In this document: in pieces, positions 1 to 51,866 of the stretch
Numbering within the stretch: position 1 is the stretch's first letter
Layout: every line of letters begins with the position of its first letter
Assembly: GCF_001186125.1 (NCBI RefSeq)
Contig: NW_014040114.1
Span: 20,526 to 72,391, forward strand
DNA length: 51,866 nucleotides
Reading direction: 5' to 3'
Source: Sphaeroforma arctica JP610
Taxonomy: Eukaryota
Notes under the pieces: generated by a model
The model's input: only the letters and a program-made list of their open reading frames with translations
Database searches by the model: none
Told to the model about the DNA's origin: nothing
Position numbers and translations under genes: made by a program

Positions 1-235
1 ATATATAACTATATTGTGTGTGAGTTATATAGTGTGTGTGAGTGTGTGTAGTATATATATATATATATATATATATCTGTGTCTGTGACTGTGTCTGTGT
101 ATACGTGTATATATGTATGTATGCATATATATATATATATATATATATATGTCTGTGTGTATGCGTGTCTGTGTCTATGTCTGCGTCTGTGTTTGTGTGT
201 CTGTGTGTTGTATTTATATATTTATATATTTATAT
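1..235. repeat. (TA)n/(TG)n microsatellite-rich tract
   Basis: Dinucleotide runs directly visible; the overlapping YIYI/CVCV ORFs are artefacts. Confidence 0.95.
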
Positions 236-819
236 CAAAAAAAATCGCTTGACCTCCTTCAATGTTTTACACCTCACTGTTTCATCTGGAATCGGCATAT
301 TGCATAGTAGCTATTTTGCAGGCATAGGGGCCACCAATGACAAATTTTGTTCTTCAACGCAGTGGAAGGGGAAGGATGCTATCGCATATAGGAATGAACC
401 TCATAACTTGGTATTACACGACTTTGCGGATATAAACATAGAATGGCACCGCTGATGCACACGACAACTCTGCGGATGTATGATCGAGGTTCGCAGATAT
501 GCATACGTGTATGAACATATAAAATGGCACCGCTGATGTACACACCGACCGGTGCGCACCTACAAGTTCTCCACTCGCGAGCCATTGACGTAAAATAATC
601 TACTTATTTTCGTAGACCTCTGATTGTATATGTGTTTCGCATCATCATCATCGTCGTCGTCGTCGTCGTTAGATAATCGAAGTACTTAACATTCAGCACT
701 TACTTGCGCAACACTTATTCCGTTTTGAATTTCAGGAATCTGCTGCTTGAGGTGACATCGTCGGTGACACGAATTTATTCCCGAGTTGGTTTAACTAAAT
801 ACCATCGATATCACAGACT

Positions 820-1962
820 CTACAATGCCCAGAGCTGTTGTACAGCCTTGGTGATACCCACGTCATTTAAGTTGAACATGATGAGTCCGCCGACCGTTCC
901 CACATGTACAACAACATTCAATACTGTAGACAATGGTGCGAAAATACCCTTTGCATAGTCGGTGAATACTTGCTCCATACCCCAGTATGAGTGTAGCGGT
1001 AGCACAACAGCCATCGCCATATCGATCTGCTCAATAGAATGGCTTGGAGACTTTAGCGAACATGGCATTGATGTCGATATATCTGTTAACCTCAATAAAA
1101 CACAACAAACGGGACTTGGTAAAATCTCGTTGACACAATTCGTCCTCACTACCTAGCTCCACCACGCTAAGAACTTAACAAATCACTTCATTAACAACCA
1201 AAGGGCGCCACCCAACGACTGTAGTTGCTTGGTGAGTGCTGACGCAGTGAACATGTATACAGACGAACGCCTCCCACAATACGCCACCCTACGTTCGATA
1301 TCTCGACCTCGTACAAAACAGACGCCACAACTTACCGGCAACGAAGGACCGACTACAGCAGCAGCGGGAATAAGAGCTAGAGATCCAACACTGACGACAC
1401 GTTCAGCTTTCCAATGCGTAGATTCCTTCATGCCCATTGCTGCTTTAATGTACGTTTGCGATCAACCCCGTGATGAAAATTAGTATACCAAGTTATGTGC
1501 ATTGTATGCAGCAAGGACGCAAAGGTAAAACTCAAGCGATTAGACCTCAGACAGCTTCAATTCACAACAGTGCTTACCTTGCATAGCAACGGGGGCGGCA
1601 TGGAAATTGCGGCCTTAAATGAATTTTTGATAGAATAGAGAATGCAAAACGACAGATGAGTGGTATTCATACGACCTGTTCGGTAAATCCACGCAATTTG
1701 TCGACAGACTTGCAATGTGTGCCCGCAAACTTTTTTTGTATATGCAAGGTGTACCTCTGGAAGAATGAGCAACGCGATCGAACTCGGGAGAAAAATTTTA
1801 GTTGTGAAGCCGACCATAGTACAATAAGTAGTAAGTAGTAAGTCATATGGCCGGGTCCACATGTATAAACATACCAGCAAAGCGCGAAGTAAGAGCTACT
1901 CGAGCACAGGTTGTGGATTGCCTGAAGGCAGGTGTCAGACGGGTGAACATAGCAGATGACAT
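820..1962 (-). CDS. SDHD: Succinate dehydrogenase cytochrome b small subunit (CybS/SDHD), 4 exons: 1962-1875, 1613-1578, 1442(or 1439)-1336, 1026-820
   Basis: Spliced frame reads MSSAMFTRLTPAFRQSTTCARVALTSRFA (Arg/Ser-rich mitochondrial presequence)-GRNFHAAPVAMQ-AMGMKESTHWKAERVVSVGSLALIPAAAVVGPSLP-IDMAMAVVLPLHSYWGMEQVFTDY...FNLNDVGITKAVQQLWAL*. This matches CybS motifs HW..ER, H..WG..QV.TDY and DVGI..AV..LW. All three introns are GT-AG (GTATGT, GTAAGC, GTAAGT) with compatible phases 1, 1, 0. Confidence 0.92.
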
Positions 1963-3239
1963 TGTTGTGGGATGAAGATCTGCGATATGAAAGTATGAAA
2001 ATATTTGGTCAGGTGTACGCGGAATAACTTGCCGGAAGTATGAACAAAATTGCAGTGTCTTTCCCAGAGTACGATTCAAAGCATCCAACGACTGCAGAAA
2101 ACGTACACGACGAAGAATAATTGCTAATGTAACTAACAGTAGTTGCTATTGCGCATTGAACAGTCGGAGATACAAAGAAGGCCACACACAAGGACACGTA
2201 CCAGAATCAAAGTACGCTGCACTTCAGTTTTGCTTTGGTTGGTGCCACAATCGCTACAAATATCACTGCTGTGAAGTGGGGGGGACTGAGGACAAGGGAA
2301 TCGTGACTACTGCTTATATTTCAAAAAAAAAAAAGTCTAAGGTCAGTACCGAACATGTTTATATGAAACGAGAAGGACAAGTTATTGGGCTTCCAAAGAT
2401 TCTTTTTCTGAAAACAAATATGTTTTGTAATTTGTTTTTATAAAATAGATGTTCTTTGCCTCATGCTCCTCTGTTTTTGTTTTTTGGATTTTAAAAACTC
2501 CTCAAATACACTCAACTCTCAACTTCATAAGTTCAAATCCCGAATCCGCAAGCCCTCACGCCTCAACCCTCTGTGTGGTAACGTACAGTCGTACATAAAT
2601 AGCCTTACTTTACACAGATATTTAGGGTTTAGCGTTCTATCGTCAGTTTCCAAATTTGTGTGGTGTAGCCACTGTCAAGAGAATGAGTATCCTCGAACAA
2701 CACATGATATAAATTTTAAGTGTCTAATTAGAAGACTATGTATAAAGACCGAATAAAGGCTTTGCACTTTGGCTGGTAAGTCTGGTGTGTCCGCATTTAT
2801 GCCTTCACAGTATGTCGGCCAATAGGACCGAAATTACTGGGACGAGTTAGCTTGCTTATGTGGGTGCAAGTATCCCTTTGGCTGTGAGGAATGTACAGCA
2901 CCCATGCCTCAGTAACGTACTAAACAACCCGAGCCAGTTACTGCAGTTATCAGTACTATATGTACTGAAAATCAAGGGAATGTGCTACATCTACGCAACT
3001 GCTGCTGTGCTTGTATCATAGTGGAATGGAAACCTAATACGTTTATCATAAATACTCAACCCAAAACTTGGAGCAAAATGCTTGACCACATCATCAATAA
3101 ACAGAAATCGTGAAGCTATTGGGCGCTACATAGAAACATACAATCAGGTCAGCCCATGGTGTTACTGGGCGCTACGTAGAAATATACCATCAGGTCATCC
3201 TATGGTGTTATGTATCACAAGCACGTTACTACATGACGG

Positions 3240-3257
3240 TGTATATCTATATTTATA

Positions 3258-3291
<34 letters not shown>

Positions 3292-3369
3292 GTATATATA
3301 TATCTATGTATCTATATATATCTATATATATATATGTGTGTGTGAGTGTGTGGTGGCTATCTGGGTAGG

Positions 3370-3406
<37 letters not shown>

Positions 3407-3443
3407 TTTGTGTATATATGTGTCTATACGCATATATATGCAC

Positions 3444-3474
<31 letters not shown>

Positions 3475-3562
3475 GATGGTTAGTTGGATGGGTAGATAGA
3501 TATAGATAGTTAGATATAGATAGTTAGATAGAGAGAATATATACATAGGTATATATATGCAT

Positions 3563-3605
<43 letters not shown>
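3240..3605. repeat. (TA)n/(TG)n/(GATA)n microsatellite tract
   Basis: Directly visible. Confidence 0.95.
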
Positions 3606-3606
<1 letters not shown>

Positions 3607-4122
3607 TACCTGTGACGTGGGTGAGGTGAATGTAGGCCGCATCGCTAACGTCAAAGGGGTTGTCAGTAAAGTTGGATTACATGGCTTCACCAGCTGCTGC
3701 ACTCGGTAGGCTCACATGGTTGTTAAGAATCATGTTGGCGCCAAAGTTTCACTCACAGAAGAAGGAACGGTGTGGTACTTAGAGGGCAACCAGGAGGCAT
3801 TTGGCTAAAAATGTGATATGATACATAGATGTTGGTGTATGACAGTCGTGATGAAGTGTAGCGCATCAGCGAGTATCTCTAATGAAAAGTCTCCGTAGCA
3901 AAGTTTATTGTTGTGGTATTGTTCTTTGACTTATTTTCAGAAGCAACAACCCCTACAAGATTGCTGTTTCCGCCAAAGAATAGATTACATCCCTCATGTT
4001 GTTCCGGACTTTGTTTGTATTCCTATTTTGGATAAACAAACACAAATATTAGTCAATACTGAAAGTTAGACTCGACATCTTTGTTGCAAACGAAATATAT
4101 TTCACAAAATAAGTTAGACAAA

Positions 4123-5126
<1,004 letters not shown>

Positions 5127-8100
5127 GTATAGCAGTACATAATTATACATATGCCATTTAGTAATATATGTGCTTTTTTATGGATCTGTGGGGTGAGTGA
5201 GTGTTTTGAGATTTTCTTCTTCGTAAAGCTTTGTTCGCTTGAAACCACCTTCTTTTTCACGGGGCTTGCCTTGCTGCGATATCACTACCGGACCATGTCT
5301 TGCTATTTCCAGTTTTTGCTATTCTCCAACTACACCAATCCTCAATAGAGCTTGTTACTATCAGTGTTTCCTTCCTCGCTGGTACCCCTCCAATTTTACC
5401 AAAATATTTACCACTTGCTGATTTCAAAGTATACGCAACTTCGCCAAGAGGGTATTGAAATTTCTACCCGATTTTAGGTGAAGGGTTTTTCATTACATAT
5501 AATGATAGAGCAATGTGCTGCCCTGCTACGTATGGCCAGTAATCAATTGGTTTGAGTGCGAAGGGACCAAACAATAGGTTTTGATCCAGCTCATCATGTA
5601 CAATTGATTGCTGGTGCCATGTGGCGTGCTCGTGGATATGCTGGTAGTGGTTGTACGCTTTTTTTATGCCTTTTTAGTCTGTTAGGTCTTTGAGGTTGCA
5701 CTTGTATTTTCGTACTGTTCATATAATGAATTGTGCATTATGTTGGAAAGTGAGCGGTAGATACTTCTTTTAAATGTTAATATATGTACTGGTGTTGTGA
5801 ATGTAGATTGACCAGATGTGTATGTGTACACGTATGTTTTGCGTATTCGTGAGTAGAGCGACTACAGCCACTCCTGTTGATATAGCCAATGCAAAAAAAA
5901 AAATGAGCTAGGTGTGTTAGTGGCTAGTACACTTGATAATGCAGCTACAGTAGCGGAATTCTAGGAGGTACTGTTGATAAAATGATAAAACATGAGTGGT
6001 ATGCGATTCGCGTCTGCTACTAAGAAAGTGACCAATATTACCGCATGGCATAATCAGGGCAACATTCATCGACAAATGTATCACACTTTCTGCTGTGTAT
6101 ATGTCAAACTAACTACTTACCATGATCAGGCACCCAATCATGTCACCAATAGCAACTTCATCGGCGCGAAACGAATGCGCATGAGTGTACCTTTTTCCTA
6201 TACTAACATGTCTTTATCGATATATATACTGAACAGCTGTCTACTAAGTTTCTTTGTTTCTGCAAGAGACAACTTACCTTGGGTAGAGTTTGGTCTAGAA
6301 TCGCGAGTAGTGATGGGATGCCTTTGTATCTACTGTTCCGTGAGTATACATTCCGATTCCTTAGCGTGAGATGTTGGAGATTTGACCGAGGAGCTCTTCG
6401 ATTTGGGACGACTGAGATTTCAAGAATACCTTTGATCATTCGATGTGGCCTAGCATTAAATCAAAAGATGAGACATCGGTAGCTGGCTTGAGAAGTGGTT
6501 GAGCTACTTGCGGCGGTAAAGGTTAACAACGATTGGACCCGGTGGTTTGGGCTAGGTGTATGAATTAGAGGTATGATCCGGGTTAATGGGCACTAAGAAC
6601 CAGTTGCGGACCAAGCGGAAAGGATCCCAATACACTGAGGGCGTTCATCAAAGGTGCCGCTGTTGTAGTGACTGGTATTGGAGTTTATTGGTGATTGGAC
6701 GCGTAGCAACGCTGGGTGGTGCTGGGCAAATGTTCTCGTCTGCGCTAATGATGAGCTATACTGGAGCGTGGGGCGTCAGGATTTTTCCGTAGAGAAATAA
6801 TCTTGATTTCAGTCGAAGTATTTGATTTAGTTTTCTTCGTAACCTTCGTTAGTCTGGTGCTGACTTCCTTCCGCACTGTGGTATTCGAATATTAACATAT
6901 TCGTTCTATTTTATTAGAACTGGGAGTGAAATAGTGGGATAAATCCTATTCGTACACCACATATTCAATTTCAATTCGATCAGTGACGCACAGATTGGTT
7001 TACTCCCCACCATTCTACTCCACGTTCTTTTCATTGCACAACCCACTGGGTTGGACTATAAAAGGACGATAGACAGGCGACTGTCAATATCCATTTTTCC
7101 TTCTACCTGCTTTTAGCAAAAGCATTTGCTCGCCTATCAAATTCTGTCCTCCACTACCTTGTAGTGAAGAACAATTAATATAACCTTGGCCCGGACGCCG
7201 AATAAGTGCAGCGAAAGCAGGCTGCTCAGGAAGTTCCGTGTATTAGGCAAACTCAGCTGGCCCGAGTAAACCAGCAAGCCCAGCTAGCCGCCTAGCAGGC
7301 CTAGCAGAACCTCCATCTTCGAGAGATGGCTAGGTGTAAAGGTGCAGAAATAGAACAGCAAAGGTACACGGTTCCTGGCCAGGGTCGCGAAAGCAGAGAT
7401 ATCCGGAGTATCTCCATCAGACCATATTTACAAAACCGTAATGTATTCCTCCGTATCGGCCTCAAAGTAGAGTACAAGTAAATTTTAGTGACCTGCACAG
7501 CTTTGTGGTGTCAGGACAGCGTATGTTATATCAAAGTTCTCATCGACGCTCCCATACAGCCACCAAGATGGTATAGAGGACAGAAGGAACTAGTGTTTAA
7601 AGAGCTTGATAACATTTTAAATTGAGTTGTTTAATTATTTAGCCCAAGGGCTCAAACAGATCCATCTAGGATGCCTGTCTATCGAAGACCATGAAAAGGC
7701 ATATTACGGTAATATACTGACTGTTATCGAGGACCTGGGACAGGTCGTAGAGCTGAAGCAACCCCGTATTCAAGAGGGGACGAAGTTTGTGGCCACAGTT
7801 GAAGCTCAGGTTTGCCTTCAACATTGCAACTCTTCCAATATTGCCAAGTACGTGCGCGCTAGCACGAAGCGTCAATCAGAACTGGCACTAATATAGAACC
7901 ACGAGTAAGTCGCCTGCGTTCACTCCGCTCTATCTCAAGGTCTAAAGATTTTGTGATAGGAGAACTCTCACAATATGTATCCTTACCGTGCACATACACT
8001 ACCTCCAACAGCAATGTAACAACTGTCTGATCAGTCATCGTCATGATCGCATCTCCACCAATCCTGTAATGTATACAGGATCAATCGTATGTACTGCAAA

Positions 8101-8545
8101 ATGAAAACGTTCCGCAAAACGACGATCCAACATAGCCAGTCTATACCCGTATCATTATAAACGGATACTTCCAAATCCTTGCATACCGCGTGCGTAACCG
8201 ACCCTAACCAACTATATCTAGTCAGGGACCCTTTGTAATCACAGCATTGACCTGCTTTGGGCATTCCGTACGCCAATGGCCAGTCTGGTTGCAGATGTGA
8301 CATTTGGGCCCACTGAGATCTTGTGGCGTAAATTACAAGTAGCACAAGCTGGTGCAGCCGGGGAACGTTGTTCATACGCTCAATTTGGTGTGTATGAACG
8401 CTCTCTAGAGGGGTCATATGAGTGCTGCCGCCTTCTTGGGGAACTAGTGTGACGGGTTGTGGCCGACATTTGTGGTGTATGAGATAAGTATGTATTTTCA
8501 CTCTACGCGGCCTGATGAGCCCGAGGTGGGTTATTATGCCCCCCA

Positions 8546-8620
8546 TTCAAGTGATTTGCTTGTGCTGGTTTTCAAGTGATTCGTTTGTGCTGGTTTTCAA
8601 GTGATTCGCTTGTGCTGGTT
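8546..8620. repeat. 25-bp tandem repeat x3 (TTCAAGTGATTYGYTTGTGCTGGTT)
   Basis: Three near-identical units starting at 8546, 8571 and 8596. Confidence 0.9.
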
Positions 8621-8814
8621 AGCCCAGGTATATGGGTTGGTTTAGCAGGACGTGCTTTCATGCATTTTACGGCCATTAACGCACACGAGGCTATCCCTTG
8701 CTTATCGATCTTATTAGCGAGAACCTCCAGCATGAGTCCTGTGTGTGCAATAGTGACAACCATGTGCATACAGTATTGCAATATCTTCAAGCGGCGACTC
8801 AACGCCACTAACTC

Positions 8815-9950
8815 TTAATTATACACCTGACACAAAGGTTCAGGCACTGCCGGATTACTGATCACGCTCAATAACATCATGTGCTCAACATTGCCCTTCT
8901 GATTTGACAAAAGCTTAAGATCAGCACACACATGCGCCCATGTAATCGACTGCGACGGGCCTAACTGTCTGTGCGGTACTACCCCCACCTCAGCCAGCGC
9001 ATCAAACATCGGTGTCGGCCCTACCGAAACCACCGGCGATAGCTAATAGGCCTCAATCACCTCAACTGGGTAATAGTGCATAAACTACACATCATACACA
9101 TACTTACGCTTTGCCCTTCTTCGAAGTTCCCAATCCCCAAGCCCCACGCGACCGACAACGGAAATCCTCATGCACAACATCAGAACGACGATCCACGAAC
9201 ACCTACTTGTGATGAGAATCACTATAAACAAAAGGGCCACCTAAAGGCATATCGTGTGCCGGATGAGAACCACCGGTTCGTATCAGCCTGCGACAGACCA
9301 ATGTGTCCCTGACCCACTGGTGAATGCAAACGTCCCCGGACAGCATGTATATCGACCTCATATAGCTCTTGATTATTCCGGACTCCAGTGAGCAATCGTG
9401 TGCCATTCAGCCGCTCAACCCAACCAATGCCCTGCAATGCAGCCCTTAAATGGCCCTCATCATCAGCCGACACCGTTACCGAAAGCTAAGCAGCTTCCTC
9501 AATCTCCTGGTTCAATATATAAATGACAGCCTTTATACCAATTTTAGAAGCTTCATTCAACACTATATTTCTTCCGAATATTGTAAGTATTATCCTCCTT
9601 GAGTAAAACGCCGAGCGTAATCAAATCGAATATACACGCCTTACGGAACAAATATCGAGACAGGCCATACGTGTGCATAACAAACCGTTCAACATCCGTA
9701 ATCGTAGACGTTGTAGGCAAACTAGTACGTACATCTAATTGAAGCTCTGGCGTAAGATAGGACAACAACAAATCCCCCTGGGCATGATACCTAGACACCA
9801 ACAATATCACCCCATCCTTGTGCGGTGCTCTCTTCCGGTACGCCGGACTGTTCTTAAACTGGATCCATTTTCATGCAACGGGAATTCTAGGTCGAACTGC
9901 TGCCCCTTGTATTGCCACTAAGGCCCAGGATCCCCCTCCTTATCCGCCTG
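8815..9950 (-). pseudogene. Possible highly decayed LTR-retrotransposon integrase remnant
   Basis: QGIGWVERLNGT resembles the third-catalytic-residue helix (NGxVERLNxT). MHTYGLSRYL resembles xxYGxPxxI, and RQLGPSQSI resembles the GPY/F motif. The motifs are in the correct order but split by stops and frameshifts. Confidence 0.35.
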
Positions 9951-10229
9951 AACCATCATACTAGATACAATCAGCACTCGCAATCGAAATATATATATAT
10001 ATAAAACTATTTTATGGTAAATACCATAGTAAGTAACCGATATCTGGGTCTACGTCCTCTCGCTTACTTGTAGTGGTGGCTAGCTTTTATTACTTTGTAA
10101 TTAAGCAACTGTCTCGAGATACGTAGTTTCCAGAGCCCTAGTTATCAAAGACAGCCACACATCCTATGTTTCTCACTAATACATTCCTCCTCAACCACTA
10201 TTCTACTATAAATATCCAACCCCCAACCC

Positions 10230-11000
10230 ATGCAGGTGGTTGCGTCTAGACCCAATGTCCTTGTCCGGTTCTGTTCCTTCGAGACAGGGCCCAACCGGAT
10301 GTATAGACATCCGACTAAGGTCCTACTACAGCAAGATGTGAAGAAGGAGATCCTCCAAGCAATCAGCTATGGTGTACGGCCAACTTGGGGGCCGAAGGGA
10401 TCTCCTCCTCCATCGAAAACAAAACAGTGAATAAACTCACCCGAAGACACAGAGTCAACGACTCGGACAGAATTTGAACGGATACGTACGAACGGTGTAA
10501 TCGGACGATGCGACGAATTACACGAATCATGGAACCAGAACCTTATCTGTTCTACTCAGCTTTCACGACTCCAAAATCAGACGTGATTCGAGCTCGTCTG
10601 ATTTTGAATCCAAAAGGCATCAACACTAACGCAAAAAAAAAATATGATATTCGGAGCAGAGGGGCATCTGTGGACATCAGGGACGGCTTCTGTACAATAG
10701 CTGTGGCCGATCCCAAGCTATGCCAATTCAGGAATGATACCGTATATTTTCTGGCTCTGGAGACGGGAGCCTACTTTTTTTCTAACTTGATTAAATAAAA
10801 TGAATTTAGTGATAAAAGTTCAACGGACGAAAGGAATCCGCATAATTTTCTATATCGACGATTTGCTTCTATTGGGCCGATCGAAGCGGATAATTCTACG
10901 TCATCACCGTCAAATTATACATCTATTCTACATTCTAGAACTGGATTTGCGAAAGGAAATGGCCATTGGATCCATACAGAAAGCAAACTTCAACAGGTAG
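10230..11000 (+). pseudogene. DIRS-type (tyrosine-recombinase retrotransposon) reverse transcriptase remnant
   Basis: ILQAISYGVR, FYSAFTTPKSD..RARLILNPKGIN, VDIRDGFCTIAV and GIRIIFYIDDLLLLG correspond to DIRS RT motifs (FYSxxFxVPKxD..RxILNLxxLN; DLxDAYxHI; GIRxxxYLDDxL). Frameshifted and truncated. Confidence 0.7.
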
Positions 11001-11373
11001 AAAAAGAATACAAACTAAATAATATTGATATATTGACCCACAAATATGCAGTTTAATCATAATATATATATAAATGAATAGGTAAGTGTTCTTTGTGCAA
11101 ACTACACATGCTGGCTGCATGATGTACGATGTTTGATATAGGAGAAATGACAAATTTGCACATGGACAATATATGCAAGTCATTAAATGTAGATTCAATT
11201 TTACGGGTTCGTTTTCTATTCACTAATACCGATTTTTATTTCCTACACACCTTTTTATCAAACAACCTTTGTAAGTAAATTTCTGGACTTGTTAATGTGT
11301 ATTCACATAGCCTCCTAAATTCACAGGCTGTAATATAGTTACTTTTCAAGTAAACTTAACATCTTATCGAAAA

Positions 11374-11727
11374 TGTACAAGGCTCGAAATCTGATTTGAT
11401 ATATATATATATATTCCCAATACATATTCAAATAGCAAGAATTGCGAGTTTCTTTAATATATGCTTACTTATGAATCTAAGGGTATCAGAGACCACCACG
11501 AACATGAAGAGAAAAACATTGATATCATAGAGAGCCGGAAAGAAAAGCTCGTGTACAAGGCTCGAAATCTGATTTGATATATATATATATTCCCAATACA
11601 TATTCAAATAGCAAGAATTGCGAGTTTCTTTAATAAATGCTTACTTATGAATCTAAGGGTATCAGAGACCACCACGAACATGAAGAGAAAAACATTAATA
11701 TCATAGAGAGCCGGAAAGAAAAACTCG
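11374..11727. repeat. ~178-bp tandem duplication (2 copies)
   Basis: TGTACAAGGCTCGAAATC... starts at 11374 and again at 11552, nearly identical. Confidence 0.95.
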
Positions 11728-12639
11728 CCAATCATTTATTGGTGCAGGCTCGTCGGGGACACGATGCAGTCTTCACTGATTCAGAAATGTATGTAATTGG
11801 TAGTACCCCTTGTTTAGTTTTCATGTTTAGCACCAAATAATTTGAATATATCTAAGAATTGATGTTCTGATCTTTCTTTCCTCGCCTGAGTTTGCCGGTA
11901 TGAAAATTAAACCGTTTCCGTGTTGTTTTTGTGTATAACCTGACTTTTTTATATTACTTTTATATACAACCGATATCTCTCACAAAATGAATTGAGACAA
12001 AGTGACTTTCATGGTTTAGCTTGCCTTGTCACAGATATTGCTTCATATGATTTATTGTTGATGATTCGACACGTAAACAGTCGGCCAATTTGCCAATGTG
12101 ATATAACAAGGAAACTAGTGCAAGTATGGTCTTCTAATGAATCATATATATTATTGTAAAATTGGTGGTACGATTGCCGACAAACCTTTACACGCTATGT
12201 ATTTGAGGAAAACCAGTGCAGACAGGGAATATACAGTCAGACAAATGAAAATAACGACAACAACAATAACTATGCTACAATGCGTGTTAAACAGGTTTGA
12301 GAAAAAAATTGATTGTCACTAGACAACATTCATATTTATCTATAATATTAAATCCAGTAAGGTATTTGATTAATTCATGATTACCCAACCAATAATTAGC
12401 AGTGAACTGCCAAGGAAAAAGCAACATCGCGTAAAAAATATCAGGCCGGAATACATGCATCGGGTGCACCAATGAGAGAGAAACTGTACGCAAACCGCAC
12501 TGCACGGACGCTAACTAAACGAAGTAATGAACTTGGCAAGTCTAAAGTATTTCAAAATTGTATCCGTATCGATCTACGTTGAGAAAGAGAGCACCGCCTT
12601 TTGTAATAAGCAGTGGGAACATCATACAAGCAGAAAAGA

Positions 12640-13350
12640 AGCGAAAGGAGATGATCAACGTAGATACCAATGTAGCGACAAGCGCTCCATCAGATTCGAA
12701 GACGTTTTATATCGGCGACTGGATCTTGCAGGAAGGCAATATATTAGAATGATATGAACCGAAGGAATGGATCAAAAGCTCGCGTATACTTAGGGCTTTC
12801 TACCATTCGTCGCAAATACTGATCCTCTTAAGCTTTTCTCATATGTGATGCTGATGCATATAGAATATGGATGGGAAACTTGCATAAGTATCATAAGGCT
12901 GATAGCTTGCGACTCAGGGTCTCGCACAGGTTTCTGAAACGACCTCGATATTGATCCGTGGAATTGCAGGAACGCACATTGGAACAAAATGATTGTCAAA
13001 CTGGACAAAACATTCTTACAGTTACTATTTTAGATGATAAAGAATTTTTCAAATATGTAATACGATAGAAAGAATATTATCTCACATACGCCAAACTGTA
13101 CTAGGCGGATGAACAATTCAGATCTATAGTACGATAGTTTATATATTATCTCAACGAGCAGGCGGACGATAGTTTTAGCGATGGAGTTTAAATTTGTACC
13201 TATGCTATCTCGTGTACGATTTGGAGACGTTGTGTTCGCACGATAATGTCACAAGTGTCGAAAATCACAACAGAATTCGAAAATGGTCTCGTACGTTCCT
13301 GCAAACGAGTATCAGAGACCACGTAGGCTACGCACCATTCAATATGTTTG
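12640..13350 (+). pseudogene. Possible decayed stand-alone integrase-core (rve-like) transposase remnant
   Basis: Ordered fragments GMDQKLAY*GF, NTDPLKLFSYV..EYG...IRLIACDSG and TSVENHNRIRKW resemble DGxxKLxxYGF / NNDPxxI..YG.P..VRxDxG / SVHNQRIERLW of eukaryotic non-LTR integrase-core proteins. Many stops. Confidence 0.3.
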
Positions 13351-14368
13351 AATGAATTAGCATATGTTAATATCAATTGTTTATAAGAAGGCAACATTAC
13401 CCCTACCTTATTAATTTTGTTCATATTCGAATCATATTACTATCGTAAATTTATACAACAACATACGGAATAATTTATGAACGATAATTACAACTATGTC
13501 CCTGCAAAATCATAAAATAAAAACCACCAAATGTGATATTTATTTAACGTATATATCAAAGGAGCTGCTATGTGATAGTCAATTGCGTTTGTGGGGAGTT
13601 TATCGGGTTAGTGCTCAAGTATGAGGCTTAACTCAGATAGTGTGTGGCACTGAAAACACGGCAAGTTGTAGGACCTGTGAATCCTGTGCGGTTTCCGGCG
13701 TGTTACATGGCGCCCAAGGCTAATATGTTTCAATCATGAGTGATGTATGGCACCCATATAACTATGAGTGGTGTATATTTAGCGCCCATCATTATTTCAT
13801 CTCGCTATGGGTGGTCCATGACATCCAAAGTTGAAAATGTAATTCAGTCAGAGTGGTGCTGGGGTCGAACAACCAATATTGCGTGCAAGCAACACTTGCA
13901 AAAGCGCAACGTAAGTCAGAAATGACACAAAGTGTGCTTCTGTGTATTAACATGTGTCCCAGGATATACGTGGTAATATATACACTGTGTGCATATAAGA
14001 TCATAGAATATGAGAACTGAAATTCGTGCCTGAATTTTGTACCATAGATTTCTTATAAAAGCTGAAGTACCTTGGTATCTAGTGTCGTATAAAACACGCT
14101 TGTATCAGTCAAACTATATGTAAGCGTGGTGTCTGTATGAACATTAGTTTTCTAAATTCGTACACGAATTTTGTAATAATGGATACACTGCAATACTGAT
14201 ATTTGCAGAGCGAGTATGATATACAAGTACAAAAAGTTGTAGTGTACATGTTCCTCATATGTCGTACTAGCATATTTTAACACGCCAACTGTACGATGTA
14301 CTTTTCTTCCTTTCTTATGTTTTATGATTGTCTGATCAGATAGATGATAAGTTCCCAACTTTGCATAT

Positions 14369-14693
14369 TGTAGCATTTAGAACCCAGATAATCAAAAAGC
14401 CAATCCAAATCTTAAAATCCAGAATCACCAAATATTGAGTTTTGGAATAAGGATTCAAATATTCTTGATTTTGGAGTCATCCGAAATACTAGCCGTAGAA
14501 CCCGTAAGCTATATCGGGACTCCGTGTGTGAGAGAAAGACTCAAGTAGAACCCTGAGTCTATTAGTAAACACATATAAAGACTCGGTTCGGTTCTCTCAG
14601 ACTAGGGACTTTCCTAGATGAGATAATCACATTTGGGAGGAGTTCTATTGTATCCTTTGGCTCGTACCTTTCAGCTACTCTTCATACTCTTCA
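14369..14693 (+). repeat. 5' LTR of element A (325 bp, TG...CA)
   Basis: TGTAGCAT...ACTCTTCA; homologous to the four other family-1 LTRs. Confidence 0.9.
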
Positions 14694-15660
14694 TTTTTTA
14701 TAATATCCGTATAGATAAGTTAACAGGCTCAGTTACACAACCAGTCATCACAACAGACAACGAGGGTTGAAGATAGAAGCTTAGCGAATAAAATAATTTG
14801 GAAAAGAACTTTATTCGTATATAAGCAATTTTTTAGTAGAAGACTAAGCACGCAGGAAGGACTGAGGCTCAAGAATTAATCACAAGGGTTTCACAAGTGG
14901 ATCAGACAATAACTCCGGGGAATACATTACTCCCGTGCTGGACGTGAAAGAGAACTCCAGTGCAAAAGAGGACGACCTAGAAGGTTAAGAAGAATCCAAG
15001 GAATAACCGAGACGAATTCCTTAAAAGTAATTCTGTGATTCAGTGTGATTTATATCTCAAGCTGTCAAGTTGCGTAATTCATCAATGTTGAGGGGTCAAA
15101 AATTTAGAAAATTGTCAATCAACAGAGGTTGAGGTAGAAAAGGGCACCCAAGTATCCAACAACAATAGACAGCAGATAGCGAGGGCACGAGGTGTGCTAT
15201 CTCGTAGAAGAATCCAAGAACCTAGAACAAACAACAATGTTAGCTTGGTTAATAATTTGTTTAACACAAGACGTGAAGAGCAAAATAGTGGACGAACTTT
15301 AGCCTAGGAATAAGGCTTGGATTCCAAGCATTCAAGAATCTTTAACACATATAGTGCACACAAAAGATATACTTAAGTGAAATATCCACGCAGGACACAC
15401 CAAACATTAGTCTACAAGAACGCGGCAACAAGGTATACAAGAGATGAGAAGTCTAGGGATCCAAATTGCAAGTAGACACGGTCAGACAAGAGAGGTAGCA
15501 ATCAACTACCAGTCAGTGACTACAATAGGTAATCATAGCAGACAAGGAACTAGCAGTAATGCTTTTCATATCACATAAACTTGAGGTAAGGAATATAAGA
15601 CAAACATATTATCACGAAGAGTCCCACAAAGGTGAGCATCTATTGCTGGGTCAAGCAAGA

Positions 15661-16130
15661 GTTCAGCTGAAATCGATTTAACAAACACGAAAGTAATATA
15701 CGAATCATCAAACAAGATCTCGAGAACAATTTAGTTCTCACAAAGCATACCTGAACCTGTAAGAGGGCAATCCCGTACAAGCAGACCAAGTGCGCAAAGG
15801 GCTTAAACCGATCAATGGAAAGGAAGTCAGCCAAATAATAAAAGGTTAGAGATATGTAGTTCGATGCATGCAAGAACATTTGAATTGAGTACATGTAAGT
15901 TCAGCTGAAATCGCTTCAACGAACACAAAAGTACTGCACGAATCATCAAACAAGATCTCGCAATTTAGTTTTCACAAAGAGACACACACCTAAACCTGTA
16001 AGAGGGCAATCCCGTACAAGCAGATCAAGTGCGCAAAGGGCTTTAAACGATCAATGGAAAGAAAGTCAGCCAAATAATAAAGGGTTAGAGATATGTAGTT
16101 CGATGCATGCAAGAACATTTGAATTGAGTA
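15661..16130. repeat. ~238-bp tandem duplication in the leader of element A
   Basis: GTTCAGCTGAAATCG... at 15661 and 15899; both copies end GAATTGAGTA. Confidence 0.92.
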
Positions 16131-16839
16131 TAGGCAGGTAAGACTAAAATGAGTATACACAAGATTCCAAACACAAGTATCATAACATACACCTTAAGAA
16201 CACGTACGATCTATTTGAGTGCATACACTATACAATATATATGCGTATAATAATACATGGGACAGGAATAGAAGCAAGATCTAATTGACTAGCCATATTA
16301 CATAAAAGGGGGTCCATAGCAATTAGCAGTAGCCCACACACATACAAATCACAAGGTAACAAAAGGCAAGGGGTCTTACCAAGAAAACCACATACACATC
16401 TGCTAATCTCAAACGAGAAGTTATAATAATTACACACAACAAGCCCGATCGAATACGCAAAGCACTTAAAATAAGATCAAGAATGGTATATGCAGGGTTT
16501 TCCAACACACATGCGCAAGTAGTCAAATAAGTTAGAAAACTCTAAAGCAGCCAATGAACAATCGTCCACACAAAAAGGTTACATGAGATTAGAAGCAAAG
16601 AATCTACTCAAAGCCAAGAAAGATCACACCATTGAGATTACAGGACACACGTGAACAGCCCTACAGGTAATGAGATCCAAGTGACAAATAAACACTGTGA
16701 ATATATACCCATATGACCAGAAAGCACACGACTAGCATAGTATACAGAGACAGAGTCTGAATAGTGATGGTCACAAGACAAAGACAGAATAAGAATAAAC
16801 ACCTGCAAGTACAACACTCAACTCAATTTAAAAACAGTG

Positions 16840-17045
16840 AAGTTCGGTACAGGACCAAACATCTCAGGTGATATCAACATCAGAGAGAGACGAGATATAA
16901 GACTGAACATCCCAGGTGACATCGCCACCACAGTAGTTCGGTACAGGACCGAACATCACTGGTGACGTCAAGAAACCCGAACTTCCTCGGTGACGTCAAG
17001 AAGACCGAACTTCATAGGTGACGTCACTAGGACCGAACATCTTGC
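16840..17045. repeat. Degenerate short tandem repeats containing TGACGTCA palindromes
   Basis: Repeated GACCGAACATC/GGTGACGTCA units with ~28-bp periodicity. Confidence 0.75.
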
Positions 17046-17364
17046 TAAAACTACACCTGACAAAATAAGCACAAGTAAAGTCACACTTGACGAAATAAGC
17101 TGAACCAAGAAACACCATTCACACCTCCACAATCAAAGGAAGGAGAACAACAAGTTAATGTACAACACAGAACGGTAAACACTTCCCACGGAAGTACAGC
17201 AAAGCGTGACCACAACAAAAGTAAGTGAAATAATTTATTTTTTATTTGTTTTCATACAAGTTAATAGCAAAGACAATGGGGATGAAGCGCCTATTCACAG
17301 TTAATATATCCCGAGTCTTTACTATTAACCTGCAATACTTATACACCCAATCAATCACCTCAAG

Positions 17365-18625
17365 ATGCCAACAGCAACCAGAGCAGGCGTGTATGAAGGT
17401 GAAGGGGGAGGCACTAGCGCAGATGGTGCGGGTGACAGCCCAGTAGGAGGACAAATCCAGGCAGTGGCTCAAGCCAATCAACACCTGCTGGGGTGCCCAT
17501 ACAGTCATCAGCCATGCGTCTATAAATAGGCAAGAGCATTTGTCAAGGCAACTTTGTCCTGGCTAGTAGGTTTGAAAATAAATTAGAACAAACAGTACCA
17601 GTAAACACCGCGAGTCTACACAAGATAGAGTAGGCATTCATGACCAGCAACCAGAACGTCGCATGCCATTGGTAGATGCGGAATTCAGAAAGGGATACGA
17701 TCAAGCTATCAATGACTGCGGTGACGATGAGGAGGATGAAGTAATTGAAATCAATCAGTACATCAGCGAGTTAGAGCTCATGCCTTCACGCTTCGGTGAT
17801 AGGGTTAATGAACCTGCATTATCGAAACTGCTAATGACCTCAAATTTTTTTTTTTGAAGTTACCAAGAGATATTCAGAAACACATATCACAAAGTAATAC
17901 AAGGATCCTGAGCAATTCAAAAAAACTGTTTTTGACAGACTCAGACACCGTCCGGTAGGCTATCTGTTAGATAAATTTCTCAATGACTCGGAGAACAAGG
18001 CACTGTGTAGCGTAGTGGTACGCACAGAGCGATTGCATAGAACGGTGCAAGAGTTAGGGGAGCTTTATCGAAACACGGACAAAGAGCCCATACACACGCA
18101 AATCCCCAAGGTAGTGAAATACCAGGCCCTCATGTAATATGTACACAGCAAGGAAAAGTGGACGCAATCATCAAAGCAGACAAACTGCCTGATGGAAGTG
18201 ACGGGCACTTATCAGATATGAAACATACTGTGTTCCATTCTCTTACTGAAGCAACCATGAGAGCAGCAGCCAAGGTATAGGCAGACCCTATGTACAGAGA
18301 GCGCAAGAGATATAATTCTCACGCGGCCACGCACAGCCAGCCTCAGAATGCCACCACCAATACAATCAGACGTCACAAACCAGACAATGGCGCACCGAAA
18401 CAAACCAAACCAATAAGACAACCCCAAGAGAAGAAAGGGGTGAGAATATGTGCATGTCCTTATTGTAATGTGTCACCAACCCCACATTGTTTTAGTCAAT
18501 GTCCCATGAAGGTATCAAATCAGAACAAGAAGGTGGAGGAGCATGTCCAGAACGATATGCAAGTAGCTAGACTATCCATTACATCCGGGAAGGTGGAAGA
18601 GACAACAGATAGCGATGAGTCCTAA
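17365..18625 (+). pseudogene. gag of element A (frameshifted)
   Basis: Starts MPTATR as in element B, shares MPLVDAE...INDCGDDEED with B, and has a C-terminal CPYCNVSPTPHCFSQC zinc-knuckle variant. Confidence 0.75.
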
Positions 18626-19226
18626 AACAACTGGTGGGCGGAAGCAAACATGATTGACCTGGCTGACAGGCTAAATGTAAATAGAGACGAAGAAACGTTG
18701 TTAATAAATACAAATGATATAAATTAACAACCTTATCCTTACTTCTCGCACCACGAGACCAAAGATTACACATTGACATACAAATCAATGGCAACACATA
18801 CAACGCCCTGGTAGACCCGGAGCACAACGCTCATGTATGGACAAAAGTATAGTAACTGAGAGCTAAATCTATCAGTCAGAGAACAGCCGGGTTACATACA
18901 ACTAGCACAAACAGATGCTAGGATACAAAAAACAGGCCCAACCCAAGTATGTGACATTAGCTATGGAAGCAGAAAAACCTCTCAGTGTTTTGGAGTTTTG
19001 TACCTACCAGACAAGAAGGCACCAATACTTCTAGGTATGGACATACTTCCATACATAGGTATATACATAGCAGGATAAAAACAATTGACCTATTACAACA
19101 GATGCGAAATGGGAATCACTACTTTACTTACTTCCCCAGAGTATGAACAAGAAGGTTTCAGAGAGTCACTTGCAGACCTCTTAGATAACAACGCGAACAC
19201 ACCTCCTGACGTACATTGCAACCTAT

Positions 19227-19918
19227 CAGGCTCTACAGTCACAGTACCTGCAAATAAAATTAATGTCAGTCAAATGAGGCTGCCAAAGTCACTTTGTACC
19301 GCACAAGTATATACCGCAAATAGATGAAAACGTGAAGAGGTGGCTTACAGGTGATCACATATACAAACGAACTACACCAACAACGGTGAACTACCTTTGT
19401 TATTAAAGGGTGCACATGACCAAATAAATGTCTTCAAGAAAGTCAGAACATGTTACCAGGCTCTACAGTCACAGTACCTGCAAACAAAATTAATGTCAGT
19501 CAAATGAGGCTGCCAAAGTCAACTTTGTTCTGCACAAGTATATCCCGCAAATGGATGAAAACGTGAAGAGGTAGCTTACAGGTGGTCACATATACAAACG
19601 AACTACACCAACAATGGTGAACTACCTTTGTTATTAAAGGGTGCACATGACCAAATATATGTCTTCAAGAAAGTCATAATATGTTACCAGGCTCTACAGC
19701 CACAGTACCTGCAAACAAAATTCATGTCAGACAAATGAGGCTGCCAAAGTCAACTTTGTACAGCACAAGTATATCCCGCAAACGGATGAACACATGAAGA
19801 GGTGGCTTACAGGTGGTCACATATACAAACGAACTACACCAACAACGGTGAACTTACCACTGTTATCAAAGAGTGCACATGACCAAATATATGTTCTCAA
19901 GAAAGTAAGAACATGTTT
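19227..19918. repeat. ~230-bp tandem triplication inside pol of element A (PR-RT linker/RT N-terminus)
   Basis: CAGGCTCTACAG(T/C)CACAGTACCTGC at 19227, 19457 and 19688; single copy in element B. Confidence 0.92.
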
Positions 19919-21109
19919 AAACTTATGTGAGATCAAATACCAATATGAACAACATGAATGCGTGCTACCAAAAATAAAGGAAGTACTACACAACCTACAA
20001 GGAACACGATACTTCTCAAAGATAGATCTCACGGGTGGGTTTCACTATTTCTTAGTAGACGAAGCAAGCCAACACCTCTTCACGTTATCTTGGAGAGGAG
20101 CGCAATACTCATTCAAGTCAGCGCCATTTGGCCTACACTCACTCACTGTACAATTTCAGATAGTCATTGCAAACTTGTTCATAGATATCGAATGAGTGCA
20201 AGTGTATGTAGATGACATAGTCATTGCAAGTCTTACAGAAGAAAACACCGCAAGACATTTCGTGGAGTAATCAAACGGTTGAATGGAGCAAATTTCCGAC
20301 TCGATCACAACAAGTGTGTCTTCGAGGTCAAAGTGGTCAACACTCTAGGTGTGAAAGTCACCACACAAGGATTCAAAGCGGATCCTGAAAAAACCACAGA
20401 AAAGAATGATGAACTGGCCACTACCCAGAACGAAACGAGATCTGCACCAAGCGGTGGAACTCGCGAACTATATGCGCGACCATGTCGCCAACTTTGCCCA
20501 CACAAATAAACAATTGCGGAACATAATGAAAGGAAAAATAAACAAGAACATATCCATATTATAGACACCGAAACTCAAAAAGAAATTGGAAGAATTCGAA
20601 GAAGCCATCGCATGTTCAGCGACACTAGCTTACCTTGTTGATAGGGTACCGTTCCAAATTATGAACGATGCTAGTGACTTCGGCATATGAGGATGTTTAT
20701 TTCAAGTCATCGATGGAGTCAGAAGAGCTATTCTCTCCAAAAGCTTGAACCCAGCCCAACAAAGCTATGGCACAAACACGAAAGAGCTACTAGAACTGGT
20801 ATACAACCTGGAACATTTCTCTGAGTACATCAATGGAAAGAACATAACGTTGTGGACAGATCATAAATCGCTCACGCAAATGAACAATCAACAGACGTTA
20901 CACCCAATGCTAGCCAAATGCATTCCCCCACCACTTCTCCATCATACATGTCCCAGGGAAGGACGACCAGATGGCAAATATGTTGTTGCGTCTACGCGAA
21001 GACACATTAATACTAAAAGTCCGAAGCATTACAAGACGCGAACAAAACAACACACAGCAGCCAAAAGTATACCACCTTGGAAAGAAACATGCCCATAACC
21101 ATATCAGCT

Positions 21110-21510
21110 ATAGCCTGGATGGTACACCCCAGATTCTACAAAGAAGCTTAAAGACGGTTTGGGAAATTCACAGTAGATTTGATTGTATCAGCACACAATG
21201 CACACACAGATAAATACTATACCAAAGAACAGAATGTGCCCTACAGAGTGGGCACAGGAAAAGAATGCATGGGCGAACCCACCATGGGAACTCATACCTG
21301 ATGTCCTTGACAAAGTCATTGAAGAGGCAACCAGCATCACGATATTTGTACCATACTACCCCTGATGCAACGTGGTTTCCAAAATTCTTGTCTTTACTAG
21401 TAGAATACCCGATGCTAGTGGGAAACACAAATAATACGTTCCTTAAAGAAGGTACGAAAGCATGTGGCAAGACCCCATGGCGTGTCACATTGGTCGCAAA
21501 GATAGGAGTG
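21110..21510 (+). pseudogene. Dam-like N6-adenine MTase domain in pol of element A
   Basis: WMVHPRFY...GKFTVDL..SAHNAHTDKYY...AWANPPWELIPDVLDKV...TIFVPYYP.ATWFPKF...KTPW; NPPW codons at 21276-21287. Confidence 0.82.
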
Positions 21511-22785
21511 AAACCTCCACACGTTGACTCAACGCAGGAACAACCTGTCATACACATTTCAGCACCACAAACAGTTAACTCTGGAGATGCATCACCTGAA
21601 ACAGAATACGAGACACGTGTCAACATTATCGAACAATACCACAACCTGGGATATTATACCGCTGAGAAAATGGTCAACATGTTGCAAGCTGATACATGGA
21701 CGTGATTGGCCACAAATCCAACAAGAAGAATGCGTACTATGTTTCAAAAATGATACACAAAAAGGAATTCCATCCCTTTCAATCAATCCCAGCCACATTT
21801 CCATGCGACAGAGTCCAAGTGAATACTATTGGGCCACTACTGGACTCAACAGAGGACACACATATGTGTTAGTATGGTTATATGTGCACTCATCATATGT
21901 TATACTCAAACTAATGGTGGACAAATCAGCGACTATTGTAGCACGTACGCTGGCACCAACCATGTGTGAGCATGGGTTCCACTGAATATGCTATTGACAT
22001 ATTTTCAAAAGTCGTTTAACAAGCGCCGACACAACACCTGTTCTCTCGCCCGTACCAACCTAAAGTCTTAGGTGCGAACGAGTGATCACATAGAGACCAC
22101 ATGCCACTGTTACAGAATTTCGTTGAACAAAACCCAGGTAACTGGTGTTTACGACTTCCCTTTGTACATTTGGGCCACAATCTGTGCACCTCAAGAAGAT
22201 ATAAGTCACCGAGATTTAATGTGTACTTCGGTCGCAGACGGAATCAATTCTAGGACTACAACACACCAGTGACCGCACCCAGTATAACAGCATCATGGGA
22301 AGAGTAACTGAAGAGTCTAGAAAAAGGCAATCAGGCCACAACTAGATTCTAATACTGCGCAATATCAAGAGAAGATGCGCGAAGCATATGACCAAAAATA
22401 CCAAAAGAAGTATATACACTTCCAGGAAGGGGACATTGTCATGGTCCGCTATCAAGGTTAAATGAACAAGATGACAGCACTATATGATGTACAATACAAA
22501 ATAGTATGCAGGGAGGACAACAGGTATTTTGTCTGTGACCTTGGTGGGACTGAAGCCACCGAATATCCTAACTCGGTCAGTGATGAGCCGGAAGCATTTA
22601 CTTCCAACAATCACGTACAACCAACCGAGGAGACTCAGTTCTCCTCGATAGATACTATGAGTACCTATTGCATGGGACAGATGGGGAGCGTACCTGGACG
22701 CATGAATCAGACATCGCAGATGCTGATGTTCATACATTATACTGTGAACGCACTCGACGCACACGAAGGCGATCATGGCTTTCAC

Positions 22786-23110
22786 TGTAGAGTATGGAGA
22801 GTAGCTGAAAGGTACGAGACAATTGGATACAATAGACCTCTTCTCAAGTACGGTTATATCAGCTAGGAAAAGTCCCTAGTCTGAGAGAACCGAGCTGAGT
22901 CTTTATTTGTGTTTTCACTAGACTCAGGGGCTACTTGAGTGTTTTCTCACACGCGGGAGTCCCGGTATATCTGACCGGTTCTACCAATAATATTTCTGAT
23001 GACTCTAATATCAGAAATATTCCAATCCTAATTCCAAAACTCAGTATTTGATTATTCTGGGTTTTGGGATTTGGATTGGCTTTTTTATAATCTGGTCCCT
23101 AGATGCTACA
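22786..23110 (-). repeat. 3' LTR of element B
   Basis: Direct repeat of 31100-31424. Confidence 0.95.
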
Positions 23111-23601
23111 GCCCCCAAACCTTGTGCTTCTTAGCCTGCGTAGGAGTAGAAAGTGACATCTTACAGTACTAGATTATCTAGAGGTTGGTGTTTATATACA
23201 GGAAAAAACTTGTCCCTTAGGGGGCATAAGATGAAAAACCTGCCACCATTATCTATTACATATTACCGATTATTTAAATTTATACTATAGCAGGAATCCT
23301 CTACCTCGCTCATCGGAGTCAGTCTTGATCGGTGCTCTCGGTTGATTTCAACTTGGCTTAGGAAAACGTATCTCAATGGTGGCTCTCAGCCGAGTCTCTG
23401 GTCCTAGTCCTTCTGGTGTGTGGGGGGAGCATGCTTCTAGGCGAGAAAAATGGGAGTGTCCTGTGGTATCAGTGACGTGCTTAGGTCCCCCGCCTCGTGC
23501 GTTGTCTGTGCCTCGCTGATCTTTCAGCAGTTCTCGTTGTCGCTGGCTTCTTTGGCCTTGACTGCCTTCTTTTACGTCTTCGACGTTAACGGTTTGTTGT
23601 T

Positions 23602-23727
23602 ATGACATCAGCATCTGCGATGTCTGATTCATGCGTCCAGGTACGCTCATCATCTGTCCATTGCAGTAGTTACTCCAGGGATCCATCACCTCGGATGGAC
23701 GGCCTGTCGTCGACTATCGACAAGAAC
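23602..23727 (-). pseudogene. Chromodomain at the integrase C-terminus of element B
   Basis: FLSIVDDRPSIRGDGSLE*LLQWTDDERTWTHESDIADADVI; the stop replaces the Tyr present in element A (EYLL). Fits I..R..G..EYLVxW...TW. Confidence 0.7.
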
Positions 23728-24919
23728 TGAGTCTCTTCGGTTGGTTGTACGTGATTGTTGGAAGTGAATGCTTCCGGAGCACTGGCCCTTTTTATGAGGC
23801 CAAGTAGCTCATCACTGATCGAGTCAGGATGTTCGGGGACTTTAGTCCTATCAAGGCTACAAACAAAATACCCGTTGCCCTCCTTGCATACTATTTTGTA
23901 GGGTCCGCCATTTGGTGCTGTTAACTTGTTCATTTCACCTTGATAGCGGACCCTGACAAGGTCCCCTTCCTGGAAGTTCACATACATCTGTTGGTATTTT
24001 CGATAGTATGCTGCTCGCATCTTCTCTTGATACTGTGCAACATTGCTCTTTAGTTGTGGCCTAACGGCTGCTTCTGGATTTTGCAGTCGCTCTTCCCAAG
24101 ATACTGTTGTACTGGGTGCGGTCACTGGCTCATTGTAGTCAGTAAGTTGATTTTGTCTGCGACCAAAGTATACATTAAAGCGTGGAGACTTGTGTCTTCT
24201 GGATGTACGCAGATTATGGCCCATCTGTACGAATGGAAGTCGTGAACACCAGTTACCTGGATTCTGTTCAACGAACTTCTGTAACAGTGGCATGAGGTCT
24301 CTATAAGATCGTTCGTTCGCGTCTAAGACTTTAGGTTGATACGGCCGAGAGACTAAGTGTTGCATTGGCGCTTGTTCAACAACTTTCGAGAGTATGCTGA
24401 TAACATATTCCGTGCCTTGATCCGTTTGTATGATTTGTGGGAATCCATGTTCACACATAATTGGTACCAGTGTGCGTGCTATAGTAGCCGCGGATTTGTT
24501 CATCACTGGACGTAAAATGACGTATGATGAGTATACGTCAAGGTATACTATCACGTATGTGTGTCCTCTATTGGAATCCAATAGAGACCCTATGGTGTCC
24601 ACTTGGACTCTGTCGCTTGGATATGCGACTGTAATTGATTGTAAGGGGTGAAATCCCTTCTTGTGTATTTTATTTTTGAGACATGGTATACATCCGTCAA
24701 TGAACTTGTGTACATGGTGTTGGATGTCAGCCCAGTGATGTCCATCTGTTTGCAACTTGTGTACTGTCTCCTCTAATGTCCCAAGTTGTGGTATTGCTCA
24801 ATGATGTTGACATGTGTCTCATATTCTAATGCCTGGGGTGCGTCTCCAGTGTGAACTGGTTCTGACGCTGCAACGTGTATGGCGGGTTGTTCCCGCGTTG
24901 AATCGAAGTATGGAGACTT

Positions 24920-25325
24920 AGCTCATATCTTTGCGACTAATGTGACACCCCATGGGGTCTTGCCGCAAGCTTTCTTGCCCTCTGTGAGGAACGTGTTGTT
25001 AAATTTTTCCACTAGCATCGGGTCTTCTGCTAGTAAAGACAAAAAATTTGGAACCCACGAGGCATTGGGGTAGTATGGTACACATATCGTGATGCTAGTT
25101 GTCACTTCAATGACTTTGTCAAGGACATTAGGTATGAGTCCCCATGATGGATTCGCCCATACATTAACTTCTTGCGACCATTTTTGTTTTAGCGCATTCT
25201 GTTCTTTGGTGTAGTATTTATCTGTGTGCGCATTGTGTGCTGATGCAAACAGATCTACTGTGAACTTCCCAGACCCTCGTTCCGCTTATTGGTAGAATCT
25301 GGGATGTAACATATAGTCTATAGCC
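24920..25325 (-). pseudogene. Dam-like N6-adenine MTase domain in pol of element B
   Basis: DYMLHPRFY...GKFTVDLFASAHNAHTDKYYTKEQNALKQKWSQEVNVWANPSWGLIPNVLDKV...ICVPYYPNASW...KTPWGVTLVAKI. Confidence 0.85.
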
Positions 25326-27369
25326 GAGATGGTTATGGGCATGTTCGTTTCCAAGGTGGTGTACTCTTGGCTATTATGTGTTGCCTCATTCGCATGTTGT
25401 AATACTTTTGACTCTTTGTTACTAAAAGTATCTTCATGTAGACGTGACAACATATCTGCCATCTGGTTGTCCTTGCCTGAGACATGTATGATGGAGAAGT
25501 GGTGGTGGAACGTTTTTGTTATCCACTTGGCTAGCATTGGGTGTAACGTCTGTTGACTGTGCATTTGCGTGAGCGCTTTGTGATCTGTCCACAGTGTTAT
25601 GTCCCCCCCCTTTGATATATTCGGAGAAATGTTCCAGGCTATATACCAGTGCTAGTAGCTCTTTGGTATTTGTGCCATAGCGTTGTTGTGCTGGATTCAA
25701 GCCTTCTGAGAAGTAGAGAATGTCTCTTCTGACTCCATCAATGACTTGGAATAAACGCCCTCCTATGCCATAGTCACTAGCATCGTTCATAATTTTGAAC
25801 GGTACCCCATCAACAGGGTATGCTAGCGTCGCTGAACAAGCAATGGCTTCTTTGAGTTCTTCCCACTTCTTGATTAGTTTCGGTGTCCATAACATGGATG
25901 TGTTCTGGTTCATTTTTTCTTTCATTAGGTTCCGAAAGTGTTTCGTTGTGTGGGCAAAGTTGGGGACATGGTCTCGCATGTAATTTGCTAGTCCCACTGT
26001 TTTGTGCAGATCTCTTTTTGTTCTGGGTAGTGGCCAGTCCATCATTCTTTTCTGTTTCTCAGGGTTTGCTTTGAGGTCCTGTGTGGTGACTTTCACCTCA
26101 AGAATGTTGACCACTTTGACCGCAGAGGCACACTTGTTGTGATTGAGTCGGAAGTTCGTGCTGTTTAGTCGTTTGATTACTTCGCGAACTGTCTTGCGGT
26201 GTTCTTCTTCTGTAAAACTCGCAATGACTATGTCATCTACATACACTTGCACTCCTTTGATATCTATGAGCAGATTTGCCATGACTCTCAGGAATTGTGA
26301 TGTGAGTGAGTGTAGTCCAAACGGCGCCGACTTGAACGAGTATTGCGCTCCTCTCCACGAGAACGTGAAGAAGTGTTGGCTTGCTTCGTCTACTAGGAAG
26401 TGGCGAAACCCGCCTGTGAGATCGAGCTTTGAAAAAAACTGCGCCCCTTGTTGGTTGCGTAACACTTCCTTTATTTTTGGTAGCACAAACGTGTCTTGTT
26501 CATATTGGTAATTGATCTCACGTAAGTCTAGACAGGTCCTGACCTTTTTTGAGTAGACCTGTTTAGTCATGTTCACCTGTTGATAACAACGGTAGGTTCA
26601 CCGTTGTTGGCTTGTCGCGTTTGTATATATGGCCATCGTGAAGCCATCGTTGCACATTCTCATCTGTTTGTGGAATGTATTTGTGCGGAACAAAGTTGAC
26701 TTTAGCGTGCCTCATTTGTCTGAATTTGATTTAATTTGCAGGTACTGTGACTGTAGAGCCTGGTAGGTTGCAGTGAACGTCAGGAGGTGTATTCGCGTTG
26801 GTGTCCAGGAGGTCTGTAAGTGACTCTCTGAAACCTTCTTGTTCATACTCTGGGTCCTCTTCATGTGGTGTGAGGAGCGATTCCCATTTTGCATCTGTTG
26901 GTATTAGTGGATTGATTAAACCCGCTATATACATACCTATGTATGGTAGAATATCCATACCTAGAAGTATTGGTGTTTTCTTTTCAGGCAAGTCCAATAC
27001 TTCAAAACACTGAGAGGTCTTTCTGCCTCCGTAGGTAATGTCGCAAACTTCTGTTGATCCAGTGCGTTGTATTCTTGCATCTGTTGGTGCTAGTTGTATG
27101 TAACCCAGTTGCGCTCTGACAGAAAGATATAGTTCTGATCCTACAGTTTTGTCCATACATGAGCGTTGTGCGCCAGAGTCTACTAGTGCATTGTATGTGT
27201 TACCATTAATTTGTATGTCAATATATAACCGTTGGTCTCGTGGTGCAGGAAGTAACGATAAAGGTTGATAATTTATATCATTTGCATTTATTAACAACGT
27301 TTCTTCATATGTAAATCCATTGAGTCTGTCAGCCAGGTCAATCATGTTTGCTTCCCCCCGCCAGTGATT

Positions 27370-28758
27370 TCAGTGTTCATCACCTTCAGTGATGTCGTCC
27401 ACCTTGCCAGATGTGATAGACAGTCTTGCTATCTGCACATCTTTCTTGGCTTGTTGCGCAGCCTTCTTAGCTTGATTTGCTTTCTTCTCAAGACATTCGC
27501 TGTACCGATGTGGGAATGGCGATTCATGACAGTAGGGGCATGCACGCTCTTCACATGCTCATTTCTTTTTCTGTGTCTGGCCCCCTTGCTTGTGCTGGTT
27601 GTGCGTACCACTGTCTGTCCTGTGACGTTTGTTAGCGTTCATAGAGTTATCCTCCACCTGCGTGTTCGCCTGCGTATTGTTGCGTTTATTTGCATTGTTT
27701 GCAGCTCGCGTCTGATCCCTCAACATACGCTCAGCTTGTGTCACTGACGCTATTCGTATGTGTGTCTTAGTCATATTATGAAGCTTGGCATGTTCGATGT
27801 CAGACAAGTGTCCCTCACTTCCATCAGGTTACTTGTCTCCTTTGATTAGGATGTCCACTACTGATTGTAGTCCATGGTACTTCAGTGCTAAGTATTTTTG
27901 TACTTTGAGGGTTTGGAAGTGTATGGGTTCCTTGTCTGAGTTGCGATAACAAGCTCGGTGCGCACTTCAACATTCATCTTCTTATTCTGTATGTCATTGA
28001 TAAACTTATCCAATAGATAGTCTACTGGGTGCGATCTGAGTCGATCAATAATGATTCTATTGAACTGCTCAGGATCAGTGAAGTGCCTGGTTGTTTGTGT
28101 CTCAGAGTCTCTTATGATATTGAGAACTGCTTTGGTTTCTCCGTTGCGTCAGTGGAGTCTAATAGTCTTCTCACTAGTGCTGGATACTGACACAATGGCA
28201 TTGACGTTGCTAAGAATAGATCACTACATTGTGTAGTGAACTCTATGATATCCTCACAATTCTCTAATCTATAGAAACTTTCCTTCGGCATTTTAGGAAA
28301 CTCTGAAGTTTTGAGTAATTTCTTAAGAGAGGGTTCATTTATCTGGTCGCCTAACCGGGAACGCATGAGCTCTAGCTCACTAATGCACAGACTGATTTGA
28401 ATAAGCTTGTCTTCCTCATCATCACCGCAATCGTTGATCGCTAGATCGTATCGTCGTCTGAGCTCCGCATCCACTAGTGGCATGCGACGCTCTGGCTGTT
28501 GGTCATGTATGCCAACCATTATCTTATGTAGAGTCCGTATGGCCACCGGTGCAGTTTGTTCCAATTTGGATACAAACCGACTCACCAAAACAAAGTAGCC
28601 TTGACAGATGTTCTTGTTGCGATGGGTACCCCCGCTGGTGTGGGCTGGCCCGAGCTACTGCCTGGGCTTGCCTCCCCCATTGGGCTGGCTCCCACGTCAC
28701 CCGTGCCTTCACTACCCTCCCCTCCATCGTATACACTTGTTCTGGTTGCTGTTGGCAT
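27370..28758 (-). pseudogene. gag of element B (frameshifted)
   Basis: MPTATRTSVY start; CPYCHESPFPHRYSEC knuckle; homologous to gag of A and E. Confidence 0.78.
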
Positions 28759-29160
28759 TTTCAGAAGTCTGTGCGTATATGTGGGTGGTCGTGAATTATT
28801 AATGAAGACTAAGGTTACCTTGTGCGAAAGTGCGCGCTTCACCCCCCGTCTTTAGTAATAATACTTATAAAATAAAAAATTGTATTTGTTTTACTTACTG
28901 TTATAGTGTTGTCGATTCGCTGCACTTCCGCTGGAAGTGTTTACCGTGTTGTATGGCCCGGTAGCTTGTTGATTGATTCCCTGTATTTATGAGGGAGAAA
29001 AACTGTGTTTAATAATCAAGCTTATTCCGTCATGTGTGACGTCACTTGTTCTTATTCCGTCACGTGAGATTTATTGTCACTAATTTTATTCCGTCATGTG
29101 AGAATTATTTTCTCATGTGATTTTAATGAGATGTTCGGTCCTAGTGACGTCACTCTGGAA

Positions 29161-29289
29161 GATACCGAACTGTGTGTGTACCGAGCTGTGTCCTGTGCCG
29201 AACTGTGTCCTGTACCGAACTATGTTCTGTACCAAACTATGTTCTGTACCAAACCGTGTCCTGTACCGAACTGTGTTCTGTACCAAACT
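29161..29289. repeat. 17-bp tandem repeat (~7-8 copies, GTACCRAACTGTGTYCT) in the leader of element B
   Basis: Directly visible periodicity. Confidence 0.88.
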
Positions 29290-31099
29290 TATTAAAAAAA
29301 CAGTGATGCAATGTCATACACGGTTTATTTGTCCGAGATAACTGAATCGTTTGAGACTGCTCGTGTTGATCGATTTGTTTTGTGATCTGCTGATTGCAAT
29401 TTGATGGAATGTTCTGAACTTGTCAATACCTTTCTGCTGTTCTTTGTATGTTGTATACTCGGTCAGAATAATGCCCGTTCTTGTAATTGATATTGTGGGT
29501 TGGATTGTTCCTTATAACTCTTTTGTTGTGGGTTGGATTGTCCCCTATTACTTTGTGTGTGTTGGTTGATGACTATGTGTTAGTCCCAATTTGTTAGGTG
29601 ATTTCTTCAATCTGATTTTTCACCTATACTCCAGGATGTTGTGGTTTTGTAGGTTATATTACCGCTAGCCTATATGTGCGTGAGTAATGCTCTGTGTGTC
29701 TTATATCTATTGTTTGGTAATTGATTGATGGAGATGGCTATAGAGATGTGATTTCTCTGAGTGATTTCTTCGGGTGATTTGTCCGAAGAGACCGTGGGAA
29801 ACTGATTCCCGAAGCCTTTGTTTATTGTATGTGGTCTGTGTGTGTAGTGTTACTTCCCTTTCTTATTGCAAGTGTTTCTTGTGTGTGAATCCTATGCGTA
29901 TGTGCACGTGTTTATTGGTGTGATGTCAATGTCACTAGTGATTTGTCTCGATTTGACTGCTCCCTGCCTATTTCAATTGATCTTGGTAGCTGTTTGTACC
30001 CAAGCAGGACTTGGTTGCTGTGTGTATGCCTTGTCTGGTGTGGAGAAGCTCATGTGTTTCTGCGTTCTTGACACTATGTGTGTGTTCGCTTCTGAACAGT
30101 TAATTAAGCTGCGTGCCTTAAGACCTATGAATTGACGCTGTTGTTATTTTGTGATTGCTTTTTCTAGAGTAATATTTGTGAAGTTAATTACACAGCCACT
30201 GTCTTGTGCTTCTTGTGGGTGAATTGCCCAGCACCTTTAAGACTCTTGTGACTTGTCTGTTATCACCTTTGTTAGATCTGATTTGTCTGTCACTCGTGAC
30301 GCTTAACTTGTCTTTAAGTGATTTGTAGTGTCTAATTGCAGAAATGTTTACGCATGTTCCTATTAAGTCTTGCACCGTCCTTGGTTGTTAGCAAGCGTGT
30401 TGAACCGTAATACTTTTTTATTTGGATGAATGTATCCTTCTTAAGCGAATTGACCTAAGTAAATTGAATTTACATTCCCTTGATTGATCTTCTGTGTACT
30501 ATTGCTTATTGTACCGAACAGTCTAAACCTCTTATTGGGTTTATGGGCTTATGCCCTGTACTAGTTATTGTTTCTTATACATGGGTGTGCATTCTTCTAG
30601 CACTAATTCACTGCTTGTTCTGGTTACTATTTAGTATTGCCTGCTGCGTGTGTTATGGTGTGTGTAACGTGTGCGTGTTGTGCAGGGGTCCTTAATCTCC
30701 AAATATTTTCTTGTTCGAAAACTTAGAAAAACCCCAACATTGATGAATTAATGAATGTGACACTTCGTTTGTTTTTCACGCATCTTACGTCACTAAACAG
30801 CCTGTCACACCCTGTAACGTGTTCAGCTTACTTCTGAACACGTTTTCTTTACCTGGGTTGTTGTCCCAAGTCTCTTCTTCATCTTGAAGTCTTCTCTAGT
30901 CTGCCAAGCTGTTCTTTGTCTCCGGCTGTGACCCTTCTTTCTTCTTAGGTCGTTCCTTCTCCGGTTTCTTCTCAATAAAGCTTGTGTTTGGTGTTAGGTT
31001 GTTCTTCGTGACAGAAAATTACTCTATCTATCCTATTACACTTCGTTCAGTGTATGAGGATCCGTGTTGACTTATTGTAAGTAAGGATATTGTAAAAAA

Positions 31100-31424
31100 T
31101 GTAGAGTAGGGAGAGTAGCTGAAAGGTACGAGACAATAGGATACAATAGACCTCTTCTCAAGTACGGTTATCTCAGCTAGGAAAGTCCCCAGTCTGAGAG
31201 AACCGAACTGAGTCTTTATTTGTGTTTTCACTAGACTCAGGGGCTACTTGAGTGTTTCTCTCACACGCAGGAGTCCAGGTATATCTTACCGGTTCTATCA
31301 ATAATATTTCTGATGACTCTAATATCAGAAATATTCCAATACTAATTCCAAAACTCAGTATTTGATTATTCTGGGATTTGGGATTTGTATTGGCTTTTTG
31401 ATAATCTAATCCCCAGATGCGACA
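31100..31424 (-). repeat. 5' LTR of element B
   Basis: Minus strand TGTCGCATC...ACTCTACA, 325 bp. Confidence 0.95.
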
Positions 31425-31858
31425 TCACGAGCAACGAGCACTGATGAATGATCAGCAAGCAACAGAAAGCGCACGAAGCGGGGAACCTAAGCAAGTCTCA
31501 CTGATACCAAGGGATACTCCCACTTTTCTCACCTTGAAGCATGCTCCACCCACACACCAGAGAGATAAGGACCAAAGACTCGGTTGTAGAGCCACCGTTG
31601 GGATGCGTTTTCCTAAGCCAAGTCGAAATCAACCAAGAGCACCGGTCAAGACTGACTCCGATGAGCGTGCTTGTGAACTCCCATCACAGTCCAATTAGTT
31701 AATAGGTAATAGGTAAGAATAGATAATGGTGGCAGGTTTTTCATCTTACGCCCCCTAAGAGATACATTTTTCCCTGTACAAAAACACCAACCTCTAAATA
31801 ATCAGATGTCACTTTCTACTCTTACGCAGACAAAGAAGCATGAAGTTGGAGGGCTGCA

Positions 31859-32189
31859 TGTAGCATCTAGGGACCAGATTACCAAAAAGCCAATTCAAAT
31901 CCCAAAACTCAGAGTCATCAAATATTGAGTTTTGGAATTAAGAATCATATATTTCTGATATTAGAGTCATTAGAAATAATATCGGTAGGACCGGTAAGCT
32001 ATAGCAGGACTCCGCATGTGAGAGAAACACTCGAGTAGAAACCAGAGGATAGTGAATGATAAAACACAAATTAACACTCAGTTCGGTGCTCTCAGACTAT
32101 GGACTTTTCCTAGCTGCGACAACCGTACTTGAGAAGAGGTCTATTGTAACCTTTGGGTCGTACCTTTCAGCTACTCTTCATACTCTGCA
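31859..32189 (+). repeat. 3' LTR of element A
   Basis: TGTAGCATCTAG...ACTCTGCA, preceded by a G-rich tract and a 3' region homologous to B 23111-23560. Confidence 0.9.
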
Positions 32190-35085
32190 TGGCTTCTCTG
32201 AGTTCTTCCTACTTCTTTTTCAGTTCCGGTATCCATAACATAGATATATTTTAGTTTAGTTTGCCGTTCATTAAGTCACAAAAGTGTGTATTGGTGTGGG
32301 AAAGTTGCGGACATGGTCACGCATATAATTTGAACTGATAAACTTTGGTTTATGTCTCGAATTTGTGTATGAACTTGGTTGACTGGTTTAGTCTCCTTGG
32401 TTTATGGTTTTCGTGTTTTTTAAAATTTCATGAGTACGAGGTGCCAAAAACTCCTGGGCTTCTGGTTCTTATTTCGTCCTATAGACTTATATTGTGTGAT
32501 TGTACCGAACTGGTTTTGCATCTATGTTTGTACAGTATACCATGTGTTGCATTTGGTTTGTGTGCTTTCTGTCACTATGTAGTCTGTTATTATTAGCATT
32601 GATGTCTTGTTCAAGACCGCCTGTTGTTCTTGTGTACTGTGACGCTTGTGATTATTGTATTGTTATGCCTGTACTTCTATAGTGATTGGCGTTGTAGTTA
32701 AATTTAGCTCTTGTACTTTGAGTTATGCTGTACGTTATGTGTGTGGCTTCATGCTTCGTATATGTTTCTGATGTCTATGTTCTTGCGATTGTATATCGTC
32801 TTCTTGAACTTGTGTGTCTATGGACTGTTGTGTCTCTGGACTGTGGACTGTGTTCTTGTGATTGTGCTTGTTGATGCCACACTGAGGTGATTACGTACTC
32901 TATTGTGGTACTTTGTTGTCCATGGAGTGTGGATCTTGCCTCTTAACCTTGTGTACTATAATAGAGCTGGTGATTGTGGAGTACAATACAAGTTATTTCG
33001 TGTAGCGCTTGTGATCGTGGACTGCGACCCAAGTTTGTTTCTTGCTCTTCGATATTGACACATACTTTCTTTATAAATCGTTGCGTTTTGCTGGTCTATG
33101 TGATTCTATGTTCTGAATCTAATTTAACCGTTTGAAATCTTGAATGTTTGTGTCCATGAGTTGTGGAGTGTGTTCTCTTAGTCATTACTGTTGTTCACAC
33201 AACGTTTTTATGTGCACTTTATTCTTGTAAGGTGTGACCCTCGAGTGTGTGCTAGTCTTCCTAGATCTTACTGTGGCCAAACTTAAGCGTGAGGTGTACG
33301 CTATTGCTGGATGTCAATGTCCATGGATTGTGGACTGGGTTTTCAATTCTTAGATACGAGTGTATGGCTTGTGGTTGTGAAGTTCAACCCAAGTTACTTG
33401 TTCCCACTTTAACTTGAGGATTGTTACTTTGTGGTTTCCTCGTAGTTAGTGGTGATTTGATGGTGTAGGTGATTTTATAGTGTGAATCTGACGATTTCTT
33501 TGGTGTTTCTAAGCACGTTCGTGTGTGGTTATTTCATTATCTTTGTTAGTTTCTGTGCTTGTTGGACACTGGTCCTCTTTAAGTATCTGTATTCTGCCTT
33601 ATGATATTTCTCTTGGTATGAGATCGCACAATTTCTCCTCTGAGATGTTCAATTAGATGCTCACCATGTATGTGTGTGTCACCTGTTTGCTTGTTTCGTA
33701 CGAGTGGTTCTTTTATTGGCTTGACGCGTTTTGTGTGTTTAATTCGTGTAGTAATTTTAGTTGTATTGTGATTTGGTATATTTCTTCGTTCTACGATAAT
33801 GTATATTCGTTCTGCCCTGATGGGTGTGTACGTGAGAAATGTAGGCTTTTTGTGTCTGATTTGAGGTTAGTCTGTTGGTAAGTTAACTATTGTCTTGTTC
33901 ACGTATTGTGATGTGATATATGCTACGTTATTTTCTTACTTCGCTTCTCTTGTTACTATCCTTTAGTCTGATCACGTGTCTCGTCAGGTTCTATTTTGAT
34001 TCTCCGTGCTCATACTTCAGTTTGTTTTAAATGTAGCTTTGTGTTTCTTTGTTCTCTAGTTCTTCTAACTTAAGTTGATAATTCCTTAGTAGGATCTTTA
34101 TGGTATATTTTGTATTGTCTGCTCTTACTTAGTTGTGGTTCAATATGTACAATCTAAGAGTAGCATGTCCCAAACCCGTATTCGAGTGTTGTTGCAGGCA
34201 CCATGAATTCCTCTTTGCAATTCTACTGTGTTTTTGTCCTCTGTGTTTCTCCCTAGCCTCTCTGTAGTTGAGTGTTAGTTAGTCTGCGTACGTACAGAAC
34301 TTTTCTTGATAGTATTTATCTTATAATAATAAAAATGTATCACTGTGACACTTCCTTGAATTTTCTAGCTTCCCAACTTTGGTATTATCTCTATATTAAG
34401 GAAATTATCACTGTGTCACTTTTGTGTTTTTCTAGTGTCCCAACATAAACAATCAGTTGGGTACGCTGTTTCTAACACTTGTTTTGCTAGGGGTGCTTAC
34501 CTTGGATCACCATAGTCTTACTTACTTATTTTTTTTGCGTCCGCGTGATATCTCTGGACGAGCTTGGCTTCTTGGACACTTGTTTTTTTCGTTGAAGTTT
34601 CCCTTGTTCTTCCCTACTTCCTGTTGTGTTCTCCGTCCCTTACTTTTCTTGTTCCTCGTCTTCGATATCCACTAGTCTTCAAGTTATATCCTTCTAGTTG
34701 TGTGACTATTCTTAACTATACTAAGGAGCTGGTATGACATATTTGTGTATGTGTAAGTCGATTTACCGTGGTAAGGATACTGTTAAAAAAGTAGAGTTTG
34801 AGAGTAGCTCAAGTGCGAATCCTACAGCTCGGTAAAGTCTTAGGCTGAAGGACTCGCATTGAGTCTTTATCTGTGTTTAGTATTTTCTACACTAGACTCA
34901 ATATTTACTTAAGTGTTTCTCTCACACGCGGGAGCCCAGGTATCATCTACCGGTATTCCCGGTTCTATTTCTGATCACTCTATCATCAGAAATATTGGAT
35001 CCTAGATCCAAAACTCAGTATTTGATAATTCTGGGTTTTGGGTTTAGGATTGGCTTTTCTGATAATCTGGCCCCTGGATGCTACA
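32190..35085 (-). mobile_element. Truncated, internally deleted family-1 element 'D' (5' LTR ~34790-35085, long leader, short pol fragment)
   Basis: Diverged LTR ending GATGCTACA at 35085, followed on the minus strand by the family's post-LTR motif. 32190-32331 is homologous to B 25843-25990 (NYMRDHV region). Confidence 0.8.
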
Positions 35086-36483
35086 AAGACAGCCTCGTAC
35101 ACTGGGACAACCTCAAGAGAAGAAAAGAGCGCGCGAAGTACGTGCTTGTCCCTACTGTAAGATGACACCGACTTCACTTCGCTATAGCCGATATCCTATG
35201 AATACTGCAAATCAGATTAATGAGGCTGGTGAGCGTGCAAAGAGTGACGTGAAATTGGCACGACTCTCAAATATCACAGGGAAGGTAAAAAGAGCTAATA
35301 GATAGCGATGAGTCCCGAAACAACTGGTGGACGGAAGCAATTTTGATTGACCTGGCTGACAGGTTAAATGCTAATACAGATGAAGGAACGTTGTCAATAA
35401 ATGCGAATGATATAAATTACTAACCTTTATCCTTAATTTCCGCACCACGAGACCAAAGATCACACATTAACACACAAATAAGAGGCAATATATACAGGCC
35501 GCGCGTAAACTCAGGCGCACAACGCTCATGTATGGACAAAAGTATAGTATTTAAACTGTATTTATCAGTCAGAGCGTAACCAGGCCACATACAATTAGCT
35601 CTAATAGATGCGAGGATACAAAGAACATGGTCAACCGAGGTATGTGATACAAATACAGAGTTTCGAAGTGTCGGACCTACCAGACAAGAAGGTACCAATA
35701 CTTCTAGTTATGGACATCCGATCACACATAGGCATACATATCGCAGGATTAGAAAACCTACTTACATCATCAGATGAAAAGTTGGAGTCACTACTCACTC
35801 CACATGAGGAAGACCCAGAGCATGAATAAAAAGGATTCAGAGTCACTTGCAAACCTCTTTGAAACCAATGTAAATCTATCTCCTGTCAAACATTGCAACG
35901 TACCTGGCTCTAAAGTCCAGTGCCAGCAAATGAAATCAATGTGCGACAAATGAGGCATGTCAAAGTCAAATTTGTATCGCATAAACACATCCCACATACG
36001 GATGAAAAGTGCACAGGTGGCTCCTGATCGTCACATATACAAACGTACAACACCAATAACCGTGAGCTTGCCGTTTGTGACATGACCAATCAGGTCTTAT
36101 CAAGGAAGCACAAACATGTTTAGACCTACGAGAGAGTGATTACCAGTACGAGCAAGACATATTTGTGGCACCAAAAATAAAGGAAGTATTACATTATATA
36201 TAGGGAGCACAATAATTTAATGGTTCTACCATTCTCTAGTAGATGAAGCAATTTTTTTCCTCACATTCTCATGGAGAGGAGCGCAATCCTCATTTACGTC
36301 AGCACCATTTGGTCTTTACTCACTCATAGCACAATTCCAAGAGTCATGGTAAACTTGCTCATAGACACCAAAAGAATGCAGGGGTACGTGGATGACATGG
36401 TTATTGCAAGTCTCACAGACGAAGAACATCGCAAGACTGTACGTGATGTAATGAAACGATTTAACAGAGCGAACTTCCGACTC
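35086..36483 (+). mobile_element. Fragment of family-1 element 'E' (gag end, protease, partial RT)
   Basis: VRACPYCKMTP, IDLADRLN, VNSGAQRSCMD, ILLVMDI, SAPFGL and GYVDD, collinear with A and B; cut off by the C LTR. Confidence 0.87.
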
Positions 36484-37251
36484 TGTAATAGCCGGGCCTC
36501 CACATTAGACTCTAAGTGATAAACGTACTATTAAGTAGTACGTAATTTATAAACGTACTCTTAATAGTACGAAGAACTTAAGTTTCCTAAATGGTTTTTA
36601 ATGGTTTTATTAATTAATACCTTTTCCATTTTACATATCAGATATTTGGACGAGGCCATTAAAAGGCCCCAGTAAAATAACAAACATAAGAGTTGGTCTA
36701 GTTCTATTAATAGAACTATATTTACTTTCAAACTTTATTTATATCTGAATACTTCGGTAGCGAGATGGCTCAACCGAATATAGGTTTCTAGGGACTATTA
36801 ACGTTACCTAGTTGATCCTCCGATCAGCCAACCAGATGTGCCAGTCTGATGGAGGCTAAGTCGGTAATTCTTGATAAGTGGCAAGTTATTGGTTAAGACA
36901 ATAACTAAGGACATCAAGAGTAGTTTTCCTTTTTTAATTTATTTTTTCTAAAGATAGGATTTTATGAGTCTCTCAGATTCGCCCCAATGAAACATACCAT
37001 AGTTTCTAATAGAGCGACAACGAAACACTAAATAAAATCTCTTCGGCGGAAACAGTACTGAGAGGATTATATATAGGCAATGTCTCAGCCTCACAATCCC
37101 TCAGAGTATTGCTGTTTTGACGAGGCATACCTAACTTTACTAAAAATCTCATTTCGTTTATTTACTTTGATATATTCACCATACTTAGAATTTACTTGCG
37201 CGTTTATTTACTCTAAGGCGTTAATATCGCCTTAATAGACCGAATCTTACA
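36484..37251 (+). repeat. 5' LTR of element C
   Basis: Highly similar direct repeat of 42718-43486. Confidence 0.95.
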
Positions 37252-37378
37252 CATTTTAAAGTTAGCAAAGGTATTAATTACTTAGACTACTTAAGCGTCA
37301 AGGTAGATTAACTACCACAAAATTTTTCTTGTCCAAGCTAGTCCTTAAGAGATCAGCTAGCAGTCATAAGTTAATACT

Positions 37379-38330
37379 ATGACCAAGAAAGACAATACTC
37401 CTTCTAAGAAGCGTATAGCTGAAAAGAAGAAGATGGATAGAGAAACCGCTGCCGCTGCTGATGAATTTAACCGCACTGTAGCCGAAGCACTTGCCTCCGA
37501 CAATAATGGTCAACAGGACAATGCTTCAGTCAAGGATGTAGCCACTCCGATTAAGGATACTACTCCCACTGACAGAGCCCGATGGCCAACGATTGCCTAA
37601 ACTTCAAAGCTTGCATTTACGAAGCCAAGAAGTGAGACAAGGGACACGTCTTAAAACGCCCCAACCCATTCTTCTGACGAAAAATCCGAAAGAAAAGTTC
37701 CCAATTATAAGGGAGTCCCCAATTATAGGGGACAAGGACAAATCTCAGAAGGAACCTATATTGGAACCAGAAGAGGAGGCAAGCTCAAGTGGCAAACCCG
37801 AATCTACGTCGAGACTACAAAGCTAGCGCGCATAAGTAAGTTAATTACTGAAAACACTGATCATAAGAATCAGTTAGCTACCCTTATGAAAGACTTAACT
37901 GTTTAACATGTAGATCTATTGTATAGATCTGGGAAACATACACAGCACTTACGCGAGCATGTTTCTCCGGGCATTACTGAGGCCCTACAGACGTGGACAG
38001 AACGTCGACAGGCAATTACGCCCGAAGAACGTAAAGACTCGAGCGCTACACCTGTGGCATATGAGCCAGATGTGCTCAGCGTATCTATACCTTACGAGGT
38101 ACTACCACCATAACTTCAGGCTAATTACTCGCCTGTTCTGACACCCGGCCGTGAGTCACCCGTCCTTGAGGGTATTATGGACCCAGAGGCAGGTAGAAAT
38201 ACTTCGCCACTTTTACCCAATTGGGGTGACAATCGTCGGAAACCAGTTAAGACTGGGTATGTTATCCAGACGCATAAATCACCCAAGATTATAATACCAA
38301 CCACTATCCGAGGAACAGAGCACCGAAAGG
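37379..38330 (+). pseudogene. Putative gag-region ORF fragments of element C
   Basis: Lies just after the 5' LTR as successive plus-strand ORF pieces (MTKKDNTPSKK...); no diagnostic motif recognised. Confidence 0.45.
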
Positions 38331-38780
38331 NNNNNNNNNNNNNNNNNNNNNNNNNNNNNNNNNNNNNNNNNNNNNNNNNNNNNNNNNNNNNNNNNNNNNN
38401 NNNNNNNNNNNNNNNNNNNNNNNNNNNNNNNNNNNNNNNNNNNNNNNNNNNNNNNNNNNNNNNNNNNNNNNNNNNNNNNNNNNNNNNNNNNNNNNNNNNN
38501 NNNNNNNNNNNNNNNNNNNNNNNNNNNNNNNNNNNNNNNNNNNNNNNNNNNNNNNNNNNNNNNNNNNNNNNNNNNNNNNNNNNNNNNNNNNNNNNNNNNN
38601 NNNNNNNNNNNNNNNNNNNNNNNNNNNNNNNNNNNNNNNNNNNNNNNNNNNNNNNNNNNNNNNNNNNNNNNNNNNNNNNNNNNNNNNNNNNNNNNNNNNN
38701 NNNNNNNNNNNNNNNNNNNNNNNNNNNNNNNNNNNNNNNNNNNNNNNNNNNNNNNNNNNNNNNNNNNNNNNNNNNNNNNN

Positions 38781-41700
38781 GAATGATGGAAGGTGCTACA
38801 GTATTTACAAATATTGACCTTACATAAGGATACCATCAAATGCAGGTATATGAACCACATCGTAAATACTATAGTTTTACGTGGAAAGGTAAACAGCATA
38901 GGTTCAGAGGTGCACCTTTCGGGTTACACTCTTTACCAGCATTCTTCCAACAAGTAATGGAGGAAATTTTTGCAGACATGCCTAACGTGCAAGTCTATAT
39001 AGATGACATAGTCATCTTTTCTAAAACTAAGGGCGAACACGCCGCATTAGTCAGACGAGTCCTTAAGAGACTCAACGAGCAACACTTCAAGATTAACGAG
39101 AATAAATGCTACTTCGCAATGAACGAAATACAGCTCTTAGGCTACATATATCTGGGATCAAAATCGACCCCGGTAATGTAAAACAACTGTTAGATTGACG
39201 AACACCAACTACTGGAAGAGATGTTAACAGCATATGTGGGGTTGTAAACTTCTTTTCAGATGGAGTACCACACTTAGCTGACTACCTTAAACCTTTTGGA
39301 CACTTAAGATGTCATAAAGGCAAACTAGGAGACTTGTGAACTAAAGAGCGTGATGACGCATTTAAGGCGCTCAAACACGCAGTCCACCAAGCCCCTGTTG
39401 TACAAGGACCGGTCGATGGCGTGCCGTTTGAAATAGCAACGGACACCTCCGACTTAGCCTTAGGAGGAGTATTATATCAGGTTATAGACAACAAACCTAG
39501 ATATATACAATTCTTTAGTCGAGCAATGAATGCTTCACCATTGAATTATCCAACTGTTAAACAAAAGTTATTAGTCATAGTGGCAGCTTCACCACACTTC
39601 CGAGATTATTTATATGGAACAGCATTTACGCTGATGTGTGATCAGAAATCTCTTCAATATATGAAAGAGATGAAACCCGACTCACAATTACTGAGTCGCT
39701 GGCATGATAAAATATCAAAGTTTCATTTTGACATAAAACATCTGCCAGGAATACATAACCATTTACCGGATATGCTATCACGCTTCGTACCGGACTTTAA
39801 TAAATCCGTATGTGAGTTACTAGCCACTGACTGGAAATGTAATCCCAGGTGGTTTGAACTGGCTCAAAAGATATTTGGGCCACATATGTTTGCTGCACAT
39901 CATAATTCACAACTATCGAATTACAGGACTTTAAATCATCCTTTGGGAGACGCCTTTCAAATAGACCTCTCCAAACATAATGGGTGGGCTAATCCACCCT
40001 GGCAGTTAATTGCCCAGCTATTAAATTATGGTCACATACATAAAGCTACCATCACGTTGTGTTGCCCATTACGGAGTAAAGATCCATGACTCAATACATT
40101 AATAAGCATGATACAATGTGAGCCAATATATTTAAATAGGGAGGTATATACTTTCCTATATCAGGGTACCCGAGCCGTCCAGAAGACGCCCTGGAGACAT
40201 ACTATAATATGTCGTGTAGGTCCCATTGGAACAACCAAATGGACCTCTTCTGAGACCTTCCTTAACAAGGTCAAAGAATCAGGGATTCCACTCTCTACCC
40301 AATTGAACGCTAAGCAGTTCAAAGACAACACGGCACTTGAAGTTTGTGCACAAGAAATACAATATACTAATGACACTACTGTTAAGAAGCGTCAGTCTCT
40401 AGCTAGGACTCTTTTTAATAACATAGAGTCCAAGCCCGAGGTCTTTCAAGCCCTATTTTTAAAGGGATTAATGAAAGATAATGCTGAAGCGTATACACAT
40501 ATAATGCGACTATCAAATAAGTCATTTCTATCAAACGCACATGAGTGCACTTATGACACTCATGCAAAAGAAGGACAGGAGTCTGGAAACACTACAGACT
40601 TAGAGACCACGCAAGTGGATTCTCAACACCCTACCTTTATTCTGGAGGAGCAGAATGATGAAAACATTCTTGCTTGGCTGACGCAAAACCATAAGCTGAA
40701 GCACCAGAATGTATTAGACGCACTTAAAAATGCTAAGCGAAATGGGATCGCGCACCCTAAGCTGACAACTTTAGTTGACAGAGTATATCAGTCATGAACA
40801 GGCTGTAATCTCAACCAGATCAAGCGCTACGGGTTCGCACCGCTTATGAGTGTGACCGAAGATGTTCCATGGCGCAGGGTCGTCATTGATCTGGTTGACC
40901 TGCCCACGTCCGAGCACACAGGCGACCGTTACGTATGCCACTTCTTTGATGTGGCGTCACGGTTTATCTTGCTCTATCCATTAAAGGATAAGAATACGCA
41001 GACCGTGGCAGAATTATGTTGCTAAGTCTTTGCTGACCACGGGTGGCCAGGTATTATGTGCACTGATAACGGTAGTGAGTTCTGCGACGACGTAATGGAA
41101 TTGCTAGTACTCGTATCAGGCATATGCCATAAGAGAGGTGTGCCATATAAGCCGCAAACNNNNNNNNNNNNNNNNNNNNNNNNNNNNNNNNNNNNNNNNN
41201 NNNNNNNNNNNNNNNNNNNNNNNNNNNNNNNNNNNNNNNNNNNNNNNNNNNNNNNNNNNNNNNNNNNNNNNNNNNNNNNNNNNNNNNNNNNNNNNNNNNN
41301 NNNNNNNNNNNNNNNNNNNNNNNNNNNNNNNNNNNNNNNNNNNNNNNNNNNNNNNNNNNNNNNNNNNNNNNNNNNNNNNNNNNNNNNNNNNNNNNNNNNN
41401 NNNNNNNNNNNNNNNNNNNNNNNNNNNNNNNNNNNNNNNNNNNNNNNNNNNNNNNNNNNNNNNNNNNNNNNNNNNNNNNNNNNNNNNNNNNNNNNNNNNN
41501 NNNNNNNNNNNNNNNNNNNNNNNNNNNNNNNNNNNNNNNNNNNNNNNNNNNNNNNNNNNNNNNNNNNNNNNNNNNNNNNNNNNNNNNNNNNNNNNNNNNN
41601 NNNNNNNNNNNNNNNNNNNNNNNNNNNNNNNNNNNNNNNNNNNNNNNNNNNNNNNNNNNNNNNNNNNNNNNNNNNNNNNNNNNNNNNNNNNNNNNNNNNN

Positions 41701-42598
41701 NNNNNNNNNNNNNNNNNNNNNNNNNNNNNNNNNNNNNNNNNNNNNNNNNNNNNNNNNNNNNNNNNNNNNNNNNNNNNNNNNNNNNNNNNNNNNNNNNNNN
41801 NNNNNNNNNNNNNNNNNNNNNNNNNNNNNNNNNNNNNNNNNNNNNNNNNNNNNNNNNNNNNNNNNNNNNNNNNNNNNNNNNNNNNNNNNNNNNNNNNNNN
41901 NNNNNNNNNNNNNNNNNNNNNNNNNNNNNNNNNNNNNNNNNNNNNNNNNNNNNNNNNNNNNNNNNNNNNNNNNNNNNNNNNNNNNNNNNNNNNNNNNNNN
42001 NNNNNNNNNNNNNNNNNNNNNNNNNNNNNNNNNNNNNNNNNNNNNTCCCGATGCTACTGTATTAACATCTAAATGGATAAGTCCATATATAATCTCTGTA
42101 GCAGACACTAAAGGTGGAACGTACGAGGTAAATAACCCCGATGGTTCTAGTGCGCTTAATATAGGCAGAAGTCGTATTCCGACTACAGAGATTATACTCG
42201 CAAGAAGACATGACTCTAATGCCCCTCTTGATCGTTCTGAATTTAAAGACAATATATGGAGAACGGATAAGGGAGGCTATACATACTATCGTACACGCTT
42301 TATAGACGGTACAATAGTTGAGTTGACTTCAGATGCTTTTAATAATCAAGACTATTTAAAAGCCTTTAATCGAAAATGGCGTAAACGCCTGCATAAGTCA
42401 CAAGCTGAAAAATATAGCATGTTTCCATCGTCTGAAGGCACGGAAGTTAAACCTTATCCACCTACAGCATTTATCCCGAGTTTAAATGCTCATCCTTCAT
42501 ATTTGCTTAAGACACTGAAGCGTAAGAAACGTCCAGTCGACCACCACGGACCTACTGGACCTAAGCCCAAAACTCACAGGGTGACCGAGAACGCTTAA
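38781..42598 (+). pseudogene. pol of element C: RT, RNase H, Dam-like MTase, integrase
   Basis: NIDLT*GYHQ, FRGAPFGL, YIDD (RT); IATDTSDLALGGVL, CDQKSL, NHLPDMLSR (RH); NPPW (MTase); H..H/C..C, VIDLVD, CTDNGSEF, KWISPY (IN). Confidence 0.92.
39829..40221 (+). pseudogene. Dam-like N6-adenine MTase domain in pol of element C
   Basis: DWKCNPRWF...FGPHMFAAHHNSQLSNY...DAFQIDLSKHNGWANPPWQLIAQLL...ITLCCP...P*L..L...KTPWRHTII; in frame with RNase H; NPPW codons at 39991-40002. Confidence 0.88.
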
Positions 42599-42717
42599 CT
42601 TCTCCGCCTGAGAAACATTAACAATTTAGACCCGTTATTCCTTTCTCGCTTTTTGACCCATAATCAGCTTGAGTGAGCAACTTGCTTCTCATGGGTCTCA
42701 AAGCTGGGTGGGGGCTG

Positions 42718-43486
42718 TGTAATAGCCGGGCCTCCACATTAGACTCTATGTTATAAACGTACTCTTAAGCAGTACGTAAATTATAAACGTACTCTTAATA
42801 GTACGAGGAACTTAAGTTTCCTAAATGGTTTTTAATGGTTCTATTAATTAATACCTTTTCCATTTTACATATCAGATATTTGCACGAGGCCATTAAAAGG
42901 CCCCAGTAAAATACCAAACATAAGAGTGGGTCTAGTTCTATTAATAGAACTATATTTACTTTCAAACTTTATTTATATCTGAATACTTCGGTAGCGAGAT
43001 GGCTCAACCGAATATAGGTTTCTAGGGACTATTAACGTTACCTAGTTGATCCTCCGATCAGCCAACCAGATGTGCCAGTCTGATGGAGGCTAAGTCGGTA
43101 ATTCTTGATAAGTGGCAAGTTATTGGTTAAGACAATAACTAAGGACATCCAGAGTATTTTTCCTTTTAATTTTTTTTTCTCTTCTTCTTCTAAAGATAGG
43201 ATTTTATGAGTCTCTCAGATTCGCCCCAATGAAACATACCATAGTTTCTAATAGAGCGACAACGAAACACTAAATAAAATCCCTTCGGCGGAAACAGTAC
43301 TGAGAGGATTATATATAGGCAATATATATAATCCCTCAGAGTATTGCTGTTTTCACGAGGCATACCTAACTTTACTAAAAGTCTCATTTCGTTGATTTAC
43401 TTTGATATTTTCACGATACTTAGAATTTACCAACGCGTTTATTTACTCTAAGGCGTTAATATCGCCTTAATAGACCGAATCTTACA
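42718..43486 (+). repeat. 3' LTR of element C
   Basis: Direct repeat of 36484-37251. Confidence 0.95.
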
Positions 43487-43813
43487 ACCACAAATTGCAG
43501 ATCTAACTCAAAATCCGTGTCGGGGTTCTGTTCATCCATTCCTCCCGACTCTAATACATAGTCTACTACAGTGTGCCCGTTACCAATCTCCCCACTATCA
43601 CCAGCTGCTTCCTCTTAGTTCCCAGCATAGTCATCACCTTCGTCGGAATCTTCAATTAAATCATTATGCACCTTTTTCTTTGCCGCACTATCACCCTTCT
43701 CAGCACTTGCACCATCACCCTTCTCATCAATTGCACCATTACTCTCCGCCTCATTATCCCCCTTTTCAGCACTTGAGTTTCCTGTCTCTTGCGCACTATT
43801 ATTGTCCACACCT

Positions 43814-45600
43814 CTACTGTTTGAAATGTATCATCCTCAAATTTACACGAAACAGCACTCCTTCACCGATTCCAGAATAAGCATAAGCACATAGATACAA
43901 GACAGTCTTACTCTGCAACAGCTTTTTTAAATCTCTTCTATTATACCCCACTAGGGGACACACAATATCGTCGAATATTACATCGTTTGCCCAGGTGAAA
44001 TATTTTCGAATACTACATCGTTTGCACGGGTGAAAAACATGGCAGCGGCGTCTACAAGTGGCTTTGTGCAATCGATGAATATTTGGAGTTTTCCCTGTCG
44101 ATTCACACTTATCAGCTGAACAAAATAATTGAGAATACCTCCTTTCCACGCTAATGCTGCGGCCAAACCGTTTGGCGTCGCATTTATATATATTGTATTT
44201 CGCTTACTAGACTTCATGAAGTTATTAACATGGCCTCCTTCCCTGGAAAAATGTGCAGCAATAAGGTCCTTGCCGTCCTGGGTTTTCGTATGTATGTAAC
44301 GTATCGTTGTTATAGGACATGTGAGGTTGAGTAGTCCTAGAAATATCAATAACTCTTTTGACCTATAGCACCCAGCATAATCAGATGCAAGTATTATAGT
44401 TCCCATGTGTGGCAACTTTTCCTTCACTGCATAGAAATAGGCTTCAAGCATCGAATAAACGCACGATGCATCCTGCTTGTTTTCACAAAGAATTTGGTTG
44501 CCGTAGATAATATGTCGCACCGCTTCTTTCTTGTCAACTGCAATTCCATCTAGTCCAATCTCAGACCACTCTCTGTATTCAAAATACATCATAATACACC
44601 CATGCCTTCCCATCTGCCTCTCTGTCCATAATGTTCGTGTGTTGTCTCTCTGGATGATATTAGGTTAAACTTCATCTTTCAATCTCGCATCGTTCAGACA
44701 TTTCTTTAAGTATGTTGTCGTAGTGATACTGTTGGGGTTTCACCTTTGTGCGATGGCCTGAATAGATCTCAAATTTATCACGACAGACTTTTAAGACGCC
44801 TAATGCATCTGTCTTAATATCTGGAGCGCCCTATGCACTATCCGTGACCATATTCTTGAGTTCTTGAACAACCCAAGGCATGAACTTGCATCCATTACGT
44901 GCATTTAATTTCGTAAGTGCATTGGGCTCATGTTTTAGAAGTGCATATCGCAAACCATGTGTGTTGATAGAGTATCATATTTTGCCACGTGATGATCAAG
45001 TTGTTGTTTATCAAACGTCTTTGCAAGATCAACGAGGCTGGGAAGTCAATTTTTCTCTGTATGATCAGCGGCAAAATCCTCAAGTATAGTCTGCATAGTG
45101 CCGATAACATCGGTGACTAAACTACCTGTAACATAATCGACGGTGTTTTTAAGTTTCTCATCCTTATTAGTTATTGTCAGCAAGACCTTCATATTTTTTT
45201 TTGCCGATATGATCGACCTCAGGCATCGACACTATAAAGTCCTGATACATGACTTCCGCAGGCTTCCTTCTTGTAAGTACTGGCAGTGTAATAGTGTCAT
45301 CTGGGGCAATTTTTAGTGTTTTTGTCCCCCATGATATTAAACATATCTTCTCGTCTGATAATATGAAATTTATTGCTGTCTCCAAATTAGACAAACAAAA
45401 TCTAGTTCTACTATACTTGTTGACGCCTATACCTACACGACTTGCTATTGCTTTAAAGTTTTCATATCCCACATCTCGGGATGTTCCAGCCAAGGCCAGC
45501 TTCCCTTCACGCTTCAATACATCAATCTTCTTCCTATTCCTTTTGTAATGAATTGTTCGGAGCATTGTTGTATATTTCAATGACGCCAACGCTTAAAACC
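43814..45600 (-). pseudogene. Decayed DDD-type DNA transposase, tentatively Sola3-like
   Basis: D*KMKF..SRE....YGQRG, MGRHG, KQD...VYSMLE, SDYAGCY and HTKTQDGKDLIAAHF match the pattern DWxMKF..RE...GKRG.SWH / QD / SDNAGCY / Q.GK..D. The superfamily assignment is from memory. No TIRs identified. Confidence 0.65.
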
Positions 45601-45659
45601 GTATTCTTATTGCATATTATCTCCCCGCCAAGGGGTGGAACCCGGGTCCACTGTATCTC

Positions 45660-46682
45660 TCTGTCACGACATCAGGAAGAACTCAACAAAACGTTGGTCC
45701 AACAAGGAGATCGCGGCAATGGCCCGGCGCCAATACTATTACCAACTGGTTATGGGTAAACCGCCAACCTCAAACCGAGACATAGCCAGACACGACAGCT
45801 TCAATCGCTGCTTCGAGTCTACACCAATCCGGCTCTGTGCTATGATTGTAACGAATACGTACATGTTCACATTGCTCGACTACCGCACCGACGGCTGTCT
45901 CTGCCCTGTCTGCCCCGGTAACCACAAGTTCACTACCAGCCACTTTACCTGCATCCAACAACTGATTCGACGCATCCTGGTAGGCCCGAAACTGCCGCCC
46001 ATTGGCCCAGACCTCCTTCAGCAATTACAGGAGTGCCACGACTTCCACGGTATCTGAACCCTCCACGAACACATTGTATCTTTTCTCCAGCATGTTGAAG
46101 AATCACCGTACCCTCACCCGTCCCTGACACATCAACATATGTTCCCCATACCCCGGCTAATCACGCTGTTGAAGTACTGCTTCCAAATATCGGTTCAAAC
46201 CAAATCATTGCGCTTGTTGGTTCCGACTATGATACTTCCGATCCAGGCCAGTCAACACATACCGAATTCATCCGTGGTCTGGTGCGGCATTGGCTTACCC
46301 CCATCCTTGCTTCTCGACCGGATTATGACGGATAACCTGGTCCTTCTCGGTATTTCGTACTCTGCACTAACCCATTCCGCGGCACTACACGGCGCAGACC
46401 TGATCCGTACCACAGAGGTGGGTACTCTACTTAGTAGGTCAGAAAGCGAATATATGGAACATTCGATAGTAACAGTGTTTTGTCAACACCGGCCCGAATT
46501 GACTCAGCACATATCTTCCATTGTCGACTCACTTGGCCCAAGCTTCAAACGGGAATTTACTGACCACTTCTTCCCATCAATCTTTCCTGAACCACTACAG
46601 CGACTATGAGAGCCATACCATATGTTCATACATTGTATCATACATACTTGCCATTTTTGAAATAAATAATATTATCCCTACA
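45660..46682 (+). mobile_element. 5'-truncated non-LTR retrotransposon (LINE) copy 1: zinc knuckle plus C-terminal extension
   Basis: Homologous to 48250-49264; contains CPVCPGNHKFTTSHFTC. Confidence 0.8.
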
Positions 46683-47385
46683 GCAATCCAGCACCTTTGC
46701 CCCACCTGATTTAGCTTGTACAGGTGTGCTAGCTACAACACCTAAGTTGTTGGCGACGTCTTTCATTACCGTATGCGAATCAGCTAGATATATAATCGTT
46801 GCTAGTCACTTGAATGCTTTCAAAATAAACTGCGTCATACAGCTCTACCCGTGTGTATGAGTTATCGACAGTTCTGTACTGTTTTTCTCTCTCTCGCAAT
46901 TTTATACCAGATATTGCTTTTGTGGATCTCCTAACACACCAGCCAAAGCCACGCACAGCATCTGATATTGTGTTGATGCGCTCATTATCTACAGTGCTAA
47001 TTGTAACTATAGTAATACTTTCTGTATGTGCGTATATACTAGCGCGAATAGCAGAAGTACTTCTAGGAGACTTGAGCGCACGTAGTCTCTCTGTGATATG
47101 TACACGAGATTTCTTAGCCGACGAACGAGCAGATGGGGGTACGCTCTACATTTCCAATAACTCTTTTTCCCGGCCGTCGCCCACGCCTCGTTGTATCATC
47201 CACCGCAAGCCCATCACAGTCGCACTTGCATCGTTTACATGCACTGTTTCACTCTCCACAACGTTACCTTTTATGATTATAGGTACACTCATCACAGGTA
47301 TCCTGTGGTGTGCAATTACAAGTCGGCATATCCGACTTTTACCCGACTTTCACCTAATCACTAACACGCATTAAATTACCATTCA

Positions 47386-49264
47386 ATGGCCAACGTCTGT
47401 CTGGACATTACTAAGGCATACGAAAAGGTTGCTCTCCCGCGCTTGTGGGTACTATTGCGCCACGCTGGAATGCCCGAAAACTGGATCAACTGCCTCCGCG
47501 CGCTATTTGAAAGGGACCCTACCCGAGTTACATACCGCGGCATGCTCTCCTATCTTTTTCATAGAAACAATGGCATTCTACAAGGCTCAATCGTTGGCCC
47601 CCAGCTCTTTATTATCTACATGGATTCTTTGGCTGTCACACTAGCACAATTCCGGCCCAAGCTCTTCCGCTTTTATTTATTTGTCGACGACACACGGATC
47701 CAAGGCCCCCAACCGGTTCCGCTCCAGCCCTTTTTAGACGACATTGATGCTTGGGGACGCAAATCTGGCCTCGAACAGGGTTTCATCAAACCCCGAGTAC
47801 GATCTACCAACTTGCGACACGCGGTGCCAAGCCTCCGTATAAGTGGTGACATCTTATCCACGGCTACATATGGCCTGAACATTATTGCCTGGGCTTCACC
47901 TATATGGAAGGATGCGCTGGACCTCTTGTTTGAGCGCTATAATTCAGCACTCATTTGAGCAGCAGCCATCATAACGGGCACCAAATACCCTAGGTTTCCC
48001 AAATATCAAACCAACTTACTCCATTTTTGTGGCCTGCTCCTCACGCGAGCATTCGCAGACTACCTCGGAGGTTGCCTGGGACTGCAACTCGACTCAATGG
48101 CCAGCACAAAACCACTCACCTTCTGACGCAACCAGCCTGGGTCCACGACAAACCCTCACTGCGCTTCCCGTACAGTATCTATGCCCATTTGAAGACTGTA
48201 TACAAAACCACGGACGGGCGTACACCAGACCATGTAGCCCTCCGCCGACGATGTGACGACATTAAAAAGAATTCAACGAAATACTGGTCCAACAAGGAGA
48301 TCGCGGCAATGGCCCGGCGTCAATACTATTACCAATTGGTCATGGACAAACCGCCAACCTCAGATCGGGACAAAGCCAGACACAATAGCTTCAACCGCTG
48401 CTTCGAGCCTACACCAATACGTCTCTGTGCTATGATTATAACAAATACGTACATGTTCACATTGCTCGACTACCGCACTGACGGCTGTCTCTGCCCTGTC
48501 TGCCCCGGTAACCACAAGTTCACTACCAGCCACTTTACCTGCATCCAACAACTGATTTGACGCATCCTGGTAGGCCCGAAACTGCCGCCCATTGGCCCAG
48601 ACCTCCTTCAGCAACTACAGGAGCGCTATGACTTCCATGGTATCTGGACCCTCCACAAACACCTTGGATCTTTTCTCCAGCATGTAGAACAACCCCTGTA
48701 CCCACACCCGTCTCTGACATATCAACAGATGTTTCCTATACCCCGTCTAATCACGCTGTTGAAGTACTACTTCCAAATTTCGGTCCAAACCAATTCATCG
48801 CGCCTGTTGATTCCGCCTATGATACTTCCAATACAGGCAAACCAGCACATACCGAGTGCATCCGTGGTCTGATGTGGCATCGGTTTACCCCCAACCTCGC
48901 TTCTCAACCGAATTATGACGGATAATCTGGTCCTACTTGGCATTTCGTACTCTGCACTAACCCATTCCACAGCACTACATGATAAAGACCCGATCTGAAC
49001 CACAGAGGTGGGTACGCAGTTTAGTAGGTCAGAAAGCGAATACGTGGCACACTCGATGGTGTCAGTTTTTTGTAAGCACCGGCCTGAATTGACCCAGCGC
49101 ATATCCTCCATTGTCGACTCACTTGGTCCAAGCTTCAACAGGGAATTTACTGACCACTTCTTCCCATCGATCTTCCCCGAACCAGTACAACGGCTATGAG
49201 AGCCATACCATATGTACAGACATTGTAACTTAACTCCTTTGAAATAAATAATATTAACCCTACC
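47386..49264 (+). mobile_element. Non-LTR retrotransposon (LINE) copy 2: partial RT, zinc knuckle, C-terminal extension
   Basis: CLDITKAYEKV, GILQGSIVGPQLFIIYMD and LFVDD are non-LTR RT motifs; downstream C-x2-C-x9-H-x2-C; internal deletions and stops. Confidence 0.88.
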
Positions 49265-51219
49265 GTGATTCATGTGTGCACTGCAAACTCCTGAACTATC
49301 ATAGCAAGTATCTCCTTAATCCGTACTCTGTGATAAAATAAGGGTTTTCTTAATACCGCATTTGATTGAAACTGTCCTGCCCCAAGATTCTGTCCCGGTT
49401 GAAACACGATTTTGTAGACAAAGAACAAAACAGAAGAAAAAAAATTTCGGAATATTTACATACATTTGACTGTAAATACATAAATACATACTCTTTTTAA
49501 AAAAAAAAGGCTATGAATTTATTTATGAGAAAAACGGCTGCATTCCATAACCTTCTATTTATTTATAAATTCCATAGCCTAAAAAGTTCTAAATTGAAAC
49601 AAGGCCAAAAATAACACAAGAGGCTAAAAGTAAGTGATTTCGTGGTTCTGATCAAGAGACCTAAACAAGCAAAAAAAACCCCCCCCCACCACCCAGAGAG
49701 CCACATACATAATATGTACAGAATAGAAATTAAAAATAAAATAGAAATAGGGACAGACAGTCAGACAGGACAGGTGGACTCTGAGTCTCCGAGTCTTGGG
49801 CTGTGACTCTGGGGGCTATGGTGGGGGGCTCTGGGCCCTTTCTGGGGCCTGGGGTTGGGGCGGTGGGCCCGGTGGGGACTGGGGACTGGAACTCTGGAAC
49901 CTGGATTGACCAATATTTTGTAAAATAATAATTACATATATGTTCTATTTATAAAATAATAAAATGTCTGTCACTACCTACATTTATAAAAAAGGGTTCA
50001 GAACTTCAGCCACAAATTCACAATGTCGAATGCTTTTTTGGAAAGGCTCCGTCTCAGAGTTACGATCAGACTCAGAGTCAGAGGCTCCGGTTGCCTAAGC
50101 CAACACTTTTATAAGCCATAAGGACCTATTTATTTTCCGTGTGTTTCCCAAATCCTGAAATCCCATCTCCCCAGGTCCCAGGATTCATCACACACACTAT
50201 CAAACACACACACACACAGACAGTCACACAGTCACACACAGGAGGGGACGAGATGAGTGTCCAGTTGTCCACAAGTCCAAAACTGTCAGGACGGTGACTT
50301 TTCCCACCACGGGGGTCTGGCAGTCTGGACTCTGTACGCCTGAAATAAAAAAAATAGTGAAAATCGTACTACAATATTGGATATTTACTTCTAAAAAAAG
50401 AACGATAAAGCCCAAAAATATAAAAATAAGAATGGTCACAGACTCCACAGTTTCTGGTGTCCAAAATAGTCTCTGGCTCTGCAGCTCTCAGGCTGGGTGG
50501 GAAATGGCAAAGCTACATTGTTATGTATACTATATATATTAATAATAAAGCTAACCGTGCAGTTTTATACGGTCCTCAGTCTTAAGTCGCTGGATAATTC
50601 TAATCACGTATGTATGCTGTATTCTAATTTCGTGTGCACGATTAACAGATGTATGTGAATGCAATGTAAAAGAATACGGTGTACAAGTAATCGTCAACGG
50701 GCCTCGGTAGTCGGGCTTAATTGTAATTTGGGTCATGTGCTTGAGTGCGTTCCACGTGCACAGCTTCTGAAAGTCCAACAACCTCCTACAAAACACTTTT
50801 CAATTTACATCGGGTATAAAGTTGGCATCAATTTGGTGTAAGATTTTGTGTGTAAGACTGGTTGAGCTGGCGACACCGTGTGTGTATGACTTGCTTACTC
50901 AGGCCGCTCCTAAATACGCTCGTAAACTACAGTTACAATGGCGAGACGCGGAATTAGTCCAGGAAAATGCTTGTTATTTTCAGAAGTGATTTGCGCTGAT
51001 GTTGTTTCACTCCTTGTATATGAATGCTTGATTCTGGTTGTTTGAACTTCATATCCACTTCTGTTTGTAGACTTGTCAAATGTCTATCATGTAATTTACA
51101 TAGTGTGTATATAACAACATAAGTACATATGAAAAATTACATACATGCATAAACGTAATATCGTACGTAAATTTGATTTATTATTTTGTTCATAACAATT
51201 ACATACTTTCATGCAAAAT

Positions 51220-51307
51220 TTATATACACACACATACACACGAACGTATGCACACATTCGCAAGAATAAAATAACATACACACACGGACGCACGTACACA
51301 CGAACGT

Positions 51308-51345
<38 letters not shown>

Positions 51346-51620
51346 ACACACACACACACACACATACACACACACACACACACACATATATATATTTGTT
51401 CACACACATACACATACGTGTAAAACAAATACACACACACACATACACTTACGTGTAAAACAAATACACACACGAAAACAAGCACACAACACGCATAAAA
51501 ACGCACGCACACACACACGCACACAGACACACACACACGCACACAGACACACACACACAGACACAAACAAACACACACACACATACACGCGCGCGCGTGT
51601 ACAAACACACACACGAGTGT

Positions 51621-51651
<31 letters not shown>

Positions 51652-51832
51652 TATATATCAAATATAAGTTAATGTATGCGTATATATATGTATACGTATA
51701 TGTACATGAACAGGTATATATATATGTATATATTCATATATAATGTTGATTTTTACATATATGCATATATATATCCATATGCATATATATATAGATATAT
51801 ATAACACACACACACACATATATATATATACA

Positions 51833-51865
<33 letters not shown>

Positions 51866-51866
51866 C
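51220..51866. repeat. (CA)n/(TA)n microsatellite-rich tract
   Basis: Directly visible; overlapping ORFs are artefacts. Confidence 0.95.

What the first reader, a model, noticed from the sequence alone, without database searches (positions are those of the whole stretch)
24920..25325. Ty3/Gypsy LTR retrotransposons with a Dam-like N6-adenine methyltransferase between RNase H and integrase (family 1)
Seen: after the RNase H end (NQMADMLSR) and before the integrase HHCC, element B encodes ~135 aa with VDLFASAHN (SAM-binding motif I-like), WANPSW (amino-MTase motif IV) and a following VPYYP..W motif. Element A has the same domain at 21110-21510, with NPPW intact. Established: this order (DLFA...N..Y...W...NPP...P.W) is the phage-type Dam domain (Pfam Dam, PF05869) found after RT/RH in DIRS elements, which integrate with a tyrosine recombinase. 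These elements instead have direct TG...CA LTRs, a protease, a DDE integrase and a target-site duplication. Inference: this is a Gypsy lineage that carries its own adenine methylase in the pol polyprotein. It might mark cDNA or new insertions with 6mA, a mark linked to active transcription in early-diverging fungi, green algae and ciliates. I do not know this architecture as a described Gypsy clade, but I cannot check the literature.
Basis: partly seen in the sequence, partly recalled or inferred. Interest (0 to 1): 0.92.

Follow-up and report, generated by a model that had tools for sequence, protein, structure and literature searches.

The report
Gypsy retrotransposon with adenine methyltransferase domain
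Two broken copies of a Gypsy-type jumping gene, likely from the protist Sphaeroforma, carry a phage-like adenine methyltransferase domain between RNase H and integrase that likely marks the element's own new DNA copies; the design is real, but a May 2026 preprint has already described it in this lineage.

Summary
Observation confirmed; novelty refuted. Element B (22786-31424, minus strand; 325-bp TG..CA LTRs, 94.8% identical; TCAC target duplication) encodes protease-RT-RNase H-Dam-integrase. The domain matches Pfam Dam PF05869 (E 1e-12). It folds confidently as an amino-methyltransferase, closest to small phage N6-adenine methylases and, among solved structures, to the RNA methylase PCIF1. 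It was under purifying selection (dN/dS 0.38, A versus B). Both window copies are dead; intact 1288-residue relatives keep NPPW. The nearest named relatives come from Sphaeroforma arctica (79%), so this is very likely the 'Ichthyosporean DAM-LTR lineage' of bioRxiv 10.64898/2026.05.21.726589. That preprint already reports 6mA and expression enrichment on such elements and a negative E. coli assay. Likely role: methylating the element's reverse-transcription intermediate so the host maintains an active mark. This is unproven; RNA methylation or a non-catalytic role remain open. Small additions: a divergent chromodomain ends the integrase, although the preprint says this lineage lacks one; the PCIF1 link is absent from its main text; Copia relatives with Dam exist in databases. 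This scan noted similar elements earlier in other genomes.

The parts
22786..31424 (-). Element B: complete but decayed Ty3/Gypsy DAM-LTR element (8639 bp), nested in element A
   Evidence: many unrelated flanks abut 22786 and 23110 in contigs of public runs (table 7)
31100..31424 (-). B 5' LTR, 325 bp, TG..CA
   Evidence: 307 of 324 ungapped columns (94.8%) identical to the 3' LTR
22786..23110 (-). B 3' LTR, preceded by a short purine-rich tract
22782..22785 (+). 4-bp target-site duplication TCAC (second copy 31425-31428)
28754..31099 (-). B 2.3-kb A-rich leader without long ORF (longest stop-free stretch 95 aa); begins with a T-run, no TGG-type primer-binding site
27371..28753 (-). B gag-like region, broken, with a C-x2-C-x5-H-x4-C knuckle; ends in a stop that lies at the same codon in A
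   Evidence: gag identity inferred from position and knuckle, no convincing Pfam hit
26947..27222 (-). B aspartic protease
   Evidence: PF13975 E 1.6e-10
26112..26549 (-). B reverse transcriptase core
   Evidence: PF00078 E 1.2e-18
25434..25889 (-). B RNase H (one frameshift near 25605)
   Evidence: PF17919 E 1.2e-22, PF17917; frames
24929..25324 (-). B Dam/PF05869 N6-adenine methyltransferase-fold domain (motif I DLFA; motif IV NPSW in this copy, NPPW in intact relatives)
23730..24790 (-). B integrase (HHCC zinc finger, rve core, C-terminal part)
   Evidence: PF00665 E 3.6e-12; PF17921 weak, E 0.042
23580..23726 (-). B divergent chromodomain at the integrase C-terminus (two stops in this copy)
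14369..22785 (+). Element A, 5' part: LTR 14369-14693, leader, gag, pol; heavily decayed, same family
   Evidence: 78% nucleotide identity to B over pol; tblastn
21113..21501 (+). Element A Dam domain, three frame pieces, NPPW present
31425..32189 (+). 3' end and 3' LTR (31859-32189) that continue element A beyond the B insertion
   Evidence: 82% match to the 3' end of B; LTR 82% identical to A's 5' LTR, flanks unmatched

Best explanation
This is a decayed Ty3/Gypsy LTR retrotransposon family, likely of Sphaeroforma, whose pol polyprotein carries a PF05869-type adenine methyltransferase domain between RNase H and integrase, and in intact copies that domain likely puts N6-methyladenine on the element's own reverse-transcription intermediate inside the particle. 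Shown here: the architecture, the fold, conservation of the SAM-binding (DLFA) and catalytic (NPPW) motifs in intact relatives, purifying selection on the domain, and that both window copies are dead. Inferred: pol is packaged with the element's RNA, so the domain sits beside the RNA:DNA hybrid and nascent cDNA. At about 130 residues it has no separate target-recognition domain, so it would act with little sequence specificity on hybrid or single-stranded nucleic acid. After integration the host AMT1 system would keep the ApT-type marks, leaving the new copy in transcription-permissive chromatin. The divergent chromodomain likely helps to choose the insertion site. The model of 6mA seeding followed by AMT1 maintenance is the preprint's, not new here.
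For: Pfam Dam E 1.1e-12. AlphaFold model pLDDT 93.5 from 89 rows; best viral match is a phage DNA N6-adenine methyltransferase (E 1.6e-9, TM 0.78); best solved match is PCIF1/CAPAM (Z 10.2, rmsd 2.9, 133 aligned), with T4 Dam at Z 8.2. Two intact 1288-aa relatives read PR-RT-RH-Dam-H2C2-rve in one frame with NPPW. NPP[FWY] was found in 101 of 151 related domains. A versus B: Dam dN/dS 0.38 (95% CI 0.20-0.71, 123 of 132 codons), dN 0.126 against 0.130 for RT. In one run's contigs, differences private to B are 11 nonsynonymous: 1 synonymous, while those segregating among copies are 9: 15 (p 0.0035). The preprint reports more 6mA-marked and more expressed DAM-LTR insertions than other LTRs in S. 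arctica and A. whisleri. [quoted passage not shown]
Against: No activity has been shown: DIRS, DAM-LTR and adintovirus domains expressed in dam-minus E. coli did not raise 6mA (preprint). The 6mA enrichment is a correlation and could follow transcription. Iyer et al. 2016 judged DIRS-type domains likely inactive. The nearest solved fold is an RNA enzyme. The Dam domain is less constrained than RT (0.22) or protease (0.14), and the estimate rests on one pair of dead copies. ApT is not enriched in the element (observed/expected 0.87-1.05, against 1.02-1.09 in the flanks). The host is inferred from the nearest named proteins, not read from a record.
Confidence: 0.55

Rival explanations
1. The domain works like PCIF1 and methylates the element's own RNA (cap-adjacent or internal adenosine), helping its stability, translation or packaging; 6mA on genomic copies merely follows their transcription.
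For: PCIF1/CAPAM ranks 1-6 in Foldseek against PDB (best E 1.5e-4) and first in the wide structural search (Z 10.2, next 8.8). It is the only PDB sequence hit of the family profile, though weak (E 1.3). 9 of 89 rows touch Pfam PCIF1_WW at E up to 0.05. Iyer et al. place the DIRS domain in the PCIF1 clade. The negative E. coli DNA assay fits.
Against: Small phage proteins annotated as DNA N6-adenine methylases match far better (E 1.6e-9, TM 0.78) than viral PCIF1-like proteins (E 1e-4, TM 0.61), so PCIF1 may lead the PDB list only for want of a solved closer relative. 81 of 89 rows match Pfam Dam. The PCIF1 alignment skips a large insert (133 aligned residues across chain range 232-649) that the retroelement domain lacks. 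The preprint reports DAM-LTRs concentrated in AMT1-positive hosts (9 of 13).
Confidence: 0.2
2. The domain is kept for a non-catalytic job (binding nucleic acid or SAM, or spacing and folding of pol); methyl transfer is weak or irrelevant.
For: Negative heterologous assay. Iyer et al. call DIRS copies likely inactive. 22 of 151 related domains had no recognisable motif IV under my pattern. Earlier unchecked scan notes describe Gypsy families in other genomes that keep the domain with the motif lost.
Against: In this family NPPW is kept in element A, family 2, P0001, P0002 and P0003, and motif I and IV residues are the nearly invariant columns of the alignment.
Confidence: 0.2
3. The domain is a neutral passenger, a nested DIRS fragment or an assembly chimera.
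For: The window is a nested, gapped transposon cluster and both copies are broken.
Against: It stands at the same place in A, B and a second, distant family in the window; it is in frame in intact pols from two sources; RT and Dam trees place the family in matching clades; it shows purifying selection.
Confidence: 0.02

Closest known systems
Ichthyosporean DAM-LTR lineage (Fernandez-Moreno et al., bioRxiv 10.64898/2026.05.21.726589, 22 May 2026; Pirum gemmata, Abeoforma whisleri, Sphaeroforma arctica)
   Same: Ty3/Gypsy organisation with a PF05869 DAM domain in pol and an Asn-Pro-Pro triplet. Nearest named proteins are from S. arctica (79%, 72%). An A. whisleri pol (P0012) falls in the same supported clade in both the RT tree (13 rows, SH-aLRT 96) and the Dam tree (18 rows, 99/98).
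   Different: The preprint says this lineage lacks chromodomains; here a divergent chromodomain ends the integrase, also in the A. whisleri protein. I did not see its supplements, so I cannot say whether this exact family is among those it analysed.
MT (Dam-like) domain of DIRS1-type tyrosine-recombinase retrotransposons
   Same: Same PF05869 domain, placed right after RNase H in pol; integrase-less RT-RH-Dam proteins are among its relatives.
   Different: Here it is followed by a DDE integrase, and the element has direct TG..CA LTRs, a protease and a 4-bp TSD; its RT is separated from the 21 integrase-less RTs with full support.
Small phage DNA N6-adenine methyltransferases (Pfam PF05869, PHROG 111)
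   Same: Best profile and structure matches (PHROG 111 E 8e-14; Foldseek E 1.6e-9, TM 0.78).
   Different: Those are stand-alone phage proteins. T4 and E. coli Dam, on which the preprint bases its motif discussion, match less well (Z 8.2 and 7.7); that they belong to a different Pfam family is recalled, not tested.
PCIF1/CAPAM cap-specific m6Am RNA methyltransferase
   Same: Nearest solved fold (Z 10.2); similar motif I region; same clade as the DIRS domain according to Iyer et al. 2016.
   Different: 15% identity; no WW domain, and the large insert inside the PCIF1 catalytic domain is absent.

Membership tests
Ty3/Gypsy LTR retrotransposon | Direct LTRs with TG..CA ends and a short target-site duplication | tested here: met
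   B: 325-bp LTRs 94.8% identical, TSD TCAC. A has LTRs but no matching TSD.
Ty3/Gypsy LTR retrotransposon | pol order PR-RT-RH-IN with a DDE (rve) integrase | tested here: met
   the Dam domain is inserted between RH and IN.
Ty3/Gypsy LTR retrotransposon | RT groups with Ty3/Gypsy RTs | tested here: inconclusive
   RT groups with integrase-bearing elements, apart from integrase-less ones (100), but no named reference such as Ty3 or gypsy was in the tree. Pfam RVT_1 with RT_RNaseH_2 fits.
Ty3/Gypsy LTR retrotransposon | tRNA primer-binding site just inside the 5' LTR | tested here: inconclusive
   No TGG-starting site in A, B or a third LTR; a T-run follows instead. Self-priming was not supported against shuffles. 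No host tRNA set was available.
DIRS1-type retrotransposon | Tyrosine recombinase instead of a DDE integrase; inverted or split terminal repeats | tested here: not met
   rve integrase present, direct LTRs, TSD; no recombinase family hit in the ORFs scanned.
PF05869 Dam-like N6-adenine methyltransferase | Profile score above the curated cut-off | tested here: met
   48.4 bits against 28.1; 56.2 and 53.8 in intact relatives.
PF05869 Dam-like N6-adenine methyltransferase | Amino-methyltransferase fold with motif I and motif IV NPP(Y/F/W) | tested here: met
   Fold. NPPW in A and in intact relatives; copy B itself has NPSW.
PF05869 Dam-like N6-adenine methyltransferase | Catalyses N6-adenine methylation of DNA | not testable with these tools
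   Needs an assay; the preprint's E. coli test of related domains was negative.
Ichthyosporean DAM-LTR lineage | Occurs in an ichthyosporean genome | tested here: inconclusive
   Likely: nearest named proteins are S. arctica SARC_00333 (79%, sister in the Dam tree, 99/92) and SARC_09892. No genome is held for the window and run organisms are coded.
Ichthyosporean DAM-LTR lineage | DAM domain clusters with S. arctica and A. whisleri DAM-LTR domains | tested here: met
   18-row clade at 99/98 holds B, family 2, both S. arctica proteins and the A. whisleri pol (bootstrap not fully settled).
Ichthyosporean DAM-LTR lineage | Lacks a chromodomain (as worded in the preprint) | tested here: inconclusive
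   By the preprint's threshold (hmmsearch 1e-5) none is detected (Pfam Chromo E 0.015 in P0002, no hit in P0003). More sensitive tests point to a divergent one, also in the A. whisleri member. I read this as a threshold effect in the description, not as exclusion from the lineage.
Ichthyosporean DAM-LTR lineage | Insertions enriched for 6mA and expressed | not testable with these tools
   No modified-base data available; no run on record as RNA was listed.
Chromodomain (chromovirus-type, at the integrase C-terminus) | Chromo fold after the integrase | tested here: met
   20 of 21 PDB sequence hits at E up to 10 are chromodomain proteins (best 0.012); ESM Atlas top clusters are Chromo (0.91); the model (pLDDT 83.6) finds chromodomains in its top ten rows, none below E 0.001. 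Each line is modest on its own.
Chromodomain (chromovirus-type, at the integrase C-terminus) | Methyl-lysine cage Y24, W45, Y48 (group I) | tested here: not met
   Against HP1 only the Trp is kept; the first position is Ser in P0002 and the third falls in a deletion (alignment). This resembles group II retrotransposon chromodomains (PMC3350952 passages).

The most novel reading that the evidence does not exclude
The retroelement 'Dam' is functionally a minimal PCIF1-type enzyme that methylates the element's own RNA or RNA:DNA hybrid rather than double-stranded DNA. The ichthyosporean lineage pairs it with an overlooked cage-less chromodomain, and the same module has also been captured by Ty1/Copia elements. 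That would make it a general retroelement tool across LTR superfamilies and explain the failed bacterial assay.
Probability: 0.25. Interest if true: 0.6.

Novelty: already known. Interest (0 to 1): 0.25.

Why it matters
If the domain is active, a transposon writes an activating epigenetic mark on its own copies, the reverse of the usual silencing story. That idea and its first evidence are already in a 2026 preprint covering what is probably this very genus, so the window adds two dead copies. What remains useful is practical: intact 1288-residue pols with NPPW are candidates for an assay, the PCIF1 likeness says which substrates to try (RNA, hybrid, single-stranded DNA), and the divergent chromodomain amends the published description of the lineage.

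Tried and rejected
No whole genome is held, so copies could not be collected genome-wide. A first dN/dS attempt mapped only 36 of 132 Dam codons and was uninformative (0.68, CI 0.22-2.79); a nucleotide-guided mapping replaced it. In one search the integrase C-terminal part (0.93), the Dam-integrase linker (0.64) and the chromo-like part (0.44, CI 0.19-1.02) were not significantly below 1. A single-sequence search of solved structures found nothing relevant. Tf1-like self-priming was suggested by short LTR-PBS complementarity but rejected: 32, 23 and 190 of 200 shuffled sequences paired as well (B, A, family 2). No tRNA genes in the window. No RNA holder was listed among runs, so expression was not assessed. 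Summed contig depth was not used as a copy number. ApT composition gave no signal. The wide structural search of the chromo model was not run. Look-ups of earlier findings by place and by sequence returned nothing. Pfam scans of 19 further window ORFs besides two element-A pieces found only the RT and RNase H of family 2 and no host gene that could name the organism; ORFs beyond 44700 were not scanned. Literature: five searches; none listed a paper on Copia elements with a Dam domain, and 'copia', 'PCIF1' and 'CAPAM' do not occur in the preprint's main text. Its supplements, Repbase and GyDB were not seen and may bear on all three additions.

Full report
Observation. Six-frame translation of 23300-28900 on the minus strand shows the RNase H end (NQMADMLSR), a spacer, then VDLFASAHN, WANPSW and VPYYPNASW, and then the integrase zinc finger. 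The stop-free part 24926-25285 matches Pfam Dam PF05869 at E 1.1e-12, well above the curated cut-off, and PHROG 111, DNA methyltransferase, at 8e-14. A profile built from relatives finds the domain three times in the window: in element B (25324-24929), in three frame pieces in element A (21113-21501), and in a second, distant family at 39823-40209.

Anatomy. Element B runs from 31424 to 22786 on the minus strand. Its 325-bp LTRs begin TG, end CA, are 94.8% identical and are flanked by TCAC on both sides. Contigs of public runs show many unrelated flanks at exactly these LTR ends (12-13 loose ends at 22786 and 16-20 at 23110 in three of four runs, agreement about 0.4), so the family has many insertions. 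Inside lie a 2.3-kb A-rich leader without a long ORF, a broken gag-like region, and pol: protease, RT, RNase H, Dam, HHCC-rve integrase. B's pol has three frameshifts and six stops. B sits in the 3' end of element A (14369-22785 plus 31425-32189), a more decayed plus-strand copy, 78% identical over pol. A's LTRs are only 82% identical and lack a matching TSD, so A is old or a recombinant.

Relatives. A search for longer proteins gave three hits: SARC_00333 of Sphaeroforma arctica JP610 (79%) and two intact 1288-residue pols (74%, 73%). Both pols read PR-RT-RH-Dam-H2C2-rve in one frame with DLFA and NPPW. A full HMMER scan found 470 relatives at E up to 0.001 and listed 150. I scanned 47 long ones with Pfam: 11 have an integrase domain after Dam; two place Dam after an AP endonuclease and before RT; one is Copia-type; 21 with RT and no integrase were treated as DIRS-like. 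Of ten looked up, one is a second S. arctica protein and one is an Abeoforma whisleri pol. NPP[FWY] occurs in 101 of 151 domains and 22 had no motif under my pattern. B's Ser replaces a Pro that is nearly invariant, and contigs of other copies carry the Pro codon and lack B's stop near the start of the domain, so these lesions are private decay.

Trees. The RT tree (41 rows, quick method, no named references) separates 20 rows labelled LTR-type from 21 integrase-less rows at full support. B falls in a 13-row clade (SH-aLRT 96) with family 2 and the A. whisleri pol. Some rows were labelled LTR by length and RNase H type without a Pfam integrase hit. The Dam tree (49 rows, bootstrap not fully settled) puts B beside SARC_00333 (99/92), in an 18-row clade (99/98) with the same members; other Gypsy-type Dams sit among DIRS-like ones. 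This agrees with repeated capture, as published; I did not test monophyly formally. The host is therefore likely Sphaeroforma, by inference.

Fold. B's domain, read through its stop with X and folded with 89 rows, gave pLDDT 93.5. Among predicted viral structures the best matches are small phage DNA N6-adenine methyltransferases (E 1.6e-9, TM 0.78), followed by PCIF1-like proteins of giant viruses. Among solved structures PCIF1/CAPAM leads (Foldseek E 1.5e-4; Z 10.2, rmsd 2.9, 133 aligned), ahead of rRNA adenine methylases (8.8) and T4 Dam (8.2). Iyer et al. 2016 (PMC4738411; passages and section 9 read) put the DIRS domain in the PCIF1 clade and thought it likely inactive. Yu et al. 2022 (PMC9178792; abstract only) report PCIF1 activity in the order ssRNA > hybrid > ssDNA > dsDNA.

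Selection. Comparing A with B codon by codon, the Dam domain has dN/dS 0.38 (CI 0.20-0.71; 123 of 132 codons, three stop pairs dropped; Fisher p 0.001). RT gives 0.22, protease 0.14 and integrase core 0.23; dN is alike in Dam and RT (0.126, 0.130). The integrase C-terminal part and the Dam-integrase linker are not below 1. Both copies decayed after insertion, which inflates these values. As a second check I classed 36 of the 39 variant rows (three second alleles or rows rare in run X1 were left out). Changes private to B are 11 nonsynonymous to 1 synonymous, and those segregating among copies are 9 to 15 (p 0.0035). The domain is maintained in the active lineage and decays in B.

What is known. 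bioRxiv 10.64898/2026.05.21.726589 (whole main text read; supplements not seen) reports DAM domains in Ty3/Gypsy-like elements from at least four captures out of DIRS, one being an ichthyosporean lineage in Pirum, Abeoforma and S. arctica. It finds more 6mA-marked and more expressed DAM-LTR insertions in S. arctica and A. whisleri, no activity in E. coli, and proposes 6mA deposition on reverse-transcription intermediates followed by AMT1 maintenance. De Mendoza et al. 2018 (PMC5890265; passages) give the DIRS background. Earlier notes of this scan describe similar elements in other genomes and point to the same preprint; I had found the preprint and the PCIF1 match before reading them.

Mechanism. 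I commit to methylation of the element's own hybrid or cDNA intermediate (0.55). Shown: architecture, fold, motif conservation, selection. Inferred: activity, substrate and benefit. A small domain without a target-recognition part, fused beside RT and RNase H, fits a low-specificity enzyme acting in the particle; PCIF1's substrate order would explain the negative double-stranded assay. Rivals are RNA methylation (0.2) and a non-catalytic role (0.2); a passenger or artefact is excluded.

Additions beyond the preprint's main text. First, the integrase ends in a divergent chromodomain. Pfam misses it (E 0.015 in P0002), but 20 of 21 weak PDB sequence hits are chromodomain proteins, the Atlas's top clusters are Chromo, and the model of B's copy retrieves chromodomains first, though none below E 0.001. 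A five-sequence chromo profile scores the A. whisleri pol at 23.4 bits and P0002/P0003 at 8.2/5.6, against a best of 5.0 in 200 shuffles; B and A themselves score within the shuffle range. Two of three cage residues are lost, as in group II retrotransposon chromodomains (PMC3350952; abstract and passages). Second, the PCIF1 link is not mentioned there. Third, two Copia-type pols 59% alike in this region carry a Dam domain, and 'copia' does not occur in the preprint's main text; one targeted search listed no such paper.

Verdict. Real and well supported as a structure, but already described for what is very likely this lineage, and represented here by dead copies. Interest 0.25.

Noticed in passing
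window 36484-43486 (+), Dam-like domain 39823-40209: A second, distant DAM-LTR family (768-bp LTRs about 94% identical, RT-RH-Dam with NPPW-IN, two N gaps) is inserted in an RT fragment of family 1; it falls in the same RT and Dam clades.
   Followed up: partly
database proteins P0061 (twin P0173) and P0178; not in the window: Ty1/Copia pols (Pol_BBD protease, SH3, RVT_2) with a Dam domain; in P0061 it reads NPPW and lies between protease and integrase. Copia is not mentioned in the preprint's main text; hosts and LTRs unknown.
   Followed up: partly
database proteins P0022, P0029; not in the window: Polyproteins with AP endonuclease-like domain, Dam, then a long-branch RT, RNase H and integrase zinc finger: an unusual LTR-type architecture with Dam upstream of RT.
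   Followed up: no
window 31099-31080 (-), 14694-14712 (+), about 34790-34770 (-): No TGG-type primer-binding site: the 5' LTR is followed by a run of six T and a short shared motif in three copies; the primer is unknown and self-priming was not supported.
   Followed up: partly
window 28754-31099 (-) and 14694-17366 (+): Long A-rich leaders (2.3 and 2.7 kb) that do not align between A and B over most of their length; contigs like B's 29222-31027 are far sparser than those like pol, suggesting subfamily-specific leaders.
   Followed up: no
window about 27371 (-) and 18623-18625 (+): gag and pol are in the same frame, separated by a stop at the same codon in A (TAA) and B (TGA); a third fragment has CGA there. 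Read-through or separate initiation is untested.
   Followed up: no
window 19224-19917 (+): Element A holds a threefold tandem duplication of about 231 bp at the start of RT.
   Followed up: no
window 32190-36483: Further family-1 debris: a minus-strand LTR ending at 35085 with a long T-rich leader and a short RT/RNase H-connection fragment at 32190-32333, and a plus-strand gag-end/PR/RT fragment at 35106-36483.
   Followed up: partly
window 43978-45592 (-) and 45662-49263 (+): Broken ORFs of unknown kind (no Pfam hit for two scanned), and a 1-kb direct repeat (88%) around a fragment with RT-like motifs at 47365-47958 seen by eye.
   Followed up: no

What the first reader, a model, noticed from the sequence alone, without database searches (positions are those of the whole stretch)
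39829..40221. A second, distant Gypsy family carries the same MTase at the same position
Seen: element C has LTRs with no visible similarity to family 1 (768 vs 325 bp) and a diverged RT/RH. It still encodes DWKCNPRWF..FGPH-MFAAHHN..DAF..WANPPWQLI..TLCCP in frame with RNase H. It also shares the tail TFL..G....KTPW..T....G with family 1. Inference: one ancient acquisition retained under selection across diverged families, not a recent accidental capture. In this copy the residues equivalent to TVD before (L/M)FA appear deleted, so this copy is probably inactive.
Basis: partly seen in the sequence, partly recalled or inferred. Interest (0 to 1): 0.85.

Follow-up and report, generated by a model that had tools for sequence, protein, structure and literature searches.

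The report
Second methylase-carrying Gypsy family, dead copy
This is a broken copy of a Gypsy-type jumping gene with an adenine-methyltransferase-like domain between RNase H and integrase; it likely belongs to a lineage already described in a 2026 preprint in single-celled relatives of animals, so it adds a divergent family rather than a new kind of element.

Summary
Observation confirmed. Element C (768-bp LTRs, RT 49% identical to family 1) has a Dam/DIRS-type N6-adenine methyltransferase-like domain in frame after RNase H and before a DDE integrase. It scores 78 bits on a family-1 profile (best shuffle 7) and is predicted to fold like phage N6A-MTases and PCIF1. This copy is dead: a three-codon loss in the SAM-binding motif and a stop inside the domain. 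Both lesions are private to it; other copies in public runs read H-T-I-D-M-F-A and Trp, and variation among them is mostly synonymous (9 of 15 sites). The design is already in print. A May 2026 preprint describes DAM-LTRs, including an ichthyosporean lineage in Sphaeroforma arctica, whose protein is the closest named relative of element B's domain (79%). This scan also noted DAM-Gypsy elements in other genomes. A single acquisition is likely but not shown: C's best matches and C-terminal half point to family 1, but my small tree was unresolved (AU p about 0.3). 'Same position' is weak evidence, because DIRS donors also carry the domain right after RNase H. Small extras: about 110 additional linker residues in C and a faint chromodomain in family 1.

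The parts
36484..37251 (+). Element C 5' LTR (768 bp, TG...CA)
   Evidence: 734 matches / 25 mismatches to the 3' LTR
37379..38330 (+). Degenerate region at the gag position (stops, no Pfam match); protease and RT N-half not visible (N gap 38331-38780 follows)
   Evidence: gag identity inferred from position only
38786..39145 (+). C-terminal part of reverse transcriptase (YIDD at 38996-39007), one stop at 38825; frameshift follows near 39146-39159
   Evidence: Pfam RVT_1 E 5.7e-24; 49% to P0002
39340..39783 (+). Gypsy-type RNase H, ending in LSR
   Evidence: Pfam RT_RNaseH E 5.6e-25; 40% to P0002, no hit to 2 DIRS proteins
39829..40221 (+). Dam/DIRS-type N6-adenine methyltransferase-like domain (the finding)
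   Evidence: 78 bits vs family-1 profile; AF2 pLDDT 66; Foldseek phage N6A-MTases TM 0.66-0.70, PCIF1/CAPAM TM 0.63
39877..39894 (+). SAM-binding motif region GPH^MFA; three codons missing in this copy only
   Evidence: alignments; loose ends and 9-gap contigs in 4 of 4 runs
39991..40002 (+). Catalytic motif NPPW, intact
40087..40089 (+). In-frame TGA private to this copy (Trp in about 99% of laid depth in all 4 runs)
40150..40194 (+). Tail TFL..G..A..KTPW shared with family 1 in residues and spacing
40222..40668 (+). 149-aa linker between MTase and integrase zinc finger (about 40 aa in family 1); no known domain
   Evidence: covered by family contigs
40669..41157 (+). Integrase zinc finger and core (two stops), cut by N gap 41160-42045
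   Evidence: Pfam rve E 4.1e-10; 26% to P0002
42047..42598 (+). End of pol (integrase tail; possibly a very degenerate chromodomain-like stretch and basic patch)
   Evidence: similarity to family-1 tail not significant
42718..43486 (+). Element C 3' LTR (769 bp), preceded by a purine-rich tract
24926..25318 (-). Family-1 MTase domain of element B (comparison)
   Evidence: Pfam Dam E 3.5e-13; 79% to S. arctica SARC_00333
21116..21507 (+). Family-1 MTase domain of element A, split over three frames (comparison)
   Evidence: tblastn

Best explanation
Element C is a decayed copy of a Ty3/Gypsy LTR retrotransposon family whose pol carries a DIRS-type N6-adenine methyltransferase-like domain between RNase H and integrase; it likely shares one old capture with family 1 (A/B) and likely belongs to the published ichthyosporean DAM-LTR lineage. 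Shown here: architecture, homology, predicted fold, intact NPPW, the lesions private to this copy, and intact motifs with mostly synonymous variation in other family-C copies. Inferred history: template switching placed the RH-adjacent MTase of a DIRS element behind a Gypsy RNase H once, and the lineage then split into families with unrelated LTRs (MT 35-37% identical, on a par with RH 37%). Inferred mechanism (the preprint's model, untested here): the domain travels in Pol with RT and IN, binds SAM, and would put N6-methyladenine on the element's own cDNA or RNA-DNA intermediate. Host AMT1 would then maintain the mark and keep new insertions in permissive chromatin. My odds: DAM-LTR identity 0.95; single origin with family 1 about 0.75; self-methylation mechanism about 0.4.
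For: Architecture. Homology: 78 bits vs shuffle maximum 7; C to P0002 89.7 bits, best DIRS 53.5, best phage 22.7. Fold. Tail with identical spacing in C and family 1, two indels away from the 6 DIRS rows; C-half 38.8 vs 4.5 bits. Domain identities C vs P0002: RT 49, RH 37, MT 37, IN 26%, so the MT is not anomalously close or far. Family keeps the motifs: (loose ends reading H-T-I-D-M-F-A in 4 of 4 runs, a T-V-D variant in one run; Trp at the stop in 99% of depth). 9 of 15 polymorphic MT sites are synonymous vs 0.21-0.29 expected (p 0.001-0.012), while 4 of 11 sites where this copy differs from nearly all others are synonymous (p 0.18-0.40). Host link: nearest named protein to B is S. arctica SARC_00333, 79%; intact 1288-aa PR-RT-RH-Dam-IN pols exist. 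Preprint (whole main text read): ichthyosporean DAM-LTR clade bs 97% across Pirum, Abeoforma and Sphaeroforma; DAM-LTR insertions richer in 6mA and more expressed.
Against: Trees unresolved: the best tree put C beside DIRS with unstarred support 67/86; the C+family-1 clade was not recovered, though not rejected. Columns C shares only with DIRS (19) outnumber those shared only with family 1 (15), and the N-half scores 30.9 vs 28.0. The outgroup is only 6 DIRS rows from two related groups. No C-family protein was found in 2 of 2 database searches. No RT tree against Dam-less Gypsy elements was built. The polymorphic vs copy-private contrast is not significant (Fisher p 0.43), and contig variants are not independent events. 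A-vs-B third-position excess is weaker in MT (26 vs 17 mismatches) than in RT (59 vs 23) or IN (76 vs 33). No catalytic activity has been shown: the preprint's E. coli assay was negative. Host identity rests on B's relative, not on a host gene.
Confidence: 0.62

Rival explanations
1. Independent capture: family C took its MTase from a DIRS donor separately from family 1. The identical position follows from donor architecture (MT directly after RH), and the shared tail comes from related donors.
For: DIRS MT starts 5 residues after the RH end in L001, L003 and L009 (L006 also 5 by eye, its value of 148 was a pattern miss), vs 15 in C and 38 in family 1. The best ML tree joins C with DIRS (67/86). 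The N-half of C is DIRS-like (GPHT-D, NPR; 30.9 vs 28.0 bits). The preprint reports at least four independent DIRS-to-LTR transfers.
Against: The C-half is far closer to family 1 (38.8 vs 4.5 bits) with shared indel spacing. C's top four BLAST hits are family 1. RT is 49% identical. The preprint finds the ichthyosporean DAM-LTRs monophyletic (bs 97%) across three genera.
Confidence: 0.2
2. Same history, different job: the domain acts on or binds RNA (PCIF1/CAPAM-like cap or template binding), or is a SAM-binding scaffold, and does not methylate the integrated DNA.
For: Best solved-structure match is human cap-specific adenosine methyltransferase PCIF1/CAPAM (TMq 0.63, E 7.9e-3). A DIRS MT (L006) hits Pfam PCIF1_WW at E 4e-4. 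Iyer et al. (PMC4738411, passages) place DIRS MTases in the PCIF1 clade and suggest they are inactive RNA binders. The preprint's E. coli DNA-methylation assay was negative, and the preprint does not mention PCIF1 (0 occurrences).
Against: Phage DNA N6A-MTases match better in BFVD (TMq 0.66-0.70, E 4-9e-4). No sequence-level relative of the domain came up in PDB, so PCIF1 may win there by default. NPPW and the SAM motif are intact in both families. The preprint reports 6mA enrichment on DAM-LTR insertions.
Confidence: 0.3
3. Assembly chimera of a Gypsy RT/IN with a DIRS fragment, or neutral hitch-hiking of a dead domain.
For: C has two N gaps and no target-site duplication, so its two LTRs may come from different insertions. 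No single listed contig spans the 2374-bp core.
Against: RH-MT-IN is on one gap-free stretch in one frame. Thousands of family contigs cover every bin, and individual contigs cross the RH/MT and MT/linker joints. Intact family-1 pols have the same order. Synonymous excess in MT.
Confidence: 0.03

Closest known systems
Ichthyosporean DAM-LTR lineage (Fernandez-Moreno et al., bioRxiv 10.64898/2026.05.21.726589; whole main text read, figures and supplements not seen)
   Same: Ty3/Gypsy-type pol with a DIRS-derived Dam domain and NPP triplet; probable host genus (nearest named protein S. arctica SARC_00333, 79% to B).
   Different: Family C is far from the family-1 sequences found (MT 31-37%) and has about 110 extra linker residues and 768-bp LTRs. 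This copy has no Pfam Dam hit, so a Pfam E<1e-5 screen would miss it. Family 1 shows a faint chromodomain although the preprint says the lineage lacks one. Whether C is in their tree could not be seen.
DIRS1-like tyrosine-recombinase retrotransposons (RT-RH-MT; loci L001-L009)
   Same: Homologous MT (26-32% to C) at the same place after RNase H; same motif I and NPP[W/Y].
   Different: C has Gypsy RT/RH, a DDE integrase and direct LTRs; DIRS have a tyrosine recombinase. The tails differ by two indels.
Phage Dam-like N6A-MTases (Pfam PF05869, phrog_111)
   Same: Fold (TM 0.66-0.70) and motifs; B matches 379 phage records at E<=0.01.
   Different: Stand-alone enzymes; C's copy has only 2 hits, at E 3.
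PCIF1/CAPAM cap-specific m6Am methyltransferase
   Same: Best solved-structure match (TMq 0.63, prob 1.0).
   Different: Only 16% identity, E 7.9e-3; PCIF1 has WW and helical domains absent here and acts on mRNA caps (recalled).

Membership tests
Ty3/Gypsy LTR retrotransposon | Direct LTRs with TG...CA ends | tested here: met
   36484-37251 and 42718-43486
Ty3/Gypsy LTR retrotransposon | Domain order RT-RH-IN with DDE integrase | tested here: met
   Pfam RVT_1, RT_RNaseH, rve in this order; for the family-1-based profile the top PDB hit is Ty3 Gag-Pol
Ty3/Gypsy LTR retrotransposon | Aspartic protease before RT | not testable with these tools
   N gap 38331-38780 in C; present in B and P0002/P0003
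Ty3/Gypsy LTR retrotransposon | Target-site duplication of the insertion | tested here: not met
   Left GACTC, right ACCAC; right flank does not continue the interrupted family-1 RT. B has a 4-bp TCAC duplication. This speaks to this copy or its assembly, not to the family.
DIRS1-like element | Tyrosine recombinase instead of integrase; DIRS-type RT/RH | tested here: not met
   rve integrase present; RT 49% to Gypsy family 1 vs 25-26% over about 50 aa to DIRS; no RH hit to DIRS. N gaps not inspected.
DAM-LTR (preprint definition) | Dam domain detected by Pfam at E<1e-5 in an LTR-element pol | tested here: inconclusive
   B, P0002, P0003 pass. This broken C copy has no Pfam hit, though it is homologous by custom profile and fold. 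No intact C sequence was at hand to score.
DAM-LTR (preprint definition) | Conserved Asn-Pro-Pro triplet followed by an aromatic residue | tested here: met
   NPPW at 39991-40002; only a synonymous difference listed there in other copies
Ichthyosporean DAM-LTR clade | DAM domain groups in the clade with Pirum, Abeoforma and Sphaeroforma elements | tested here: inconclusive
   Closest hits are family 1, including S. arctica SARC_00333; trees unresolved; Pirum and Abeoforma sequences not available
Ichthyosporean DAM-LTR clade | Ichthyosporean host | tested here: inconclusive
   Inferred from the 79% match of B to an S. arctica protein; no host gene was identified in the window
Ichthyosporean DAM-LTR clade | No chromodomain | tested here: inconclusive
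   P0002 1211-1257 weak Pfam Chromo (E 0.015, 15.6 bits, cut-off 25.1), none in P0003, B tail or C tail
Ichthyosporean DAM-LTR clade | Insertions enriched in 6mA and expressed | not testable with these tools
   needs modified-base calls; only contigs were available
Active N6-adenine methyltransferase | SAM-binding motif I with acidic residue (T-x-D-x-F-A) | tested here: not met
   Missing in this copy; present in other family-C copies
Active N6-adenine methyltransferase | Catalytic activity | not testable with these tools
   The preprint's E. coli assay was negative for other DAM-TE domains

The most novel reading that the evidence does not exclude
Family C is a second, independent DIRS-to-Gypsy capture (or a very deep branch) in the same host. 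It is abundant and was missed by Pfam-based screens, so it may sit among the preprint's 'DAM-lacking' controls. Its extra ~110-residue module after the MTase supplies the target-recognition part that eukaryotic DAM domains lack, making it the best candidate for finally showing activity, possibly on RNA or RNA-DNA hybrid like PCIF1.
Probability: 0.1. Interest if true: 0.6.

Novelty: new member of a known kind. Interest (0 to 1): 0.27.

Why it matters
The substrate and purpose of retrotransposon Dam domains remain open: the only assay so far was negative. Two families in one genome, about 35% identical in the domain and both keeping motif I and NPPW, support long retention under selection. They give a second, divergent test case for the idea that these elements mark themselves with the host's 'active' 6mA signal. 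If intact family-C copies fall below Pfam thresholds, the published DAM-LTR vs other-LTR methylation contrast may be understated. The kind of element itself is not new.

Tried and rejected
No whole genome is held for the window, so no genome-wide copy survey was possible. Protein database searches with the C MTase found no scoring relative among 2 and 38 candidates; this is weak evidence. The profile search of 1.84 billion representatives never ran (queue full at all 10 tries), so broad DIRS and DAM-LTR sampling is missing. IMG/VR scans: three found nothing; one gave 6 distant RT loci at 27-29%, useless for monophyly. PDB sequence search with the MTase profile: 1 chance hit at E 1.8. The first fold with 4 sequences failed (pLDDT 42) and was not used. 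VIA-align searches were not run. Linker 40222-40668: no Pfam, no meaningful PHROG (E 0.05-0.07), Atlas best 0.78. C tail as a chromodomain homologue of the family-1 tail: 25 of 1000 shuffles scored as high and hhalign probability was 0.25%; not claimed. ApT or GATC enrichment in LTRs: none (AT o/e 0.90-1.02). No tRNA gene in the window; PBS not identified. Expression: no RNA holder listed. Summed contig depth is not used as a copy number. Tree rows left out: element A (frameshifted in three pieces), 3 of 9 DIRS loci (L002, L005, L007, near-duplicates), and L015 in the second tree. Literature: 5 searches; 'DAM-LTR' occurs in 1 paper; none seen describing family C as such.

Full report
1. What is there. 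The window is eukaryotic, microsatellite-rich DNA with three N gaps and a nest of decayed LTR retrotransposons. Self-BLAST and tblastn with an intact relative resolve family 1 (about 325-bp LTRs): A (+, LTRs 14369-14693 and 31859-32190), B (-, 22786-31424, inserted in A's 3' end, 4-bp TCAC duplication) and further fragments, including a pol piece at 35343-36483. Element C begins inside the RT of that piece. C has LTRs at 36484-37251 and 42718-43486 (734 matches, 25 mismatches) with no similarity to family-1 LTRs. Between the N gaps, 38781-41159 holds the RT C-half (Pfam E 5.7e-24), RNase H (5.6e-25), the finding, a 149-aa linker and an rve integrase (4.1e-10). RH, the finding, the linker and IN share one frame.

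2. The domain is real. C 39829-40221 has no Pfam hit, while B's equivalent hits Dam PF05869 at E 3.5e-13. Against a profile of four family-1 domains C scores 78.0 bits (best of 1000 shuffles 7.0), against six DIRS domains 47.0, and against five phage Dams 2.1. An AlphaFold2 model from an 11-row alignment (pLDDT 66, pTM 0.64; residues 20-40 under 50) matches phage DNA N6-adenine methyltransferases in BFVD (4 hits at E<=0.001, TM 0.66-0.70). In PDB it matches human PCIF1/CAPAM first (TM 0.63, E 7.9e-3; no hit at E<=0.001). The Atlas gives unnamed eukaryotic clusters at 0.92-0.93, then Dam (0.85) and PCIF1_WW (0.82) clusters. NPPW is intact at 39991-40002.

3. Dead copy, conserved family. This copy lacks three codons in motif I and has stops at 38825, 40087, 40795 and 41023 plus a frameshift near 39150. 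Public runs hold the family: 20 of 24 listed rows from 7 studies; 21,028 contig records were laid in run X1, and all 30 bins were covered in 4 of 4 runs. In all 4 runs, loose ends at 39884-39886 supply the missing codons (H-T-I-D-M-F-A; a T-V-D variant in X8). One X1 contig of 134 letters covers 125 positions with 9 gaps. The stop at 40087 reads Trp in about 99% of depth. The stops at 38825 and 41023 read sense in about 99% of depth, and the one at 40795 in 63-76% across the four runs. Of the 26 listed sites in the domain, 15 are polymorphic among other copies and 9 of these are synonymous (expected 0.21-0.29 by transition weighting; p 0.001-0.012). Eleven are near-fixed differences from this copy, and 4 of these are synonymous (p 0.18-0.40). 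The direct contrast is not significant (Fisher p 0.43), the list is filtered at 8% share, and contigs are not independent events, so this is moderate evidence for purifying selection. In A vs B, third-position excess is weaker in MT (21/17/26 mismatches by codon position) than in RT (31/23/59) or IN (47/33/76).

4. One capture or two? For one capture: C's best matches are family 1 (89.7, 86.3, 72.0, 63.5 bits vs 53.5 for the best DIRS). The C-terminal half scores 38.8 bits on family 1 vs 4.5 on DIRS, with the same indel spacing. Identity to intact P0002 is RT 49, RH 37, MT 37, IN 26%, as expected from joint descent. Against, or neutral: the N-half scores 28.0 vs 30.9; diagnostic columns are 15 for family 1 vs 19 for DIRS. 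Both IQ-TREE runs (17 and 16 rows) left C, family 1 and DIRS unresolved, the best tree joining C to DIRS at 67/86, with the C+family-1 clade not rejected (p-AU 0.36, 0.31). The DIRS sample is 6 of the 9 metagenome loci and covers two related groups only. Those DIRS carry the MTase 5 residues after the RNase H end, vs 15 in C and 38 in family 1, so any capture by template switching would land at this position. I put a single origin at about 0.75.

5. How it likely works. Shown: the domain is part of Pol, and family C keeps both motifs. Inferred: it is made and packaged with RT and IN (general Gypsy biology, own knowledge). Its most likely role is the model of Fernandez-Moreno et al.: methylating adenines on the cDNA or RNA-DNA intermediate so that host AMT1 maintains 6mA and permissive chromatin at new insertions. 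Their support is correlational, and their E. coli assay was negative. The rival is a PCIF1-like RNA-binding or RNA-methylating role, as proposed for DIRS domains by Iyer et al. (PMC4738411, passages read) and consistent.

6. What is known. bioRxiv 10.64898/2026.05.21.726589 (whole main text read; figures and supplements not seen) claims the first DAM domains in LTR elements. [quoted passage not shown] The nearest named protein to B's domain is S. arctica SARC_00333 (79%), with two intact 1288-aa PR-RT-RH-Dam-IN proteins at 73%, so the window is likely from Sphaeroforma; no host gene confirmed this. A lineage spanning three genera already implies an old acquisition and several families per genome. 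Five literature searches showed no description of family C itself, but the supplements may include it. Earlier notes of this scan list 23 similar findings in at least 3 other genomes, citing the same preprint; none match this sequence.

7. What differs. C has about 110 more residues between MT and the integrase zinc finger, with no known match. This copy would escape a Pfam E<1e-5 screen. Intact family-1 P0002 has a faint full-length Pfam Chromo match at its C-terminus (E 0.015, below the cut-off; not seen in P0003; weak PDB chromodomain hits at E 0.1-0.3), although the preprint calls the lineage chromodomain-less. C lacks a target-site duplication and has two N gaps, so its LTRs may not be one insertion; this does not affect the core.

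8. Verdict. Observation confirmed; interpretation partly supported; a new, divergent member of a kind described in 2026. Interest 0.27.

Noticed in passing
P0002 residues 1211-1257; window 23560-23760 (-) and 42227-42380 (+): Faint chromodomain-like C-terminus in family-1 pol (Pfam Chromo E 0.015, below cut-off; weak HP1/CDY hits), followed by a basic patch. The preprint says ichthyosporean DAM-LTRs lack chromodomains. The C tail resembles it by eye only.
   Followed up: partly
window 14369-43486: DAM-LTRs are nested in each other: B sits inverted in A's 3' end (4-bp TCAC duplication) and C starts inside the RT of another family-1 copy. This could be simple abundance or a preference for such clusters.
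   Followed up: partly
window 40222-40668: 149-aa family-C linker between MTase and integrase (about 40 aa in family 1), covered by family contigs, no known match.
   Followed up: partly
window 19224-19917: Three tandem copies of a 231-bp unit inside A's pre-RT region; also near-tandem duplications at 11374-11727 and 15660-16130.
   Followed up: no
window 45662-49263 and 47365-47955: A 1-kb direct repeat (88%) flanking a separate degenerate RT (Pfam RVT_1 E 2.2e-12) with no BLAST match to C's RT; probably another retroelement class.
   Followed up: no
L004:3673-4341: In a metagenomic DIRS element the tyrosine-recombinase region appears to contain a PHD-like zinc finger (C-x2-C...LLLCDCC...H..C...W.C..C; motif recognised from recall).
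   Followed up: no
window 43478-43495: No target-site duplication around C, and the right flank does not continue the interrupted family-1 RT: possible recombinant or mis-scaffolded copy.
   Followed up: partly
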